Origin: an uncultured virus (IMG/VR IMGVR_UViG_3300027782_000071) | Lineage: Duplodnaviria; Heunggongvirae; Uroviricota; Caudoviricetes | Length of the DNA: 64,000 nucleotides | Virus record (IMG/VR): IMGVR_UViG_3300027782_000071 | Span: 1 to 64,000 of that record | Direction: 5' to 3' (one strand) | Shown: piece after piece, positions 1-64,000 of the stretch | Position numbering within the stretch: position 1 is the first letter of the stretch | How the letters are laid out: the number at the start of each line of letters is the position of its first letter | Notes under the pieces: model-generated | What the model was told of the DNA's origin: nothing | The model's input: the letters and a program-made list of their open reading frames with translations, nothing else | Database searches by the model: none | Translations under genes and position numbers: made by a program

Positions 1-130
1 TTTGTTGGGCAACTTTGTAATTACCACCTGCTTCTTTTAATCCAAGTTTTGATAATACTTGTCTTACGCTAGTAGATGTTTTTACTGCTTCAATAAATTG
101 ATTATCAGTGTAAGTTCTGGGTTTTCCCAT
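1..130 (-). CDS. N-terminal part of a probable free-standing HNH-type endonuclease (truncated by window edge)
   Basis: Manual translation MGKPRTYTDNQFIEAVKTSTSVRQVLSKLGLKEAGGNYKVAQQ... resembles the 'S..eVl.kLGl...GgNy' N-terminus of phage HNH endonucleases. The catalytic motif lies outside the window. Confidence 0.55.
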   Translation of the reverse strand, partial: MGKPRTYTDNQFIEAVKTSTSVRQVLSKLGLKEAGGNYKVAQQ

Positions 131-154
131 AATAGTAACGGCAAACTCTATTAT

Positions 155-162
155 TATTTATA
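155..162 (-). promoter_or_regulatory. T4-type late promoter TATAAATA
   Basis: Exact TATAAATA on the minus strand, 25 nt upstream of the ATG at 130. Confidence 0.65.
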
Positions 163-178
163 AAATTTGCCTTTTAAG

Positions 179-461
179 TGCGAGTAGGGAGACTTGAACT
201 CCCACGGGCAATGCCCAACAGATTTTCTTACCACTATAGTTTTCACTACCCTTTCGGTTTGTGGTCTGGACTATACCTTCACCATACCTTTCGGTTTAGG
301 TGTTCCCCGTCTAGTCTCTACACCTTCAAGATTTCTCTTGCTTGGCTCGGTATTGCCATTTTACAGGTTTCACCGAATTTGAGGAATTACACTCATAAAG
401 TTTCCTAAATGAGGCTCAATTTTCATAAGTCTGGTGTGTCTACCGATTCCACCATACTCGC
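179..461 (-). tRNA. trnL: tRNA-Leu(UAA) interrupted by a group I intron (exons 461-427 and 226-179)
   Basis: 5' exon GCGAGTATGGTGGAATCGGTAGACACACCAGACTT plus 3' exon AAAATCTGTTGGGCATTGCCCGTGGGAGTTCAAGTCTCCCTACTCGCA gives a class II cloverleaf with a CU-UAA-AA loop. Confidence 0.93.
227..426 (-). ncRNA. Self-splicing group I intron (trnL-UAA/IC3-like), 200 nt, no internal ORF
   Basis: Inserted at U^AA of the anticodon. P1 (CUU..UUGAG); core elements AAATTCGGTGAAAC, GGCAATACCGAGCC, GTGTAGAGACTAGACGG, GAAGGTATAGTCC; GAAA tetraloops; ends in omega-G. Confidence 0.9.
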
Positions 462-471
462 TTGTGAGACT

Positions 472-500
472 ATTATAACTCAAAGAATCATAATAGTCAA
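472..500 (-). promoter_or_regulatory. sigma70-type (early) promoter for tRNA-Leu
   Basis: TTGACT-17nt-TATAAT. Confidence 0.75.
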
Positions 501-501
501 G

Positions 502-575
502 TGCTCCTTGTCGGGATCGAACCGACCTTAGCCGAATTATGAGTTCGGTGCTTTCAACCAGAGAGCTAAAGGAGC
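502..575 (-). tRNA. tRNA with CAU anticodon (elongator Met or lysidine-type Ile2)
   Basis: GCTCCTT...CCGAA-CTCATAA-TTCGG...GTCGG-TTCGATC-CCGAC-AAGGAGC-A. Paired G1-C72 argues against an initiator. Confidence 0.88.
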
Positions 576-605
576 ATTCTCTATTCGCAAATAACGAATA
601 GCAAA

Positions 606-693
606 TAGTCGCCCAGGGTATCGAACCCTGCCAAAGGCCCTAATCTGGGGCAAAGGACTTATAAGATCCCTCTGAACACCTGTTCTGACGACC
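606..693 (-). tRNA. Non-canonical tRNA-like gene with UAU anticodon (Ile, AUA-reading?)
   Basis: Acceptor GGTCGTC/GGCGACT-A; T arm CAGGG-TTCGATA-CCCTG; anticodon loop CT-TAT-AA; miniature D arm GAAC-AGGT-GTTC; long variable arm GCCC-CAGATTA-GGGC. Confidence 0.7.
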
Positions 694-695
694 AT

Positions 696-718
696 AAAAA
701 ACTCAGAATACTACTGAG
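696..718 (-). terminator. Weak intrinsic terminator-like hairpin after the Phd-like ORF
   Basis: CTCAG-TAGTATT-CTGAG followed by T6. Confidence 0.4.
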
Positions 719-884
719 CTTCGTTATTCTCCTCGGTGTGTATTCGTATAAGGTCGTCATCTGCGGGCATCATCACTGCTGCCTGCCCGTTTTCGTTGAC
801 GATACCTAAATGTTCTCCATTTTCAACTCTTTCCACAAGTTCGTCGAATCTTTCTTGAAACTCTTCCACTGTAAAAACTTCCAT
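711..884 (-). CDS. 57-aa Phd/YefM antitoxin-like small protein (not in the ORF track)
   Basis: MEVFTVEEFQERFDELVERVENGEHLGIVNENGQAAVMMPADDD... fits the Phd/YefM pattern (t..ef...f.ell.rV..Ge.i.I....g.aVl.p). Confidence 0.65.
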   Translation of the reverse strand: MEVFTVEEFQERFDELVERVENGEHLGIVNENGQAAVMMPADDDLIRIHTEENNEAQ

Positions 885-887
885 TTC

Positions 888-1073
888 TTAAAAGGGATTA
901 CTGTATGCAAGGCAATCTTCACTTACCCGAGTGCGAACTACTTCCAGTACGCTCATAAACTGGTCAACAGTCTCACATTCTACAACTTGTTCTTTACCTT
1001 CACTCGAATAAAGATAGAACTTTCGTGCAAGAGTATCGACAACGCAACGACTCAAGAACTCTTCGGTTTGCAT
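888..1073 (-). CDS. Conserved small cyanophage-type hypothetical protein
   Basis: 61-aa ORF directly downstream of a consensus promoter and adjacent to the next ORF. Confidence 0.7.
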   Translation of the reverse strand: MQTEEFLSRCVVDTLARKFYLYSSEGKEQVVECETVDQFMSVLEVVRTRVSEDCLAYSNPF

Positions 1074-1098
1074 TCGGTCTTTGATTGATTACCTGAAT

Positions 1099-1127
1099 AT
1101 TATATGACGCTTAGGGGAATCTGTCAA
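1099..1127 (-). promoter_or_regulatory. Consensus sigma70 early promoter
   Basis: Perfect TTGACA-17nt-TATAAT. Confidence 0.85.
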
Positions 1128-1133
1128 GGGGGA

Positions 1134-1157
1134 TGTGCCAGTTGATCAAGTGTAACA
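1134..1157. promoter_or_regulatory. Imperfect inverted repeat just upstream of the early promoter
   Basis: TGTGCCAGTT-GATC-AAGTGTAACA. Confidence 0.4.
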
Positions 1158-1721
1158 TTAAATACTAAAGTAAAAATAAGCATTAGCGCCATATGTGCTC
1201 GCAAAAAGTCCATTTCCACCATTTATAGAACCATCTGTTGTGTATTGCACTTGTCCAGAATTAGAAAGTGATGCTGGATTAAATGGAGATGTTGTATAAT
1301 ATTGATTACTTACATTACCCGAAACTCTAAAAATTCGATTACCATTAAATGACATGCTATAAAAATCAAAAAATAACTCAGATGCGCCATAAATTCCACT
1401 AACTCCAAGAAATCCAGTTCTGAAGATATAAAAAATATCATTCAGTATATTATAATTTGTTGTTGATAGTGGAGTAATATTGGTTGTTTGAATCACCCCA
1501 TCGCCTGAAAAAGTTGTACCAGGATAAGTCACTGGAAATCTGATAGATTTTGTTCCGTTGGGGTCATTTAATACTTCAATACTATATGTGGTAGAAGATG
1601 CGCCGAGGAAAGTATAAGTATTTCCAGAAGTTGTACCTAATGAAAAATCCACAGAACTTTGAACTATTCCATCAACTAATGAATAACCACTAAAAAAAAA
1701 CATCTGTTGAATAGTTGTCAT
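1158..1721 (-). CDS. Hypothetical beta-rich protein, probable fibre tip/accessory
   Basis: 187 aa, Ser/Thr/Gly/aromatic rich; ATGA-coupled to the upstream fibre gene. Confidence 0.6.
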   Translation of the reverse strand: MTTIQQMFFFSGYSLVDGIVQSSVDFSLGTTSGNTYTFLGASSTTYSIEVLNDPNGTKSIRFPVTYPGTTFSGDGVIQTTNITPLSTTNYNILNDIFYIFRTGFLGVSGIYGASELFFDFYSMSFNGNRIFRVSGNVSNQYYTTSPFNPASLSNSGQVQYTTDGSINGGNGLFASTYGANAYFYFSI

Positions 1722-4700
1722 GATAATCCTGCTCCAGAAATTACAAATGTATTAGGTGTAACGACACAAAGAACAGTACATACACCTCTTTGTGCCAATA
1801 TTCTATCTGCATTTATTGAAGTTCCGGCAAGATACATTGTTACTCCTGATCGAGAAATTGTTTGTGATGATGCAGAATTATTATAGATTGTAATTGCATC
1901 ACCTGCACTGAACACACCAGATGGAACAGTAACTCCACCTGTGGTGGTATTAATCAATTCTCCAACATCTTCTATTACAAGAGTATAACTAGCAGATTTC
2001 GCATTATTTGGAAGTTTTCTAATATTTCCACCTACATCTGCAACTATTGTTGATGTTAATGTTCCAGTTGATGGATTGTATGTGAGTTTACTTGATGATG
2101 TTCTAAAATCAGCACTAGATGAAGATGTTGAAATTGTTGGATAATAAGTTGAATTTGTACTGGTATCATCAGATAATAATGCAGTAGATTTTCCAACAGC
2201 AGAAGTAACCGCCCAGGTACGGTAATTGGAACCAGCAGAATAAGTTTGAGTACTATATCTTAAATAAACTCCATTATAATATTTTGCCGCTGCTGGAACT
2301 GTTGCGGATACCAATGTCCAAACATTAGAAGTATAACTTCCAACAGTAACAGTACCTAAAATATTCCAGATTGAATTGTCATAAGAATATTCCAAATATA
2401 GATCATCATAAGCAGTATCTCCCCATCCACCACCACCTCGGTTTACATAAAATTGAATAATATCGACTGCTGCAAGACAAATCTTAGATCTGTTGGTTAT
2501 TCTTCTGGGAGATCCATACCATCCAGGATAAAGATCCGCTTCACCAAATACTACAATTGAAGTTGTGGATGGAACTTGAGTAGCTGAATTCATTCCAGAT
2601 ACTGATCCAACAGTAGTTAATCTTCCCCCAGATGTAGGAGTTGGAAGATCCACCGTATCTTGATTTAATAAATCAATTACACTAAAACTACTTGGACTAT
2701 ATGATTGATCAAATTCATTAATTGTTGTTACTATTGAAGTAACAGCCCAAGTACGATAAACATTTGCAGTACCATAAGAACCATTATTAAATCTTAAAAA
2801 TACACCATTATAATACTTTGCCGCTGCAGGAATTACAACTTCTCTTAGTGCCCATACGTTACTGAATACCTCTGTATATCCATCATAACTAGCAACGCCT
2901 ACAGTATAAAGTGTAGTCCAACCACTAGTCCCATTAATAGAATATTCCAAGTATAACGGATCGTATGCTATATCTCCCCATCCACCACCACCTCTATTTA
3001 CATAGAAATATAAAGTTTTTAGTCCTGCAAGAAAAACCTTATTTTTAATAGTGACTGTTCTTGTAGAACTAATATATCCATTACCATCAAAAACTATAAT
3101 TGGAGTTGTGGATGGAACTTGAGTAGCTACTGCCATTCCAGTTACTGATCCAACAGTCGTTAATCTGGTTCCTGGTTGAGGTGTTGGTAGATCAAAATTA
3201 TTTGAAGATGATAAATCTAATAGTGCAAGAGAAGTAGATCCTCCAGATGAACCAGTAGATCCTGCTGCACCATCTAAATCAAATGTTATGGAAGTAACAG
3301 CCCAAGTACGATAAACACTTGCAGTACCATAATAACCATTATTAAATCTTAAAAAGACGCCATTATAATACTTTGCCGCAGCTGGAACTGTAATACTCAA
3401 TAATGTCCATACATTACTATCTTGAATATCTCCATCATCAATCGTCCATAAAGTAGTCCAACTAGAACCGTCAATAGAATATTGTAAATATAAAGGATCG
3501 TATGCTATATCTCCCCATCCACCACCACCTTTATTCACATAGAAATAAACTTTACTTACTGATGTTAGAAAAACCTTATTCTTAGTAGTGACTGTTCTTG
3601 TTGAATTATTGTAACCATTACCATCAAAAACTATAATTGGAGTCGTGGATGGAACTTCAGTTCTTGAATTCATTCCAGATACTGATCCAACAGTCGTTAA
3701 TCTGGTTCCTGGTTGAGGTGTTGGTAAATCAAAATTATTTGAAGATGATAAATCTAATAGTGCAAGAGAAGTAGATCCTCCGGATGATGCTCCTCCAGAT
3801 GATCCTGGAATAGAAAAAGATGCTACTATGGAAGTAACAGCCCAAGTACGATAAACAGTTGCAGTACCATAAGAACCATTATTAAATCTTAAAAATACAC
3901 CATTATAATACTTTGCCGCAGCTGGAACTGTAATACTCAATAATGTCCATACATTACTATCTTGAATATCTCCATCATCAATCGTCCATAAAGTAGTCCA
4001 ACCACTAGTCCCATTAATAGAATATTCCAAGTATAAAGGATCGTATGCTATATCTCCCCATCCACCACCACCTTTATTCACATAGAAATAAATTTTATCT
4101 ACAGTAACAAAATATACTTTATTTGGGGTGGTAACTGTTCTTGTACTACTATATATACCATTACCATCAAAAACTGCAATTGGAGTTGTGCCTGGAACTT
4201 CAGTTCTTGTATTCATTCCAGTTACTGATCCAACAGTCGTTAATCTGGTTCCAGAATTATTGGGATATGTTGGCAATATTGCTGTATTTGATGTTGATAA
4301 ATCAAAAACTGCAAATGAGTTTGATCCACTACTTGATGAAGATCCGCCAGAAGCACCCAATTGATAAATTAGTGATGTAACTGCCCAAGTATCATTTCCA
4401 GAACTTGGAGATGTGGATTGGGCAAATCTTAAAAAGACGCCATTATAATATTGAGAACCTGTAAAATTACTAAGTATAATTTCTCGTTGTGTCCATACAT
4501 TACTAGATAATACCGAATAATCTACAGAATCTATAGTAGTCCAACTAGAACCATTAATCGAATATTGTAAATTTATTGCATCAAAAGGAGTATCTCCCCA
4601 TCCACCACCGCCTCGGTTTATATAATAAAATAACTTAGTTACTGATGTTAAATAAACTTTATTAATATTTGTTAAAGTTCTAGCACCAGTGCCGTCAAAA

Positions 4701-6430
4701 ACTGCAATTGAAGTCGTGCCTGGAACTTGAGTATCTACATTTATTCCAGTTACTGATCCAACAGTTGTGAGTCTCGCACCTGCCCCTACAGTTAATGTTC
4801 CAGATACAGAAGTATCCATTAAAGCAAGACTTCCACCACTTCCACTAGTGGCGACTGAAGCAGAAGCACCTTGAAGTCCTTGGGTATTCTGAGTACCTTG
4901 AGCACCTGCTCCACCTTGAGCACCAGAACCGCCAGTAAATCCTTGAGCACCTTGACGACCTTGAGCACCTTGTGATCCTACACTACCTTGAGCGCCTGTA
5001 GAACCAGTTTGTCCAGATACTCCTTGAAGACCTTGGTTACCTTGAGCACCTTGACGACCTTGAGTACCTTGATCACCTACAGCACCTTGAGCACCCGAGA
5101 ATCCACTAAGACCTTGAATACCTTGGCGACCTTGAGTACCTTGGAAACCTTGTGGCCCTTGAATACCTTGAGCGCCTTGATTTCCTGCAGTTCCTTGAAT
5201 ACCTTGAGCACCTTGATCTCCTTTAATACCCGCCTGTCCAGTCAATCCTTGAGTACCTTGATAACCTTGCGATCCTATAGATCCTTGAGTACCTTGATTT
5301 GCTCTTCCTTGAATACCTTGAGCTCCTTGGAACCCAGCAGATCCTTGAGCACCTTGTGAACCAACACCTTGCAATCCTTGAATACCTTGAATTCCTTGAT
5401 TACCTTGATTACCTTGAGTACCTTGGAAATTACTCAAAAATCCTTGAAGACCTTGAATACCTTGATTACCTTGCGTACTTTGAATTCCTTGAGCACCTTG
5501 ACCAACAAATTCACCAGAAAGTCCTTGAGCACCTTGAGTTCCTTGAGCACCTTGAGTTCCTTGAGCACCTTGTCCAACAAATAAACCAGAAACGCCTTGA
5601 ATACCTTGACGACCTTGAGTACCTTGAGTACCTTGATCACCCACAGTTCCTTGACTCCCCACAGAACCAACTGATCCACTAATACCCTGAAATCCTTGTG
5701 ATCCTATGGATCCTTGAATACCTTGATTTGATAATCCTTGAGTACCCTGATTTCCTTGAATACCCTGAAATCCTTGAGATCCTATAGATCCCTGAGTACC
5801 TTGATTTGATAATCCCTGAGTACCTTGAGTACCTTGATTTCCTTGAGTACCCTGAGATCCTTGAGATCCTTGAGTACTCTGATTTCCTTGAACACCTTGA
5901 TTTCCTTGACGACCTTGAGTACCTTGAGCACCTTGACCAACAAATTCTCCACTTATACCCTGATTACCCTGATTACCCTGATTACCTTGATTACCCTGAG
6001 TCCCTTGAGTACCTTGGGCACCTTGAGAACCTTGACGACCTTGAGTACCCTGAGTACCCTGAGTACCTTGAGTACCCTGAGTACCTTGAGTACCTTGGAA
6101 ATTACTTAAAAATCCTTGAACACCTTGAGCACCCTGAGTACCTTGAGCACCCTGAGTACCTTGAGCACCCTGAGTACCAGAAGGTCCAGTAGAACCAATT
6201 CCAGAAAGACTACTTGTTTTTATCCAATATCTTTTTCCAATTTCTCCCGCTACTGCACCTAAAAGGTATTGATCTCCTACTGGAAAAGGATTTGCAACAA
6301 CAGATGATACACCAACTATTGGATCTCCTAAATCTGGTTCTGCTTGCTCTAATCCCAGATATTGGTAACGATCCGATGTAATACCAGTTTGTCCAAATCT
6401 TTTTACTCTTCCAGAATTATATTTTGTCAT
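1718..6430 (-). CDS. Collagen-like tail fibre with five tandem reelin-like beta-sandwich domains
   Basis: Long Gly-X-Gln tract, then 5 repeats containing GGGGWGD..YD.LYLxYSING..W and xLR[F/Y]....TWAVTS, then a fibre-type C-terminus. Confidence 0.8.
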   Translation of the reverse strand: MTKYNSGRVKRFGQTGITSDRYQYLGLEQAEPDLGDPIVGVSSVVANPFPVGDQYLLGAVAGEIGKRYWIKTSSLSGIGSTGPSGTQGAQGTQGAQGTQGAQGVQGFLSNFQGTQGTQGTQGTQGTQGTQGRQGSQGAQGTQGTQGNQGNQGNQGNQGISGEFVGQGAQGTQGRQGNQGVQGNQSTQGSQGSQGTQGNQGTQGTQGLSNQGTQGSIGSQGFQGIQGNQGTQGLSNQGIQGSIGSQGFQGISGSVGSVGSQGTVGDQGTQGTQGRQGIQGVSGLFVGQGAQGTQGAQGTQGAQGLSGEFVGQGAQGIQSTQGNQGIQGLQGFLSNFQGTQGNQGNQGIQGIQGLQGVGSQGAQGSAGFQGAQGIQGRANQGTQGSIGSQGYQGTQGLTGQAGIKGDQGAQGIQGTAGNQGAQGIQGPQGFQGTQGRQGIQGLSGFSGAQGAVGDQGTQGRQGAQGNQGLQGVSGQTGSTGAQGSVGSQGAQGRQGAQGFTGGSGAQGGAGAQGTQNTQGLQGASASVATSGSGGSLALMDTSVSGTLTVGAGARLTTVGSVTGINVDTQVPGTTSIAVFDGTGARTLTNINKVYLTSVTKLFYYINRGGGGWGDTPFDAINLQYSINGSSWTTIDSVDYSVLSSNVWTQREIILSNFTGSQYYNGVFLRFAQSTSPSSGNDTWAVTSLIYQLGASGGSSSSSGSNSFAVFDLSTSNTAILPTYPNNSGTRLTTVGSVTGMNTRTEVPGTTPIAVFDGNGIYSSTRTVTTPNKVYFVTVDKIYFYVNKGGGGWGDIAYDPLYLEYSINGTSGWTTLWTIDDGDIQDSNVWTLLSITVPAAAKYYNGVFLRFNNGSYGTATVYRTWAVTSIVASFSIPGSSGGASSGGSTSLALLDLSSSNNFDLPTPQPGTRLTTVGSVSGMNSRTEVPSTTPIIVFDGNGYNNSTRTVTTKNKVFLTSVSKVYFYVNKGGGGWGDIAYDPLYLQYSIDGSSWTTLWTIDDGDIQDSNVWTLLSITVPAAAKYYNGVFLRFNNGYYGTASVYRTWAVTSITFDLDGAAGSTGSSGGSTSLALLDLSSSNNFDLPTPQPGTRLTTVGSVTGMAVATQVPSTTPIIVFDGNGYISSTRTVTIKNKVFLAGLKTLYFYVNRGGGGWGDIAYDPLYLEYSINGTSGWTTLYTVGVASYDGYTEVFSNVWALREVVIPAAAKYYNGVFLRFNNGSYGTANVYRTWAVTSIVTTINEFDQSYSPSSFSVIDLLNQDTVDLPTPTSGGRLTTVGSVSGMNSATQVPSTTSIVVFGEADLYPGWYGSPRRITNRSKICLAAVDIIQFYVNRGGGGWGDTAYDDLYLEYSYDNSIWNILGTVTVGSYTSNVWTLVSATVPAAAKYYNGVYLRYSTQTYSAGSNYRTWAVTSAVGKSTALLSDDTSTNSTYYPTISTSSSSADFRTSSSKLTYNPSTGTLTSTIVADVGGNIRKLPNNAKSASYTLVIEDVGELINTTTGGVTVPSGVFSAGDAITIYNNSASSQTISRSGVTMYLAGTSINADRILAQRGVCTVLCVVTPNTFVISGAGLS
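2190..4830 (-). repeat. Five ~180-aa (~540 bp) internal domain repeats, partly near-identical in DNA
   Basis: Recurring RLTTVGSV(T/S)G, GGGGWGD, YYNGV[F/Y]LR, TWAVTS; long identical DNA tracts between ~3290-3545 and ~3830-4090. Confidence 0.85.
4865..6190 (-). repeat. Collagen-like (Gly-X-Gln)n coding repeat
   Basis: 9-bp periodic ccttgagta/ccttgagca tract on the plus strand. Confidence 0.92.
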
Positions 6431-6438
6431 TTATTTTA

Positions 6439-6798
6439 TTACTGCTTAGCAGTTTCAAGAACACTTAAAATAAGATTCAATACTCCATTTGCATTTGCTT
6501 GAATTTTAATAGCATCATTAGTTTCTAATGCCAGTCTCCCATCAGAAACCAAATTATAAGCATCATTTGGAGGAATTGAAACTGCATTTGCAAAAACATA
6601 ATCCGTAGGACTATCCGTACCCCTATAATGTGATGCTGTCACTGAATATGTACTTGCAGATGCTCCTACGGAAATATTAGCAACTTTGGAAAGAATAACA
6701 ATTGAAGATACTCCAATTGGGCAAGTATAAATTCCAACATTATTTGTTGTAATTCCGACTCGTATTGTTCTAAATTTATTAAGTGCAATTGCTGCCAT
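6439..6798 (-). CDS. Small conserved virion/fibre-associated protein
   Basis: 119-aa beta-rich ORF (...IPPNDA..L..GRLALETND.I.I) between two fibre genes. Confidence 0.7.
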   Translation of the reverse strand: MAAIALNKFRTIRVGITTNNVGIYTCPIGVSSIVILSKVANISVGASASTYSVTASHYRGTDSPTDYVFANAVSIPPNDAYNLVSDGRLALETNDAIKIQANANGVLNLILSVLETAKQ

Positions 6799-6802
6799 TT
6801 TT

Positions 6803-9800
6803 TTAACTCAATGCAATGATTAGGGGTGTTACTGTATTTAACAGACTTTGACTGAACGCCCTTCCAGAAATAGTACCAGTTAATTGATTAATTACAACGC
6901 CATCACCAATTTGGAAGTTACCGCCTTGATTTGTACTGGTATAAACAACTTGTCCACCATTACGTTTATCAGTTTCATTTTCCTGAATAGTAACTCCACC
7001 CAATGCGGGTTTTGCAGTATTAATATCTGTACCAGATCCTACCCATTCAAGTGAAATTGATGTTGCAATCTGAAGGCTGATTCTTGAGAAATAAACTGTC
7101 GTACCAGGATCAACACTATTATTTAGATTCTGTGTCAGAATAACAGTTGAGATGCCAGAAACAGGAAGTGTTGCAGTTTGAATCGTATAATATAAAGGAT
7201 ATAATACTGCTGTTGCATCACCACCAACTCCAGATCCTCCAGGAGCATTGGAAATTGTTACATTAGGAACTGTTGAATATTGACTTCCAGTACTAATAAC
7301 ATCAATGGAAGTTATAATACCATTTTCATCCACATTTGCGGATGCTTCTGCACGAATTCCACTAGGACCTTCTGGAAAATCAATTGTCACATTTGGTGGA
7401 TTAAGTTGACTATATCCACTTCCACCATTAGTAACTTGAAGAGAATTTATTTGATAATATAATTCTCCAAAATAAATTGCCTGACCATCATATGGACGTT
7501 GCCCGCCCAATCCAGAAATTGTCACAGTATCAGTTTCAATTTCAGCACTATTAACTACTTCACCAGTATAACGGTAAATTGATTTTGTCTCATAATCTCC
7601 AACACCATCAGATACTAGTCCATAGTTTCCGAATGAACAGTTGGAGTTTGTAATGTCGCATTGTCCACCAGACTTAGTAAAGATGCCAATATCATCGCAA
7701 ATTGTAAAGATCGAAACTAACTGAGAATATGCACCATTTGTAATTGAGCATCCAATTCCACCTTGATTGTATTGTGTATAAGAGTCAACACTCATGGTCC
7801 CAGTTACACCAATATCTTCTGCCTCTCCAGGTTCTGCGTTAAATCCATCAACTCTCATTCCAATACTATCTGGAATAAAGTTTGTACAGTTTCTAATATA
7901 AGGACCTTGAGTAATAGGACCAACACCCTTAGAATATGGAGGAAGAACTACGCCACCAGTAACATACTTATGTGCCATTGGTGCTGTACCAACGTTAACA
8001 GTAAATGTACTTCCAGTGCCAACAACACTTAATACTCTAAAATCATATCCATTATTTCCTGTTGGATAGATTGTAGTTGTTCCAGAACCACTTAAACAAG
8101 AAAACTCCAAATCACGAATGGTTACAAAATCTCCAACTCTCACATTCAAATTTGGAGCAGTGATTGTGGTAATTCCAGTTAAATTATTATATGATGCAGT
8201 GGTAACACCTACTGAACGATTTATAATATATCCTCCAGAAACATATGTATGTGGAATAGTACTAATTCCAGTATAGATGTCAAATGTCCCATTTGGATAG
8301 ACTTTTTCAATATAAAACTCATATCCATATCTTCCAGATGGGAATAATTGAGTCGATGTTGGTCCACCAGATGAACAAGAGAAAAGTAAATCACGGACTT
8401 CGATAATATCACCCTTTTTCAAAGAGAATCCTTGTGATGTAATTGTTGTTTTACCACTCTTTTCATCATAAATTGCATTTTGAATTTTTCTAATCGAATC
8501 AAATCCAGATCCCCTATTTCCGGGATATGTGGTATTAAATCCAACATATGCAAATGCTGTAGATCCAAATCCTACAATTGAAGTTACAATGCCAACACAA
8601 GATTTTAATGCTGATGCAACATCGGCACACGAAGCAATAACATCATTAAATCCGGTTTTAGGATCAACTTGCATTGCAAGATCTTTGATTTGTGTGTATT
8701 GATTTTGGAAGTTTGTGTATTTTTGAATTGTTCCACCCGAAACATAAGTATGTGGTAAGGTTGATTGTCCAACTACAACTTCAAATGTGTTCACTCCAAC
8801 TATAGATTTAACTGGGAAAATATACCCAAGATTTCCACTTGGATATAATAATGTTCCAGGTCCAGAAGGGCAAGTGAATCCAAGACCAGCAATCTTTACT
8901 GGATCATTTTTAGTCAATCCGTGGTTTATTGCGGTTATAGTTGTAATACCTGTATTTGCATCATACACAGCATTTACCACAGTGGTTCCCAATCCAACAG
9001 GATAACCTCCCCAGGAGCAGTTATTAATTACGGCTCGGGCAATATTGAATGAATAATTAAATGTTGAGATTGTTTGTTGAACTTCTCCAGGATTATGAAG
9101 AATTTGTGGAATTAGATTCCAATTAGAATCATAATAAGCTTTACCTGCCGCAACCGATCTAGAGTTTCCACCTCTTGTAATATCATGAATTATACACTTC
9201 CATACCGATCTAACATCATCTGAACAATCTCCACTTTCAAGTACAACACCATAACGAACTGATGGTGCAGTTAATGTACTTGCTGCCCCAATCATATTGG
9301 TCACAATACCGACAAGTTGGCGAATAGTTGTTCCGACACCAACACATCCACCATTTACAATAATTACCGATGCATCTTTGATTTGGGAAACACTACCAAT
9401 TCCAGATTGATATGAAATTGGAGGAGTATAATTATTAATCACATGAGTTGCAATTCCTGCAGCATAATTTAGTGCAGCAATTGTTGCTCTTTGAGTTGCA
9501 ATACCAGTAATATGAATTAGACCACCAGAACTATTGAAATATGAATATCCCGCACCAATTGATTTGCGATTACTGTTTGCCTTAAGATCATAAGAAACAG
9601 CATTCATAATGCTGACAACATCTTCCCTACAGTTTGTATAATCTCCGCTTGATAATGTAAATCCATATCCAACAGGTGATGTTAAGAATCCAACTGCTTC
9701 TGCAGAAATATAATTTAAGTTCTTATCAATTAGTCTTGCAGCATCTTGCTCTCTGTGACTGCCTGCAAATCCACTAAATCCACTTGTTAAGAATCCAACA

Positions 9801-12800
9801 GATTCTTTTGCAATATAATCTAAATTCAAACGAATCATTCTTGCTGCATCAAAGAATCTATCTGTCGCCACACCAGATAGTGGTTGTAAAGAAACGACAG
9901 CAGATCCACTGGTCATATTTGGTCCAATGAAACTTATATTAGTAATGTGGCATCCATTGTTTACATAGAATAGATCCTGATCTGGATATTGTGGTGTTAC
10001 TACACAGTTACGAAGTTCTGTTCCCTGTACTGATACTGTTTTTGCCAGAACAATTGGATTATTTTCAACATATACTCCCGGAAATACTTTAATTGTGTCT
10101 CCAAACAAAGCAACAGAGGCAGCTGATTTGATAGTTCTTTTTGGATAATTTTCTGCTAATCCAGTATTATCATCATTACCAGTTTGAGAAACATAAATTG
10201 TTTTTCCAATTGGACGATATGCATCAACAGTTACCCTACCTTTTCCTGGATTTTGTGTTGAGGTAATATCAATACCAATACCAGGTACTAATTGCGTTAC
10301 AATTCCAACTAGATTTACACCACTACCAAAATATTCCGTGGAAGTTGTTGTTCCTACAACTGTTAAAGTATTTGTTACAATACTTGTTCCAATACCAACA
10401 CTACCGGATGATGGATTATAAACTAATTTTTTAGAAGAAACATATTCATTATTTGTTGTTCCACTTGTTTGTTTTACGAATGTTAGATAATCAACTTCAT
10501 TGGTAGTATTATTGTCTTCTAATACTATGACTCCAGAACCAGGAATTCCTTGAAGACCTTGGTTTCCTTGAGTACCTTGGCGTCCTTGAGTACCTTGAGT
10601 ACCTTGAGTACCTTGAGGACCTTGAAAAGATGCTGCACCCTGAAGTCCTTGATTAGCCTGAAGACCTTGGCGACCTTGAGTACCTTGAACACCTTGATTA
10701 CCCTGAGTACCTTGAACACCTTGATTACCCTGAGTACCTTGAGTACCCTGAGTCCCTTGAAAAGATGCTGCACCCTGAAGTCCTTGATTACCTTGTGTAC
10801 CTTGTGTACCTTGATTACCTTGAGTTCCTTGGAAATTACTTAAAAATCCTTGAACACCTTGGTTTCCTTGAGTGCCTTGAGTGCCTTGAGCACTTTGTTG
10901 TCCTTGAGTGCCTTGAAATCCCTGATTACCTTGTGTACCTTGTGTACCTTGATTACCTTGAGTACCTTGATTACCTTGAGTACCTTGGAAATTACTTAAA
11001 AATCCTTGAACACCTTGGTTTCCTTGAGTACCCTGGTCACCTTGAGTACCTTGGAATCCTTGAGTACCTTGAGCACCTTGAGTACCTTGGAAATTACTTA
11101 ATGGTCCTTGAAGTCCTTGGCGACCTTGATTACCTTGCGTACCTTGATTACCTTGCGTACCTTGATTACCTTGAGTTCCTTGACGACCCTGATTTCCTTG
11201 AGTACCTTGAGCACCAAGGCCTTGATTACCTTGAAGTCCCTGAGTACCTTGGAAATCACTTAATGGTCCTTGAAGTCCTTGAGTTCCTTGGAAATTACTT
11301 AATGTACCTTGATTTCCTTGAGTACCCTGGCGCCCTTGAGCACCCTGAGTACCTTGAGTACCTTGGGCACCTTGAGTTCCTTGGAAATTACTTAAAAATC
11401 CTTGAACACCTTGACGACCTTGGGGACCTTGAATACCTTGAGCACTTTGTTGACCTTGAGTACCTTGAGTACCTTGGAAATTACTTAATGTACCTTGGTT
11501 TCCTTGAGCACCTTGGTTTCCTTGAGCACCTTGAGTACCCTGGGACCCTTGAAAAGATGCTGCACCCTGAAGTCCTTGATTACCTAATCCTTGAGTACCT
11601 TGAGTACCTTGATCACCTTGAGTACCTTGATTTCCTTGAGTACCTTGGAATCCTTGATTTCCTTGTAGACCCTGGCGACCTTGATTTCCTTGTAGACCCT
11701 GGCGACCTTGGTTTCCTTGAGTACCTTGATTTCCTTGATTTCCTTGAAGACCTTGATTTCCTTGATTTCCTTGATTTCCTTGAAGACCTTGGTTTCCTTG
11801 ATTACCTTGAGTACCCTGGTCACCTTGAGTACCTTGGTTTCCTTGATTTCCTTGAGTACCTTGGCGCCCCTGGCGTCCCTGAGTACCTTGAGTACCCTGG
11901 TCACCTTGAGTACCTTGGTTTCCTTGATTACCTTGGGTGCCCTGGTCACCTTGAGTACCTTGGTTTCCTTGATTACCCTGGCGACCTTGAGTACCTTGAG
12001 CACTTTGTTGACCTTGAAGACCTTGATTTCCTTGAATACCTTGATTGGAAAGTCCTTGAGTACCTTGGGCGCCCACGCGCCCTTGAGCAGCTTGAGTACC
12101 CTGGCGACCCTGATTACCTTGGTTTCCCTGATTACCTTGGACACCTTGATCACCTTGAGTACCTTGGCGACCTTGAGTACCTTGGAAATTACTTAATGGT
12201 CCCTGAAGTCCTTGGCGACCTTGAGTACCTTGAAATCCTTGGCGACCTTGAGTACCTTGAGCACCCTGAGTACCCTGAAAATTACTCAAAAATCCCTGAA
12301 CACCTTGATTTCCTTGAAGTCCTTGAGTACTTTGGTTTCCTTGAGTACCTTGGAAATCACTTAATGGTCCTTGAAGTCCTTGAAGTCCTTGAGTGCCTTG
12401 ACGACCTTGAAGACCTTGAAGACCTTGAAGACCTTGATTACCTTGAGTACCTTGGAAATCACTTAATGGTCCTTGAAGACCTTGAAGACCTTGAAGACCT
12501 TGAAGACCTTGATTGCCTTGGTTTCCTTGAGTTCCTTGGTTTCCTTGAGTGCCTTGACGACCTTGAAGTCCTTGATTACCTTGAAGACCTTGAAGACCTT
12601 GATTACCTTGAGTACCTTGGAAATCACTTAATGGTCCTTGAACACCTTGAACACCTTGAGTGCCCTGAGCACCTTGACGACCTTGAGTACCTTGGTCACC
12701 TTGAGTGCCTTGATTACCTTGAGAACCAAAACCACCAGTAAATCCTTGAGCACCTTGACGACCTTGAGTACCTTGGACACCTTGATCACCTTGAGTACCC

Positions 12801-13222
12801 TGAGTACCCTGATTGCCTTGGTTTCCTTGAGTACCTTGAGTACCTTGAGTACCTTGAAATCCTTGAGTACCTTGAGTACCCTGGAATCCTTGATTGCCCG
12901 GAGTACCTTGAAGTCCCTGTAGACCTTGGCGACCTTGAAGACCTTGAGTACCTTGTCCAGAAAATTGCCCACTTGTACCCTGAATAGCTTCGACGGATGC
13001 GTATCCTAGATTATTCCAAGGAGTAACTCCATCACCAAACTTAAAGCGATTAGTATCAGATTCAATACCTAAAGTACCAGCTGATAAAATTTCATTTTCA
13101 GATTCCCATTCTGAAGCTAATTGATATTTACCATCTTGAAGATTTGGTGCAATAATATTTTTAAAAAAAGTTACCTTTTCATTAAAATAAGATTCATTTC
13201 CAAATACGGTAATATCTGCCAT
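6803..13222 (-). CDS. Giant collagen-like tail fibre/spike with Mtd/hyaluronidase-type N-terminal motif and pectin-lyase-like beta-helix
   Basis: WESENEILSAGTLGIESDTNRFKFGDGVTPWNNL motif; ~800 aa of Gly-X-Gln; IYVSQTGNDDNTG...PKRTIKSA...GDTIKVFPGVY beta-helix cap. Confidence 0.8.
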   Translation of the reverse strand: MADITVFGNESYFNEKVTFFKNIIAPNLQDGKYQLASEWESENEILSAGTLGIESDTNRFKFGDGVTPWNNLGYASVEAIQGTSGQFSGQGTQGLQGRQGLQGLQGTPGNQGFQGTQGTQGFQGTQGTQGTQGNQGNQGTQGTQGDQGVQGTQGRQGAQGFTGGFGSQGNQGTQGDQGTQGRQGAQGTQGVQGVQGPLSDFQGTQGNQGLQGLQGNQGLQGRQGTQGNQGTQGNQGNQGLQGLQGLQGLQGPLSDFQGTQGNQGLQGLQGLQGRQGTQGLQGLQGPLSDFQGTQGNQSTQGLQGNQGVQGFLSNFQGTQGAQGTQGRQGFQGTQGRQGLQGPLSNFQGTQGRQGTQGDQGVQGNQGNQGNQGRQGTQAAQGRVGAQGTQGLSNQGIQGNQGLQGQQSAQGTQGRQGNQGNQGTQGDQGTQGNQGNQGTQGDQGTQGTQGRQGRQGTQGNQGNQGTQGDQGTQGNQGNQGLQGNQGNQGNQGLQGNQGNQGTQGNQGRQGLQGNQGRQGLQGNQGFQGTQGNQGTQGDQGTQGTQGLGNQGLQGAASFQGSQGTQGAQGNQGAQGNQGTLSNFQGTQGTQGQQSAQGIQGPQGRQGVQGFLSNFQGTQGAQGTQGTQGAQGRQGTQGNQGTLSNFQGTQGLQGPLSDFQGTQGLQGNQGLGAQGTQGNQGRQGTQGNQGTQGNQGTQGNQGRQGLQGPLSNFQGTQGAQGTQGFQGTQGDQGTQGNQGVQGFLSNFQGTQGNQGTQGNQGTQGTQGNQGFQGTQGQQSAQGTQGTQGNQGVQGFLSNFQGTQGNQGTQGTQGNQGLQGAASFQGTQGTQGTQGNQGVQGTQGNQGVQGTQGRQGLQANQGLQGAASFQGPQGTQGTQGTQGRQGTQGNQGLQGIPGSGVIVLEDNNTTNEVDYLTFVKQTSGTTNNEYVSSKKLVYNPSSGSVGIGTSIVTNTLTVVGTTTSTEYFGSGVNLVGIVTQLVPGIGIDITSTQNPGKGRVTVDAYRPIGKTIYVSQTGNDDNTGLAENYPKRTIKSAASVALFGDTIKVFPGVYVENNPIVLAKTVSVQGTELRNCVVTPQYPDQDLFYVNNGCHITNISFIGPNMTSGSAVVSLQPLSGVATDRFFDAARMIRLNLDYIAKESVGFLTSGFSGFAGSHREQDAARLIDKNLNYISAEAVGFLTSPVGYGFTLSSGDYTNCREDVVSIMNAVSYDLKANSNRKSIGAGYSYFNSSGGLIHITGIATQRATIAALNYAAGIATHVINNYTPPISYQSGIGSVSQIKDASVIIVNGGCVGVGTTIRQLVGIVTNMIGAASTLTAPSVRYGVVLESGDCSDDVRSVWKCIIHDITRGGNSRSVAAGKAYYDSNWNLIPQILHNPGEVQQTISTFNYSFNIARAVINNCSWGGYPVGLGTTVVNAVYDANTGITTITAINHGLTKNDPVKIAGLGFTCPSGPGTLLYPSGNLGYIFPVKSIVGVNTFEVVVGQSTLPHTYVSGGTIQKYTNFQNQYTQIKDLAMQVDPKTGFNDVIASCADVASALKSCVGIVTSIVGFGSTAFAYVGFNTTYPGNRGSGFDSIRKIQNAIYDEKSGKTTITSQGFSLKKGDIIEVRDLLFSCSSGGPTSTQLFPSGRYGYEFYIEKVYPNGTFDIYTGISTIPHTYVSGGYIINRSVGVTTASYNNLTGITTITAPNLNVRVGDFVTIRDLEFSCLSGSGTTTIYPTGNNGYDFRVLSVVGTGSTFTVNVGTAPMAHKYVTGGVVLPPYSKGVGPITQGPYIRNCTNFIPDSIGMRVDGFNAEPGEAEDIGVTGTMSVDSYTQYNQGGIGCSITNGAYSQLVSIFTICDDIGIFTKSGGQCDITNSNCSFGNYGLVSDGVGDYETKSIYRYTGEVVNSAEIETDTVTISGLGGQRPYDGQAIYFGELYYQINSLQVTNGGSGYSQLNPPNVTIDFPEGPSGIRAEASANVDENGIITSIDVISTGSQYSTVPNVTISNAPGGSGVGGDATAVLYPLYYTIQTATLPVSGISTVILTQNLNNSVDPGTTVYFSRISLQIATSISLEWVGSGTDINTAKPALGGVTIQENETDKRNGGQVVYTSTNQGGNFQIGDGVVINQLTGTISGRAFSQSLLNTVTPLIIALS
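10545..12985 (-). repeat. Collagen-like (Gly-X-Gln)n coding repeat with LS[N/D]FQ interruptions
   Basis: 9-bp periodicity; recurring ggaaattacttaa / ggaaatcacttaa units. Confidence 0.92.
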
Positions 13223-13223
13223 T

Positions 13224-13451
13224 TTATGAACCTATCACTGTAGTTTTTGCTATATCAAACGCTTTACCAACAATATCTCCACCAACAAAACTTCCAGAAA
13301 ATATTTGACTACCAAAAGATTGTTTAATCGCATTTCCAGTTAAAGCATCAATATCAGCTTTATTACCCTTCATTAAAATTCTACCAGATCCAGAATTTAA
13401 TGTAATATTTCTTCCCGCTTTAATATCTACGTCTTCATCTGCATCTATCAT
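13224..13451 (-). CDS. C-terminal half of a gp5-associated beta-helix spike-like protein (possibly joined to the upstream ORF by a -1 frameshift)
   Basis: IDADEDVDIKAGRNITLNSG spike-type repeats; continues the upstream ORF in the -1 frame. Confidence 0.6.
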   Translation of the reverse strand: MIDADEDVDIKAGRNITLNSGSGRILMKGNKADIDALTGNAIKQSFGSQIFSGSFVGGDIVGKAFDIAKTTVIGS

Positions 13452-13777
13452 TATATTTTTCCCTTAATTCTAACTGAACCATTTCTCATTGCTGTAATAG
13501 TAACATCTCCACTCATTCCCGCAATTACAATGTCTACCCCGTCACTACTTTCCTTATTTCCTGCAATAATTTCAATATGCCTATCATTATAAATTCTATA
13601 TGATCCAGATTCAGTTAAACCGACAAGATTGACATCATTGTTGTCAGTTACTCCATAAAGAGCATAAACATTTGTTCCGTTGGATCCCATTTGGGGATTA
13701 GTAACGTCAATTCTAAACTTTGGACCTAAACTCCAAATATCTCTTGCTTCCCAATTTTGATTCGGTCTTTCTGCCAT
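13451..13777 (-). CDS. N-terminal half of a gp5-associated spike-like protein
   Basis: 108 aa directly after gp5, ending ...GSVRIKGKI* at a G GGA AAA site. Confidence 0.65.
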   Translation of the reverse strand: MAERPNQNWEARDIWSLGPKFRIDVTNPQMGSNGTNVYALYGVTDNNDVNLVGLTESGSYRIYNDRHIEIIAGNKESSDGVDIVIAGMSGDVTITAMRNGSVRIKGKI

Positions 13778-13778
13778 T

Positions 13779-16280
13779 TTATGTTATACAGTCAACTACT
13801 ATTTTTAATTCTCCCTGAGGAGTTGTTGAAAGTTCTCCAACAATTGGTTTTAATATTGCTCCAACACCAGTTTTCGATTTAATTTTAATAACTGGTAAAT
13901 CTGATATTGTCATACTATTTATTGGTCGTCTCTGAGTAAGTTTTTTATTAGTATTGGTATTGGTACTAGAAACTGTTAGTCCAGGATTTTCTTGAATGAT
14001 ATTTGATATGATTTCTGGGGTCAGGGTGTCTTGTAAGGTTATGGAAACTGACGTAACAGTTCCAACATCATCAACAATTAGATTGTAGGTATTATTATAA
14101 TTATCAGTTCCGACATCTCCAGCATTGTATCCTATTCCACCATTAATAACTGCAACTCTAACAACACCATATGGTTTGTATTGTGGATTTGTTTCAGCAG
14201 TAGATACTGATGATTGGAAATTAACATCTCCTAAAGGATAATTTTCACCTTCTGATACCATATAAATCTCAACTATTTCACCAGCATCATTAATTATTGA
14301 TCTAGCAACAGCCCCATATCCTTGATTACAATTATCGACAAATTCTACAAATGGTGGATAACGATATCCCGATCCAGCATTATCTAATCTAACTCCAATT
14401 ATACTTGCGGTTCTTTGTTCGGTAATATTATTATTGTTTAATACATTGTTAGCAAAATTTCCCAAAATTGCTGTTGCTGTTCCCCCAGATCCACCACCAC
14501 CAAAAATACGAACTTTGGGAGGCCCACACGATGTTGGTTTCCCAGTATAACATCCCCCTAAAGGACTATTAGTTGCAGGGGTTTTTGTTCCTGCTCCAAA
14601 AATATCCCATTGACCATATTCTTGATTAAATGTGAAAGTTGGAGATGCTTCCGATAAAGTAGTATCTGTAATTGGAGAAATTAATGAAAAACTTGATCCA
14701 ACATCATAATTTGTAGAAATTCCAGAATATGCCCTTTCAACAGAAATTTGATTGATTTTTGGATTTATTGAAGTAATTTTCATAATTTCAGAATTACTTG
14801 TAAGTAATCCATCAACTTCAAAACCATTCAAATTATCAAATAAAAGAGTATTATCGGTTTTAGTAACTATACTAGTTACTTTTCTTAATCCTACGTAATT
14901 ATCTTTTACAATAGAATCATTTTCTTGAACATCTTTCACATATGGTGATAGTCCAACAGCTGCAGCAACATTCATATTATCCAATATACTTTTAAAGGTG
15001 CTCTCTTCATTTTCGCTTGATTTTGCACCACTTCCAATAGTCCATTCTTTAACAAGTCCAGAACATTTTCCCTTTGATTGGTTGCAATCAAACAATCCAC
15101 CAATAGATTTAATTGAATCAATGCCACTACGAAGAAAATTAGCAACATTAAACCCCCCAATTAAAGATAGGAGTTTTTGCACCCCATTTAAAGGTCCTGC
15201 AAGACCTTGAACAATCTTATTAATAATTCCATTCATAAATGCACCAGAAAATTGATTTCCAGCACATGTAACAAAGTTGTCAACATTATCTAAGACAGAT
15301 TTTAAAAGATTTTTTACAATACTGCCAAGTCCACTTACAATTTTTCCAGCAACACATGGAATTGCTTCTTCCAACTTTTTAACTGGATTAATCATAGCAG
15401 TTTGTGCTGCTACTCCTGCTAAATGTGCAATTCCAGGATTTAGTGTTGCTGCCAATACTTTTGCAAAAACTGTTTTAAATAATAATTGAAGACCTTTTTT
15501 AAGAAGTGGAATAAGTTTATTGAAAAGAGAGTTGAACATTTGTCCAACTATGTTATTTGCAATCGAAACTATTTTTTCAACCGAACGACTAATTTCTCCG
15601 GCAATATTTGAAACTTTTGAAACTCCATCAGATACCTTATCCAACAAATTAGTTACTTCAGTTATTATTCCCTTTACTGCAGTATCATCACAAGTATTTG
15701 CGAATACAATTTTTTTACCTACACCACTGTAATATGCAATTTCATCTTTAGTTTCTTTATTTGAATTTAATTTATTAATAACCTTTGGCGGAACATCTCT
15801 TGGAGATTTCTGAGATGTTGAATTTGATTCACTTGTTTGACTATTATATACTTTACCATTTGGATCTGCAACATTATCAGTATACCCAGTAAATGGAACG
15901 AATGGAGAAACATAGTCATTGGATGGAACTTGACTTGTTCTACCAAAAAGTCCCATAATTACAGGATTTTGTCCATTATCTCCGTCCAAGAAAAATCCAA
16001 AAACAACATCACCAGGTCGAAGTTTGGGATTTGTTGAGTAATTTGCTGCGCCAGATCCAGAAGTTGTTGGAAGAAGAACTTGCGCCCAGGGCAAATCTTC
16101 ATTCTTAAGTTCTACATTATTATATGGGTGATAACCCATAATACGAACTTTACAACGATTTCCCCATCCACCACCATTAGTCTGCTTTCCTTGAGACTCA
16201 ATTGGTGGAATTTGCCCAATCCACCAACGAAATCCATCTCTTCCTATAAAATTACTTTGAAGTAGTGATTGATCAATCAT
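13779..16280 (-). CDS. gp5: Baseplate hub/central spike protein (cyanophage-type gp5)
   Basis: FIGRDGFRWWIGQI...RCKVRIMGYHP...LPWAQV...GDVVFGFFLDGDNGQNPVIMG, the gp5 OB-fold N-terminus. Confidence 0.88.
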   Translation of the reverse strand: MIDQSLLQSNFIGRDGFRWWIGQIPPIESQGKQTNGGGWGNRCKVRIMGYHPYNNVELKNEDLPWAQVLLPTTSGSGAANYSTNPKLRPGDVVFGFFLDGDNGQNPVIMGLFGRTSQVPSNDYVSPFVPFTGYTDNVADPNGKVYNSQTSESNSTSQKSPRDVPPKVINKLNSNKETKDEIAYYSGVGKKIVFANTCDDTAVKGIITEVTNLLDKVSDGVSKVSNIAGEISRSVEKIVSIANNIVGQMFNSLFNKLIPLLKKGLQLLFKTVFAKVLAATLNPGIAHLAGVAAQTAMINPVKKLEEAIPCVAGKIVSGLGSIVKNLLKSVLDNVDNFVTCAGNQFSGAFMNGIINKIVQGLAGPLNGVQKLLSLIGGFNVANFLRSGIDSIKSIGGLFDCNQSKGKCSGLVKEWTIGSGAKSSENEESTFKSILDNMNVAAAVGLSPYVKDVQENDSIVKDNYVGLRKVTSIVTKTDNTLLFDNLNGFEVDGLLTSNSEIMKITSINPKINQISVERAYSGISTNYDVGSSFSLISPITDTTLSEASPTFTFNQEYGQWDIFGAGTKTPATNSPLGGCYTGKPTSCGPPKVRIFGGGGSGGTATAILGNFANNVLNNNNITEQRTASIIGVRLDNAGSGYRYPPFVEFVDNCNQGYGAVARSIINDAGEIVEIYMVSEGENYPLGDVNFQSSVSTAETNPQYKPYGVVRVAVINGGIGYNAGDVGTDNYNNTYNLIVDDVGTVTSVSITLQDTLTPEIISNIIQENPGLTVSSTNTNTNKKLTQRRPINSMTISDLPVIKIKSKTGVGAILKPIVGELSTTPQGELKIVVDCIT

Positions 16281-17599
16281 TTCTTTTTGGGTCCGAATGT
16301 ATCTCTAATTAACTTCATAGAAGTATATGATCTTTCAACATCAAAATGATGGCATAATTCTTTTATCATATATAGACCACTTGTTTCTGAATCATATTCT
16401 TTTGCATCAGATTCGGAAATTTTGGGAAATTGACATTCGATAATATCACCTGCTCTCAAATTTGTATTTGAGGGAACCATAATACTCATAGTTTGTGTGA
16501 AAAGAGTGTTATATCTCATCAATGATTGTGATTGGTGTAATGATGGATCCGAATTTTGCGATGTAGATACGCCTGGATCCATTGTTCCAACATCCAAAAT
16601 TTGACTCATAATTCTTGTTGGTACTTCATCGAGACCTAGATTGGAACTATTTGAAATTTTTGGAAGTTCTAATTTTTTACCTAGATTCTTTGTTTTTTTA
16701 GAATAATTATTATATGTAAATACAGTGTTTGAAAAATTAAAATCCAATGGATTGAAGAATAATCTTTGACTAGAATACGCCCCTAATCTAAGTTTTTCTA
16801 TTAGATTTTGATTTTTATCAGTAATATAATTTAAAATTTTCAAATCATTATCATCTTTCTTATCTTCAGAATCATAAGAAGTTGTTGCTTCACTATATGT
16901 GTATGTTGCTTTTGGAGATTGTTCAATCAAATTATCAATAGATCTAAATTGGAATCCATCAATTGTTTGATAAAATAAAAATCCTGCTGTACCAGATCCA
17001 GAAGATTCGGGAACAGATTTTGATGCTAACCAAGTTAAAATTGTAAATGGTTTTCTCATATTTCCAACAAAACCATATTTGTTTGAGGTCTTATCAATTT
17101 TTCCAATTTTTTTCGCTATCAAATAGTCATTAAGAATTGCTCTAACAGAATTATCAATTGTTGATGATGGGTTAAATTTTTTTGGAACTCTAGAAGTTTC
17201 ATTTGTAATTGATTCTCTTGAAGTTAAATGAAGAGTAAAACTTTCTCTTTGAGTCTCAGAAATTACATCAGTAATACTTGAAACATAAAGATAACCATTA
17301 GAATTTTTTGAAAAATCTAATCCTGGATTTTTTTCACTGTTTCCTGAAATTCTTATTGATAATCTCTCTCCACCTCTTAAAGGAAGTCCATTATAAATTG
17401 ATTGCTTATCTCCATCTGGATTTTCTTTGGGAGCAATTACATTTCCAGTGTCCATTACTTTAATTTTGGCAGTAATGGTAGGTGAAAAAATATCTTCAAA
17501 ATATTCAACTGCAATAGTACCACTACTAATATCAACAGTTCTACTTTGATCGTTTGATTCTATAATTAATTCTTCAAATATAGATTTTTTTATTGACAT
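16277..17599 (-). CDS. Baseplate hub protein (gp27-like)
   Basis: 440 aa upstream of gp5; YFEDIFSPTITA, GFLFYQTIDGFQFRSIDNL, LRAGDII...SGLYMIKELCHHF motifs typical of hub proteins. Confidence 0.7.
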   Translation of the reverse strand: MSIKKSIFEELIIESNDQSRTVDISSGTIAVEYFEDIFSPTITAKIKVMDTGNVIAPKENPDGDKQSIYNGLPLRGGERLSIRISGNSEKNPGLDFSKNSNGYLYVSSITDVISETQRESFTLHLTSRESITNETSRVPKKFNPSSTIDNSVRAILNDYLIAKKIGKIDKTSNKYGFVGNMRKPFTILTWLASKSVPESSGSGTAGFLFYQTIDGFQFRSIDNLIEQSPKATYTYSEATTSYDSEDKKDDNDLKILNYITDKNQNLIEKLRLGAYSSQRLFFNPLDFNFSNTVFTYNNYSKKTKNLGKKLELPKISNSSNLGLDEVPTRIMSQILDVGTMDPGVSTSQNSDPSLHQSQSLMRYNTLFTQTMSIMVPSNTNLRAGDIIECQFPKISESDAKEYDSETSGLYMIKELCHHFDVERSYTSMKLIRDTFGPKKK

Positions 17600-19569
17600 T
17601 ATAGATACGCTAGCTCTAGAAGAAGTTTTTGCTTAATAAATCTATTTAACAAGTAAGTATTATCTACTTGACCAGTAGGTTTTTTTCCTTCTGTTGGATA
17701 AGATGCTACTGTGGTTTGTGGAGGTGGTGATGATTCGGGAACATCGACAACAATTGTTTGACCTTTTCTTTCTGGAGTAATTACTTGTTCAACATTTGAT
17801 TTTGCTGTAGGATATAAATTTGCCTTCGCTGGTTTTCCAGAAAGATCCGATCCAGAAGATCCAGAAGCACCGTGAGAAACGGTAATTCCCTGACTTCCAA
17901 CAATTTCTGCCTCTCTTCCATATCCTCCCCTATAATAGACCGAACCTACGGCAAAGGGAAATTTAGTTGCCGATCCTGGTTGAGATGGAAAAGTTCTTTG
18001 CACTGAAGGATTAGTTTCCTGTATATCAACTGCCATGCTGCTTCTTGCACCATGTGCTTGCTGTTCTGCAGCAATTTGAGATTTTAGAGTTGCATCATCT
18101 TTACTTGCAAAAATTCCAGCATTTCCAAAATAAACACTAGATCCTCTTGCAAACATTGCCTTTACAGCATAAAAGGCAACATCTCTAATTCTTGCAAGTA
18201 TTGATGGATCATTTGTTTTGGAAGAATAATCCAAATGAAAATGTGTTGCATATAATTTATCTTTACCATTTCCAGATCCACCCTGAATAAATCCACCAGA
18301 CCCACTTTGGGGTATAAGTGATAATCCAGTGGAAGTATTTGTAGGTTTTGTTGAGATTGTTGTTGGAGTTGGTTTTGCTGATTGTGTTGGTTGTGCCTTT
18401 GATACTGGAGTTCTTCTCGCCTGCTCAACAATTGCCCTTTCTTTAGTAGAGTATTTGGATCCTCCAGAAGTCCAAGGTGCTATTCCCCTTTCTTGCATTA
18501 ATGCAAGTGCCATTCTATCTTGATTTTCGGGACTAAATTGATCGCTTGGTTTTAAACCTGCAGAATTCATTGCTCCTGGAAGAGTATTACCAATCATTTG
18601 ATATTTTCCAGCAGCATGAACTCCCAAATCAGGTTTTGCGTTTCTTGGATATTTTCTTTCATTTTGACGATCAATGACTTCACCAATGGTCATATCAGTT
18701 AAATTTTTACCAATAATATCTTTTGAAGTTTTGCCTCCCATAGTTGATCCAACTATGTTTCCATTTTTATCAGTTCCTTGATTCATAGCATTATAATTGC
18801 CACCACTTTCTGGACCAGCAATAATATCCAATGCTTGTTTATGAATTCCTCCTACAGGGCTAGAAGGTGTTGATGGTTGAGGATAAAGTGTATTTGGCGC
18901 TTCTTCTCCTAATGGTGGTGCTTCTTCTTCAGTATCAGAAGATTGTGTAAGTGGTGTGGTTAATAATTTATAAGCTTGAAACAATTCATCATTTACAGAT
19001 TGCATGGAAGAATTTAAATCTAAAAATGAATTTTTTACTCTGCCTGATTGATCAGTAAAATCAAAAGTTGCTATGTTAGTAACAACACTTGTTAAAAGAG
19101 TTCCAAAATTACTTATTATATTTAAAGTATCTCCTATAAAATCCGATATTAAACTTCCAACTTTAAATACTCTAGAAATAAATTCCTTTCCTATAAAAAT
19201 TATTGTTGGCAAATTCTCAACTAACCATCCAGCAGTTAAAAATCCAAGAAATCCCAATAATCTCTGAAATGGTCCAGCAGAACTTGAACTAATCATTCTA
19301 AATCCACTTGTTGGATTTGTAGTTACTTTTGATGCTTCAATCCTATCTTCAATTTCCTTTCTTCTAGATGCTTCTCTTCTTCTTGCATCAAGAATACTTG
19401 ATTTAAATGCCAATCTTTCCTTTTCTTTCGTATTAGATGATATTACTCTAGAAATTTTATTAATAGAAATATTAGATTTTAAGATTTGGTTTTTTGTAGT
19501 ATTAATAGATCTATTAGCATCTTCGGATGCAAGTAAAGATAATCTAAAAGAACTGGATATAGATGCCAT
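17599..19569 (-). CDS. Tape-measure/hub-associated virion protein with a lysozyme-like domain and a permuted M23-like peptidase domain
   Basis: Helical N-terminus; ESGGNYNAMN...AAGKYQ...F..ENQD lysozyme/transglycosylase motifs; HFH, H..D and GGYG...H motifs. Confidence 0.7.
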   Translation of the reverse strand: MASISSSFRLSLLASEDANRSINTTKNQILKSNISINKISRVISSNTKEKERLAFKSSILDARRREASRRKEIEDRIEASKVTTNPTSGFRMISSSSAGPFQRLLGFLGFLTAGWLVENLPTIIFIGKEFISRVFKVGSLISDFIGDTLNIISNFGTLLTSVVTNIATFDFTDQSGRVKNSFLDLNSSMQSVNDELFQAYKLLTTPLTQSSDTEEEAPPLGEEAPNTLYPQPSTPSSPVGGIHKQALDIIAGPESGGNYNAMNQGTDKNGNIVGSTMGGKTSKDIIGKNLTDMTIGEVIDRQNERKYPRNAKPDLGVHAAGKYQMIGNTLPGAMNSAGLKPSDQFSPENQDRMALALMQERGIAPWTSGGSKYSTKERAIVEQARRTPVSKAQPTQSAKPTPTTISTKPTNTSTGLSLIPQSGSGGFIQGGSGNGKDKLYATHFHLDYSSKTNDPSILARIRDVAFYAVKAMFARGSSVYFGNAGIFASKDDATLKSQIAAEQQAHGARSSMAVDIQETNPSVQRTFPSQPGSATKFPFAVGSVYYRGGYGREAEIVGSQGITVSHGASGSSGSDLSGKPAKANLYPTAKSNVEQVITPERKGQTIVVDVPESSPPPQTTVASYPTEGKKPTGQVDNTYLLNRFIKQKLLLELAYL

Positions 19570-19570
19570 C

Positions 19571-21313
19571 TTACATTACCACATTATAATTTAACTGAGA
19601 ATACAAGATATAAAAATTATCAGGGTTTGCTGAATTTATCAATGGAACATCAGTCATACTTTCACCAGTACTTGGAAAAACTTTCTGTGATTTTTGTGGA
19701 GATTGTCCAGATGATGTGACGATAACATTTGGTTTTGCTTCGGGCAAATTACCTACATTTGGAACTGGTTTTGGTATATTTTGAACTTGAGCTGGTTGTA
19801 TATTTAATTTTTTCTCATTTGATTGAGTGGGTGAAGTTACTTCTGGAATATTTTGTTCATTTGTTTTAGACTCTACCTCTAATTTTTGTTCAGATTGTTT
19901 ACTATCAAATGAATTTTCGATACGCTTAAATTCTGGATTTGATGTGTCAATATTGAAAGTATAATTACCAACTCCAGCAGTCATTGGTGTTTGTGGAGTA
20001 GATTTAATTTCAGGTTGTGTTGGTGCTGGTGAAGGTGTTGCTGAATTAATCTTTGGTTGTGTTGCTGTTACTGATGGTGCAGCTGCTGGTGAAGGTGTTG
20101 CTGAATTAATCTTTGGTTGTGTTGCTGTTACTGATGGTGCAGCTGCTGGTGAAGGTGTTGATTTTTGTGAATTAATTTTTGGTTTTGCTGTTTCTGATGA
20201 TTTTTCTGCTGGTTTTGGTGCATTTGCTCCTGTAAGAAGGTCAGTACCTTTTCCTGCAAGTATAAATCCTGCAGCTCCACCAGCAATCATTCCTGGAAGT
20301 TTTAATGGTCCTGGCAATTTTGCCCCCATCTGAGCGCCTTTTTCTGCCCCATAAAGACTAGCAGCAGTTCCTGCTCCCGCCTGAACATTTGTTTGTCCCT
20401 CATTCTTTCTTTCTATAAATTCGGTAGCACCCAGAACAACATTAACGGCACCTTTAGCAACACCCTTAAGTACATTACCAGTATTTTTTAATAATCCACT
20501 AGTGGCACCCTCTGTTGCACCTTTAGTGGCGGCCGTTGTTGCGCCTTTAGCAGCACCACCACTAAAAATACTTTTTGCCGTAGATGTAACTGCTTTAATT
20601 GGAGCGGTAATAATTTTTCCAATCAATCCTGTAATTTTTGCAACAACACTTCCAAGTGTTTTAATAATTAAATTAAATCCACCTTTAATTGTAAAAAGAA
20701 TTCCAGCGGCAATACCAAGATGTTTAATAATATTATTTTTAATCTCAGTAAGTTTACTCCTATCTCCTTGCTGCTTAGCATCAAAAAATTTAACTAACTC
20801 ATTTGTTAGCCACCCAGCAAAAAGAAATGTGAGTGCCTTTTGAACATTACCAAAAATATCTTGAACTTTTGGTGTAAGTTTTTGAACTGGTATAAGAACT
20901 GCAGATTGTATTTTCTGCTCTATCTCATTTTCTTTACCAATTCTTATTTCCTGTTCTGCATATCTTCTTTGTCTTTCTGCTTCTGATATTAATCTAGATT
21001 GGTCGGAAGCACCATCTTGCTGAATTAATACTGCAATTTTTTCTAATCCAGAATTTAAAGTTACAACTTGCTGATTGAGATTTTTAACCTGAGTATCAAG
21101 TGCAATTAAAGATTGTTGATTTGTTTGTGCAAGTTGTAAATTTTGATTATTATTCTCTACATATTGGGATATAAAAGTAGTATCTCCCCTAAAGGATGAA
21201 CTTGATATTTTTGTACTATTTAAAATTGCCTGCCTTACTTCTTTGGACAGCGGAGATCCTGTAATTGGATCTACTCCATTACTAGCAACTGATTTTAAAT
21301 CAACTTCCGCCAT
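19571..21313 (-). CDS. Tape-measure-like/baseplate hub tail-length protein (gp29-like)
   Basis: Coiled-coil and Gly/Ala-rich amphipathic segments, Pro/Thr-rich tail; position after gp26-gp51. Confidence 0.6.
   Translation of the reverse strand: MAEVDLKSVASNGVDPITGSPLSKEVRQAILNSTKISSSSFRGDTTFISQYVENNNQNLQLAQTNQQSLIALDTQVKNLNQQVVTLNSGLEKIAVLIQQDGASDQSRLISEAERQRRYAEQEIRIGKENEIEQKIQSAVLIPVQKLTPKVQDIFGNVQKALTFLFAGWLTNELVKFFDAKQQGDRSKLTEIKNNIIKHLGIAAGILFTIKGGFNLIIKTLGSVVAKITGLIGKIITAPIKAVTSTAKSIFSGGAAKGATTAATKGATEGATSGLLKNTGNVLKGVAKGAVNVVLGATEFIERKNEGQTNVQAGAGTAASLYGAEKGAQMGAKLPGPLKLPGMIAGGAAGFILAGKGTDLLTGANAPKPAEKSSETAKPKINSQKSTPSPAAAPSVTATQPKINSATPSPAAAPSVTATQPKINSATPSPAPTQPEIKSTPQTPMTAGVGNYTFNIDTSNPEFKRIENSFDSKQSEQKLEVESKTNEQNIPEVTSPTQSNEKKLNIQPAQVQNIPKPVPNVGNLPEAKPNVIVTSSGQSPQKSQKVFPSTGESMTDVPLINSANPDNFYILYSQLNYNVVM
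20024..20160. repeat. 60-bp perfect tandem repeat (~2.3 copies) encoding TPSPAAAPSVTATQPKINSA
   Basis: 20041-20100 and 20101-20160 are identical. Confidence 0.95.
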
Positions 21314-21479
21314 TTGATTGATTCTTCAGATTTTCTTCTTCGATGTATTGTTGGAGAAGAGATACATAAATTTCTCTTTCCCAAGGTATCATATTTTCTA
21401 ACTCCGTCAAAGAGTATTTATGATGTTGAATCAAAGCAAAGTTCGTTTTATAGTATGACGCAAGATCTTCATGCGACAT
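21300..21479 (-). CDS. gp51: Baseplate hub assembly protein gp51 (not in the ORF track)
   Basis: MSHEDLASYYKTNFALIQHHKYSLTELENMIPWEREIYVSLLQQYIEEENLK, the characteristic gp51 motif. Confidence 0.9.
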   Translation of the reverse strand: MSHEDLASYYKTNFALIQHHKYSLTELENMIPWEREIYVSLLQQYIEEENLKNQSNGGS

Positions 21480-21481
21480 AC

Positions 21482-22201
21482 CTAAGCGAAAAAACTTGAC
21501 AATCCCTCTAAAACAACTGTGCTTTCAACATTAGTATTTGGATTTTTGAGACTAACAGTATGAGAAAGTTTTGGCATAGTCTCAAAGAATTTTTCAATTT
21601 CTTTAAATTGATTAGAAGTTAATTGCTCCAAAAATTGAATTAGATCTTTGTTGGAAAAATCACTTGCATTCCAAGACTCTTCTTCGCTATAAACTTGCTC
21701 AATGCATGAACAGATCAGGTCAAAAGTATCATCAACACTAACATCATTAGTATTGGAAAAATTACTTTTAATAAATTCCTGTATAGATGGATACTTCATT
21801 CTCATTGTCAAAGCATCGTCCAATTTAATATCCCGAGAATGTTGATCACTAACTTCAACTTTAATTTCGTCAAGATTGATACTTACTGGTACTTTTGTTA
21901 CACCATCATCTGGGCAAGTAATCAAAACATTTACAGTTTCTCCTACAGATTTTCCACGAATATTTAAAAATAGATATTCAATATCAAATGTGGATAGTTT
22001 TTCAATTTTGATTCCTCTTGTAATCAAACAGTTTGAAATTACATTTTTAACAGCATCTGCAATTTGCTTGGAATCTTCACTTTCCATTGCAATGATAAGA
22101 ATTTTTTCTTCCTTTACAAGAAATGGTCTATATTTAATTGTTTTTTTAATTGAAGGAATTTCCAACTCATATGTTGGTGTAGAGATTGTTGGTAAAGGCA
22201 T
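21482..22201 (-). CDS. gp26: Baseplate hub subunit/chaperone gp26
   Basis: MPLPTI.TPTYEL..PS....IKYRPFLVKEEKIL...FDIEYLFLNIRGKSVGE. Confidence 0.92.
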   Translation of the reverse strand: MPLPTISTPTYELEIPSIKKTIKYRPFLVKEEKILIIAMESEDSKQIADAVKNVISNCLITRGIKIEKLSTFDIEYLFLNIRGKSVGETVNVLITCPDDGVTKVPVSINLDEIKVEVSDQHSRDIKLDDALTMRMKYPSIQEFIKSNFSNTNDVSVDDTFDLICSCIEQVYSEEESWNASDFSNKDLIQFLEQLTSNQFKEIEKFFETMPKLSHTVSLKNPNTNVESTVVLEGLSSFFA

Positions 22202-22235
22202 AATGACCTATAGAATTCAGTAAATTTATTTAGGG

Positions 22236-23048
22236 TCAAATTGTTTGAATAGGATTGTATGGTCCACCAACTCCTCTTGGTCTTGGATCATCCAATCTTC
22301 CCGTACCTTGATTTAGATTTCTCCAAAGCATTTCCTGCTTACCAGTAGCAAGTTTATTTGGCAATACACTATTGTCAATTGTAGCAGATGCTGGTATTAA
22401 ATTATTGTTAATATTTTGATAAATTGATAAACTAGTAGTTCTTCCTGCAATATAACGATCAAATTGGAATGAAACGTTGATGAGCATTATATTTGAAGAA
22501 CTATATGAAACTGGAATTGAGGATATGCTTAACGGGAAAAGTCCAATAAAGTTATACTCAATTTCTGCATTATAATCTCGATCAAATTTAATTATTTTTG
22601 TGGATTCCGATTTATAGTATTTTGGATACTGCATCCTAACAAAATATGCCTGAGATTCTTGCCGAATAGGATTAGAAACTCCTGCAATTGGATTATAAGA
22701 ACCACTCGTAGTGAATTCCATCCAATATTCTAAAAATTTTAATATATTATAATTACTATCAACATAAAATTCCATCGAAATTTGAGAATAAACTTTCGAA
22801 TGGGCAAATTTTTCTTGAACTCCTATATGATTATAAATCTCCCCAGATCCCAATTGAAATGTTGGAAGAGATGTGGAAGAACACAGAAGTCCAGCATCAT
22901 TGGTAATAAATCTTTGAGTTATTCCTCTCCTATCCAAATAGGACAGCAATTGACCACTAAATCCACCAAATTGAACTTCATAGTGTGAAGTTTGGGCAAG
23001 ATTTGAAAATAGTGGTTTAATGTCCGATATTCTACGCGGTGAAGCCAC
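22236..23048 (-). CDS. Tail tube-like/baseplate tail tube initiator (gp19/gp54 family)
   Basis: LLCSSTSLP...FYVD...FLEYW...Y.FIGLFP.SISSIPVSY tube-fold motifs; divergent from gp4. Confidence 0.72.
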   Translation of the reverse strand: MASPRRISDIKPLFSNLAQTSHYEVQFGGFSGQLLSYLDRRGITQRFITNDAGLLCSSTSLPTFQLGSGEIYNHIGVQEKFAHSKVYSQISMEFYVDSNYNILKFLEYWMEFTTSGSYNPIAGVSNPIRQESQAYFVRMQYPKYYKSESTKIIKFDRDYNAEIEYNFIGLFPLSISSIPVSYSSSNIMLINVSFQFDRYIAGRTTSLSIYQNINNNLIPASATIDNSVLPNKLATGKQEMLWRNLNQGTGRLDDPRPRGVGGPYNPIQTI

Positions 23049-23083
23049 TCTAAATACCTATTATATGTCGTATTAGTATTTAG

Positions 23084-23521
23084 ATGTCATATAAGGGAAA
23101 ATATCAACCAGCATTCCCCAAAAAGTATAAGGGCGATCCATCAAATATCACATATAGGTCTTTGTGGGAACGTAAATTTATGGTGTATTGTGATACTAAT
23201 GAAAATATTTTAGAATGGGGAAGTGAAGAATTGGCGCTTCCTTATAGATCTCCAATAGATAATCGCATTCATAGATACTTTCCAGACTTTTATATTAAGG
23301 TCAAAGAAAGTAACGGTTCAATTAAGAAATATCTAATTGAAATCAAACCAAAAAAACAAACAGTAGAACCAATACCACAAAAAAGAAAAACAAAAGGATA
23401 TATCTATGAAGTTTATGAATATGCTAAAAATCAGGCAAAATGGAAAGTGGCGCGGGAATTCTGTGAAGATCGCCAATGGGAATTTAAAGTTTTAACCGAA
23501 GATGATTTGGGGATTAAATAA
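23084..23521 (+). CDS. gp4: Head completion nuclease gp4
   Basis: YKGKY.P..PKKYKGDP..I.YRSLWE...HRYFPDF...IEIKP...NQAKW. Confidence 0.93.
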   Translation: MSYKGKYQPAFPKKYKGDPSNITYRSLWERKFMVYCDTNENILEWGSEELALPYRSPIDNRIHRYFPDFYIKVKESNGSIKKYLIEIKPKKQTVEPIPQKRKTKGYIYEVYEYAKNQAKWKVAREFCEDRQWEFKVLTEDDLGIK

Positions 23522-24087
23522 TGGCATCTAAATTAACTGGATACGAGAAACAATTAGACAGTTATACTAAAAATGAATTGGTCGAAATTGCACAGAAATA
23601 TACAATTTATTATATTGGAGAATCTGGTCAAGGAAAAACATCTGGTTATAGCAAATTAACAAAAGAAAAGTTAATTTCAATTATTCGTAATGATAATGAC
23701 TATAAGGATGCAAATCCAAATATTAATAATAGACCAGTTAATAGAATTCAAAGACTGGTTAACAGTTTATATGGAACTGAGGAACCTGAGGAACTGATGG
23801 ATTATATTTTGGAAGCACTGTCTGATGGAGGAAGTTCAAGTACATCCAAAGGAAAATACTACACCTTTTTATATTATGCAAAAACTCCAAGAATAACTTA
23901 CGATCAACATCCACTTATTCTTGCTGGCGATTCTACTGCAAATGGATTTTATGGATTCAATTATCACTGGGGAAAAGTACGCCGATATACTTATCCAGAA
24001 GCTGCTAGTCCATTTTTTGAAGTTTCAGTTCGAGAATTTTATTCCTTGAAGCAACTTCCTTATGCAAAATATATTACAAAGACCTGA
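23521..24087 (+). CDS. gp2: DNA end protector gp2-like protein with N-terminal helix-extension-helix-like segment
   Basis: GKYYTFLYYAKTP.I.YDQHPLI...GFNYHW; position between gp4 and gp48. Confidence 0.7.
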   Translation: MASKLTGYEKQLDSYTKNELVEIAQKYTIYYIGESGQGKTSGYSKLTKEKLISIIRNDNDYKDANPNINNRPVNRIQRLVNSLYGTEEPEELMDYILEALSDGGSSSTSKGKYYTFLYYAKTPRITYDQHPLILAGDSTANGFYGFNYHWGKVRRYTYPEAASPFFEVSVREFYSLKQLPYAKYITKT

Positions 24088-24107
24088 TAAATAGTTAGAA
24101 AACAATA

Positions 24108-25004
24108 ATGGCAGGATCTTTAAGATATCCGATTAAAAACATAGGAATAAATGATGATTATCTCAGAATAGAGATTGTTGAATATGTTCCACCTGGACTT
24201 GGGCAGCAAGGGCAAGGATTTGCATTGGGAACTACGGATCAAGCAATAAAAAATAATAAAAAACTATTACAGACGATTATATTACCAATACCACAAAATA
24301 TTTCAGATTCAAATTCTGCTAGTTGGGGAGAAAATTCATTAGATTCTGTTGCGGGTGGACTTATGAGTGGAACTGCAGATGTAATGTCCTCATCAACTCC
24401 ATTTAATACTGGATTAAAAGCAGTAAAAGGTGTAATTGATAAAGTTACGGGAGGAGTTACTGATGCTACAGGACAAAAAGCAGCAACGACAGCATTTACA
24501 GGATTAGCAGTACAAACATTATTAAGTGGAGAAGCAAATATTAATCAACTAGTTTCCAGATCAACTGGAGCAGTTATTAATCAGAATGTTGAGTTGTTAT
24601 TTGGAGGAGTTACGATTAGAACACCATTTCAATTTTCATACGACTTGATACCCAGATCTGAAGAAGAATCGTTAGTGGTTAAAAATATTATTAGATTATT
24701 CAAACAAAATATGACAGCAAGTAAAGGTAGTGCAGAGTCTAATGGTGGAGGATTTTTTGTAAAATCTCCAAATGTATTCTTACTATCTTACATGAGTGGT
24801 GGAAAAATACACCCATTTTTAAACAAATTTAAACCTTGTGCTCTATTAAATATGGGAGTAAACTATACTGCTTCTGGACAGTATGCAACTTATTCAGATG
24901 CTACTCCAGTTCATCTACAACTAAGTCTTTCATTTCAAGAATTATCTGTTGTATATGCTGAAGATTATAATGAAGGAGACGGTACAATAGGAGTAGGTTA
25001 CTAA
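24108..25004 (+). CDS. gp48: Baseplate tail tube cap gp48
   Basis: LRYP...IILPIPQNISDSN...NQNVELLF...FSYDLIPRS..E...FKPCAL..MGVNYT...LSFQEL. Confidence 0.88.
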   Translation: MAGSLRYPIKNIGINDDYLRIEIVEYVPPGLGQQGQGFALGTTDQAIKNNKKLLQTIILPIPQNISDSNSASWGENSLDSVAGGLMSGTADVMSSSTPFNTGLKAVKGVIDKVTGGVTDATGQKAATTAFTGLAVQTLLSGEANINQLVSRSTGAVINQNVELLFGGVTIRTPFQFSYDLIPRSEEESLVVKNIIRLFKQNMTASKGSAESNGGGFFVKSPNVFLLSYMSGGKIHPFLNKFKPCALLNMGVNYTASGQYATYSDATPVHLQLSLSFQELSVVYAEDYNEGDGTIGVGY

Positions 25005-25005
25005 A

Positions 25006-25653
25006 ATGTCATACTTTAGAGAATTACCAAATCTAGAATATCAATCAATACTTTCTGATAGAGTATCTTCTGACGAATATTTAATTGTAAAAAATTTATT
25101 TCGTAGAGCAAAACTTAGAGAAGATCTTCAAAATGTTTTTACGATCTTTAATAAGTATCAAATACCAGATGGATCTAGACCAGAATTAGTTGCTAAAGAG
25201 ATCTATAATAGCGCACAATATGATTGGATTGTTTTAATTGGTGCAGGAATCACTAATGTTAGGGATCAATGGCCATTATCCGATAGAGATCTTTATACTT
25301 ATGCCGAAGAAATATATGGTGAAAATTTAAATGATATTCATCATTATGAGACTACGGAAGTCAAAGATTTAAAAGGAAGATTAATTCTTCCTGCAGGAAA
25401 AGTTGTTGATGCATCCTTCACTATACCAAACCAAAATTTGTTGACTCAAACTATAAATCCTGTAACTGGAATTACTAATTATGAATATGAAGTAAGAAAA
25501 AATAATAAAAAAAGATTAATATATGTTATCAAACCATCTTACTTAAAACAAATTATTAAAGATATGAGAAACAGTTTACTTTATGATGAATCTTCACAAT
25601 ATATTAATGAAAAATTGATTAAAACTGAAAATACTAGAAATACCTTACCATAA
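25006..25653 (+). CDS. gp53: Baseplate wedge protein gp53
   Basis: MSYFRELPNLEY...KNLFRR...RPELVA..IY....DWIVL...QWPL...HHYET. Confidence 0.9.
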   Translation: MSYFRELPNLEYQSILSDRVSSDEYLIVKNLFRRAKLREDLQNVFTIFNKYQIPDGSRPELVAKEIYNSAQYDWIVLIGAGITNVRDQWPLSDRDLYTYAEEIYGENLNDIHHYETTEVKDLKGRLILPAGKVVDASFTIPNQNLLTQTINPVTGITNYEYEVRKNNKKRLIYVIKPSYLKQIIKDMRNSLLYDESSQYINEKLIKTENTRNTLP

Positions 25654-26232
25654 GAGTTCTAGATTCTTATCAAATATCATTACATATCGATGTTTGCGGG
25701 AGCGGTCTTTCCAGTCTCCTTCAGCACCTTTAATTTTGCCTCTAGAGTGTTTAGTTCCGTCTGCATAATAGAAATCTTTTTTTGCGTCTGTGAGTCCGCA
25801 ATATTTAAAATTACAAGCGCGATAGATTGTACCATTATGGAAATCACTATCAGCGTAAGAGATGATTGCTTTAACTTCAGTATCCTTCCGTAACTGTCTA
25901 ATCGCTCTTGAAACAAACCAAGAAGTGATATTATGCTCAGTTCGTTGAGTTTCGGGATGGATGCAGAGTCTTGATAACTCAAAAAGTCCTTGTTGTTCAT
26001 TTCGTTCAAGTCCAAATGCACCTGTTGCAATTTCGGGAACAGGCAGTCCAGTAAAAATACAAACTCCTTGAAGACCACCAATATTTAATGGGCAAAAATC
26101 ATTATTTTTATAAAGACCATAGTTATACCCAGATTTAAAATCTTTAGATATATCTTTAAGATAATGAAACTTCAGAAGTAACTCTGAAGATTCGGATTTA
26201 CTTATGCGATCTATATAAAAATCTGACTTCAT
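25645..26232 (-). CDS. mom: Mom-family (GNAT-like) DNA adenine modification protein
   Basis: HYL...ELSRLC...SWFVSRAIR...IISYAD...H.GTIYRACNF. Confidence 0.78.
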   Translation of the reverse strand: MKSDFYIDRISKSESSELLLKFHYLKDISKDFKSGYNYGLYKNNDFCPLNIGGLQGVCIFTGLPVPEIATGAFGLERNEQQGLFELSRLCIHPETQRTEHNITSWFVSRAIRQLRKDTEVKAIISYADSDFHNGTIYRACNFKYCGLTDAKKDFYYADGTKHSRGKIKGAEGDWKDRSRKHRYVMIFDKNLELLW

Positions 26233-26627
26233 AAGAGTTTTTCTAAAGGATTTCTAATATCACTACCACTAAAATGATTTTTTAACAAATTTACTTGTTC
26301 TTTAAATTTTTCTTCTGGACAGCGTTGTCTGCCCAAATTAAATAATCTAAGTGCAATAACAACATTGCCAGGAATATAACCATCAAATTCGTCCAATCTT
26401 TCTAAACTTGGCGCAAGTGGATTATGAGATTCAAAAACTCCTTGTGGGTTAATTGGAAATCCTGTCCAATAACATTTGCCATTTTGGTTAAAAAATTGCT
26501 CAACTAAATACGTTTCATCAATAGTAACATCTAATGGTTCTGTTCTTTTGATTCCGTTTTTCTTTTCTTGTCCAGGTCGCGCAGCAGTTTTTGCTTTATG
26601 AATAAGTGCTTTCCAAGGATTTTTCAT
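26229..26627 (-). CDS. Putative beta-beta-alpha (HNH/EndoVII-like) endonuclease
   Basis: QNGKCYWTG...APSLERLD...GYIPGNV.....FN motif; ATGA overlap with mom; start placed at MKNPW. Confidence 0.55.
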   Translation of the reverse strand: MKNPWKALIHKAKTAARPGQEKKNGIKRTEPLDVTIDETYLVEQFFNQNGKCYWTGFPINPQGVFESHNPLAPSLERLDEFDGYIPGNVVIALRLFNLGRQRCPEEKFKEQVNLLKNHFSGSDIRNPLEKLL

Positions 26628-26631
26628 AATT

Positions 26632-26666
26632 AAAAAAATAGGGGAGAGGACTCTCAACTTCTCCCC
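26632..26666 (-). terminator. Intrinsic terminator after gp32
   Basis: GGGGAGAAG-TTGAGAGT-CCTCTCCCC followed by TATTTTTTT. Confidence 0.7.
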
Positions 26667-26684
26667 CATTATAGCACAAATATC

Positions 26685-27602
26685 TTATTCTGCCAACTTT
26701 GCGAAGTAGGACAGAGTATCATCCTCATCTTCATCATATGAAGAAGACTTAGAAGAAGAACTCAGATTACTCAATTCGGTGCGAAGATCTTCATCAAGGT
26801 CACGAACTGGACCGCGAGAAGTCTCTTCCTCATCAGCAACCTCAGGGTCTTGACGACGAGCAGTCTTGTTGCCGAGAACATAATCAAGACGCTTCTTCAG
26901 TTCATCATAAGACTTGAACTGGTCAGCAGCAACGAGTTCTGCAAGAGAATACTGCTTCTTCCAGATTGCTTCCATTGCATCATCATCGTCCAGAAGAGCA
27001 CCTTGTGCGGCAAACTCTGAAGAATCATAATTACGATAACCAGCAACATTCTTTGCCTTCAGTTTGAAGTTAGCACCCTGCCAGAAGTCAAACGGATCGA
27101 TAGGAGTCTCATCTTCAAACTCTGGTTGCATTGCAGCAGTCAGTTTATCGAAGATTTTCTTACCAAACTTATAAAGGAACACTTTACCTTCGTTAGCAGG
27201 ATTAGCAGGATCCTTGACAACATAGATGTTGCTCACATAAGTCAGTTTGCGCTTCTGCTTACGTGCTACTTCTTTACCAGCATCAGTACCATTGTTCCAC
27301 AATTCGGAGTTGAGTTCCGATACGGGATCCTTCTGGTTCATGGTAGTAAGAGAATTCTCAATATACCAACCGCCAGGGCCTTGAAATGCGTGGGAGTACA
27401 GTTTTACAAACGGAAGATCTTCACCGTTAGGAGCAGGGAGGAAACGAATGACGGCATAACCATTGCCGCTCTTATCACATTCGAGTTTCCAAAGACGATC
27501 ATCGCCAGATGATGTGTTATTATTCATTTTTTCTACTTCCTTGACCAGTTTTGCGGTCAGGGAACCAAGTTTAGATTGTTTCTTAAGATCAGAAAAAGAC
27601 AT
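26685..27602 (-). CDS. gp32: Single-stranded DNA-binding protein
   Basis: DDRLWK...GNGYAVIRFLPA...HAFQGPGGWYIENSLTT...acidic tail ending YFAKLAE. Confidence 0.96.
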   Translation of the reverse strand: MSFSDLKKQSKLGSLTAKLVKEVEKMNNNTSSGDDRLWKLECDKSGNGYAVIRFLPAPNGEDLPFVKLYSHAFQGPGGWYIENSLTTMNQKDPVSELNSELWNNGTDAGKEVARKQKRKLTYVSNIYVVKDPANPANEGKVFLYKFGKKIFDKLTAAMQPEFEDETPIDPFDFWQGANFKLKAKNVAGYRNYDSSEFAAQGALLDDDDAMEAIWKKQYSLAELVAADQFKSYDELKKRLDYVLGNKTARRQDPEVADEEETSRGPVRDLDEDLRTELSNLSSSSKSSSYDEDEDDTLSYFAKLAE

Positions 27603-27645
27603 TTGGATTCGTTGTGTAAATTGGATGTTTTGGATTTACTTAGAT

Positions 27646-27674
27646 ATTATAACAAAAATAATATCACTTGTCAA
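27646..27674 (-). promoter_or_regulatory. sigma70 promoter of gp32
   Basis: TTGACA-17nt-TATAAT with extended TGn. Confidence 0.82.
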
Positions 27675-27996
27675 TAAATTCCTTGAGAGACTCAATTGTT
27701 TTGTTCATACTATTGAAAAGTATATTCATATCTGTGTCAGGAGGAAATCCCATAATTGCCACAGATTTGCGAAGATTCTCTTTCATCTCAACCGCTTGTG
27801 GATCATCAGAAAGAGAAAGTCTTGTGTACATAATACGTTGCTTTTCTAGCAACTGAGTCAATTTATCAATGTGTTCCAGTTTATCTTCACGGGTCATCGA
27901 ACCAAAAGTAAGAATACTTCCATAAATGAACTTTTGAAGTTCATTAATTTCTTCAAGTTCTTCCTGAATCAATTCAGAATCAAAGAATTTACTCAT
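27664..27996 (-). CDS. DUF1825-like cyanobacterial/cyanophage protein
   Basis: FFDSE.IQEEL...LLEKQRIMYTRLSLSDDP.A. Confidence 0.75.
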   Translation of the reverse strand: MSKFFDSELIQEELEEINELQKFIYGSILTFGSMTREDKLEHIDKLTQLLEKQRIMYTRLSLSDDPQAVEMKENLRKSVAIMGFPPDTDMNILFNSMNKTIESLKEFIDK

Positions 27997-28579
27997 TTAC
28001 AATTTCCCGTAAAAGTTTTTTGTACTGGAATACATCGATATTTAGAAACGGTTTGTATTTTTTAATTTTTAAACTTACGGTTTCCCACACTGGGTCCAAA
28101 AGTTTTTTATCAAACACATTCCCGAACTGGAATATTATATCATAAATCACCAGGGTTTCAATACCAATCTTCCCGCCCAGGAACTTTTTTAGAACTGGTG
28201 GATGTCCTTTCGAACAATTGAAAGCATCTTCTAATTTTGTTTCCGAGAGTAATTCTTCCGATTGTTCTTTGAACAAGTAGGTCAAACTCTGCTGTCGTTT
28301 CATCCACTCGACGTATGTTCTTTCTCCAGAATTTATAATTTCTCCAATCCATATGTTTTGTGGGTTATCGGCGGCAAGAAAATTGGCAAGAAAATAATCT
28401 ACTATTTCTTTATCAGAATATTTACGACTGGATTTCTCAAACCAATATTTATCTTTGCGTTTGTTAAAAGAAGTTAGAGTTGCCCTTGACTTCCCACCAT
28501 ATTTAAAGAAATCGTATTTTGGATTTGTAAAATGACTTTTGAGTGAAAGATAATGTTGATAGGTCTCAAAAGGACTCAT
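27989..28579 (-). CDS. gp59: Helicase loader
   Basis: Y..YLSLKSHFT..KYDFFKY.GK...F.KRKDKYWFEK. Confidence 0.88.
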   Translation of the reverse strand: MSPFETYQHYLSLKSHFTNPKYDFFKYGGKSRATLTSFNKRKDKYWFEKSSRKYSDKEIVDYFLANFLAADNPQNIWIGEIINSGERTYVEWMKRQQSLTYLFKEQSEELLSETKLEDAFNCSKGHPPVLKKFLGGKIGIETLVIYDIIFQFGNVFDKKLLDPVWETVSLKIKKYKPFLNIDVFQYKKLLREIVNE

Positions 28580-28836
28580 AGGGGCAATTTTGCTCTCGAA
28601 GTTTTTTTCATAAAGTTTAGGTTGATAGCATCATACTTCAATCTTTCTTTAAGTGGTTTTGATACGAGTTTCGTAATTGAATCTACTTCAATACCATTCA
28701 CTTCACAATAGTGAACGATTGCATCAATATAGTTGCACTTTTCTTCTGCAACAATTTTTTCCACTTCCAGTGCAAACTTGGAAGGGGTGAGGAATTTATC
28801 CTCCATTACCTGCTCTAGTTCTTTATTTGGTTCCAT
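28576..28836 (-). CDS. gp33: Late transcription coactivator
   Basis: F...VEKIV.....NYIDAIVHYCE.N.IEV...KL.SKPLKE.L..DA..LNF; start placed at MEPNK. Confidence 0.88.
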   Translation of the reverse strand: MEPNKELEQVMEDKFLTPSKFALEVEKIVAEEKCNYIDAIVHYCEVNGIEVDSITKLVSKPLKERLKYDAINLNFMKKTSRAKLPL

Positions 28837-29503
28837 ACTGCTCAAGTTTATCTCCAACAAATTTTCTAATATATTGGACGAGCAATTTAAGGTACTTTGC
28901 TTTGTCGTATTCTTCATAAACTACACATTCTCCATTTTCACAAGACATAATGATAACAAATTTTTTGACTGGTATCTCAGTCAGTTCGTAATACATTGCT
29001 GCATAAGCACAGCACTGTACAAAATAATGGTCAATCCACTCACGTGGTTTGGGTTTTTTGGAAGTCTTAAAGTCGATGATCGCTAGTTCGCCATTATATT
29101 CAGCAATGCAATCAACGGTTCCCGCAACACCTAATTGCTTACTATATAGGGAACCTTCAAGAGCGTGAATATTATTTATATTATTCAGTTCCGTTTTTGC
29201 AATCTTAAAAAGAAAATCCGCCAGCGGCGCAACAGACGGCAAATCTTGATTTTTAAGATAGTTCTCCGTAAGAGAATGCATATCCGTACCGCGAGAAGTA
29301 GCCGCCTTAGTAATCTTCTCCGCCTCCGCCTCACCAATCCTTTTGCGCCACTTAACAAATATTTCACGATTAAAATGACTTGTAACAGAAGTAATTGAAA
29401 CTAGTTTAAGAAGTTCTTCCTCGTCAGGAACTTTATAATATCGAATACCATCTATAGTCTCCCGTTCAAGTTTTGGGAGAATCACATCAACATGATTGAA
29501 CAT
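28823..29503 (-). CDS. PD-(D/E)XK exonuclease (T4-like cyanophage exonuclease A type)
   Basis: SITSV...RGT.MH...AGTVDCIAEY.G.LAIIDFKTS...Q..AYA. Confidence 0.85.
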   Translation of the reverse strand: MFNHVDVILPKLERETIDGIRYYKVPDEEELLKLVSITSVTSHFNREIFVKWRKRIGEAEAEKITKAATSRGTDMHSLTENYLKNQDLPSVAPLADFLFKIAKTELNNINNIHALEGSLYSKQLGVAGTVDCIAEYNGELAIIDFKTSKKPKPREWIDHYFVQCCAYAAMYYELTEIPVKKFVIIMSCENGECVVYEEYDKAKYLKLLVQYIRKFVGDKLEQYGTK

Positions 29504-30258
29504 TAAAAACCTGCTTCTATTTTAGCAACAATGTATTCTTTGACAAGTCCAGAACGAACAATATCATCAACACCAAATTCTATTATATCAATAGATGGCA
29601 TTTTACGCAAGATGCTCATAAAATCAACAATTCCATTACGCTCATTAGATTTCTGCAAATCCGACTGAGTAGCATCTCCACAAAACATAATCTTAGAGTT
29701 TTCACCAACACGAGTAATGATTGAATCCAATTCATGTGCCGTACAGTTTTGAAATTCATCTACAATAATGATTGAGTTATCAAGTGTCGTGCCTCTCAAA
29801 AATGAGGTACTCCAGAACTTAATCGTTTCCTGTGCCTTAAGATTACCATAAAGCATCTCAAACTCTGCATCAGAAGGCATCTGGAACATATACTTTACCA
29901 TATTCTTATAAGGAATCTGATAGATATCCGATTTGTCTTCATAGGAACCAGGAAGGAAACCAATCTCCCTTGTAGCAACTAAAGAACGAACCAAATAGAT
30001 TTTCTCATAAGGAGTTCTTTCATCAAGAACTTCACGAAGAGCATTATAAAGAGTGATGAAAGTCTTACCGGTTCCTGCACATCCATATGCGACAAGATGT
30101 TTACCTTCGGCATATGCGTCAAAAAGTTTGCCTTGATTATCCGTAAGTGGATCAATATCTAATAGATATTCGCTCCCGAGTGCCTTTTTCCTCTTTGCCT
30201 GACGGGTTGTAAGACCAACACCAATTGGTTGGTCGTTCGTCCTTTTTCTTCTTGCCAT
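29503..30258 (-). CDS. phoH: PhoH-family ATPase
   Basis: GCAGTGKT Walker A, REIGFLPG, FLRGTT, DEFQN, GDATQSD, IVRS. Confidence 0.95.
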   Translation of the reverse strand: MARRKRTNDQPIGVGLTTRQAKRKKALGSEYLLDIDPLTDNQGKLFDAYAEGKHLVAYGCAGTGKTFITLYNALREVLDERTPYEKIYLVRSLVATREIGFLPGSYEDKSDIYQIPYKNMVKYMFQMPSDAEFEMLYGNLKAQETIKFWSTSFLRGTTLDNSIIIVDEFQNCTAHELDSIITRVGENSKIMFCGDATQSDLQKSNERNGIVDFMSILRKMPSIDIIEFGVDDIVRSGLVKEYIVAKIEAGF

Positions 30259-30259
30259 A

Positions 30260-30502
30260 TTAAAGTTTTTTTATAGTTGAACCGGGCATTTTCTGTGCTT
30301 TTCCAAGAACATCATTCCATCCTGGATGTTTGTTGGCGAGTTTATCTCTCCATTCTCCAACCTCTCCTGGACTTGCGGATCCCTGCGACCAATCCCTTTG
30401 CCACTCAGGATTGTCCTGATACCACTGCGTGATGTCATGAACACTCATTTCAATCACTTTCGTCTCACCAGTTTCTTTATGAATAATCGGATAAATTGCC
30501 AT
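30260..30502 (-). CDS. Conserved T4-like phage hypothetical protein
   Basis: MAIYP..HKETGE...DNPEW...GWNDVL..; typical position between thyX and phoH. Confidence 0.75.
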   Translation of the reverse strand: MAIYPIIHKETGETKVIEMSVHDITQWYQDNPEWQRDWSQGSASPGEVGEWRDKLANKHPGWNDVLGKAQKMPGSTIKKL

Positions 30503-30527
30503 GGGGTTTAATAATGTGTATCGTTAT

Positions 30528-31163
30528 TTAGACCCATTCAAGGGCTTCTGAGACTGCTGGGAATTGTTCGGCAAACACTTTCTTACATGCCTCTGCAATT
30601 TCCATATGTTCTTTTTGAGTTCCGTGTGCAGAACGCAGATTGATATAATGAATCCACGACCTGCAAGAGCCTGTCATATAAATTTTTGTAGGAACTGCAA
30701 GTGGCAATACAAACCTAGCACACTCCTTTGCCACATCACACTCTAGGAGTTCCTTGTAGAGGTCTTGAGCGGCATCAAAATGATCTTGGATCTTAGAGTA
30801 GAGTTCTATCTTAAGGTCTGCTGGGAGGTCGTCTGTGGAGTTCTGGCGGTTCTTTGTGTCCTGCCTACGAAGTTCTGGTAGGGGAATATCCTCTGCAATC
30901 AGATTTGTGTCAGCATAACGTTGTGAGAACTCTTGGAATGTGAAGCTACGATGACGCAGAATTTGTGCGGCAATACCACGAGTAGTCTCAATCTCCAGTG
31001 TCATAGAAGACTGTTCAAACACAGACCAATGATTATGCTTAATGCAATAAGCAAGCAACTTGGAATAGTTTTCGTTATCCTGATTTGCAGGATTAGAAAC
31101 TCTCGCAATAAATGCCATTGTTTTTTCTGCATCTGGTGTAATACTAATTAATTTTACAGTCAT
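30528..31163 (-). CDS. thyX: FAD-dependent thymidylate synthase
   Basis: HWSVFE...QILRHRSFTFQEFSQRY (RHRX7S motif)...KECARFVLP. Confidence 0.96.
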   Translation of the reverse strand: MTVKLISITPDAEKTMAFIARVSNPANQDNENYSKLLAYCIKHNHWSVFEQSSMTLEIETTRGIAAQILRHRSFTFQEFSQRYADTNLIAEDIPLPELRRQDTKNRQNSTDDLPADLKIELYSKIQDHFDAAQDLYKELLECDVAKECARFVLPLAVPTKIYMTGSCRSWIHYINLRSAHGTQKEHMEIAEACKKVFAEQFPAVSEALEWV

Positions 31164-31327
31164 TTCTTTCCAAATCCTTTTGATGTTTGTTGTTCAATTT
31201 GTTCCAATTCTTGTTTTACACTTCGAAGTTGTGCTTTCATTTCTTTCAATTGTTCTCCAGAATAAAGATGATCTTGTTTGATCAATTTTTCCAACAATTT
31301 TACAAGTTCTTTTGCTTTATTAGTCAT
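31160..31327 (-). CDS. Small coiled-coil cyanophage protein (55 aa)
   Basis: MTNKAKELVKLLEKLIKQDHLYSGEQLKEMK...KGFGKK; ATGA overlap with thyX. Confidence 0.7.
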   Translation of the reverse strand: MTNKAKELVKLLEKLIKQDHLYSGEQLKEMKAQLRSVKQELEQIEQQTSKGFGKK

Positions 31328-31478
31328 TATAGTCCTCAAAGATTTCGTCGTAATCTAATTCTCTTGGTTTAATATCATCATATCGATATGATGGTGTATC
31401 GGAATAAATTTCCGCCTTTAACGAATCAAGAAGAAGTTCCATATTTCGGATTATGAGTTTTAATTTGTCTTTGTCCAT
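31320..31478 (-). CDS. Small acidic cyanophage protein (52 aa)
   Basis: MDKDKLKLIIRNMELLLDSLKAEIYSD...DYDEIFED; downstream of a promoter. Confidence 0.7.
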   Translation of the reverse strand: MDKDKLKLIIRNMELLLDSLKAEIYSDTPSYRYDDIKPRELDYDEIFEDYND

Positions 31479-31499
31479 CCTTTATAGATCTCTCAAAAC

Positions 31500-31534
31500 A
31501 TTTTACATAAAAAAAAGGAGGGTGTCAACCCCCC
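31500..31534 (-). terminator. Intrinsic terminator whose loop carries the -35 box of the next promoter
   Basis: GGGGGG-TTGACA-CCCTCC-T8; TTGACA-17nt-TAAAAT. Confidence 0.75.
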
Positions 31535-31540
31535 AGTATA

Positions 31541-31654
31541 TTATCGCATTGCCATTACAAGTTTTGCTTGATGCTTGCGTTGTTCTTTTTCCTTTTGCTG
31601 CTTGATTAAAACAAGTTGCCAGTTATTTTTATTTTTCACATTTGCTTGTGACAT
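31541..31654 (-). CDS. 37-aa basic, Gln/Lys-rich peptide downstream of the glutamine riboswitch
   Basis: MSQANVKNKNNWQLVLIKQQKEKEQRKHQAKLVMAMR with strong SD AAGGAG. Confidence 0.65.
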   Translation of the reverse strand: MSQANVKNKNNWQLVLIKQQKEKEQRKHQAKLVMAMR

Positions 31655-31687
31655 TAGGTTTTCTCCTTAGTGGTTTAGGTTAAAGAG

Positions 31688-31900
31688 CGTTCCTTCAGTC
31701 GGCGGTTGCGTCTATTTTACACTCTTTGGGAGTAATTTTTTTGATTTCCCAAATTAAATCGTTGCGAGTTTGTGGAGGCATATTTGCCTTCATAACTCTT
31801 CCAATGATTAACTTTGCTTGTAGACAACTAAGTAAGAGTGCTTCCATAGATGAACGATCCGTTCCGCGTCGGCTTACTTCCGACCCTTTCGGGTTGAACG
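31688..31900 (-). promoter_or_regulatory. Tandem/interlocked glnA-type glutamine riboswitch
   Basis: CGTTC-A-ACCC-GAAA-GGGT-CGGAAGTAAG...GAACG-GAT-CGTTC-ATCTAT[...]ATAGA-CGCAA...CTGAAG-GAACG. Confidence 0.8.
31695..31847 (-). CDS. 50-aa peptide ORF embedded in the P2 loop of the second aptamer
   Basis: MEALLLSCLQAKLIIGRVMKANMPPQTRNDLIWEIKKITPKECKIDATAD; ATG in the P2 stem, TGA inside CTGAAG. Confidence 0.6.
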   Translation of the reverse strand: MEALLLSCLQAKLIIGRVMKANMPPQTRNDLIWEIKKITPKECKIDATAD

Positions 31901-31907
31901 TAGAGGT

Positions 31908-31937
31908 ATTATACCCCCATTGCGGGTATTTAGTCAA
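31908..31937 (-). promoter_or_regulatory. sigma70 promoter (with overlapping late-type TAAATA) for the riboswitch transcript
   Basis: TTGACT-18nt-TATAAT, 7 nt upstream of the first aptamer. Confidence 0.7.
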
Positions 31938-31944
31938 ATAATTC

Positions 31945-31960
31945 TGTAAAATGTGATACA
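31945..31960. promoter_or_regulatory. NtcA-type binding site
   Basis: TGTA-N8-TACA (tgtaaaatgtgataca). Confidence 0.65.
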
Positions 31961-31963
31961 GTT

Positions 31964-32335
31964 TTACTTGCGCTTTTTCTTTTCTGGAACACTATATCCC
32001 CAATTTCTAGGGTTAATCTTACCATAACCCCATCTAATACTACGAATAGTATTGCCTATTTTATCATAGTACATATCAAAAAGATTTACTCTTTTTCCAC
32101 ATCTTGTTAAATCATAACAAATCTCACCATCTACGATATATTCAACAATATATGCATCTGTTGGTACAGTATAATCTTTTGTTTCTTGTAATGTACAATT
32201 GTGTTTGAGTATTTCACACCCATAACGAGATTTAAGTTCTTTTATTTCCTGAGCGTTCCAAATATAATTGGAATCTTTATCAGATACTTTATTTTTTTCT
32301 GTTGACATTATATTTTCTGCAACTACATTTTTCAA
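31964..32335 (-). CDS. Conserved cyanophage hypothetical protein
   Basis: ...PTDAYIV.Y......YDL.R...V.LFD.YYD......I.WGYG.INP..W. Confidence 0.7.
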   Translation of the reverse strand: MKNVVAENIMSTEKNKVSDKDSNYIWNAQEIKELKSRYGCEILKHNCTLQETKDYTVPTDAYIVEYIVDGEICYDLTRCGKRVNLFDMYYDKIGNTIRSIRWGYGKINPRNWGYSVPEKKKRK

Positions 32336-32369
32336 TTTTTTAAATCCACAATATTAATTAATAACAATA

Positions 32370-33020
32370 TTAACCACGATTTCCCCAACAAATATCCGGA
32401 TATGCTTGGGAAACAATGTCCTTTGAAATTTTATACTTTGTCTCTAGATTCTTATCTTTAGTAAGGCAGAGAATTTCCGATTCAAGTGGATGAAGTCCTT
32501 GAAGAATATTAATAAACATTGTCTCTCTACGAATAGAAGATAGTCCATCATTACCACCTTTTACAAAATTATAAAATTTGGTATATTCTTTACGAATTGA
32601 TGATTTACCTTGATCCGTTGAACCAAGTGATTGTGTTCCAAGTTCTCCCATTTTATAAACAGCATCTTCAATTTTTTGACTTAGAGTCGAATTAAAAGAT
32701 CCTTGTTCACTAACATCAGAGTAAGGAACTTCTCCCGAAGGAAGTAATGAAATTATAGTTTCATCAAAATTCCAAATAAAAATTGCTTTTAATGAATCAT
32801 GTTCATATTTTTTAAGAACTTCAACCTTTTTAGAAATACTCCTTTGCTTTGAAGCAAGATTGAGAATTTCAAATATAAATGGGTTAGCTGGAAGTTCTAG
32901 AATTGGAGTTTCAACAACCTTTTCGGTAACTGTTTTTGGTTGTACCGTTTTAGTTGCCGCTTTAGTTGCTGCTTTAGTCGTCGTCTTCTGTGTCGTCATA
33001 TTCATAGTCAGTGTTTTCAA
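32370..33020 (-). CDS. Conserved T4-like phage protein (DUF6433-like)
   Basis: EIL......KKVEVL...WNFD....LP.GEVPY...RRETMFI..L.GLHP.E. Confidence 0.75.
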   Translation of the reverse strand: MKTLTMNMTTQKTTTKAATKAATKTVQPKTVTEKVVETPILELPANPFIFEILNLASKQRSISKKVEVLKKYEHDSLKAIFIWNFDETIISLLPSGEVPYSDVSEQGSFNSTLSQKIEDAVYKMGELGTQSLGSTDQGKSSIRKEYTKFYNFVKGGNDGLSSIRRETMFINILQGLHPLESEILCLTKDKNLETKYKISKDIVSQAYPDICWGNRG

Positions 33021-33201
33021 ATCTAAATGCGATTACTTCATCGGGAATAACATTCCCATGATTATCATAAAATTCAGGATGCATTCTTGGCGTTTCCTGA
33101 TAACTCAACATATACTCTCTAGCAACCCATCCCAAACCTATTCCCACTATAAGAAATAATACGGTTAAAAATGAGCCAAATACTAAACTGATTGCTAACA
33201 T
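32974..33201 (-). CDS. Small membrane protein
   Basis: N-terminal TM helix, HPEFYD..GN..PDE...RFEN, acidic tail. Confidence 0.7.
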   Translation of the reverse strand: MLAISLVFGSFLTVLFLIVGIGLGWVAREYMLSYQETPRMHPEFYDNHGNVIPDEVIAFRFENTDYEYDDTEDDD

Positions 33202-33218
33202 TTTTTTTCTCCGGGAAA

Positions 33219-33398
33219 TTACTTCTTTTTTCTTGATTGAAAGTAAAATTCGAAATGAATGGTTGTTTCCCGATTAAGAAAGCAGACCATCTTTTCAAAA
33301 ATAATATGGAACGGTTTGGTCTGCTTTTTGTTGCCTCCTTTAAGTATAACTTCGACTCCACGATTAATATCGGGGAATTCATTATTATTTATGCCCAT
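33219..33398 (-). CDS. Small hypothetical protein
   Basis: MGINNNEFPDINRGVEVILKGG...; fills the gap in the operon. Confidence 0.55.
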   Translation of the reverse strand: MGINNNEFPDINRGVEVILKGGNKKQTKPFHIIFEKMVCFLNRETTIHFEFYFQSRKKK

Positions 33399-33399
33399 C

Positions 33400-33636
33400 T
33401 TAGACAATTTTTTGTTCCCTAAGGAAATTGATTGTATCAATACATCCGCCCAATTTTGTACCGTCACAAACAACTTGTGGGAAAGTTGACCCTTCACCAA
33501 ATTCTGAATAGAATTCATCTCTAGTAAAGTCGGAATCTAAAGTATAAACTGCAAAGTTACTTTTTGTCAACTCCAAAACAGTTTTGACTTTATAGCAATA
33601 AGGACAATCATTTTTGCTGTAAACTGTAAAATTCAT
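33400..33636 (-). CDS. nrdC: Glutaredoxin
   Basis: CPYC active site, TFPQV, LGGC. Confidence 0.92.
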   Translation of the reverse strand: MNFTVYSKNDCPYCYKVKTVLELTKSNFAVYTLDSDFTRDEFYSEFGEGSTFPQVVCDGTKLGGCIDTINFLREQKIV

Positions 33637-33670
33637 AATAGAAAAAAATTAATTTATTGTTAGTATATAT

Positions 33671-35767
33671 TTAAAATCCAAGATTCTTTCTACGAACAAA
33701 TTTTAAATCATATGTCGTATGTGAAGCGGATAGTGTTTCATTATTAAATGGATATTCAAATGGATGAAAATTCCAATCTGTTCCTTCTTGATTTCTCCAA
33801 TAGTCTCCCCATTTTTCTCTCATATAATACCCATTACAGTCATGGGCATAATCTATTTTTTCCCTCAATTGAGGATCTGTTCTCCAAGTTTGAGACCCAC
33901 TATTTTCATAATCTTTTTCGCCATGTAGATATTCTACCGACAGATTATGAATCTTAATATTTTTCTTCACGGTTCTCAAATAATAATCACAATCCTCCAT
34001 ATAAGCGGGATAAAAATTCTCATCAAATAATCCACACTCTTGAATAACTGAATCTTTAATTAAAAACAAATCCCATTGATATTGCTTTCCTTTGATAATA
34101 TCAACATTTTCATCCTTCGATTTCTCCACAAATTCTTTTAATAAATTTGGAGTAAATGCAATATCATGACTACAGATAATCCAATATGGAGATTGCATGT
34201 ATGATTTGATAATTAAATTATAAGCTCCAGAGCATCCAATATTTGATGGTAGATTGCAAATATGAATTTTTTGAATAAAGTTATGAGGGGTTTTAGAGAG
34301 TCTCTCCAAATCCTCATCAAGTTCACCCCTTCCGTTATTATTAATTACACATAATTCTTTAACAGGATAATCAACACTATCAACTAATCTTTGCAACCAA
34401 TTAAAACCATTAACAATTGGTACACCAATTACGGGGATTGGATTTGAAAACTCTGGTGGTAATTTTTTTTCAACTTCAACTCCAATACGATTTAAGTTTT
34501 CGTATACCGATTGTTGATATTGTGCGTTTAAATCATAATTATTATAGAGATCTAATAAAATTGATTTAGATTCCTCATTTTTTCCCCACCACCAACCAGA
34601 GATTGCCTTTTCAAAAAGAAGTCCATATCTTCCAGGATATTCAACATCAGTTAAAAGTGGAGGATTGGATTCAAAATCTGCGTACATCAATGCATTATTA
34701 GCATGAATATAACAATCTTGCCACCATTGCCTTCTTTCAGCAAATCTACTTAAAAGAAAATATGCTTCTGGTCTTTTGGGTAATACACAGAGTGCTTGTT
34801 CAAGAAGAGATTTTGCACTTCCATCTCTAGTACCTTGCTTATCATAACAATATGATGCACGAATCAATGCCTCATAGGCAAGATTATCATCATCAGATCT
34901 CTCAGCGCATCTCAAAAAATAAGAAAGTGCTGGGGCCGTATGTCCCTGATTTTCATACCAAACAGCAATATTAAAATTATGCATTGGATTCTCAGTATCC
35001 AAAGAATAATTGGTCAAAAGTTGTTCCAGTTCTGATTTTAAATGAATCTTCTTTATTTCCATTTTAGATTTCCAATAATTCAATACAATATTATGAGCAA
35101 TTTTATGATTATTTTTTTGTCCAAAATTTACATCGTCATCCTGATCTTTTGAAAATGTTGAATCAAATTCAATATTTTCTACAAATAATGGAACAGTATA
35201 TGTTTTACCCGTCGTGAATAAAATATTTTCTATTAAAGGCATTATTTCACAATTTGGAATTTCCAAGTGAAAAGTATCACCGTTAATATAAGTATCTATA
35301 AGTTTTTTTGCATATCCCCTAGTAATAATATATGCAGTTGCTCCCCAATCATTCCAATATCTATCACGAATAGAAAACGTATCAAAATCTTGCCTAATTG
35401 TTAATAACTGAATACAGTCATAATCCATGGGAAAAGTTTTTACAAATTCTTCCCAAGTAAAGTCCCAATATTCAATAGTTTCTAACGAAAGATCATCCTC
35501 ACAAAAAAATGCAAAATTTTCATTATAATTTTCATACCAATGCTTAATGGCTTTCAAGTGTGATACACAACATCCAGCAGTTCCAGCATTTAATTGATGT
35601 AAATATTTACCACTAACACTATCATTAGATTCAGAAAATCTTTTTGAAATTATGGGAGTTAAGGAAATATTATATTTGGAGAATTGATCGTTCATATTTT
35701 TTTGACGATCTACACACTCCTCCAAAGACATGTAATATGCAGTTGGAAAATTTTCTAACTTATTCAT
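33671..35767 (-). CDS. Multidomain glycosyltransferase: GT25-like, TPR-like, GT2-like
   Basis: GCCVSHLKAI...CEDD...ATAYII (GT25); helical LP.RPEAY repeats; INNN...NIGCSGAYN...GLFDENFYPAYMEDCDY (GT2). Confidence 0.82.
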   Translation of the reverse strand: MNKLENFPTAYYMSLEECVDRQKNMNDQFSKYNISLTPIISKRFSESNDSVSGKYLHQLNAGTAGCCVSHLKAIKHWYENYNENFAFFCEDDLSLETIEYWDFTWEEFVKTFPMDYDCIQLLTIRQDFDTFSIRDRYWNDWGATAYIITRGYAKKLIDTYINGDTFHLEIPNCEIMPLIENILFTTGKTYTVPLFVENIEFDSTFSKDQDDDVNFGQKNNHKIAHNIVLNYWKSKMEIKKIHLKSELEQLLTNYSLDTENPMHNFNIAVWYENQGHTAPALSYFLRCAERSDDDNLAYEALIRASYCYDKQGTRDGSAKSLLEQALCVLPKRPEAYFLLSRFAERRQWWQDCYIHANNALMYADFESNPPLLTDVEYPGRYGLLFEKAISGWWWGKNEESKSILLDLYNNYDLNAQYQQSVYENLNRIGVEVEKKLPPEFSNPIPVIGVPIVNGFNWLQRLVDSVDYPVKELCVINNNGRGELDEDLERLSKTPHNFIQKIHICNLPSNIGCSGAYNLIIKSYMQSPYWIICSHDIAFTPNLLKEFVEKSKDENVDIIKGKQYQWDLFLIKDSVIQECGLFDENFYPAYMEDCDYYLRTVKKNIKIHNLSVEYLHGEKDYENSGSQTWRTDPQLREKIDYAHDCNGYYMREKWGDYWRNQEGTDWNFHPFEYPFNNETLSASHTTYDLKFVRRKNLGF

Positions 35768-36596
35768 GTTCCTTTGCAATATAAAATTGAGGATGTACTT
35801 CCTCCACTTTCCACTCAGTCATTGGATTCGCATAAATGTAATTTTTTTCCATATTAGATATCCATTCATGATTCATATTAATATGTGTTTGTGCCAAACA
35901 AAAATCAGTTTGCCATTCCAATTCTTGGTTTCCAAATCCATTATTTTTTAATACTTCTTTTATTTCATCTCTACGATGTCTTTCAGAATCTGATGCTTCA
36001 AAATTTTCTGTTCTTTTATTATCTGGATGAGGAATATGAATTATATTGTGGTCATAATCAATTCCACGATTTTTTAAACCACAATTTTCCAATCTAATCA
36101 TAATATCTTGATCTTCAGAAGCATACCATTTGCGGAATTTTTCAGAAAAACCATTTACCTTCATAAAATTGTCTTTTGAAAGGTAAAGAAATCCAAACAA
36201 ATACTTATAATAAGGATCGAATCCTCTATCAATAGTATTTTGTCCACAAACAAAAGATTGATCATCTATAAAATAGTTTTCATTTTCAAAAAAACTAAAG
36301 TATGGATTTAAGATATAGTCACAATCCATTTTAAGAATATACTTACTGGTCGCTAACACAGCAGCAAGATTTAATGGTTGTGGTTGATTAAAATACTTTT
36401 GATCGGGTACTGATACAATTTTAATCCTTTTATCCCATTTTGTCAAATATTCCAACGATTCATCTGAGCTCCAATCAACAATAATAATTTCAGAAATTTG
36501 GTCAAAATTTAACCAAGATCGAAGAGAAATATTTAATGCAGGATTTCTATTTTTACAGGCACAAATAGCGGTAATAGATTTTTCAAACATATTCAT
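35760..36596 (-). CDS. GT-A glycosyltransferase (GT2/GT7-like)
   Basis: IIIVDWSS, LKMDCD (DxD), F.KVNGF.E....Y..ED.D...RL. Confidence 0.82.
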   Translation of the reverse strand: MNMFEKSITAICACKNRNPALNISLRSWLNFDQISEIIIVDWSSDESLEYLTKWDKRIKIVSVPDQKYFNQPQPLNLAAVLATSKYILKMDCDYILNPYFSFFENENYFIDDQSFVCGQNTIDRGFDPYYKYLFGFLYLSKDNFMKVNGFSEKFRKWYASEDQDIMIRLENCGLKNRGIDYDHNIIHIPHPDNKRTENFEASDSERHRRDEIKEVLKNNGFGNQELEWQTDFCLAQTHINMNHEWISNMEKNYIYANPMTEWKVEEVHPQFYIAKEHE

Positions 36597-36600
36597 ATAA

Positions 36601-38238
36601 TTAATTTTTTGTATATTGCCAAACACCAGAAGAATGTACGATCACGCTATCGCCAAAATATTCATGAACAGCTTTTGATACTCCAGGAAAATGATTATAG
36701 TCATCTCCACAAATAATTCCATTTTGTTTTAATTTTGGATACCATGCAGTAATATCAGCAAGAACATCAGAGTATTCATGTGAGGCGTCAACATAGATTA
36801 TATCAATGCTACTATCATCAAATTCGTTGCAAGAATTTAAACTAGTACCCCTAATAGTTTGTACATATTGAGAGACTTTACAATAATCAAGATGCTTTTC
36901 ATATTCTTGTAAAAAACTAGAATTATTTGCAGTCAATTGAGTTGAGATATCAATATGACATTGTTCAGTTTGACTGCCTTCAAAGGTATCAATTGCATAG
37001 AATTTCACATCCTTATTTGACTTTTTAATCAATTCAGCAATGTAACAAGTTGATCTTCCCATGAAACATCCAACCTCAACAACAGTTGATTCTGAAGGAA
37101 TTTCCTTTATGTACTTTTTAAATACTTCGGTGTGTGCAAACCATCCCGGCACGTGCTCCCAACTTGGATTTTCTGGAGTATTTAAATTTCCATAATTGTA
37201 GTAAGTATTATCTATAGCATTGGTTGGAATTATTTTTACAAATTTGCTACTACTATTACCAAATATAAAATCAGTAACAAACTGCTTTGAAACGCGAAGA
37301 AGGTATGCGGCGTTGTCTTGAAATCCAAAAGTGATCAAATAATCATTTTCATACTCACACATACCAACAGCAAATTCCACTTCTGCATTTAAAAATGCAA
37401 ATTGATCAGAAACTTTTACAATATTCCAATCTTTATCCCAAACAACAAATCGATGACGATATGTACCATCTTTCCTATCCGCTGGACTACGGAAAAGATA
37501 CGTTTCGTGATTAAGACAAACACGATACTCCCCCATAGGAATTACTTGAGATCCTCCACGAAGATCAATGCATCCAAGATTTTTCCAATCTTTAACCAGA
37601 ACTTGTTCTGTGGTATTTGTCTCTATATCATATTTTACAACTTCAGTTCCATTAGTCCATTTGACAAAGTGATATGGCATATCAAGAATTGGCATCCAAT
37701 TCTTTTCACAATATGATCCTTCATTCCCAACATGATTTGGAACTGGAATGCGATATTGGGCAATTTCCTTTACTCCATCTTCAGTGATTTCAATTTCAGA
37801 GAGTTCCATTCTACCAATACCGGTAGTTTCAAGATCTCGTCTTACTCCACACATGTAGAGTTTTCCATCCCATCGAACAATTCTTGCATCTTCAAGTCCA
37901 ACAAATTCCCAAAGTTCTTTATCTGGAAACTTTGATGTATCGATATGATTGTATCGTTTAATTTGCATATTTTCATCAACTTCGCACATAATATTTTTTG
38001 TACGAAGACGCAAATCATTCTCGGGATGAATATAAACCAATGGTCCCCAATGATGCTCAAATTTTTTCTTTTCAGAATGATAAAGGGTATAATTTATATT
38101 TCTAAGATTCATAAGAATCTTTCCATTATCATTATAAATTGATGGGTTAGTTACCGCAGGCCCCATCAAATATGAAGATGGGACCAATAATGGATGAATA
38201 CTTCCACCATTTTCTAATGCACGTTTTACAAAATTCAT
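36601..38238 (-). CDS. Glycosidase/phosphorylase-like beta-propeller fused to a Methyltransf_24-type SAM methyltransferase
   Basis: NPSI, GLEDARI, EKNWMP, LRGGSQ, VEFAVG; then VEVGCFMGRST, IDTFEGS, IYVDASHEY, GDDY. Confidence 0.8.
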   Translation of the reverse strand: MNFVKRALENGGSIHPLLVPSSYLMGPAVTNPSIYNDNGKILMNLRNINYTLYHSEKKKFEHHWGPLVYIHPENDLRLRTKNIMCEVDENMQIKRYNHIDTSKFPDKELWEFVGLEDARIVRWDGKLYMCGVRRDLETTGIGRMELSEIEITEDGVKEIAQYRIPVPNHVGNEGSYCEKNWMPILDMPYHFVKWTNGTEVVKYDIETNTTEQVLVKDWKNLGCIDLRGGSQVIPMGEYRVCLNHETYLFRSPADRKDGTYRHRFVVWDKDWNIVKVSDQFAFLNAEVEFAVGMCEYENDYLITFGFQDNAAYLLRVSKQFVTDFIFGNSSSKFVKIIPTNAIDNTYYNYGNLNTPENPSWEHVPGWFAHTEVFKKYIKEIPSESTVVEVGCFMGRSTCYIAELIKKSNKDVKFYAIDTFEGSQTEQCHIDISTQLTANNSSFLQEYEKHLDYCKVSQYVQTIRGTSLNSCNEFDDSSIDIIYVDASHEYSDVLADITAWYPKLKQNGIICGDDYNHFPGVSKAVHEYFGDSVIVHSSGVWQYTKN

Positions 38239-38256
38239 AATAACTAAAAAAATTTA

Positions 38257-38472
38257 TTATTCGGTTACTTCTTCAGCAGTGGTTTCTACAACTTCAGGTT
38301 GTGGTTCTGGAACTGGTGTAGTAATAGTGATTTCGATCTGGTGATCCGCACCATGCTCTTCAATCAATGCTGCTACTTCCTCAACAGTATAACCAGTAGT
38401 ATTTGCTGGATCCGCAGTCAAGTGATATACATGCATCAAAGGCATTGTAAGAGTTTCAGTTTTAGTATCCAT
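38257..38472 (-). CDS. Small acidic hypothetical protein in the glycosylation cluster
   Basis: 71 aa, with SD GGAGG. Confidence 0.6.
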   Translation of the reverse strand: MDTKTETLTMPLMHVYHLTADPANTTGYTVEEVAALIEEHGADHQIEITITTPVPEPQPEVVETTAEEVTE

Positions 38473-40329
38473 TTAAAATTTCCTCCAAAGTTCTTTTGAA
38501 AATTTAACCCAGTCTTGGATTCTAGTATCCCAACTGTAGTAGTTATTTATTACTTGTACTTGAGCGGTGCTATCAAACTGCCCATTTCGGTATTCCGTAA
38601 TAGTTTGTTTGAGTTCTCCTGCAAAACGCTCAATGTGCTTTTGACGATCAGGAATATACCCATAAAGACGAGCAAATCCCATTCCAGTCTCAGGAAGTGC
38701 TGCAAGATTACTTGCAACAACAGAACATCCAGCAGCAAGTGCTTCAATCAAACAAATACAAGATGTCTCTTGGAAATATGATGGATATGCAAAGATATGA
38801 GTCTTCATGAGTTGCTCACGGATCTTAGAGTTATTCGTTCTTGTATGGCGAACAATTCTCTTATCAGCATTTGCAAGTGCTAAGCAATAGCGAAGAAACT
38901 GTTCTTCTTGCTCATTGACATGAGAGTATTCATAAGTTTGCAGGCCCTGAGCATATTGTTTTTTACGCTCATCAGGATCAAGTTCATGAAAAATATGAAG
39001 TTCAAAGTCCTCTTCTGGAATTAGTTTAATACCTTCTAGAAGAAGATCCAATCCACGAATAGGATTAGGATGGAACATCAATTGAAGTTTTCCTTCTGGT
39101 TTTTTATGTGATTCAAATGGATGAATAGCATTCTTAAGAACAAAACATTTTTCCATGGGAAGATTAAACTTCTCACCAAATCTTTCGTACTGCCAGTCAG
39201 AAACAAACACATATGCCTTGAAATGTTTCTGGAATTGTTTATCCATCAACTGTTCAAGACCAACCTCATTATGATGAGGATGCAACCAAACAATGTTAGA
39301 ATTATCTGGTGCAATAATATTATCTCCAGGAATCACACACCAGTGCCAATCAGCAAGATCTGGTGCGGCAGGAAGAACTAAATCTTGCCATGCTCTTCCC
39401 ATAATCTCCGTACCACCAGTTCCATCAGGATTCAATGATGCCTCAAGAAGTGGTGGCATATTGTTGTGAAGAAACTCTGGTTTTGTTACAACTTCAGGTT
39501 CTGGCATTTTATAATATTCTTCTGCGAATGTTTTAATTATAGCACTTTTAAAGTCTTCTGGAAAGTTTGAAAAGTCATATTTGATGAATTGCTTATTCTC
39601 ATGCTTACGATCTAAAAGATCAGTTCCAGTTTTAATTGCTTTAAGAATGTGCTGTTCGTTTTTAATTTCATCTGTATTGAATTCCTGATGAGCATAAGAT
39701 TCAATCTTTGTTTTGATTTGTTCAACACCACCAAAAAATGTAAGATGCCATCCAGACTTTTCTGCAAATGGGAATGAAAAACAATTTGCTCTTAAGTAGT
39801 TACATCCTTTTTCTAAGGCATTTCCAACTGTAGTGAATACAGTTCCCGCCCAAGTATCATTTTCATAAGTGTTAAAATTATAATAAAAGTTATCACATAT
39901 TGCAGTTGCAAATGGTTCTTTAGAAATATTATCTTTCATATAAAGGATGAGTTCCTTTTTAGGAATCTCATCGGCATCACTTAACATGAAAAGATCTTCA
40001 AAAGCAAACTGAAATAGACCTTTACTAATATGATCTCTCTGACCTTGTTCTAGTTTCCAAAATCCAGATTCAAAATCACATTCTTCTTTGTTACTAAAAT
40101 CATATTCACTAATGTCTGGTTCATATTGCAATCTAATAATTTTATTACGAAGTTCTTCATCAAACTGATCAATCACTTGATCCAAATAATATGGTTTTGG
40201 TTTTCCAGAATGCGTATAGTTACATTCTGAGATTACAAAATAATCTACCACATCACGAAGATATTCCAATCTTAACTTAAGAATATCAAACTCATTGAAA
40301 AATGAAAATCCATCAATAACTTTCATCAC
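38473..40329 (-). CDS. Fused GT17-like (GlcNAc transferase) and GT-B (GT4-like) glycosyltransferase
   Basis: FFNEFDILKLRL..L...VDYFVI.E...THSGKPK, LSDADEIP, GWHLTFFGG; then GGTE, FVSDWQ, YPSYFQETSCICLIEA.AAG. Confidence 0.85.
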   Translation of the reverse strand: MMKVIDGFSFFNEFDILKLRLEYLRDVVDYFVISECNYTHSGKPKPYYLDQVIDQFDEELRNKIIRLQYEPDISEYDFSNKEECDFESGFWKLEQGQRDHISKGLFQFAFEDLFMLSDADEIPKKELILYMKDNISKEPFATAICDNFYYNFNTYENDTWAGTVFTTVGNALEKGCNYLRANCFSFPFAEKSGWHLTFFGGVEQIKTKIESYAHQEFNTDEIKNEQHILKAIKTGTDLLDRKHENKQFIKYDFSNFPEDFKSAIIKTFAEEYYKMPEPEVVTKPEFLHNNMPPLLEASLNPDGTGGTEIMGRAWQDLVLPAAPDLADWHWCVIPGDNIIAPDNSNIVWLHPHHNEVGLEQLMDKQFQKHFKAYVFVSDWQYERFGEKFNLPMEKCFVLKNAIHPFESHKKPEGKLQLMFHPNPIRGLDLLLEGIKLIPEEDFELHIFHELDPDERKKQYAQGLQTYEYSHVNEQEEQFLRYCLALANADKRIVRHTRTNNSKIREQLMKTHIFAYPSYFQETSCICLIEALAAGCSVVASNLAALPETGMGFARLYGYIPDRQKHIERFAGELKQTITEYRNGQFDSTAQVQVINNYYSWDTRIQDWVKFSKELWRKF

Positions 40330-41168
40330 AACACCTCCTTAAGAAAGTTTTCCATAGGAGACTTTTTAAATACTTCTAGAGCATTTTCTGCACCATTATC
40401 CATTTGTACTGGATTTCTAAGAAGTTCGTATGCAGTGTTAACAAACTCATGATAAGGTGCTGTATAAGATGTTTGTTCCATATATGAAGGAAAATCAGTA
40501 TCTGGATTTCTTTCACAAAGAACAGGAACATTATTTTGAATCAAATGACTTATACGAACCATTTCAAAGATCTTATTGTCATTGTTATGTAGATTAATCA
40601 CCAACTTTGCTCTCTTAATATAATCATCTCTTTCATCACCATAAATGCTATTAATAGAAACAAAATTAATATTTGGATCCTTTTCAAAGACTTCCATTAC
40701 AGCAAGTCTTCTAGGAGAAGGATTCATATAAGCAAGAATGTCAATATCCCTTTCTTCAGGTCTATTTCTTTCAAAATAACTAATCTCTGGAACGTAACCA
40801 ATCTTACAGTGTTTGATGTTCTCAACTCCTGCCTTACGAAGAACTTCAACATTTCTCATTGAATAGTCCCACACTTCAAGACCACGATACTTACGACACC
40901 AACGCATACATTCTGGGGCATCTTTCATTTGCTCCAAGGAATAAATGATCGTATCCTTTGGAATATCATGTCTCACAACATCCACAGGACAGTGATGCAT
41001 CCCAAATACAATGTTTCGTGCATTAGTTTTAAACTCATTCACACTATTGGTAACTTCATATCCCATTCTTTGAAGAGTGAAGAACATCGCTGCTTCAATT
41101 TCATTAAAGACCTGAGAATGAACATAAAACCCATTATCGGGTACAATACGGCATAAATTAAATTTCAC
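40326..41168 (-). CDS. GT-B-like glycosyltransferase
   Basis: LEQ, VWDYS..N, DIDIL, YGDERD..I.RAKLVINLH, FE.VRI..L; GTG start inferred. Confidence 0.7.
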   Translation of the reverse strand: MKFNLCRIVPDNGFYVHSQVFNEIEAAMFFTLQRMGYEVTNSVNEFKTNARNIVFGMHHCPVDVVRHDIPKDTIIYSLEQMKDAPECMRWCRKYRGLEVWDYSMRNVEVLRKAGVENIKHCKIGYVPEISYFERNRPEERDIDILAYMNPSPRRLAVMEVFEKDPNINFVSINSIYGDERDDYIKRAKLVINLHNNDNKIFEMVRISHLIQNNVPVLCERNPDTDFPSYMEQTSYTAPYHEFVNTAYELLRNPVQMDNGAENALEVFKKSPMENFLKEVL

Positions 41169-42600
41169 GAATAAACTCTCCAAAATTCTTTTTGATTTCG
41201 TTAATAAGATTTATATCTTTACTCACAACTCCCAATCCGTTGCAATGTCCAAAATTAGTTTTAGGAAGACTGATCTCTTTAAAGAATCTACTCACACCGA
41301 ACTCTGGATTTTCAACCATGGTATCATGCATTAGTATTATACCACCTTCTTCCAAAAATGGCGACCACTTCTCAAAATCATTCTTGACTGCCTCATAGGT
41401 ATGAAGACCATCAATATGAAGAATATCAATCTTCTTATCCCAGGTTTGAACCACATCATCAAAGAATCCCTTAATGAAAGTAATATTATTCAGTTCAAGT
41501 TCTTTCTGTTTATCGGTCACATATTTGTAAAGTTGCTCAGTATCTCTTTCTCCTGCATGGACATCACCTTCAAAACTATCAATACCATAAACATGCCCAA
41601 TCTCAGGAATCGCAAAACAGAAAGTTGAGTATGCATAATCAACTCCCAGATCCACAATCGTTTCTGGTTTCTTATAGCGAACAATCCAATCAGCAAACCG
41701 ACGATGATCTCTCCAGTTGAATAGATTCTTACTACCAACTTCCATCAGAATATCAAGTTTGTTTCTGGTGTATTTTGTCTCATCAGTTTTAATATCTTCA
41801 CGATACATCTCAGGTGGGAAGTATGTGAAGTATCTTTCTAGCCCCTGATTATCATATTGATGATGGCGACGATAATGAAAACAATGTTGCTTTGGATTAC
41901 CAGTTGCCATCCAAAGTTCAAAACAATAGCGATAGTTTTGAAGTTCTCGCATCATTGCTTCTACATCCATATACTCTTCAATCTTAACTGGATGTTTCAG
42001 TTTGCGAATATAATCATTTCGTGCCCACCAGAAGTTTCCAGCATAGTGCTGAACCACAAAATCCAATTTAATATCATGGCGTTCGACCCAATCAACACCA
42101 CAACATTCATATCCTTCGTCCAGTTTAGCAATACAATCTTCCCACTTTTCAATATTATAATACTGCATATAGTGTCGCCAATCTTTAATGGCACCAGCAA
42201 TATGAGTTGTATAAGAACTTATTCCTTTATTATGAAAATAGAAAACATATCCATCCTCATTTTGGCAGTGCTCATAAATCTTTGCAAGAGTTTGACCCTC
42301 ATAAAGATTTGGTTGCTCTCCTAAAGGACGAGTATCAATGATATTCACAAATGGATAGCGATCTTTGATATAACCGAATACCATCTCATCATATGAATGT
42401 CCTGTCTTGGAATTATGCAATCCAAGAGGAAGAGTCACACACATATTAATTCTTGCCTTATCAGCAAGTCCAGATGATTTTAACAGTCCCATCTGCTCAT
42501 CAATCCACCAAACCCACATATTATTAGTATCGGGAATGAATAAATGATAGAAAACTGTAATGGTTTTTTCGACTTTCTTTTCGTTTCTATACTGTAACAT
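41158..42600 (-). CDS. Putative glycosyltransferase-like domain (YFHxKG...NFWWA) fused to Methyltransf_24
   Basis: YEGQTL, YFHNKG, HYAGNFWWA; then VDLGV, GIDSFEGD, ILHIDGLHTYEAV..DF, HD. Confidence 0.72.
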   Translation of the reverse strand: MLQYRNEKKVEKTITVFYHLFIPDTNNMWVWWIDEQMGLLKSSGLADKARINMCVTLPLGLHNSKTGHSYDEMVFGYIKDRYPFVNIIDTRPLGEQPNLYEGQTLAKIYEHCQNEDGYVFYFHNKGISSYTTHIAGAIKDWRHYMQYYNIEKWEDCIAKLDEGYECCGVDWVERHDIKLDFVVQHYAGNFWWARNDYIRKLKHPVKIEEYMDVEAMMRELQNYRYCFELWMATGNPKQHCFHYRRHHQYDNQGLERYFTYFPPEMYREDIKTDETKYTRNKLDILMEVGSKNLFNWRDHRRFADWIVRYKKPETIVDLGVDYAYSTFCFAIPEIGHVYGIDSFEGDVHAGERDTEQLYKYVTDKQKELELNNITFIKGFFDDVVQTWDKKIDILHIDGLHTYEAVKNDFEKWSPFLEEGGIILMHDTMVENPEFGVSRFFKEISLPKTNFGHCNGLGVVSKDINLINEIKKNFGEFIREI

Positions 42601-43300
42601 AACGCTCTCTTGGATAAGGTGCATAGTAATGATCAATCGCACTATAATGAATCGATCTTACCTTTGGACTATTGGTTGCCATCCAGACTTCATAACAGAA
42701 TCGATGGCCTTCAAACTTTTCTGTAAATTTTTCATCATAATATGAACTCCTGTCCAGAACATTCGGAAGAGTTTTAATATAATCAGTTGTTGCCCACCAG
42801 AAGTTTCCTGCAAAATGAGGATAAGGGTCACGAGTCCAGTTCGTAGAAACTGCATCAACCTGATCATCTTCTAGTTTTTTAATACAATCCTTCCACCTTT
42901 CAACACACCAATAGTTCATATAATGGCGCCAATCTCTTGTTGGGATTGTTTGATGTGAGTTTATGGCATGAAGCATTCCTTTAGAATGAATATAAAGAAC
43001 ATATCCATCATTTGCTTTTGAATATGTTTGAAGTTCTTTGAGTGTTTGTCCTTCAAATAAGTTCTCTTGTTCTCCTTTACCTTCAAGAATTCTAGAGGAA
43101 AGGATATTTACAAAAGGATATTTTTGTCTCACATAAATCTTGATTTCATTAATGGCATGATCTGGAGCAGCATAGCACATATTTACAGTTGCCACATCTG
43201 CAAGTCCAGAGGACTTAATCAATCCAAGTTGTTCATCCAAAAACTTATTCCAGAGACTATTGATTGCTCCAAGATGATAAAAGACTGCAAGTTTTTTCAT
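42587..43300 (-). CDS. Putative glycosyltransferase-like protein, paralog of the downstream gene's N-terminal domain
   Basis: FEGQTL, YIHSKG, DWRHYM, HFAGNFWWA, RFCYEVWM. Confidence 0.65.
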   Translation of the reverse strand: MKKLAVFYHLGAINSLWNKFLDEQLGLIKSSGLADVATVNMCYAAPDHAINEIKIYVRQKYPFVNILSSRILEGKGEQENLFEGQTLKELQTYSKANDGYVLYIHSKGMLHAINSHQTIPTRDWRHYMNYWCVERWKDCIKKLEDDQVDAVSTNWTRDPYPHFAGNFWWATTDYIKTLPNVLDRSSYYDEKFTEKFEGHRFCYEVWMATNSPKVRSIHYSAIDHYYAPYPRERYVTV

Positions 43301-43956
43301 ACTACAATATTAGATTTCACATGTCCTACGACTACAGTGGGATCTACATGAACTTGATATCCAAGATCTGCGACTCTTTCACACCAATAAAGATCTTCGC
43401 CCAATGGAAGATCATAAATCTCACCATCAACTTCCTGAGTAACTTTACCCAGTCCGTACCAAGGACGCTTCAAGGATTCAAAAACTCCTTGATTAACACA
43501 CATGAATCCAAGGCCAACACCATATGCGGGAAATGAATCTCCAGTTTGTTGAAGTGCTGTGATTTCTTCACGACTCATGGGACGAAAATCATCTTTGTTG
43601 CGATGAATCATGGCATCGGCACCTTGTGCTTCATAATAAACTCCAGAGATAATGTCTTTATCAGACTGAAGTAATTTTATAAACTGATCAGGATTCCAAA
43701 CAATATCACTATCAATACAGAAGATTTTATCGTAGGTGTATTGACCTTTTCCTGGTGCCCGATTAAAAACTTCCAGTTGGCGACTACCAGTAATCGTTGC
43801 TTCTCGTGCATTAGTGACAAGAGATGCATATTCATTTTGATAGTGCCAGGTGATATTATTTGCCTGAAGAACTTGAATCGTTCCCAGCAGTGATTTTACA
43901 TATTCAGACACCAGTGATTTTCCTGGAGTCATGATTACTACATTAAAATGAGTCAT
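43297..43956 (-). CDS. GT-A fold glycosyltransferase
   Basis: NARE, FCIDSDIVW (DxD), GLGFMC, GED..WC, GHVK. Confidence 0.78.
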   Translation of the reverse strand: MTHFNVVIMTPGKSLVSEYVKSLLGTIQVLQANNITWHYQNEYASLVTNAREATITGSRQLEVFNRAPGKGQYTYDKIFCIDSDIVWNPDQFIKLLQSDKDIISGVYYEAQGADAMIHRNKDDFRPMSREEITALQQTGDSFPAYGVGLGFMCVNQGVFESLKRPWYGLGKVTQEVDGEIYDLPLGEDLYWCERVADLGYQVHVDPTVVVGHVKSNIVV

Positions 43957-44669
43957 AGGATTACCATTTTTTGATGACCGACACGAACTTTTGGATTGCA
44001 CCAGATTTCAAATCCATGATCTCTGATATCTTCACACATAGCAACATCTTCAGAACACATATCTTCAAGAACAATTCCATCTTCACGAATGAGTTGAACT
44101 TTCTTTGGTGCAAACCAAGGATAAGGAATCTTTTCAAAGATACCTTTCTTCATCAGAACCCAACCAAATCCACAGTATTCAATCTTAAATGGTTCTGAGC
44201 GGCGTTGCATATCTTCAATCGTTTCAAAATAATAAGAACCCTTCTCAAGAAGAAGTTTCTTATCCATATTCACAACAACAGTTGATTGATTGGATACAGG
44301 AGTTCCATTCGACTGAACATACCATCCAGTAGAAATATCCTTATCCATTTGCAGAAGTTCTATCAGATCTTCTGTCTTAAAAATAATATCACTATCGATC
44401 CACATAATATAGTCATAAGGAACTTGACCCCTCCATGGAGTCAGTAGTGTCCCTGCAAAGTTATCTGCCTGCAGACAATCAGTTCTGGCGAAGTTTACCA
44501 TCGAACTGTATTTCTGCGAAATATAAAAGTTGATTCCCATTTGATTGAGATCAAACAAAAGGCGAATCATCTGAGTCATAAAGGTTCCTGAATATGAAAA
44601 TCCAGGAAGACAGAATGCTATTGTTTTTCCCTTGAAATCATTCTTCGGTTGATTTGAATAATTAAGCAT
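43953..44669 (-). CDS. GT-A fold glycosyltransferase (paralog of neighbour)
   Basis: VNFAR, MWIDSDIIF, GFGWVL, YPWF, SEDVA.C, VGHQK. Confidence 0.8.
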   Translation of the reverse strand: MLNYSNQPKNDFKGKTIAFCLPGFSYSGTFMTQMIRLLFDLNQMGINFYISQKYSSMVNFARTDCLQADNFAGTLLTPWRGQVPYDYIMWIDSDIIFKTEDLIELLQMDKDISTGWYVQSNGTPVSNQSTVVVNMDKKLLLEKGSYYFETIEDMQRRSEPFKIEYCGFGWVLMKKGIFEKIPYPWFAPKKVQLIREDGIVLEDMCSEDVAMCEDIRDHGFEIWCNPKVRVGHQKMVIL

Positions 44670-44691
44670 AAACTAAAGTCATATACTAATG

Positions 44692-44700
44692 ATTATAGCA
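44692..44700 (-). promoter_or_regulatory. Extended -10 promoter heading the glycosylation cluster
   Basis: TGCTATAAT 22 nt upstream of the ATG at 44669. Confidence 0.5.
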
Positions 44701-44714
44701 TATCTAGGCAAGTT

Positions 44715-47700
44715 TTACCACCAGGTTATTTTAACATATCCATTTCCACCCGAAGCACCATCTCCAAATCTATTTTGTTCTTGAGAATATCCTCCACCAC
44801 CTCCACCACCTCCACGAGTTCCAGCGCCACCATCTCCTGCCACAGATTGTGTTGTGGATGATGCAGTAGCAAGAGTTCCCGAAGGTCCAGCAGCAACAAA
44901 TGAGGACCCATAAATCAATCTTGTAATATTAGTCGTACCAAATCCAGAAGATCTTACAATCCATGCGATTGCATCAGTTGAAGATCTGATTGCCCCACCA
45001 ACACTACCAGCAACATAAATGTTATTAGTATAAGCAAGAGCATTAATCGCGGATGTACCAAATCCTGATGTTCTTAACGACCAAGTAATCGTATCCGTTG
45101 AAGTACTTAAGATTCCATTGTTTCCAGCAGCAACATAAGCACCGCCTAGACCACCATAGGTAAAGGCATTAATCGCTGTTGTAGTAAATGTATTAAATCC
45201 AGAAGTTCTTATGGCCCAGTTGATATTATCAGTAGAGATCATAATATTGTATTCATTCAGAATATTTGTTGCTGATGCTACTGTGTAAAGTCCTTCTGAA
45301 TCTAAAGCAGTGATTGATGTAGTATTATTTGCAGTTGTTCTAACTGTCCAGGTTATCGTATCTGTGGATGCTTGCAATAATCCGCCAGTACCGTAAGAAA
45401 GTAAAAGAGTTTGAGTAGAAGTTGCAATAGTCCCACCTCCACCACCGATTACATAAAGGTTATTGCCATAAGCACCACAAAAAATTGATGTTGCACCAAA
45501 CCCAGATGTTCTTAATGCCCAAGTAATACCATCGGTCGATGTTCTTTGTTGTCCATTTGTCGTTGCAATATAAAGACCATCATTATAAGTTAATCCATAG
45601 GAGTTAATAGCATTTATAAATCCAGTAGTTCTTAATATCCAGTTAATAGTATCGGTTGAAGTTGCAAGGTATGTTGAGTTGCCTGAAGCAACTATAAATG
45701 TATTTGTTGGCAAAGATCCATAAACTGAAGAGAATAATTGAGAACCTGGGGATCCAGAAGTTCTTAAGGTCCAAGAAATCGTATCTGTAGAAGTTGCGAT
45801 ACCACCAGATCCACCAGTTGTATACAAATAAACTCCATTTCCATATGTAAATGTATAGGCATAAGATGGAAATATAGCGGTTCTCAATTGCCAATTAATA
45901 TTATCAGTAGATGCTGCTAAGAAATAATTTGTACTGAAGATTGAGTCATTTCCCCACCCTAAAGTAAAAGCACCAGCGGAAGAAAATCCACCAGTTGAAC
46001 CAAAATTTTCAGTTCCTAATGGTGCAGTTCTTGTGGTCCAAGATACAGAATCAGTTGATGCTCTTAAAAATGCTCCATTACCATAAGAACTTAAAATTGT
46101 TTGAGTTGATGTTACCAAAGTACCAGAAGCACCTCCCATTATATAAGTATCAGTTCCATAAGCAAGTGTATTAATATCAGAAATGCCAAATCCAGAAGTT
46201 CTTAAAATCCAAGTAATCGCATCAGTAGAAGTTCGAGTGGTTCCAGATGCACCAGCAGCAACATAAAGATTACTATTATAAGCAAGAGTACTAATTGTGG
46301 ATGCACCAAATCCTGATGTTCTTAAAGTCCAATTAATAGTATCTGTTGAAGTATTTAATATTCCATTGTTACCACCAGCAACATAAACGATCCCATAACC
46401 AAAAGCATTAATCGCCGTCGCACCAAATCCAGAAGTTCTTAAAACCCAGTTAATGTTATCTGTAGAAACAATTAAATTACCACTAATATTTCCTGAACTT
46501 ACACCAGAAGCAAAAGAATAAGAACCACCAGAACCTAATGTAACAATATCTACAATCTGGGAATAAGTTCTCAAAGACCAAGATATTGAATCTGTAGAAG
46601 CACTCAAAAGTGAATAGATAGGATCAACAGAAGAGGCAGTTGATAGAGTGTTTGTTGCGTTAGATGCTATTAAAAATAGATTATTCCCAAAAGTAGATGC
46701 AAAAATTACTGTAGTACCGAAACCAGAACCTCTTAGAGTCCAAGTAATACCATCTGTAGAAGATGAATTAGTTCCAGAAGCGCCACCAGCGCCATAGGTA
46801 TTATTACCATAAGAAAGTGTATTAATCTGAGAAGTACCAAATCCAGAAGTTCTTAAAGTCCAAGCAATTGTATCTGTTGAAGATAATAAGGTTCCAGAAG
46901 CACCCCCAACAACATAAAGATTTGATCCATTATAAGCAAGTGTAAGAATATTGGAAGTACCAAACCCAGAGGTTCTCATAGTCCAAGCAATCGCATCCGT
47001 TGATACCGATATTGCACCACCAGCAGTTGCAGCAATGTAAGCATTGCTTCCATAAACAACAGCACTAATTGAAGATGTACCAAACCCTGTTGTTCTCAAA
47101 GTCCATTGAATAGCATTTGTAGAAGATATTAATCCTGCTATTCCACCAGATCTACCGCCAACATATTTTTCTGTTGGTGTTACACTATATGCGAGAGTAG
47201 AAACCACTCCACCACCAAGAAATCCACCAGTTCTTAAAGTCCAGTTAATTGTATCTGTTGAAGTTCTTATCTGTGGCCAAGAATCTCCAACAACATAGAT
47301 ACCGCCACCGAAGACCATCGTTTGCATAATTGATGCTGGGGCCGCGTTTGCAGAAGTTCTTAAAACCCATTGAATAGCATTTGTAGAAACTTGAACAGAA
47401 GCATTTGTTCCATAACCACCAGCAAGATAGAATCCATTACCAAATGTAAGAGCACCAAGACCCGTTGAAGTTCCAACAACTGTTCTCTGAGTCCATACTA
47501 ATGGTTCCCCTCGACTATTAATTAAATATTCACCATTAAAGTAAGTAGAACTAACAATACCAGTTGATCCAAATCCTGATGTTCTTAAAGTCCAAGAGAT
47601 TGTATCTGTTGAAGATATTAATGTTCCAAGAGATTCTCCCATATAGTTTGTTGTTGCTGCAACATAATAACTACTACTTGAAGCAAGAGTAGTAATTGAT

Positions 47701-50700
47701 TGAGTATTAGTGACCGTTGTTCTTAAGATCCAAGTAATTGCATCAGTAGAAGCAGCAAAATATGCTCCAGTACCAAACGAAGATAAGATTGTTTGAGTTG
47801 ATGTGACAATCACACCCGCAGCTGCGGCAGCAACATAGTTGGTTCCGTCAGATGCCATTTCAACAAAATCTTGTACTGTTCCAGAAGTTCTAGTAATCCA
47901 AGTGATTGTATCTGTAGAAGTTGCGATTCTTCCTCCAACAGACGCAGTAACATAAAGATTACTATTATATACTAAACCATATATTCCACTTGTACCAAAT
48001 CCAGAAGTTCTTAATACCCATTCAATACCATTCGTTGAAGATACTATTGAACCAGAGTTACTAGTGGCAGTATAAGTACTTGATACATAAACTATATTTG
48101 TACAACCTCCACTCATAGGTGATGTTCTTGTTGTCCAAGCAATTCCATCTGTGGATGCTCTTAAAAGTGGTCCACTACCTCCAACATAATAGTCAGATCC
48201 ATCATAAATAGCAGATACAATGCTAGATGTTCCAAATCCAGAAGTTCTGATTGTCCAGGCAATAGAATTGGTAGAAGAACTTAATCTACCACTTTGCCCA
48301 GCAATAATATATTTTTCAGTTTCACTAGACCCATAGGAAATAGATCCAATCCAAGAAGTTCCAAATCCTGATGTTCTCAAAAACCAAGAAATCGTATCCG
48401 TAGAAGTAAGAAGACCTCCAGAAGTTACAGCACCACCAACAATAAAGTAGTTAGTTCCATCATAAGTTCCAGATTGTGTATCAAAAAATGGTGCTATAAC
48501 AGGAGATGTTCTTGCGGTCCAGGACACACCATCTGTTGATGCTCTCAAAAATCCAGTGGATGTTACTGCAGCAACATAAAGACCATTTCCATATATTAAT
48601 CCTTGTATTGTGGAAGTACCAAATCCTGAAGTTCTTAAAGTCCACATTACTGAGGGTGAATTTCCACCAACATAATAATTCGTACCTTTGAAACCAGATG
48701 CATTAATTGAACCAATAGTTCCAGAAGTTCTTAGAGTCCAAGTAATAGATGTAGAACTTCCTCCAATTAAATATTCACCATTAAAATATGAATAAAAATT
48801 GATTCCACTGGATCCAAATCCAGAACTTCTTAATGACCAAGATACTCCATCTGTTGATGTAGAGATAAGACCACCAGCAATTCCATTAGATCCTCCAATC
48901 AAAAACGAAGTTCCACCATAAATTGCATGAAAAATAGTAGGACTTGCCCCAAATCCAGAAGTTCTTAAAGTCCAAGTAACTAATGTTGATGCAGCACCAC
49001 CAATCAGAAACTCATTATTAGAATAAGTAACTGCACTAATCGTAGTTGTTCCAAATCCAGTGGTTCGTGCGATCCAGGTGATATTATCTGTAGAAGCAAT
49101 CAAAGCAGTCTGAGAAATATAGTTTGTTCCCGCCGCAACATAGTAACTATTACTTGTAGATAATAATGTGATTGTTTGAATATTGGAGTTAGTTCTTAAA
49201 GTCCAAGATACTCCATCAGTCGAAGCAGTTAGTAATCCACCATTTCCAAGAGAACTTAAAGTACTTTGTGTCGAAACTGCTAAAGTTCCTATATTACCAC
49301 TAGCAATATAAGTGTTGTTATTATAAAAAATACTTAACATATTACTATTTAAGTTTGAAGTTCTCAAAATCCAAGTAATACCATCAGTTGAAGTTGTATT
49401 GGTTGGTCCTGCTCCGCCAGCAGTAAAAATACCACCATTATAAGCGATGGTATAGATTATATTAGAACCAAATCCAGCAGTTCTTAAAGTCCAAGAAATG
49501 GTATCGGTGGATGTTGAAAGATATCCAGATGTTCCACCACCAACATAAAGATTAGATCCATTATAAGCAAATGTATAGATGTTTTGCGTCGTTCCAGATG
49601 TTCTCAATATCCAAACAGTCGCATTAGTGGATACGAGAATCTGTGCTGGAGAAGAACTTGGTGAAACAACATAAGGATTTGAAGCGCCAGTTGCATAGGT
49701 AAATGCAGCAGAATAACTCGTTACCGCTGTTGGTAAAGTTGCACTTTGAGTCCAAATAATAGAATCCGTAGAGTTAATAAAGATTGGTGGATTTGTGTTT
49801 GAACTCAAAATAGAAAATCTACCATCCACATAAAGCATACTTGAATATTGTGCCGCAGTAAATCCAGCAGTTCTTACCGTCCAGGTAATCGCATCAGTTG
49901 AAGCAGTGATCCACTGACCATTGCCACAAGCAACATATCTTCCAACACCATAAGCAACAGATCCAATCGCTGTTGTACCAAATCCAGAGGTTCTTAAAGT
50001 CCAAGTGATAGCATCTGTCGAAGACGCAAGAACTCCAGATTGAGCACAATAAAGATAAAGTGATGATCCATCATAAGTAATCGGATATCCACCAGTGGTA
50101 AATCCACCAGGACCAATATTGGCAGATACTTGACCAGAAGTTCTTAAGACCCAGGTAATAGTTGGTGTAAATCCTCCAGCAACATGGAAACTATTACCAT
50201 ATGTAAGCGCAGCAATCGCGGTTGTACCGAATCCAGAAGTTCTTAAATACCAACTATTGATTCCAGTCGAAAGTGCTCCTCCACCTCCACCACCAGATCC
50301 AATGTTTCCAGTATAAGATCCAGGAATACCATCAATGCCATTACCACCAGAAGCACTTCCTGCAGTATTATATGCATTTCTATAATAATATGTTAGAGAG
50401 TTTCCACCCGCTCTTGTATTAAATGCACCACCACCGCCACCAGTAACTTGATATGTATTTGATTGAATTGCATTGTTTACACTTGCCCATGATGTTAATC
50501 CAGCACCACCAGCAAGACCAGCAGTAGTATAAAGTGGGTTTAAAGTCACTGCGGCTGCGGCACCTGCAGTTCCTGCAGTTACATCGGATGAAGATGCTCC
50601 AGTTCCTCCAGAAGATGTTAAGGTATAAGTAGCGGTTCCTGTTGGAGATTTTCCAGTCCAAGTTAGGGTTGTATTTCCACCAGATGTGGGTGTAATTAAT

Positions 50701-53700
50701 AATCCCGATCCCCCAGCAAGAAAAACAGTTCCATAAGTAAGACCATAAAGTGAAGTTAATGCACTATTTGTTCTTAAAGTCCAAGTAATCGCATCAGTTG
50801 ATGTTACAGTAGTACCACCATACTGATTGACAAAAATTCCAGAATTATAAATTACTCGATAAGATCCAATAGCATTTGGAGTAGTTCTAATTGTCCATCT
50901 AATTGTATCTGTGGAACTTGCAAGTTTATTAAATCCCGCTGCAATATGAATTCCATTACCATATGCCAAATTGTTAAGTTGCTCTGCACCAATTCCAGAT
51001 GTTCTTGCAGTCCAACGAATAGCATCAGTTGATACAAAAATATTACCATTAAGATCCCCAACAATATATGGAGTTGATTCCGAAGATACATAATTTGATG
51101 AAAGTATTGAACTTGATCCACCACAAGTTCTAATTGTCCAAGTAATAGCATCGGGACTTGTGATTATTGCCCCATTAACACCAGTCATAACATAAGTTCC
51201 ACTTGGTGCAGTACCATACATTAAAGAATATTGGGTAGAGTTTGGAATTCCACTAACTCTTATAGTCCAAACAATCGCATCAGTGGATGTCCCATAATAA
51301 CTTGGAAATATTCCAACATCAGTTCCAAAAACATATAATGATCCCGAATAAATCAAAAGTGGGCCACCCCCTAAACTTCGTCCAATTCGAGTTGTTCCAA
51401 ATCCAGATGTTCTCAAAATCCAAGTATTTGTATCAACAGATGTTGCAATTGTTCCAGAATCTCCAACTGCAACATAAAGAGAATTTCCATATACAAGATG
51501 ATTAATTGTAGTTGCTCCAAAAGCACTGTTTGTTCTGGTCCAAATAATCCCATCAGTACTACTAATCATTGTTTTAATATTACCACCAGTTCCTCCAGTA
51601 CCTGGAGTTACTGTGATTGTGGGCGCATCTCCAAATTCTAGACGACGAATCAACCAAGAGTTATAAGCACCACCACCTCCTCCACCACCAGATCCAACAG
51701 TTCCAGTTGCTTTTCCTGCTGCTCCGCCTCCACCAGCACCGATTGCTTCAATATAAATCTGAGATGCTGTTGGAGGAATATAAAAAGTTTGTGCTCCTGA
51801 TGCAGTAAACTCCTGATATCCTCGATATATTGGAGAACCGATTGTACTAGATGTAGAGTTAATCGTTTGCCACTGTTTTGCAGTTATATTGGAAACCGCA
51901 AGAGTTCCAGATACACCACCAGCAACAATCGAAGAACCATAAACAGAAGTTGTGATTGAAGTAGATCCAAATCCACTAACTCTCGAAATCCAAGAGATTC
52001 CATCTGTAGATATTGCTAGTGTTCCCGCAGAACCAAAGGCAACAAATTGGGTTCCACCATAAAATAAACTATTAATCGCCGTCGTACCAAATCCAGTTGT
52101 TCTTAAAGTCCAAGAGATTGTATCTGTAGAAGTTCTTAAGAGACCAGCATTGCCAGCAATAGTATAAGTATTATTACCATAACCAAAAGCATTAATCGCC
52201 GTCGCACCAAATCCAGAAGTTCTTAAAACCCAGTTAATGTTATCTGTAGAAACATTTAAAAATCCAACTTCACCCATATAGTTGGTTCCATGAGCAAAAG
52301 CATAAGAACCACCAGAACCTAGTGCAGTGATTGCTAGTGTATTAACTGCAGTTGTTCTAGAAGTCCAAGAAACTCCATCAGTTGATGCCCGTAAAAGTGC
52401 TCCAGTTCCAAATGAAGATAAGATTGTTTGATTGGAAGTTTGTATGTCTCCAGTATTAGTACCAAAGACATAGATATCATTTCCAACTCCAATCGTCGAT
52501 ATTGCAGTTGTACCAAATCCAGAAGTTCTTAAGACCCAAGTAATCGTATCAGTCGATGTTACAGTACTTCCATTTTGACCAGCACCTACATAGACTCCAT
52601 TATTATAAGTAAGTTGTAATAGTGATGTAGATCCGAGTCCAGAAGTTCTTAAGACCCAATGAATCGCATTCGTTGAAACGGTTATATATGTTGCACCACA
52701 TCCAAGATATAGATTATTTGCATAGATTAATCCAACTAATGAGTTACCAGCACCAATCGCAGTAGTTCGAATCACCCAAGCAATCGAATCTGTGGAAGAT
52801 GATGTGAATGATGGTACAGATGCAACATATTTTTCAGTTGCATTTTGCCCATATGCCAAAGCATTAATGGTACTTGTACCAAATCCTGTTGTTCTTAAGG
52901 TCCAAGAAATAGTATCTGTCGAAGATATAATAGTACCAGATGATCCTCCAGTAACATAAAGACTTCCACTATATACGAATGTTGGTCCACTATTACCAAC
53001 ACTGTTTCCCAGAGTGGCAGTTGTTCCAACGGTTCTCGCTGTCCAGTTAATACTATCAGTCGAAACAAGAACATTACCTTGATTCAAATAGTTATTTGAT
53101 GTTGCAAGATAATATCCACCACCAGATGTTAAGGCAGTAATACCTTGAGTGTTGAGTCCTGCAGTTCTTAATGCCCAAGAAATAGTATCGGTTGAAGCCC
53201 TTAAAATTGCACCATTACCAATCGATCCCAAAATACTTGTCGTTGATGTTGAAATTGTAGGTACTGAAAATCCAGGTCCTGCCACCACAAAAGTATTATT
53301 ACCATAAGTGGAGGTATATATTGTAGATGTACCAAATCCAGAAGTTCGTGCAATCCAAGTAATCGCATCAGTTGATGTTGCAGTATTTCCACCAGCACCA
53401 CTCGCATTAAAAATTCCATTACCATAGGTCAATGCATACACATTGGCACCCATTGTACCTACAGTTCTTAAAACCCAACTAATACAATCCGTAGATGATG
53501 CAATATTAAACCCACCGATAACATATAAAGAATTTCCATAAGTGGAAGTAAAAATTGCATTAGCAGGAAATCCAGTGGTTCTTAAAACCCAGTTAATTCC
53601 ATCAGTGGAAGATGAAAATGATCTAGCAACATTAGTAGTTACGCCATATGTATTGATTGGGGTATTCCCATAAACAATTGAATATATGCTAACAAATCCC

Positions 53701-54701
53701 AATCCAGTTGATCTTGCAAACCAACTAATTGAATCGGTAGAAGTTGAGAAATAACCTCCACTACCACCCACAAGATAAACTCCATTTCCATAATTGATGA
53801 GAGGTCCAACATCAATAGCATTTGAATAATCTAAAGTAGTTCCAGAAGTTCTCTTAGTCCAAAAAATACCATCTGTCGAAACTGTTATGGATCCAGCAAG
53901 ACCAGTAGCAACATATAAATTATTACCATATCCAACATTATGAAGAGCAGTTGTACCATATCCCGTAGTTCTCGAAACCCAATTGACTGCATCGGTTGAA
54001 GTTAATAATACTGCTCCCGTTCCTCCTGCAAGATAAAGATTGTTTCCATATCCTAAAGAGTATGGAGTAAATACTGTACCAAAAGTTCTTTGAGTCCAGG
54101 TTGTATAATCAGCATACCCACCAGCAAGATAGATTCCATTATTATATGCGATACTATAAATCGCTGTTGTACCAAATCCTGAAGTTCTTAAAGTCCAAGA
54201 AACGGTTTCTGCTCTACCAGCAATCAAATATTCATTGTTAAAATATATTGATTTTGCAATATTAGTTGTACCAAATCCTGATGTTCTTAAAGACCAGGAA
54301 ACAGAATCAGTTGAAGAAGTTAAGGTTCCAGAAACTCCAGAAGCAACATAATTTGTTCCTGAAGATGCTAAGTTATTGATCGCGGAAGTACCGAATCCTG
54401 ATGTTCTTAAGGACCAGGAAACAGTATCGGTTGAAGTTGTTAATGTTCCAGAATCTCCACCATTAACATAAACAGTTCCATAAGTCGCAGCATTAATATT
54501 AGTAGTACCAAATCCAGAAGTTCTAAGTGTCCAGTAAAATGCTCCAGGATAAACACTTAAAAACTTACCACCATTTCCAGATACAGATGGATATATTGGA
54601 GTACCAGTTAATACAGCATCTGCATAAGTCTTATTTGCCGCATCTGTTGTATTAACTACTGTACTAATACCAGTAATATTATTGCTGCCTAATATTGCCA
54701 T
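44715..54701 (-). CDS. 3328-aa giant adhesin/fibre: Gly-rich scaffold carrying ten nested 7-repeat (beta-propeller-like, Asp-box/BNR) units
   Basis: 70 copies of STD.I.W..RT(SGFG); split Gly-rich domain (YQEFT...IGAGGGG ... GGNGYVKITWW). Confidence 0.8.
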   Translation of the reverse strand: MAILGSNNITGISTVVNTTDAANKTYADAVLTGTPIYPSVSGNGGKFLSVYPGAFYWTLRTSGFGTTNINAATYGTVYVNGGDSGTLTTSTDTVSWSLRTSGFGTSAINNLASSGTNYVASGVSGTLTSSTDSVSWSLRTSGFGTTNIAKSIYFNNEYLIAGRAETVSWTLRTSGFGTTAIYSIAYNNGIYLAGGYADYTTWTQRTFGTVFTPYSLGYGNNLYLAGGTGAVLLTSTDAVNWVSRTTGYGTTALHNVGYGNNLYVATGLAGSITVSTDGIFWTKRTSGTTLDYSNAIDVGPLINYGNGVYLVGGSGGYFSTSTDSISWFARSTGLGFVSIYSIVYGNTPINTYGVTTNVARSFSSSTDGINWVLRTTGFPANAIFTSTYGNSLYVIGGFNIASSTDCISWVLRTVGTMGANVYALTYGNGIFNASGAGGNTATSTDAITWIARTSGFGTSTIYTSTYGNNTFVVAGPGFSVPTISTSTTSILGSIGNGAILRASTDTISWALRTAGLNTQGITALTSGGGYYLATSNNYLNQGNVLVSTDSINWTARTVGTTATLGNSVGNSGPTFVYSGSLYVTGGSSGTIISSTDTISWTLRTTGFGTSTINALAYGQNATEKYVASVPSFTSSSTDSIAWVIRTTAIGAGNSLVGLIYANNLYLGCGATYITVSTNAIHWVLRTSGLGSTSLLQLTYNNGVYVGAGQNGSTVTSTDTITWVLRTSGFGTTAISTIGVGNDIYVFGTNTGDIQTSNQTILSSFGTGALLRASTDGVSWTSRTTAVNTLAITALGSGGSYAFAHGTNYMGEVGFLNVSTDNINWVLRTSGFGATAINAFGYGNNTYTIAGNAGLLRTSTDTISWTLRTTGFGTTAINSLFYGGTQFVAFGSAGTLAISTDGISWISRVSGFGSTSITTSVYGSSIVAGGVSGTLAVSNITAKQWQTINSTSSTIGSPIYRGYQEFTASGAQTFYIPPTASQIYIEAIGAGGGGAAGKATGTVGSGGGGGGGAYNSWLIRRLEFGDAPTITVTPGTGGTGGNIKTMISSTDGIIWTRTNSAFGATTINHLVYGNSLYVAVGDSGTIATSVDTNTWILRTSGFGTTRIGRSLGGGPLLIYSGSLYVFGTDVGIFPSYYGTSTDAIVWTIRVSGIPNSTQYSLMYGTAPSGTYVMTGVNGAIITSPDAITWTIRTCGGSSSILSSNYVSSESTPYIVGDLNGNIFVSTDAIRWTARTSGIGAEQLNNLAYGNGIHIAAGFNKLASSTDTIRWTIRTTPNAIGSYRVIYNSGIFVNQYGGTTVTSTDAITWTLRTNSALTSLYGLTYGTVFLAGGSGLLITPTSGGNTTLTWTGKSPTGTATYTLTSSGGTGASSSDVTAGTAGAAAAVTLNPLYTTAGLAGGAGLTSWASVNNAIQSNTYQVTGGGGGAFNTRAGGNSLTYYYRNAYNTAGSASGGNGIDGIPGSYTGNIGSGGGGGGALSTGINSWYLRTSGFGTTAIAALTYGNSFHVAGGFTPTITWVLRTSGQVSANIGPGGFTTGGYPITYDGSSLYLYCAQSGVLASSTDAITWTLRTSGFGTTAIGSVAYGVGRYVACGNGQWITASTDAITWTVRTAGFTAAQYSSMLYVDGRFSILSSNTNPPIFINSTDSIIWTQSATLPTAVTSYSAAFTYATGASNPYVVSPSSSPAQILVSTNATVWILRTSGTTQNIYTFAYNGSNLYVGGGTSGYLSTSTDTISWTLRTAGFGSNIIYTIAYNGGIFTAGGAGPTNTTSTDGITWILRTSNLNSNMLSIFYNNNTYIASGNIGTLAVSTQSTLSSLGNGGLLTASTDGVSWTLRTNSNIQTITLLSTSNSYYVAAGTNYISQTALIASTDNITWIARTTGFGTTTISAVTYSNNEFLIGGAASTLVTWTLRTSGFGASPTIFHAIYGGTSFLIGGSNGIAGGLISTSTDGVSWSLRSSGFGSSGINFYSYFNGEYLIGGSSTSITWTLRTSGTIGSINASGFKGTNYYVGGNSPSVMWTLRTSGFGTSTIQGLIYGNGLYVAAVTSTGFLRASTDGVSWTARTSPVIAPFFDTQSGTYDGTNYFIVGGAVTSGGLLTSTDTISWFLRTSGFGTSWIGSISYGSSETEKYIIAGQSGRLSSSTNSIAWTIRTSGFGTSSIVSAIYDGSDYYVGGSGPLLRASTDGIAWTTRTSPMSGGCTNIVYVSSTYTATSNSGSIVSSTNGIEWVLRTSGFGTSGIYGLVYNSNLYVTASVGGRIATSTDTITWITRTSGTVQDFVEMASDGTNYVAAAAAGVIVTSTQTILSSFGTGAYFAASTDAITWILRTTVTNTQSITTLASSSSYYVAATTNYMGESLGTLISSTDTISWTLRTSGFGSTGIVSSTYFNGEYLINSRGEPLVWTQRTVVGTSTGLGALTFGNGFYLAGGYGTNASVQVSTNAIQWVLRTSANAAPASIMQTMVFGGGIYVVGDSWPQIRTSTDTINWTLRTGGFLGGGVVSTLAYSVTPTEKYVGGRSGGIAGLISSTNAIQWTLRTTGFGTSSISAVVYGSNAYIAATAGGAISVSTDAIAWTMRTSGFGTSNILTLAYNGSNLYVVGGASGTLLSSTDTIAWTLRTSGFGTSQINTLSYGNNTYGAGGASGTNSSSTDGITWTLRGSGFGTTVIFASTFGNNLFLIASNATNTLSTASSVDPIYSLLSASTDSISWSLRTYSQIVDIVTLGSGGSYSFASGVSSGNISGNLIVSTDNINWVLRTSGFGATAINAFGYGIVYVAGGNNGILNTSTDTINWTLRTSGFGASTISTLAYNSNLYVAAGASGTTRTSTDAITWILRTSGFGISDINTLAYGTDTYIMGGASGTLVTSTQTILSSYGNGAFLRASTDSVSWTTRTAPLGTENFGSTGGFSSAGAFTLGWGNDSIFSTNYFLAASTDNINWQLRTAIFPSYAYTFTYGNGVYLYTTGGSGGIATSTDTISWTLRTSGSPGSQLFSSVYGSLPTNTFIVASGNSTYLATSTDTINWILRTTGFINAINSYGLTYNDGLYIATTNGQQRTSTDGITWALRTSGFGATSIFCGAYGNNLYVIGGGGGTIATSTQTLLLSYGTGGLLQASTDTITWTVRTTANNTTSITALDSEGLYTVASATNILNEYNIMISTDNINWAIRTSGFNTFTTTAINAFTYGGLGGAYVAAGNNGILSTSTDTITWSLRTSGFGTSAINALAYTNNIYVAGSVGGAIRSSTDAIAWIVRSSGFGTTNITRLIYGSSFVAAGPSGTLATASSTTQSVAGDGGAGTRGGGGGGGGYSQEQNRFGDGASGGNGYVKITWW

Positions 54702-54728
54702 TTATTCAACATTAATATAAGTTATTTA

Positions 54729-57455
54729 TTACCACCAGGTGATCCTCACAAATCCATCGCCACCATTTCCACCATTCGCAAAAGTAGATCCAATGGCAGC
54801 ACCTCCACCTCCACCACCTCCACGAGTTCCATTACCACCTGCGCCAGCACTTGATATACCAGCACCTCCTCCACCTCCACCAAAACCATAAGGAAGTGAA
54901 GTGATTGCAATACCAACTGCACCATTCGATCCTGTATTACTTCCACCAGCAGAGAAAATAGTATTGCCATAGAAAGTAATCGAACCACCACCACCTCCTG
55001 CGGAAGATGGTGTTCCTGCTCCACTACCACCGCCCGTTGATTGGAATGAGTTTGCCTGTGCCGTAGCAGACACTCCAACACCATTGATCGCAGTAACACC
55101 ACCAGGGCCGCCAGCAGTTGTATAATAATAATTCGTGATATTTGTTTGAGCAATTCCAGCAACACCACCAGCACCACCACCATTTGCAACTAGTGTATAA
55201 GTTCCTCCAGGGCCAGTCCATGATATTGTTGTTCCTGCTCCTGCAGATCCAGAACTAGTTTCAGTTGTTGCTCCAGTTCCACCGACTCCAATATTTACAC
55301 TTACATTTGAAGTTACTATAGATTTGGGAATATACCAAGAAGTATAAGAACCTCCAGAACCGCCAGTACCAGATAACTGAGATTGTGCAGTAATTAAAGA
55401 TCCAGATACTCCAGCAACATAGTAATTATTATTCACAGATATTGATGATCTTAAAGATTGTGTCGTATTAGAAGTATTTACTCTCCAAACTATAGCATCT
55501 GTTGAGACATAAACTCCTCCATTATCACCTGCCAGAAGATAACTCAAAGATGCAGAAGAATATGAAAGAGTATAGATTGAATCTCCAGAAAACCCTACAG
55601 TTCTTAGAGTCCAAGTGATTGCATCAGTTGAAGAGGTTAAGAATTTATCAGATCCTGCAGATACATAAACAGACCCATAAGTAAGTGTATTAATCGCGGA
55701 AGTACCGAATCCCGATGTTCTTAAGATCCAGGTAATAGTATCAGTTGAAGTATTTAAGATTCCATTATTACCGCCAGCAACATAAACAGTTCCATAACTA
55801 AAGGCATTAATCGCAGTTGAACCAAATCCAGAAGTTCTTGCAATCCAGTTAATATTATCTGTAGAAACATTTAGGAATCCAATATCACCTCTATAGTTGG
55901 TTCCATGAGCAAAGGTATAAGAACCACCAGAACTTAGTAAAGTTACAGTTAATGTATTGAGTGCTGTAGTTCTTAAGACCCAAGTTATGCCATTAGTTGA
56001 TGCTTGGAGACGGGCCCCAGTTCCAAATGAAGATAAGATTGTTTGATTGGAAGTTTGTATGACTCCAGAACTTCCCCCAAAAACATATATGTCTTGACCA
56101 AAGATACTCGTATAAATGTCATTACCTGAAGGAGAAGTTCTCAATACCCATGCAATACCATCCGTAGAAGTTAGATTAGTTCCAGATGCACCAGCAGCAA
56201 CATATAAGTTATTATTATGGGAAATGGTATAAAGATTACTTACAGTTCCAGAAGTCCTAAATGTCCATTGTATGGCATTAGTAGAAGTTTCAATAAATCC
56301 CGAGTTGCCAACTATAGCATAAACAGAACCTACCGCAATATTGTTAAGCGTAGTGGTAGTTGAAGAAGTTCTGAATGTCCAGTATATGGTATTCGTCGAA
56401 GTTTGTATATATCCACTAATACCCGCAAGAACATAGTAGTTACTACTCAGAGTACTATAGATTCCAGAATACACATAATTTGGATTCATTGGTACGGGAC
56501 TAGTTCTTGTAAACCAACCAATACCATCAGTTGAAGTTGTTATTATTGCAGAAGCACTTAGATAAGTTGGAGTTGGTAAAGATCCATATAATACAGTATG
56601 TATTCCATAAATACCAGCAACCATAGGAGCATTGGTTCTTGTAGTCCATACGATTCCATTTGTAGAAGTTCCTGTTCCTCCGCTATTCGAATTATTAATG
56701 AACACATATAAATTATTCCCCAAAATAAGACCAGAACCAGCACCATTATTACCATTTCCAACTTGATTTAAAGGAGAAGAAATAGTTCTAAGTACCCAAG
56801 AAATAGTATCCGTGGAAGTTGCTAAATTTGAAGAATTTCCACCAGCAAAATAAGTATTATTAGCATAAAGAGATGCTAAAAAACCATTACCAGTTCCAGA
56901 AGTTCTTAAGACCCAGGTAATCGTTTCTACTCTTCCACCAATCAAATGTTCATTATTAAAGTAAGTTGCACTATTAATATTGGTTGTTCCAAATCCTGAG
57001 GATCTTACAATCCAAGTGATTGTATCAGTTGAAGATCTCAATGCTCCTCCTGCTCCAGAAATAACATAAGTTGTTCCACCTGATGTAATATTTGAAATCG
57101 TCGTCGATCCAAAACCAGAAGTTCTTAATGACCAAGTAAGACCATTTTTTGCAAAAGTAGATCCAGTTGTTCCAGTACTTCCACCACCTCCAGCACCAAC
57201 TGCCTCAACATATAAAAGATTTGCCTGAGAAGGCACTGTAAATGTTTGTGGAGATCCTGTTGTAGAAAACTCTTGATAGTTTGAAACATAATCCCATGAA
57301 ACACTTGTACCATCAGTCGTAGTTAAAAACTCTCCATCATTTCCAGTTTGTGATGGCAATGTTGAAAGATTATCGACATAAGACTTATAAACACCATCAG
57401 TTCCCTGAGTTGCTGTTGTAATGCCAGTAATAAAATTAGATCCTAGTATTGCCAT
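54729..57455 (-). CDS. 908-aa paralogous Gly-rich adhesin with two nested 7-repeat units
   Basis: Same N-terminus (MAILGSN.ITGI) and C-terminus (GGNGGDGFVRITWW); 14 W..RT repeats. Confidence 0.8.
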   Translation of the reverse strand: MAILGSNFITGITTATQGTDGVYKSYVDNLSTLPSQTGNDGEFLTTTDGTSVSWDYVSNYQEFSTTGSPQTFTVPSQANLLYVEAVGAGGGGSTGTTGSTFAKNGLTWSLRTSGFGSTTISNITSGGTTYVISGAGGALRSSTDTITWIVRSSGFGTTNINSATYFNNEHLIGGRVETITWVLRTSGTGNGFLASLYANNTYFAGGNSSNLATSTDTISWVLRTISSPLNQVGNGNNGAGSGLILGNNLYVFINNSNSGGTGTSTNGIVWTTRTNAPMVAGIYGIHTVLYGSLPTPTYLSASAIITTSTDGIGWFTRTSPVPMNPNYVYSGIYSTLSSNYYVLAGISGYIQTSTNTIYWTFRTSSTTTTLNNIAVGSVYAIVGNSGFIETSTNAIQWTFRTSGTVSNLYTISHNNNLYVAAGASGTNLTSTDGIAWVLRTSPSGNDIYTSIFGQDIYVFGGSSGVIQTSNQTILSSFGTGARLQASTNGITWVLRTTALNTLTVTLLSSGGSYTFAHGTNYRGDIGFLNVSTDNINWIARTSGFGSTAINAFSYGTVYVAGGNNGILNTSTDTITWILRTSGFGTSAINTLTYGSVYVSAGSDKFLTSSTDAITWTLRTVGFSGDSIYTLSYSSASLSYLLAGDNGGVYVSTDAIVWRVNTSNTTQSLRSSISVNNNYYVAGVSGSLITAQSQLSGTGGSGGSYTSWYIPKSIVTSNVSVNIGVGGTGATTETSSGSAGAGTTISWTGPGGTYTLVANGGGAGGVAGIAQTNITNYYYTTAGGPGGVTAINGVGVSATAQANSFQSTGGGSGAGTPSSAGGGGGSITFYGNTIFSAGGSNTGSNGAVGIAITSLPYGFGGGGGGAGISSAGAGGNGTRGGGGGGGAAIGSTFANGGNGGDGFVRITWW

Positions 57456-57465
57456 TTATTTTCTC

Positions 57466-60210
57466 CTATTGCCAACTAATACGAACATAACCATCACCAC
57501 CATTTCCACCAAATCCTGGAACAGTGCTTGCACCATCATATGCTCCACCACCACCACCGCCTCCACAAACTCCATTTCCACCACGGCCCGCCTTTGTTGC
57601 AGTCGTCGCAATCATATCTGAACCACTGCTCACAAGTAGAAAAATATTATTTCCAAAACACCCACCACTGACATTACCACCATTAACCCATCCACCAGTT
57701 CTTAAGTGCCAAGTAAAAGAATCGATAGATGCATGAACATAATTAGAATTGCCAGCAGCAATATAAGTCCCACCACCATAAATTGAAGCATATGGATCAC
57801 TACTTAAAGTTCTCACAATCCAAGTAATGGTATCAGTAGAAGTAGAAACACTATTACCACTTCTATTAGATGCTATAAATCTTCCATTGCCATATGCCAA
57901 TGATGAAACATCGCCAATACCGCCTATACCCAAAGTTCTTGCAATCCAAACAATACCATTTGTAGATACATTAATCACTCTAGAAGCTGCTCCAAGAATA
58001 TATTGATCATTATCATAAATTATAGAATAAATTTGTCCCGTTGTTCCAGCAGTTCTTAGTTGCCAAACAATGGCATCCGTAGAAGCAATTAGAGCACCAG
58101 AGGCGCCAACACCATAAAAAAATCCACCTTGATATGACAAAGAAGGTCCAGAAAAAGTACTTCCAATTTGATTTGCAGTTCCAGATGATCTAAATGTCCA
58201 GTTGATTGAATCAGTAGAACTTCTTAATCCAGAGTTTCCATCAATCACATAAACACCATTACCATAAACTACCCCCAAAATTACACTAGCACCATAAGAA
58301 GAAGTTCTCAAAACCCAAACAATACTATCGGTAGAGAATCCCAAGCGGCCACCATCACCACCATAAATGTAATTTGATCCATCATAATAAGTCGTATAAA
58401 GAACAATACCACCGGTATTGGCAGTTCTTAATCTCCAAAAACTTCCGCCAAGAGCATTCGAACTTCCACCATTTCCACCATAACCATAAGAAAGTCCAGT
58501 AATGTTTGTTGCACTTGTACCATTCATATTTCTCTGATCTAATGTGGAAGATACAGTATTTCCATAATAGTTAATTGTACCTCCCAAAGATCCATAAGAT
58601 CCATAAAAATTTGAACTATTTGTGTTAGAGTTAGAAACTGCTCCACCACCACCACCAGTAGTTTGAAAAGATGAAGTTGCAGTTGTTGCATTTGATGGTA
58701 CTTGAAGTGCCTCAAAAATACCACCATTACCACCAGCAGTTCCAGCAGATGCTTGAAGATAATTTGATGATGCCGTTATTGTACCTCCTGCCCCACCAGG
58801 AAGTGATTGAGTTGAAGAGTTATATACATTAGTTCCAGCACTTCCACCATTTGCAGTTATAGAAAAGTTTCCTCCAGGTCCTGCCCAAGATACTACACTC
58901 GAATCTCCAGATGCTCCATATACACCACCTTTTCCAACTTTAACGGTTAATGTAGTGCCACTAATATATGCTTTTGAAATATTCCAAGATGCCGCTGCTC
59001 CTCCACCTCCACCACTTCCAGCAAATCCAGTAGGAGGTAAAGCAGCACCAATATATCCAGAATCACCACCGACAACAAAAGTATTATTGCCATATACCAC
59101 TCCTTTCCAACCACTACCAAAAGCACCTGGTGAAGTTCTGAATGACCAAGTAACAGTATCAGTAGAAAAGAATATAAATCCAGCACCACCAACAGCATAA
59201 TAAGTATTATTCGCAAAAGTTGTTGCATATAAAGATTGTAAATAACTTACACTAGTTCTTGCAGTCCAAGTAACTGCATCTGTAGAAACAATTATATCGG
59301 CAGATGTACCAGTAGCAAAATAAAGACCATTTCCATAAGATACACTAATATAAAAATTATTATTAACTCCAGTTCTAATTACCCAAGTAATACTATCTGT
59401 AGAAGTTTGAAATCTTCCAGAACCACCACTAGTAACATATTGATCTCCAGCATAAAGAATTCTATATATTGCATTTCCGGTAGGATATCCAGAAGTTCTT
59501 AAGGACCAGGTAATGCCATTTGTAGAAGCAAAAATACGAGCATCATTATCTAAACCAAGAACATAAATGCCATTATTAAATTCTAAAGCATTAAGTCTAG
59601 CAGTACTGGCACCTGTTGTTTGCATTGTCCAAGTGATACTATCAGTAGAGGTAATTAATTTTCCAGCATTACCACATACAACATAAAGATTTCCACTATA
59701 CACGATAGAACCAATTGCAGTTGCACCAAATCCACTTGTTCTCGTAATCCAAGTAATTGCATCAGTAGAAGCAAGAACTGCTCCACCATCAGTTCCTGCA
59801 TAAAATACATTGTTCGCATATATCATTCCTGGACCCTGATAATACCCTGAAATACTATTAGAATGACTAGAAGTTCTTAAAAACCATTGCCCAGCACCAG
59901 TGTTCACATAAGAAGATGCATCTCTAGTTCCTGATGCTCCACTCCCTCCAGCACCCGTTGCTTCTATGAACAGTTGTTTTGCTTGAGACGGTACATTAAA
60001 GGTATACGTTCCAGCAGCAATATATTCTTGATATGATCCTACTGGTTGCCAAGATGAAGTATTGCCATTAGTGGTTAAAAAGTTATTATCTTGATTTGTT
60101 ATTGGTGGACCAGATGCAGAAATATCCACATATTGCTTATTTACGGCATCAGACGCATTAGATACCGAATCAATACCAGTAACTTGAGTAGAACCTACAC
60201 CGACTGGCAT
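57466..60210 (-). CDS. 914-aa paralogous Gly-rich adhesin with two separate 7-repeat units
   Basis: DAVNKQYVD, YQEY...TGAGGSG, 2x7 W..RT repeats, GGNGGDGYVRISWQ. Confidence 0.8.
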   Translation of the reverse strand: MPVGVGSTQVTGIDSVSNASDAVNKQYVDISASGPPITNQDNNFLTTNGNTSSWQPVGSYQEYIAAGTYTFNVPSQAKQLFIEATGAGGSGASGTRDASSYVNTGAGQWFLRTSSHSNSISGYYQGPGMIYANNVFYAGTDGGAVLASTDAITWITRTSGFGATAIGSIVYSGNLYVVCGNAGKLITSTDSITWTMQTTGASTARLNALEFNNGIYVLGLDNDARIFASTNGITWSLRTSGYPTGNAIYRILYAGDQYVTSGGSGRFQTSTDSITWVIRTGVNNNFYISVSYGNGLYFATGTSADIIVSTDAVTWTARTSVSYLQSLYATTFANNTYYAVGGAGFIFFSTDTVTWSFRTSPGAFGSGWKGVVYGNNTFVVGGDSGYIGAALPPTGFAGSGGGGGAAASWNISKAYISGTTLTVKVGKGGVYGASGDSSVVSWAGPGGNFSITANGGSAGTNVYNSSTQSLPGGAGGTITASSNYLQASAGTAGGNGGIFEALQVPSNATTATSSFQTTGGGGGAVSNSNTNSSNFYGSYGSLGGTINYYGNTVSSTLDQRNMNGTSATNITGLSYGYGGNGGSSNALGGSFWRLRTANTGGIVLYTTYYDGSNYIYGGDGGRLGFSTDSIVWVLRTSSYGASVILGVVYGNGVYVIDGNSGLRSSTDSINWTFRSSGTANQIGSTFSGPSLSYQGGFFYGVGASGALIASTDAIVWQLRTAGTTGQIYSIIYDNDQYILGAASRVINVSTNGIVWIARTLGIGGIGDVSSLAYGNGRFIASNRSGNSVSTSTDTITWIVRTLSSDPYASIYGGGTYIAAGNSNYVHASIDSFTWHLRTGGWVNGGNVSGGCFGNNIFLLVSSGSDMIATTATKAGRGGNGVCGGGGGGGAYDGASTVPGFGGNGGDGYVRISWQ

Positions 60211-60211
60211 A

Positions 60212-60730
60212 TCAACTTCCCTCTAGTTTTTCTTTCAGTTTTTGTATTTCTATATTTTGTTCCTTGATTGCTTCAATTAATAGGGCAATAAGATTTGCAT
60301 AAGCAACAGATTTTTTTTCATAATCTGGTGCGGGTCCTTTGGGATATACAATCTCAGGTACAATTTTTTCAACTTCCTGTGCGATTAAACCGATTTGATG
60401 TTCTCCATTGTCTATGCGGTCATATTCAACCCCTCTCAGTGCCAATACCTTTTCAAGAGCATTTTCAAGAGGTTTAATATTTTTTTTAAGTCTTTCGTCA
60501 GAGTTTGCAGTAACTGTTCCAGAAACAACAATGTTTCCTGCTGTTGTATTATTTGCAACTCCAACTCCAAGTCCACCAGAAATATAAGCACTACCAGTTA
60601 CTTGAAGTGGTTGAGATGCTGTTCCTGTAGATGTTGCAGTTCCCACTAATATTGGTCCAGAAGTAACTTGAAGTTTATTATCAACAGTTGCATCACCATA
60701 GATTCTTGTACCAGATTTAAGTTTTGCCAT
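60212..60730 (-). CDS. Short fibre protein with a peptidase S74 intramolecular chaperone domain
   Basis: SDERLKKNI...ALEKV..LRGV.Y...GLIAQEVE..VPE.V...V.Y..L...LIEAIKEQ. Confidence 0.88.
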   Translation of the reverse strand: MAKLKSGTRIYGDATVDNKLQVTSGPILVGTATSTGTASQPLQVTGSAYISGGLGVGVANNTTAGNIVVSGTVTANSDERLKKNIKPLENALEKVLALRGVEYDRIDNGEHQIGLIAQEVEKIVPEIVYPKGPAPDYEKKSVAYANLIALLIEAIKEQNIEIQKLKEKLEGS

Positions 60731-63700
60731 TATGCCTGCGCCTCCGTCCAAGAAAGTCTTGTTGCAACGTTTGTCGCAGTTGCTGACAAATTAGTTGCAA
60801 CAATTGTAAGTGTATCAGGACCATCTGGATAAATTCCTATTCCACTTGTTGCCCCACCACCACCAAGAATACAATTACCTAAGTCTCGAACCTGGGTAAG
60901 ATCAATGGAATTTGCTCCAGATCCAACGAAGAAACCAGCAGTAACCTCACCACCAATTACCTGAACTCCAGTTGCTCCACCAACAGATGCATAATCAGCA
61001 ATTTGTGCCAGACTTGAATTTTGAATATTAGCGACATTACCAACAGCATTTGTCCAATTTGTTGCAGTACTTGGAGTTGTATTCAAAAATGCTCTTACAA
61101 GAATGTTAGAGTTTGCCGTAAGTGAAGTAAGATCGAGAGCAACAAGTTTTAACTGCATTCTATTAATTAATTCTCTTGTCCCAAATGATGCTGCAACACC
61201 ATTATCAACTGATGGGGCAACACGAATTGCAATTAGTGCTCTTGTTGAACCAGTAGCTCCCGTTGCAGCAAGAGTAGTAATACCAACTTGCCCATAGGTA
61301 AAGATCAAGGATTTATCATCATCAAATCGTCCATCCATAATCACACTTGTTCCCCAGTGAGAGATAGAAGGGCCATATGTTGGGAATGCAAGTTCAATGG
61401 CCGTTGGGTCAGTTGCTGAATAAGTAAATGTTTGCCCAACAGTTGCACCCATTGGAGCGATTGTTACTGTTGGATTTAATGCTGTTGATGCCTGACTTAA
61501 ATAAATAGTACCAATTCCAAGAGCACTGACATAAGTACTTTCAGGAAAACCACCAATAACTCTTTGACCTACTTGTAAATTTGTAGTTGATCCAGTTGCT
61601 ATATTTGATCCCAATGGAACTGTAAGAGAAAGAGAAGCATTACCTGGTTTTCCTCTTGTTAATCCAATAAATGTAGTTGTTCCAATACCAGTATAATTTA
61701 CATACTCATAAGTATTTGCATTTCTTATAACCACTGTTCCTGCACTAGGGAACCCTAATGTACTTGCAACACTTACCAAAGTATCTCCAGAGTTTAAAGT
61801 TGATGTTAGATATGTAGTTGCAGGAACACTTATAGACTCATACCTTGCTGGCAAATTTCCAGTTCTCAAATATGCTTCGGTATTTACATTATTATTGACC
61901 TGTTTGTGACAATAAATTACATTACCATCAGCACCTCTAAATCCCCAACGAACAAATCCAGCACCATACCAAGAATAATCCAAGTAAAACATCTGCATCT
62001 TGGATAAATCAAGATTATAACCAGAAGGACCAGTACCATCACACTTGTCAAGGTTCCATTGTGACTGTGGAATTTTTGTTTCTATAGTCTCCGAAATAAT
62101 CACGAAGTCAGCAGTTGCTCCTCTATATGAAGGAGAAATCGTCATACTTGTATCACTTGCAATATCAACAACACGATATGACTGTCCACGAAGAACAATA
62201 AAATCACCAATATTTAATTGTTTTGAAAATCTAGTTGGAAATGTTTCATTTGTCTGTACTACAGCATTATTTCCACTTACAACACTCACTCTTCCCGAAA
62301 GTTGGAAAGTAGAGTTTCTACGAACTGTATAAAGTGTTTGACCATCAAATTCAAAAAAGATTCCATTTTGAGAATCAAATGCACCAAGACGATTAAAGCA
62401 CCCATACCATCCAGATATATTACAAATATATGTACCAGAAGCAATTGTTGCAGACGGTGTTGTTAATGGAGTATATTGAAAAGTATTATAACCAGTAACG
62501 GAAGTTATATTATAAGATCCATTATATCCAGTTTCATTTGCACCAGAAATTGTAATTGTGGTTCCTGGAGTTGATGCTTGAATATTATGTTGTTCTTTAG
62601 TTTGAACCGTAACAAGATTCGTTGCGGGATTATATGTTAACGAATCAATTTGAAGATTTGGTTTAAGAGAAGTACCAGAACTAACTTGTATACCTTTGCC
62701 AGACTGATAACGAAAATATCTTCTTGTTTGACGAGTTGCTGATTCAAAGTTTGAAGATGCATTATTTGAAAAAATAACTCCACCATCAAAAGGGCGATGT
62801 AAAAATTGACCTTGCGGTCTTACATAAATTAAACCACCAGTTGGAACTGCTGATGGGGTATTATTTGCATAATAAACAAATTGAGTTGAACTATTAATTG
62901 TTGTAACAACGAACGAACCATTTGCAACAGTTTCAGTTGTACCAATTACTGCAATCTGATTTCCAATTGCAAGACCATGAGGAACTGTTGTATTTACCGT
63001 AATTTCTGTTCCAGAAGTCCAAGCAAATGAAGGAGTACTCCCAATTGCAGCACTAGTATAAACAATACCATTATTAATTACTGTTTTATTCGGATCAAAA
63101 ATATTTGTTACTGTTCCAGTATTTGTTGCTCTTGCCGTATAAGTAAAAATTGTATTGCCAACTCCACTATTTGTTTCTACAATGAAGTTACCATTTGCAA
63201 TATTTAAATAACAATCCTGAACCGAAATTGCAGTTCCTATGCCAGGTGCTGCACCCTGCAATCCAACAGTAACAGTTCTTGAGTTTGTTGGAATATTAAT
63301 AGAACTAATTGTTGCAATACCAATTGCAGAAGGAAATGAGAATGGACGATTATTAATCATCGCCAAGTTTTCCCACTTCGTAATTTGAGTACCATACTCA
63401 AAGTCAGTATCAATCAGTGCTTGTGCTTGAGATGTTCTAAATTTATTTACAGGATCAGTATAAATTTCTGATGGAGTAAACTTTTCATCGTACTCATCTA
63501 CAATAATTTGAAGTTTATCTGTACTACTCATTGCGGCAGTACTATAATTCAATACGATTGTGGTTGTAGTTGTATTACCACCACCAGAAGTTAATACTGT
63601 ATAAGCATTTGCTTTTAGATTCGAATCAGAAAAATTATAGATTACTGTGTTCGTCGTCACATTGGTAATCAATATCAATCGTTCCCTCTGTATAGCACGA

Positions 63701-63768
63701 GGAATGACTATGGTATTTGTGGAAGGTGTAAATGTATATCCCGTTTCCAGTATTGCCTTTCTTGCCAT
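60730..63768 (-). CDS. 1012-aa virion structural/fibre-base protein
   Basis: YTFTPS...LILITNVT...DPVNKFRTS..QALIDTDFEYG...RQTRRYFRYQSGKG...WYGAG; Thr/Gly/Ser rich. Confidence 0.72.
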   Translation of the reverse strand: MARKAILETGYTFTPSTNTIVIPRAIQRERLILITNVTTNTVIYNFSDSNLKANAYTVLTSGGGNTTTTTIVLNYSTAAMSSTDKLQIIVDEYDEKFTPSEIYTDPVNKFRTSQAQALIDTDFEYGTQITKWENLAMINNRPFSFPSAIGIATISSINIPTNSRTVTVGLQGAAPGIGTAISVQDCYLNIANGNFIVETNSGVGNTIFTYTARATNTGTVTNIFDPNKTVINNGIVYTSAAIGSTPSFAWTSGTEITVNTTVPHGLAIGNQIAVIGTTETVANGSFVVTTINSSTQFVYYANNTPSAVPTGGLIYVRPQGQFLHRPFDGGVIFSNNASSNFESATRQTRRYFRYQSGKGIQVSSGTSLKPNLQIDSLTYNPATNLVTVQTKEQHNIQASTPGTTITISGANETGYNGSYNITSVTGYNTFQYTPLTTPSATIASGTYICNISGWYGCFNRLGAFDSQNGIFFEFDGQTLYTVRRNSTFQLSGRVSVVSGNNAVVQTNETFPTRFSKQLNIGDFIVLRGQSYRVVDIASDTSMTISPSYRGATADFVIISETIETKIPQSQWNLDKCDGTGPSGYNLDLSKMQMFYLDYSWYGAGFVRWGFRGADGNVIYCHKQVNNNVNTEAYLRTGNLPARYESISVPATTYLTSTLNSGDTLVSVASTLGFPSAGTVVIRNANTYEYVNYTGIGTTTFIGLTRGKPGNASLSLTVPLGSNIATGSTTNLQVGQRVIGGFPESTYVSALGIGTIYLSQASTALNPTVTIAPMGATVGQTFTYSATDPTAIELAFPTYGPSISHWGTSVIMDGRFDDDKSLIFTYGQVGITTLAATGATGSTRALIAIRVAPSVDNGVAASFGTRELINRMQLKLVALDLTSLTANSNILVRAFLNTTPSTATNWTNAVGNVANIQNSSLAQIADYASVGGATGVQVIGGEVTAGFFVGSGANSIDLTQVRDLGNCILGGGGATSGIGIYPDGPDTLTIVATNLSATATNVATRLSWTEAQA

Positions 63769-63799
63769 AATTAATGAATACCTTTGTTATATTTATCAG

Positions 63800-64000
63800 T
63801 TATGTAAAAGATGTGATTTCATCAATTTCAGTATATACAATCACAGATTTATCAGTATTTTGTCTCATATAAGTTCCTGTTCCAGATCCATAAGAAACTC
63901 CAGCAAATTCATCACCAATAATGTCGTATGGTTTAAAAACATTAGCAGTTAATGTTGTAACTCCTATATTTTCAGAAAACTCTGAAGAATAGTATGTTCC
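63800..64000 (-). CDS. 3' end of a virion-type gene (truncated by window edge)
   Basis: Open frame ...EFSENIGVTT...MRQNTDKSVIVYTEIDEITSFT*, followed by a late-type TAAATA. Confidence 0.55.
   Translation of the reverse strand, partial: GTYYSSEFSENIGVTTLTANVFKPYDIIGDEFAGVSYGSGTGTYMRQNTDKSVIVYTEIDEITSFT

Follow-up and report, generated by a model that had tools for sequence, protein, structure and literature searches.

Background

Riboswitch aptamers are usually seen as modules that are complete in themselves and do not code for protein, and tandem glutamine riboswitches as beads on a string. Two other kinds of RNA combine structure and coding. Group I introns carry ORFs in the peripheral loops of a functional RNA with starts near the core pairings, and their translation and folding compete; in leader-peptide attenuation, the position of the ribosome on an upstream ORF decides the structure of the downstream RNA.

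The glutamine riboswitches themselves come in two classes, glutamine-I (glnA, RF01739) and glutamine-II (RF01704). In the accessible part of the structural account of the latter, a long-range pair, C19:G41, joins the base after the CG to the one that follows GAACG, an equivalent pair is said to lie at the end of P1 in glutamine-I, and the nucleotides contacting glutamine across the two classes are given as C1:G59, G2:C58 with G22, and C19:G41 (PMC6698751). A 2022 review of tandem riboswitches counts 157 glutamine doublets and four triplets, all made of separate riboswitches, and treats them as pseudo-cooperative systems that have several expression platforms; its accessible text never uses the words nested, interdigitated or circular (PMC9481103). 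For the glutamine-I leader of the Synechocystis gene gifB, an ON-switch model with an anti-Shine-Dalgarno (anti-SD) strand has been proposed, again going by the accessible part of the source (PMC6212724).

A strand-swapped glutamine riboswitch leader in a cyanophage

The stretch of DNA analyzed here (the window; 64,000 nucleotides) comes from a freshwater T4-like cyanophage. Its leader of interest lies on the minus strand (31900–31688), as do all flanking genes, all the features given below, and the ThyX gene at 30528–31163 (Thy1 match, E 2e-49). Written as RNA, the first half of the leader reads CGUUC-A-ACCCGAAAGGGU-CGGAAGUA-AGCCGACG-CG-GAACG-GAU-CGUUC-A-UCUAU and the second half 130 nt-AUAGA-CGCA-AC-CGCCGACU-GAAG-GAACG. 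The original prediction had described these strings as two interlocked aptamer units, each holding one strand of the E-loop, and all its coordinates and elements are present as it gave them, on the minus strand. Unit 1 indeed lacks the 3′ E-loop strand GAAG, at the place of which the Rfam alignment has a 4-nt gap, and unit 2 lacks the 5′ strand, with CGCAAC in place of GGAAGUA. The string RAAGGAACG occurs once in the window and the pattern of the unit junction once in the whole 74,434-base record. The layout is beyond chance because it recurs in at least 181 distinct sequences with compensatory changes.

At the gathering level, Rfam finds nothing at the leader. Under permissive settings RF01739 aligns with unit 1 alone (33.0 bits against a threshold of 35), and RF01704, the Downstream-peptide motif, reaches 13.9 bits against a threshold of 33. 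With glutamine-I the leader shares the CGUUC/GAACG P1 helix, both strands of which are present twice, the hairpin followed by CG, the E-loop strands GGAAGUA/GAAG around P3, and the capping G-C pair. Like the gifB/IF17 leader, as far as that account is accessible, it has an anti-SD strand directly 3′ of P1 and, in its relatives, small IF17-like (DUF4278-like) genes downstream (PMC6212724). It departs from glutamine-I in its two cores, which appear to be nested on one P3 with the E-loop split between the units, such that the E-loop strands and P3 never occur within one unit and come together only in the outer, composite aptamer; in an apparently permuted inner core without an E-loop; in a hairpin loop that carries a protein gene; and in its sub-threshold score. 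The inner CGUUCA-hairpin-CGCA string and a C:G capping pair like C19:G41 recall glutamine-II (6QN3; accessible part of PMC6698751). Unlike that class, the leader would form a three-way junction on P3 and has no glutamine-II-type pseudoknot helix or P2; a search of the window's leader for the pseudoknot found no downstream complement of the GCCGAC segment.

As in the tandem riboswitches, so far as the accessible text describes them (PMC9481103), one leader holds two sensors for the same ligand, but the strands are exchanged rather than laid side by side and neither unit is complete alone; a single expression platform and contacts between the aptamers are features shared with the glycine riboswitch. 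The locus differs from group I introns in being a riboswitch and not a ribozyme, and its ORF is no homing endonuclease and has no evident mobility function. It differs from leader-peptide attenuation in that the ORF appears to specify a conserved 50-aa protein under purifying selection and in the involvement of a ligand-binding-type aptamer. Literature searches, the scope of which did not extend to Ames & Breaker 2011 and Ren 2015, returned no nested or permuted glutamine aptamer and no ORF within one; their "circularly permuted" matches concern tmRNA, genomes or ribozymes. The nested double form appears to be new within the known glutamine riboswitch class, widespread in cyanophages and missed by routine annotation.

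Collection of relatives

A blastn search of phage records matched 33 of them, and four phages span both halves of the leader. DSL-LC02, DSL-LC03 and S-SRM01 have an ORF at the same place as the window, and S-CREM1 has both units with a 20-nt hairpin in place of the ORF. In the accessible part of its description, 99 nt of S-CREM1 are annotated whole as one glnA riboswitch at 44.0 bits (PMC9964418). Pattern scans of IMG/VR gave at least 120 loci when anchored in unit 1 and at least 119 when run on the unit junction, some of the latter being unrelated chance matches that were left unparsed. Scans, phage records and the window together provide at least 217 parsed copies, or at least 181 distinct sequences, from cyanophage contigs of both marine and freshwater phages; the counts over these 181 given below are lower bounds and biased by the patterns, which fix parts of the core. 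With the unit-1 pattern alone, the downstream core is present in 120 of 125 sequences among the matches listed, the remaining five comprising three that are cut by contig ends and two without unit 2.

Helix P3 is formed across the units

In P3, AGCCGACG (31867–31874), the 5′ strand in unit 1, pairs with CGCCGACU (31697–31704) in unit 2. Six of its eight pairs are standard, as the original prediction had noted, and the mismatches are a C.A and an A.C. The helix covaries among the at least 181 distinct relatives, with changes at pairs 1, 5, 6 and 8. The 8-bp class, which includes the window, has 127 sequences; its outermost pair is A-U in 118, C-G in four, G-C in two, G-U in two and mismatched in one, and the innermost is U-A in 87, G-C in 35, U-G in three and mismatched in two. 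Pair 5 is G-C in 114 sequences, G-U in nine and A-U in three; pair 6 is A.C in 114 and A-U in 13; and the C.A mismatch at pair 3 is conserved in 121. A marine class (47 sequences) has the fully complementary AGUCG/CGACU, with pair 5 changed from G-C to A-U. Between classes the helix is exchanged wholesale, as AGCCGACN/NGCCGACU, AGUCG/CGACU or GGACGG/CCGCCC. We also considered the GCCGAC segments as a mere duplication and rejected this, as the flanking pairs are complementary, not identical, and the marine class lacks the repeat.

Fold statistics were computed on a MAFFT alignment of 59 insert-free short forms. The nested structure places 93.2% of its pairs in standard form on this alignment, with 15 pairs changing on both sides. 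None of 500 shuffles matches these values, and slid partners are only 23–47% paired.

The two cores are very probably nested

In the predicted fold, the first CGUUC (31896–31900; invariant in all 176 relatives with a 5′ end) and the last GAACG (31688–31692) close the outer aptamer, which has the usual hairpin, CG, both E-loop strands and P3. The hairpin is ACCC GAAA GGGU (31883–31894), whose closing pairs covary in relatives; CGGAAGUA (31875–31882) contributes the outer-pocket CG, the capping G (31880) and the 5′ E-loop strand, and GAAG (31693–31696) the 3′ E-loop strand. P3 then ends not in a loop but in a circularly permuted inner core, in which the first GAACG (31860–31864) and the second CGUUC (31852–31856) are predicted to pair across the linker GAU (31857–31859). 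This core has a glutamine-II-like CGCA (31707–31710), comprising the inner-pocket CG and a capping C (31708) that would partner the G of the linker, and no E-loop.

Both P1 helices are invariant in the relatives, without covariation. As they never vary, they cannot decide between a nested fold and two side-by-side aptamers, and the choice rests on two single capping pairs. The outer one, between the base after the unit-1 CG and the base after the last GAACG (G31880–C31687 in the window), is standard in 181 of 181 sequences (G-C in 110, C-G in 71). The inner one, between the base after the unit-2 CG and the first linker base after the first GAACG, is standard in 170 of 181 (C-G in 168, G-C in two), and the 11 mismatches all occur with 4-nt linkers. 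On the 59 short forms the nested partners are standard in 100% (outer) and 91.5% (inner), against 25.4% and 23.7% for the side-by-side partners. This pattern speaks for an outer aptamer enclosing a permuted inner core, which the original prediction had offered as one option, and against two side-by-side aptamers. The swap of the outer capping pair from G/C to C/G may stand for few evolutionary events, with related sequences sharing states, and we infer the capping-pair assignment in glutamine-I from the Rfam consensus, which has G and C at the capping positions, together with the equivalence to glutamine-II. In a nearest-neighbor model that credits no E-loop, base triple or ligand, the nested fold has −54.1 kcal/mol, 8.7 above the minimum free energy (MFE) of −62.8; the unconstrained MFE structure of the window RNA itself includes the inner P1, the closing stem of the unit-2 hairpin and part of P3.

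Two other explanations of the layout have to be set against this pattern. Were the leader a side-by-side tandem with a bridging pseudoknot, each CGUUC would pair with its nearest GAACG, and the GCCGAC segments and E-loop strands would join the units. The P1 strands are identical, hence both pairings are isoenergetic; the Rfam model aligns unit 1 in this way; as the RNA is transcribed, the second CGUUC does not yet exist when the first GAACG can pair with the first CGUUC; and glutamine riboswitches are described as tandem doublets in the accessible text of the review (PMC9481103). Against all this, the side-by-side partners at the capping positions are G.G in 97 and C.C in 108 of the 181 sequences and the linker between the units is just 3 nt in 164 of 181, and we regard this arrangement as improbable. 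Still less credence can be given to the idea that the leader is a decayed relic, in which recombination has left two broken, non-sensing aptamers around a gene that was inserted. It would fit the incompleteness of each unit, the 33.0 bits that fall short of Rfam's 35 and a downstream gene that, in the window, lacks the IF17-like part. However, the same complementary "defects" recur, with compensatory changes, throughout the marine and freshwater relatives, and the downstream core accompanies the unit-1 pattern in nearly all of the matches listed (the 120 of 125 above), which makes decay very hard to credit. We therefore hold it very probable that the two sensor cores are folded one within the other, as a nested double glutamine-I form.

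The counterparts of the glutamine-contact nucleotides are invariant in the relatives, some of them being required by the parsing pattern itself. As both cores keep the contact nucleotides of the solved structures, the RNA probably binds two glutamines, with the sites probably coupled through the shared P3. What sets the locus apart is the combination of strand-swapped units, one apparently permuted core and a protein gene inside the sensor. If the fold and the competition with translation discussed below are confirmed, it would be a natural permuted, cooperative double aptamer and a new coupling of metabolite sensing to a choice between two products, and it would explain why Rfam annotation misses many cyanophage glutamine riboswitches.

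A conserved gene within the aptamer

The unit-2 hairpin is closed by UCUAU (31846–31850) and AUAGA (31711–31715), which enclose 130 nt. The hairpin holds an ORF of 50 aa plus stop (31695–31847; MEALLLSCLQ...KECKIDATAD) with cysteines at positions 8 and 43. Its ATG (31847–31845) is partly in the closing stem, its A and U lying within UCUAU/AUAGA, and its stop UGA (31697–31695) is in the core, overlapping the last base of P3 and the first two bases of GAAG. The conserved aptamer core thereby encodes six codons and the stop: AUAGA doubles as Ile-Asp codons, and CGCCGACU supplies Ala-Asp codons and the first base, U, of the stop. With the hairpin closing around a conserved 50-codon gene, sensor and codons are written in the same letters.

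Among the matches listed, the unit-2 hairpin is long (138–195 nt) in 107 of 181 distinct relatives. The ATG follows CGUUCA by 3–5 nt in 106 of these 107 inserts and by 10 nt in one, and at 3–5 nt part of the start codon falls within the closing stem; a stop U(G/A)A overlaps the 3′ E-loop strand in 100 of the 107. The closing stem itself, a long-range P2 for which the original prediction had named covariation as a check, covaries: its mean contiguous length is 5.97, whereas shuffling the partners gives 4.14 and no more than 4.66 in any of 1000 shuffles, and it takes such forms as UCUAU/AUAGA, UCCCA/UGGGA, UCCUAU/AUAGGA and UCUCAU/AUGGGA, among others.

The ORF measures 49–69 aa in 106 of the 107 inserts, the exception, L086, being broken at 20 aa, and indels come in threes. 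Its frame is free of stops, whereas the two remaining forward frames average 4.3 and 4.8 of them per insert. Among ORFs of the same length, with the RNA-constrained ends excluded, the median pN is 0.17–0.38 against a pS of 0.66–0.73, giving a dN/dS of 0.23–0.28. The ORF on which the original prediction hinged is thus conserved and under purifying selection, and by these signatures it is almost certainly a real gene. An 80-aa ORF beginning with TTG (31937–31695) was discarded as the embedded frame read back through the leader and promoter.

Across 105 distinct aligned proteins, identity to that of the window falls to 15%, with Cys8 and Cys43 invariant; the C-terminal D-A-(K/N)-(A)-D is set by the aptamer core. 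Seventy of the 105 match phrog_504, a family of unknown function (best 1.3e-28), and the window's own protein reaches E 0.0031 against a cut-off of E 0.001. An AlphaFold model built on a 102-row alignment, from which three rows from annotated phage records were left out, has two helices (8–20 and 25–37; pLDDT 86). The embedded protein is, on this model, a two-Cys helical hairpin and is probably a member of phrog_504. A Foldseek search of the model against the PDB gave no match at E ≤0.001 (best E 3.2), and clusters of a eukaryotic DUF4371-type in the ESM Atlas (0.92) were set aside as within the range of chance matches. A tblastn search with the window's protein against phage records returned only the four records found before. 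The place of the gene in the sensor would tie phrog_504, an abundant phage family, to nitrogen sensing in infected main primary producers of oceans and lakes.

Gain, loss and shuffling of the inserts

The inserts come and go between related leaders. L065 is identical to the window over the unit, and the ORF is present in a diverged relative, L033; L067 combines the rare AACC junction of the window with a short 22-nt hairpin and no ORF. ORF-less forms account for 74 of the 181 distinct relatives, and close relatives are among them. The unit-1 hairpin, too, has a long insert in 43 of 176 relatives, and both hairpins have inserts in 29. Intact ORFs of 59–75 aa are found in 41 of 42 distinct hairpin-1 inserts, with a hydrophobic N-terminus, two cysteines and the ATG likewise in the stem. 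One ORF in hairpin 1 of L147 has a 91%-identical counterpart in hairpin 2 of L128, and a second hairpin-1/hairpin-2 pair is 62% identical. Since the same ORF is found in either hairpin, these ORFs behave as cassettes moving between hairpins, presumably by recombination within the invariant core strings.

In the 5-bp P3 class, the linker between the units is GAG in 38 of 40 ORF-bearing forms (GAU in the other two) and in none of seven ORF-less ones. GAG makes a GGAG about 10 nt before the embedded AUG, a hint that the ORF of this class has a start signal of its own within the inner core, although kinship inflates the association. In the window's class, GAU is the linker whether an ORF is present (46 forms) or absent (44), and it hence provides no class-specific start signal.

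Transcription unit and expression platform

A promoter-like TTGACT-18-TATAAT upstream of the leader (31908–31937) is a match to consensus only, at 11 of 12 positions. Downstream follow CUCUUU (31682–31687), which contains the outer-pocket capping C (31687) and is the anti-SD strand; AAGGAG (31663–31668), the ribosome-binding site of the next ORF, paired with 31682–31687 in the predicted fold; a 37-aa ORF (31541–31654; MSQANVKNKNNWQLV..., with its ATG at 31654); and an intrinsic-terminator-like hairpin with a T run (31510–31534). The leader would thus head a small early transcription unit of promoter-like site, platform, 37-aa ORF and terminator. C31687 has two roles: it caps the outer pocket by pairing with G31880, and it begins the anti-SD strand. 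At least three of the four SD-core bases can pair with the 14-nt stretch that follows GAACG in 123 of 176 tails, marine forms achieving the anti-SD/SD pairing with different sequences, and the next ATG lies 31–34 nt from GAACG in 141 of 176. By analogy, the platform of the window fits the ON-switch model proposed for gifB.

The downstream gene of relatives is IF17-like; that of DSL-LC02 matches DUF4278 (PF14105) at E 7e-4 with 20.3 bits, below the cut-off of 25.3. By alignment, the window's ORF lacks the IF17-like YRG part, and its MSQ(A) continues into a second small ORF, which in L067 is separate. This 37-aa ORF has no PF14105 or PHROG match, and Pfam gave no match for either ORF of the window, embedded or downstream.

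A possible switch between two small proteins

A ribosome starting at AUG 31847 would have to open the closing stem and the inner P1, and one stopping at UGA 31697 would cover P3, the E-loop strand, the outer P1 and the first anti-SD bases. Because starting needs the stems open and stopping covers the core, any one RNA molecule should either fold as a sensor or have its embedded gene translated, and not both, a structural inference from ribosome footprints over the paired strands. At high glutamine, the nested fold would be stabilized, C31687 would leave the anti-SD helix and AAGGAG would be freed, turning on the downstream ORF while the embedded start is hidden; at low glutamine, the embedded start would be open and the downstream site masked. 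Such a reciprocal switch between the embedded and downstream ORFs is our preferred reading, held tentatively and at somewhat less than an even chance. A terminating ribosome at UGA would open the anti-SD helix too, which speaks against a clean reciprocal switch.

The same facts permit two readings in which glutamine does not choose between the products. The loops may simply tolerate any insert, the core strings acting as recombination homology by which cassettes hop, with no regulatory interplay under selection. The presence and absence of the ORF among close relatives (as in L067, with its AACC junction and 22-nt hairpin), the 74 ORF-less forms of 181, the 91%-identical ORF that L147 and L128 carry in different hairpins, and core strings that are alike in ORF-bearing and ORF-less forms are all as passive cargo would have them. 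Such cargo, however, would hardly account for an ATG kept 3–5 nt after CGUUCA and partly in the stem in 106 of 107 inserts, for the covariation that keeps the closing stem, for a GAG linker that tracks the ORF in one class, or for intact and likewise placed ORFs in 41 of 42 hairpin-1 inserts, and we think it rather unlikely. About as unlikely, in our estimate, is a translational relay in which the embedded ORF is translated constitutively and terminating ribosomes, at a stop (31697–31695) whose distance to the anti-SD strand is just 8 nt, unwind both the outer P1 and the anti-SD/SD helix and so couple the downstream ORF, with glutamine gating only ribosome-free RNAs. This would agree with the stop overlapping the E-loop strand in 100 of 107 inserts, with an anti-SD strand that begins directly 3′ of GAACG, and with the narrow GAACG-to-ATG spacing (the 31–34 nt of 141 of 176 tails). 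Yet the in-frame stop simply follows from the GAC UGA of the core, and the ORFs are homologous throughout, so the shared frame may be inherited rather than selected; moreover, ORF-less forms have the same platform and spacing, and the platform therefore works without an upstream ribosome.

Taken together, the architecture and the mechanism as one explanation have, in our judgment, about an even chance of being right. A more far-reaching joint reading builds on the reciprocal switch: two pockets on one helix would act cooperatively, with hairpin loops that dock mobile two-Cys mini-proteins; low glutamine would yield the embedded protein and high glutamine the downstream IF17-like product; and the RNA, by virtue of its identical P1 strands, could switch between a side-by-side form with the start open and a nested form with the start hidden. 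As a single claim, these three parts are doubtful, less probable than the reciprocal switch by itself. Were they true, the phage would read the nitrogen status of its host and choose between two small effectors from one 390-nt transcript.

Occurrence in RNA libraries

The end at 31911 of the X2 contig was considered as a start site and discarded, as it falls inside the −10 box. The habitat call leaves out runs X3–X16, which hold small shares. Contigs from two lake-water metatranscriptome runs of two studies cover 31550–32034 and 31572–31911 with 0 differences; these are assembled contigs that give no start, end, strand or level and may include DNA carry-over, and they offer a weak hint that the unit is transcribed. 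In a third metatranscriptome run, short-form relatives occur at high depth, joined across 31712/31849.

Small ORFs within the riboswitch hairpins

In at least 42 loci among the relatives, including L014:287-490 and L132:235-432, the hairpin of the first unit of the nested double glutamine-I riboswitch (hairpin 1) encloses an ORF of 59-75 aa; no such enclosed ORF is present in the window's own hairpin 1. As read from their sequences, the hairpin-1 ORFs of the relatives contain two cysteines and an N-terminus resembling a signal peptide, and their start ATG lies within the closing stem of the hairpin. At least 29 leaders of these relatives bear an ORF in each hairpin, so that one short transcript holds three ORFs in all. 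The same small ORF can occupy hairpin 1 in one phage and hairpin 2, that of the second unit, in another, as seen in L147:255-431 and L128:265-447 (91% identical) and in L134:247-429 and L221:118-297 (62% identical). The small ORFs thus behave as cassettes swapped between the two hairpins.

The 37-aa ORF downstream of the riboswitch in the window (31541-31654, minus strand) looks like the product of a deletion fusion. Compared with L067:420-776, it retains the opening codons (MSQ) of the IF17-like gene, its counterpart in relatives, but lacks the part of that gene with the YRG motif. The retained codons run directly into another small ORF (MKNNWQLVLIKQ...), which in L067 stands apart from the IF17-like gene. 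A 216-aa ORF matching DUF6433 (32370-33020, minus strand; E 3e-37) lies upstream of the riboswitch unit, two genes away.

Variant layouts and alternative folds

Among the matches listed, two contigs (L025 and L057) have unit 1 through the first GAACG followed by unrelated sequence, with unit 2 wholly absent; these may have arisen by recombination, or they may represent a minimal single form that lacks the 3' strand of the E-loop. One further relative among these matches, L047, joins the units by a 21-nt linker versus the usual 3 nt, indicating that the loop of the inner P1 (first GAACG with second CGUUC) tolerates insertions; this linker could form a small hairpin of its own. In the unconstrained MFE fold of the window RNA, the first CGUUC (31896-31900, minus strand) pairs with the GGAAGUA E-loop strand (31875-31881, minus strand), lengthening hairpin 1. 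This predicted pairing could represent an alternative ligand-free state or an artefact of folding.

Elsewhere in the window, a group I intron (245-436, minus strand; 62.1 bits) and a tRNA gene (502-575, minus strand; 53.4 bits) lie about 65 nt apart on the same strand.

Follow-up and report, generated by a model that had tools for sequence, protein, structure and literature searches.

What kind of protein is encoded by an open reading frame that extends over 9987 nt and consists largely of one short repeat? The question is raised by positions 44715..54701 (- strand) of a 64,000-nucleotide stretch of DNA from an uncultured virus (this whole stretch is called the window hereafter), where an ATG start gives a protein of 3328 aa. 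A first-pass annotation of the DNA had counted 70 copies of a ~41-aa repeat in it and proposed that ten seven-bladed propellers are grafted into the loops of parent propellers. Our analysis leads to a similar but wider reading, which we hold with a probability of roughly 80%: the gene product is composed of ten seven-bladed Asp-box-like propellers, nested by repeated domain insertion on a scaffold of the tail-fibre-tip type, in a myovirus. An artefact of assembly was considered and rejected because the same 9987-nt frame is present, identical, in three further records and with 2 nt different in a fourth. The DNA repeats inside the frame are only 60-80% alike, except for one 84-nt pair at 99%.

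Blade census and bracket grammar

An anchor rule was preferred to blade parsers built from a 40-aa blade HMM or from split HMMs, which missed blades; under this rule a blade is a W with S[TVP][DN] at positions -6 to -4, or a W followed by xx[RQ][TSGVA]. By this rule the protein has 70 blades of about 40 aa, the number that had been proposed; the Asp-box-like motif S-T-D-x-I-x-W is present in 61 of them and W-x-x-R/Q in 68. The 69 spacings from W to W fall into distinct groups: seven are short (32-34 aa, after blades 3, 4, 29, 38, 40, 41 and 50), seven are long (54-60 aa, at blades 11, 17, 36, 48, 57, 61 and 66), 53 lie within 38-51 aa, and two large gaps of 150 and 177 aa correspond to glycine-rich, non-repeat sequence. 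Short blades are cut after the second strand and in every case the next W lacks the S-T-D box, whereas long blades carry one strand extra, in a stretch of the form ...TQTILSS[F/Y]G.GA.L.ASTD that in one case has diverged to ...SSVDPIYSLLSASTD. All seven openers and seven closers listed in the first-pass annotation lie within ~15 nt of the positions recomputed here.

When short and long spacings are read as opening and closing brackets they balance, as had been claimed, and give the parse 1 2 3(4(5-11)12-17)18-21 | 22-28 | 29(30-36)37 38(39 40(41(42-48)49 50(51-57)58-61)62-66)67-70, in which every bracketed unit and the three outer ones, ten units altogether, count exactly seven blades. The units measure 286-308 aa, and the five that are split have the same size as the five that are contiguous. 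Moreover, the places of the seventh blades predicted from the openers alone coincide with all seven long blades, while the 53 other blades include no long one; the chance of such a result is 1/C(60,7) = 2.6e-9. A blade-by-blade comparison of the split parents N_out, C_out and C_c shows collinearity at shift 0, with mean diagonal scores of 71-82 vs 48-57 off the diagonal.

Along the chain, and always on the - strand, the protein begins with a conserved N-terminal region (aa 1-50, 54552..54701), which is common to two upstream paralogues and to relatives, has the pattern MA.L.SN..TG.S.V.N.TDA.NK.Y.D and gives weak PHROG matches only. The outer N-terminal ring, N_out, starts with blades 1-3 (aa 51-162, 54216..54551), the third of which breaks off at ...YFNNEYLIAG. 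N_mid then opens with RAETVSW and contributes a single blade, blade 4 (aa 163-195, 54117..54215), itself cut short, ahead of the contiguous N_in with blades 5-11 (aa 196-493, 53223..54116), which opens with YADYTTW and ends in the linker ...STSTTSILGS. The chain would then return to N_mid through the extra strand IGNGAILRAS, blades 12-17 and the linker NQTILSS (aa 494-763, 52413..53222), and finally to N_out through the extra strand FGTGALLRAS and blades 18-21 (aa 764-937, 51891..52412), an assignment to which both ESMFold2 and the alignment with the L006 orthologue point.

A first piece of a glycine-rich fibre-tip domain follows (aa 938-1047, 51561..51890), with matches to Pfam Gly_rich_2 and to PHROG tail families. 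The contiguous ring Mid, blades 22-28 (aa 1048-1340, 50682..51560), sits inside this domain and is missing in the P0004 class of relatives, where the domain is contiguous; the second glycine-rich piece (aa 1341-1477, 50271..50681) is kept in relatives and alone matches no family.

The C-terminal nest is opened by blade 29 of C_out (aa 1478-1510, 50172..50270), which the blade spacing marks as cut short. It is interrupted by the contiguous C_a, blades 30-36 (aa 1511-1817, 49251..50171, opener FTPTITW), and resumes with an extra strand and blades 37-38 (aa 1818-1903, 48993..49250), blade 38 being cut short in its turn. There C_b opens with ASTLVTW and blades 39-40 (aa 1904-1981, 48759..48992), and within it C_c with SSTSITW and blade 41 (aa 1982-2013, 48663..48758). 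Two contiguous rings stand at nesting level 4: C_d, blades 42-48 (aa 2014-2308, 47778..48662, opener NSPSVMW), and C_e, blades 51-57 (aa 2397-2692, 46626..47513, opener RGEPLVW), separated by an extra strand and blades 49-50 of C_c (aa 2309-2396, 47514..47777). The parents are then completed in reverse order, each by an extra strand and its remaining blades: C_c with blades 58-61 (aa 2693-2872, 46086..46625), C_b with blades 62-66 (aa 2873-3102, 45396..46085) and C_out with blades 67-70 (aa 3103-3280, 44862..45395). The chain ends in the third glycine-rich piece (aa 3281-3328, 44718..44861, ...GGGGGGGGY...GNGYVKITWW), a tail that is kept in nearly all relatives.

Predicted closure of the rings

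Structure prediction covered two of the ten units, and which blades belong to a ring was judged by the ranges that VIA-align aligned and by the contacts listed in a two-chain test. In the AF2 model of aa 155-775 (whole-model pLDDT 65.5, pTM 0.56), blades 5-11 reach pLDDT 70-92 and form a predicted closed ring of seven four-stranded blades, the only unit for which AF2 gave one. DSSP assigns four strands to each repeat of the model, with the box ahead of the short W strand. Residues 198-490 superpose on the seven-bladed propeller 2z2o_D with Z 30.9 and rmsd 2.5 Å over 279 of 295 residues, and the same insert gives Z 29.1 against the designed seven-bladed 7big_A. The check by structure prediction that the earlier reading called for came out mixed: the innermost N-terminal insert closes, but its parent ring (blade 4 with blades 12-17) was modelled at a pLDDT of only 30-70.

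The outer parent was addressed by an ESMFold2 two-chain test, in which aa 45-162 were predicted together with aa 764-940, joining blades 1-3 to blades 18-21 across 601 residues of chain. The three runs gave ipSAE values of 0.83, 0.83 and 0.84, compared with 0.00 for the best of three controls; among solved complexes 116 of 157 attain the mark adopted for this score, among mismatched pairs 2 of 215. The runs have at least 94% of their contacts in common, with partner pLDDT of at least 84. The best pairs connect EYLIA at aa 157-161, where the cut blade 3 has its second strand, with LRAST at aa 770-774, in the extra strand, and a second interface, between aa 55-74 and aa 917-939, closes the predicted ring. 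Unrelated proteins, and no other blades, served as controls, and the alignments had five rows. Any three-blade and four-blade pair might assemble in this way, and the pass could also reflect a memory of solved propellers. For one insert and one split parent, ring closure is what the models predict, and together with the evidence from relatives given below they favour the grafting of ten rings into parent loops.

A probable split fibre-tip domain as scaffold

Two of the three outer rings appear to lie inside a split Gly_rich_2 fibre-tip domain of the Pam3 gp24 / ALK type, a split that the first-pass annotation had missed. Gly_rich_2 (PF21722) matches aa 966-1041 over profile positions 1-72 with 34.4 bits (cut-off 24.3), and aa 3282-3327 over positions 173-225 with only 16.5 bits, under the cut-off. 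In addition, aa 938-1047 match phrog_863 (1.5e-13), phrog_356, phrog_416 and phrog_754, which are annotated as tail fibre assembly or minor tail protein.

Equally overlooked were two paralogues that lie upstream on the same strand and share the plan of N-terminus and glycine-rich domain. The one of 908 aa (54729..57455, -) carries the nest 2(7)5 and scores 27.7 bits on Gly_rich_2; the one of 914 aa (57466..60210, -) has two separate, un-nested seven-bladed rings in its glycine-rich domain. In the 908-aa protein a propeller block of 600 aa separates glycine-rich pieces that together match the Pam3 fibre as a single fold: residues 57..908 of an AF2 model (18 alignment rows, all of the same nested architecture) match 7ypx_A with Z 14.9, rmsd 2.7, 165 residues aligned and 28% identity, at a mean pLDDT of 35.7. 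The Bxb1 tail tip 9d93_Qa gives Z 13.1 and ALK glycine-rich domains give Z 7.8-9.5. The propeller block is at pLDDT 23-34 and the glycine-rich pieces at 60-84, and the match to Pam3 and ALK therefore rests on ~140 residues; a phmmer search with the glycine-rich tail of this protein against PDB sequences gave no match. A split glycine-rich fold is accordingly a prediction of the model for the 908-aa paralogue.

The scaffold would have the same fold as the glycine-rich domains seen in Pam3 gp24, S16 gp38 and ALK (PDB 7ypx, 9d93, 7nx3, 7ls0; modelled on the 908-aa paralogue). Pam3 gp24 has ~275 aa and no propellers, whereas the domain here occurs as three separate pieces, with distances of up to 2240 residues between them. 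In the available text on Pam3, the TNF-like and glycine-rich domains face outward, and its authors suggest recognition of a host receptor as a possibility (PMC9942802). The neighbouring genes within the window belong to baseplate hub, tail protein, collagen-like tail-fibre and virion structural families; together with the PHROG matches, this position in a tail module marks the product as a probable phage tail fibre or minor tail protein.

Relatives and a possible shuffling of rings

Database relatives number 52 and 177, in two length classes, and the three-gene cluster recurs in 8 retrieved loci. The grammar was examined in a set of 30 close proteins, each with one opener or more, which includes the 3328-aa protein itself and 13 similar members of its class (P0002); their architectures range from one ring up to eleven (in L008). 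Among them, closers predicted from openers are long in 76 of 78 cases, as against 14 of 701 other blades, and 38 of 47 segments close at exactly seven blades; the remaining 9 segments and 2 predicted closers may be due to blades missed by the regular expression.

Whole seven-blade units are moved, missing or nearly identical at bracket borders in a related phage, which was the comparison of homologues that the nesting proposal had asked for. In L006, an orthologue from a related phage, the outer N-terminal halves are 75% and 61% identical to ours, and between them the insert comprises 7 blades, vs 14 blades here. Unit C_d matches this N-terminal insert of L006, which lies in its outer ring, at 75-91% nucleotide identity and therefore has a different parent in the two phages. 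C_a and C_e share 93-100% of their nucleotides with L006 (C_e 97-100%), compared with 73-88% for their parents. The grammar, its conservation and the whole-ring differences are documented at the level of sequence, and related phages would swap or re-site whole rings, changing what the protein binds.

Aligning the relatives as a whole proved less suitable. A MAFFT alignment of full-length relatives spread the query over 3241 columns and placed one closer against glycine-rich sequence; in one of the full N-terminal part the rows were chimeric and aa 290-580 were covered by a single sequence; in a local one of aa 1975-2885 all rows fell on the second insert. One-ring relatives of ~600 aa were scattered over both rings when aligned and were dropped, which left no clean insert-absent alignment.

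Affinities of the blades

The rings resemble Asp-box propellers (Ycf48/PSII_BNR, DUF6242_C, GH74) in their ~40-aa blade and seven-blade ring, and one unit is matched by the Ycf48 structures 2xbg (TM 0.69, Foldseek) and 5oj3_A (TM 0.65, 16% identity). To our knowledge, the members of that family are single or tandem rings and none is nested. The Asp-box blade carries its S-x-D...W hairpin between strands 3 and 4, according to the accessible part of PMC2716378. Unlike in the family, the box here is S-[TVP]-[DN]-x-x-x-W (61 of 70 blades), one residue shorter than the canonical S-x-D-x-G-x-T-W and with I/V in place of the glycine, and the protein passes no Pfam propeller model: searched as a whole, it gives no PHROG match, and with E up to 1 the only Pfam family is PF24067 (0.75). 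DUF6242 gives the 914-aa paralogue 25.2 bits, under the cut-off of 29, which the distant relatives P0022 and P0032 pass, P0032 matching PSII_BNR as well; ESM Atlas neighbours bear DUF6242_C or PSII_BNR, as a lead only. A profile of eight units found among PDB sequences only the PQQ-type propeller 7evf_AA (E 4.7e-07) and no Ycf48. Against phage records megablast gave no match and tblastn two weak ones; the closest cultured records match at only 28-32%.

A model of recursive insertion and its alternatives

We propose that the virus is a myovirus with T4-like baseplate genes and that this gene specifies a protein of the tail-fibre-tip type, in which the short conserved N-terminus and a glycine-rich head of the Pam3 gp24 / S16 gp38 / ALK type (Pfam Gly_rich_2) would form the scaffold, and to which rings of the DUF6242_C / PSII_BNR kind would have been added by repeated domain insertion. 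At each insertion the chain would exit the parent blade after its second strand (b), make a complete ring beginning with that ring's own closing outer strand (W-x-L-R-T), and return through a short T-Q-T-I-L-S-S linker, after which the missing third strand of the parent (G-x-G-A-L-L-x-A-S) would precede the next Asp-box. The position of the Asp-box, AF2 and ESMFold2 all point to strands b and c as the borders of the insertion. Recursion, twice in some parents, would give three trees: 3(1(7)6)4 ahead of the glycine-rich head, a single ring in one loop of the head, and six rings, four deep, in another.

Such a molecule would probably act as a branched multivalent adhesin that binds the host surface, probably its glycans. 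That the same nest does another job, with its rings serving as enzymes (sialidase- or GH74-like, capsule-degrading) or as capsid or tail decoration that sticks to particles, seems unlikely to us. Asp-box propellers are indeed described as typical of glycoside hydrolases in the part of PMC2716378 available, the ESM Atlas cluster closest to the protein carries the automatic name 'Exo-alpha-sialidase family protein' (score 0.96), and the N-terminus has a weak match to a head-decoration PHROG (E 0.016). However, neither Pfam nor PHROGs gives a hydrolase family, and the best fold matches are non-enzymatic or unrelated seven-bladed rings; binding modules would account better than active sites for ten copies per chain and for rings shuffled from phage to phage, and the scaffold resembles a fibre-tip domain.

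The protein might also be assembled differently, if the brackets are real and the rings close between subunits, by domain swapping in a trimeric fibre, or if some parents have another ring size. We regard this as very improbable. The exact count of seven per chain, in every unit and in the relatives, is what closure in cis predicts, the linkers are short and conserved, and nothing in the present data points to oligomers; these arguments are to be set against the fact that the Pam3 gp24 fibre, to which the scaffold is structurally closest, is described in the available text as a trimer (PMC9942802), against the two-chain test, which does not separate completion in cis from completion in trans, and against the low confidence of the AF2 parent ring in cis.

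Finally, a linear string, in which consecutive blades form sequential rings and the short and long repeats are variations of loop length or linkers, is hardly credible: tandem seven-bladed Asp-box propellers are known (GH74 entries among the Foldseek matches), distant cellular relatives such as P0022 have four tandem seven-blade units with linkers between them, and AF2 confidence is low outside one insert, but borders would be expected at 7|8 and 14|15 while the marks stand at 3, 4, 11 and 17, AF2 closed blades 5-11 and not 4-10 or 8-14, the cut blade 3 would remain without a third strand unless the closer gives one (ESMFold2 pairs those very strands), and relatives differ by whole bracketed units, with 76 of 78 predicted closers long.

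Precedents and implications of the proposed recursive nesting

Our literature search on nested or inserted propellers found no relevant paper, with subscription journals mostly outside its coverage. Nested propellers two deep (Trm734/DDB1) and recursion of small domains (Si3) are nevertheless already in print, as far as the accessible parts of these reports go, and had escaped the first-pass annotation. In Trm734, according to the portion of PMC6847430 available, the ring BPB lies inside blade 7 of BPA, which is finished only after BPB, and the chain opens with the closing strand d7 of BPC. The Trm734/DDB1 type shares with the phage protein the nesting of seven-bladed rings in one chain, there two levels deep; as described in that text, however, Trm734 is a eukaryotic intracellular scaffold with WD40 blades, an insertion between strands c and d and three rings in a fixed topology, whereas the phage fibre protein has Asp-box-like blades, a probable insertion between b and c, and ten rings in a branched, four-level arrangement that differs among relatives. 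Pfam gave no WD40 match, and with its ten rings the protein is alike in chain topology and not a member of the DDB1/Trm734 group.

Recursive self-insertion of one domain type is shared with Si3 of the cyanobacterial RNA polymerase beta' subunit (RpoC2), where the available text of PMC13114784 describes eight domains, a 6-level recursion and bifurcating nodes with several inserts per host. The Si3 modules are small hybrid motifs, eight of them within residues 463-1007, and inserts are consistently smaller than their hosts; here the modules are rings of ~300 aa, the insert equals its host in size, and nested trees of up to 28 blades (~1200 aa) would sit in a 300-aa ring, contradicting that rule as stated in the accessible text. 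Si3 is, in the same account, conserved, whereas the phage family varies from phage to phage.

If the model holds, no known case of a domain inserted in its own copies would be deeper or larger than this one, with ten rings of 300 residues, four deep and within a further host domain. A parent ring would wait for up to ~1200 nested residues before its missing strand arrives, and co-translational folding and the limits of domain insertion therefore become directly testable. The protein also suggests that fibre-tip proteins include a large uncharacterised family, in which shuffling of whole rings may set host range, and it may offer protein design a natural template for branched multivalent binders. 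More tentatively, and with considerable doubt on our side, the opener (...N-N-E-Y-L-I-G-G | R-x-E-T-x-x-W) and the closer (...S-T-Q-T-I-L-S-S-x-G-x-G-A-L-L-x-A-S-T-D) could be universal plug-and-socket junctions, through which recombination might transfer any ring with its nest to a blade in any other ring or to loops of the head. Branched, tree-shaped adhesins would in that case be built and re-wired, generating host range by combination of whole domains, and the product would be a natural self-similar protein with inserts as large as or larger than their hosts. A further parallel is the integrin alpha-I domain in a loop of a seven-bladed propeller, a ligand-binding insert that widens the range of binding; as presented in the available part of PMC12422189, that insert has a different fold and stands at one level, without recursion.

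Blade number and bracket grammar

The giant protein P0001, of 3328 aa, is encoded by the ORF at 44715-54701 on the - strand, with an ATG start, and probably (we would say about 80%) forms a branched tree of rigid seven-blade rings attached to a fibre-tip domain. By a simple anchor rule it contains 70 blades, the same number of repeats counted in the first-pass annotation; S-T-D-x-I-x-W is present in 61 of the 70 and W-x-x-R/Q in 68. The spacing between consecutive tryptophans (n=69) is 38-51 aa in 53 cases, 32-34 aa in seven and 54-60 aa in seven, and the remaining two are large gaps filled with glycine-rich sequence. The W following each short blade lacks the S-T-D box, and these seven positions coincide with the openers originally proposed, where a repeat begins after a blade has been cut short; the seven proposed closers likewise coincide with the long blades, which carry an extra ...TQTILSS-x-G-x-G-A-L-L-x-A-S-T-D, diverged in one of them. 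Paired like brackets, they give the parse 1 2 3(4(5-11)12-17)18-21 | 22-28 | 29(30-36)37 38(39 40(41(42-48)49 50(51-57)58-61)62-66)67-70, which is balanced and, as had been claimed, holds exactly seven blades in all ten units.

As a test against chance, the openers alone were used to predict the place of the seventh blade of each unit. The predicted blades are long in 7/7 cases and the other blades in 0/53, a success with a chance of 1/C(60,7) = 2.6e-9. The five split units, with their pieces added up, come to 286-308 aa, the same size as the five contiguous ones (293-307 aa), and the split parents N_out, in the N-terminal tree, and C_out and C_c, in the C-terminal tree, are collinear blade by blade when their pieces are taken in bracket order (mean scores of 71-82 on the diagonal versus 48-57 off it).

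Strand anatomy and structure prediction

In the AF2 model each repeat has four strands (DSSP): the W-initiated sequence repeat is composed of strand d of the preceding blade followed by strands a, b and c. A short repeat stops after strand b (...Y-L-I-G-G), and the opener, a d strand without its expected preceding c strand, is the closing strand of the new ring. The closer consists of a normal c strand, a degenerate box (S-T-Q), the T-I-L-S-S linker (a short helix at aa 488-492 in the AF2 model), a second c-like strand (G-A-L-L-R-A-S) and the true box; this second c-like strand is the parent's missing c strand.

The blade after every closer (blades 12, 18, 37, 49, 58, 62 and 67) has a conserved form of its own, ...T-x-x-I-T-x-L-x-S-x-x-S-Y-x-x-A-x-G-T-N-Y-M...L-x-V-S-T-D-N-I-N-W, with an '...AINAFGYG...GNNGIL' blade often coming next. 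Conservation of the post-closer blade suggests that a single template ring, with the socket already built in, was ancestral to the parents.

AF2 was run on aa 155-775 (blade 4, insert 5-11 and blades 12-17) with an alignment whose 27 rows are pieces from the window and the loci that share this local bracket pattern (mean pLDDT 65.5, pTM 0.56). With VIA-align, the stretch from opener to closer (model residues 44-336, aa 198-490) superposes on complete seven-blade propellers, including 2z2o_D (Z 30.9, rmsd 2.5 A, 279/295 residues) and the designed 7big_A (Z 29.1), and the best single-ring Foldseek matches include Ycf48 (2xbg, TM 0.69; 5oj3_A, TM 0.65). Because the superposition spans exactly opener to closer, the unit that closes as a ring is the bracketed one and no other seven-blade window. 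AF2 supports the nested reading for the insert, whose blades 5-11 are predicted to close into a ring at a pLDDT of 70-92; the parent reached a pLDDT of only 30-70.

The N-terminal outer ring was modelled with ESMFold2 as two chains, aa 45-162 and aa 764-940, which are 601 residues apart in the protein, with small custom-made alignments. The two pieces were joined across the insert, as the proposed nesting implies, with ipSAE values of 0.83, 0.83 and 0.84, the best of three controls (unrelated proteins, not other blades) reaching 0.00; the mark used is reached by 116/157 solved complexes and 2/215 mismatched pairs, and a pass can arise from likeness to solved propellers. The runs share at least 94% of contacts, with a partner pLDDT of at least 84. 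The lowest-error contacts link strand b of the cut blade 3, at aa 157-161 (E-Y-L-I-A), with the extra strand, at aa 770-774 (L-R-A-S-T); aa 55-74 and aa 917-939 form a second interface, as ring closure requires.

Relatives and whole-ring differences

The relatives found by searching number 52 at 1830-5824 aa and 177 at 499-1589 aa, and 81 loci on viral and metagenome contigs were also retrieved. The smallest architecture has one ring (~600 aa) and the largest has eleven (L008, 3589 aa); bracket topologies are numerous. In 30 close proteins with at least one opener each, among them both nested proteins of the window and 13 similar P0002-class members, the predicted seventh blade is long at 76/78 places versus 14/701 other blades, and 38/47 segments close at exactly seven; in the other nine, blades were probably overlooked by the regex. 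Distant cellular relatives such as P0022 consist of four plain tandem seven-blade units; seven blades are therefore the family's base unit, and nesting is a speciality of the phage branch.

Homologues differ by whole seven-repeat units at the loops, in agreement with the original proposal. The orthologue L006 (2719 aa) parses as 3(7)4 | 7 | 1(7)2(2(3(7)4)5)4; the halves of its N-terminal outer ring, 75% and 61% identical to those of the giant, enclose 7 blades, versus 14 in the giant. Its N-terminal insert is the counterpart of C_d (blades 42-48) at 66-88% aa and 75-91% nt identity, so that the same ring sits in a different parent. C_a (blades 30-36) and C_e (blades 51-57) are 93-100% identical in nt to L006 and the parents around them 73-88%; the high-identity tracts overrun the brackets by one or two blades, and the borders are therefore approximate. 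The middle ring is absent from the P0004 class, in which the glycine-rich domain is contiguous.

In P0055-P0057, proteins of 1083-1092 aa related to the 908-aa gene upstream of the giant, the pattern is nn(7)nnn|nn, and an extra non-blade stretch of >100 aa inside the parent ring, after the third post-closer blade, may represent an insert of another kind within this scaffold. In the cultured lake phage L082 (OQ999401.1, Actinomycetia phage DSL-LC01) one free-standing ring of ~290 aa, annotated as 'photosynthesis system II assembly factor', is set among collagen-like fibre genes; an adjoining 8.5-kb gene is annotated as 'ALK tyrosine kinase receptor', presumably owing to a glycine-rich domain.

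The glycine-rich head

Three paralogous genes follow one another in the same direction, encoding proteins of 914 aa (57466-60210, -) and 908 aa (54729-57455, -) and, last, the giant, with gaps of 10 and 27 nt. Such a trio recurs in eight fetched loci (L006, L008, L011, L012, L020, L026, L059 and L077). Positions 1-72 of Pfam Gly_rich_2 match aa 966-1041 (34.4 bits, cut-off 24.3) and positions 173-225 match, weakly, the last 46 residues (16.5 bits, cut-off 24.3); as its start and end lie at two distant places, one domain is split over 2240 residues. Moreover, aa 938-1047 match PHROG minor tail protein and tail fibre assembly families (best E 1.5e-13).

AF2 of the whole 908-aa paralogue gave a mean pLDDT of 35.7, with 60-84 only in the glycine-rich pieces (aa 60-95, 695-760 and 880-908). 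In this low-confidence model these pieces (residues 57..908) align with the cyanophage Pam3 fibre 7ypx_A (Z 14.9, rmsd 2.7, 165 residues, 28% identity), the Bxb1 tail tip 9d93_Qa (Z 13.1) and ALK glycine-rich domains (Z 7.8-9.5). Pam3 gp24 is described as resembling the S16 receptor-binding adhesin gp38, with outward-pointing domains that might recognise host receptors (PMC9942802). By the glycine-rich matches the three paralogues share a fibre-tip head, with rings plugged in at three or more different loops, and the giant has a three-ring tree additionally ahead of the head.

The giant's N-terminus and glycine-rich head are common to both upstream paralogues; the 908-aa protein has one nest, 2(7)5, and the 914-aa protein two un-nested rings in two different head loops.

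Putative role and precedents

Each ring would be a binding module, probably for surface glycans, a role to which we give even odds; many rings would confer avidity and breadth, and their exchange between phages would retune host recognition. An enzymatic role for some rings is possible.

Nested propellers are already known from Trm734, in which ring BPB is reported to interrupt BPA ahead of its strand d7, the first strand of the chain being d7 of BPC (PMC6847430). In the Si3 of cyanobacterial RNA polymerase, small hybrid motifs undergo recursive, branching self-insertion (eight domains, six levels), with inserts described as consistently smaller than their hosts (PMC13114784), a pattern that fails in the giant. 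Phrase searches of the literature turned up no account of propellers nested to a greater extent than in Trm734.

Gene neighbourhood and assembly

The window is phage DNA carrying myovirus, T4-like tail genes. They encode a baseplate hub / tail lysozyme (phrog_1922, 5.7e-137), a tail protein (phrog_350) and a virion structural protein (phrog_5838), as well as two giant tail-fibre proteins of the collagen-like type, 1570 aa (1718-6430, -) and 2139 aa (6803-13222, -) long; one short ORF carries a tail-fibre C-terminus. Within the gene for the 2139-aa protein, an antisense ORF of 658 aa (10765-12741, +) probably results from the repetitive pattern of the codons. The sole tRNA is a tRNA-Met (CAT) at 501-575 (-). 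Directly downstream of the giant gene, a run at 33671-44669 (-) has glucosyl-, galactosyl-, glycosyltransferase and methyltransferase PHROG matches and includes two overlapping phrog_1574 paralogues (43297-44001 and 43953-44669). Ser and Thr are very abundant in the fibre proteins, so glycosylation of the fibres is a possibility.

Mis-assembly does not account for the repeat pattern: three other records contain the 9987-nt ORF unchanged and a fourth has it with 2 mismatches, and its internal DNA repeats share only 60-80% identity, except for one 84-nt pair at 99%. This pair (46393-46476 and 52177-52260) lies in blades 59 and 19, both of the '...NINW...AINAFGYG' type, and may be a recent gene-conversion patch.
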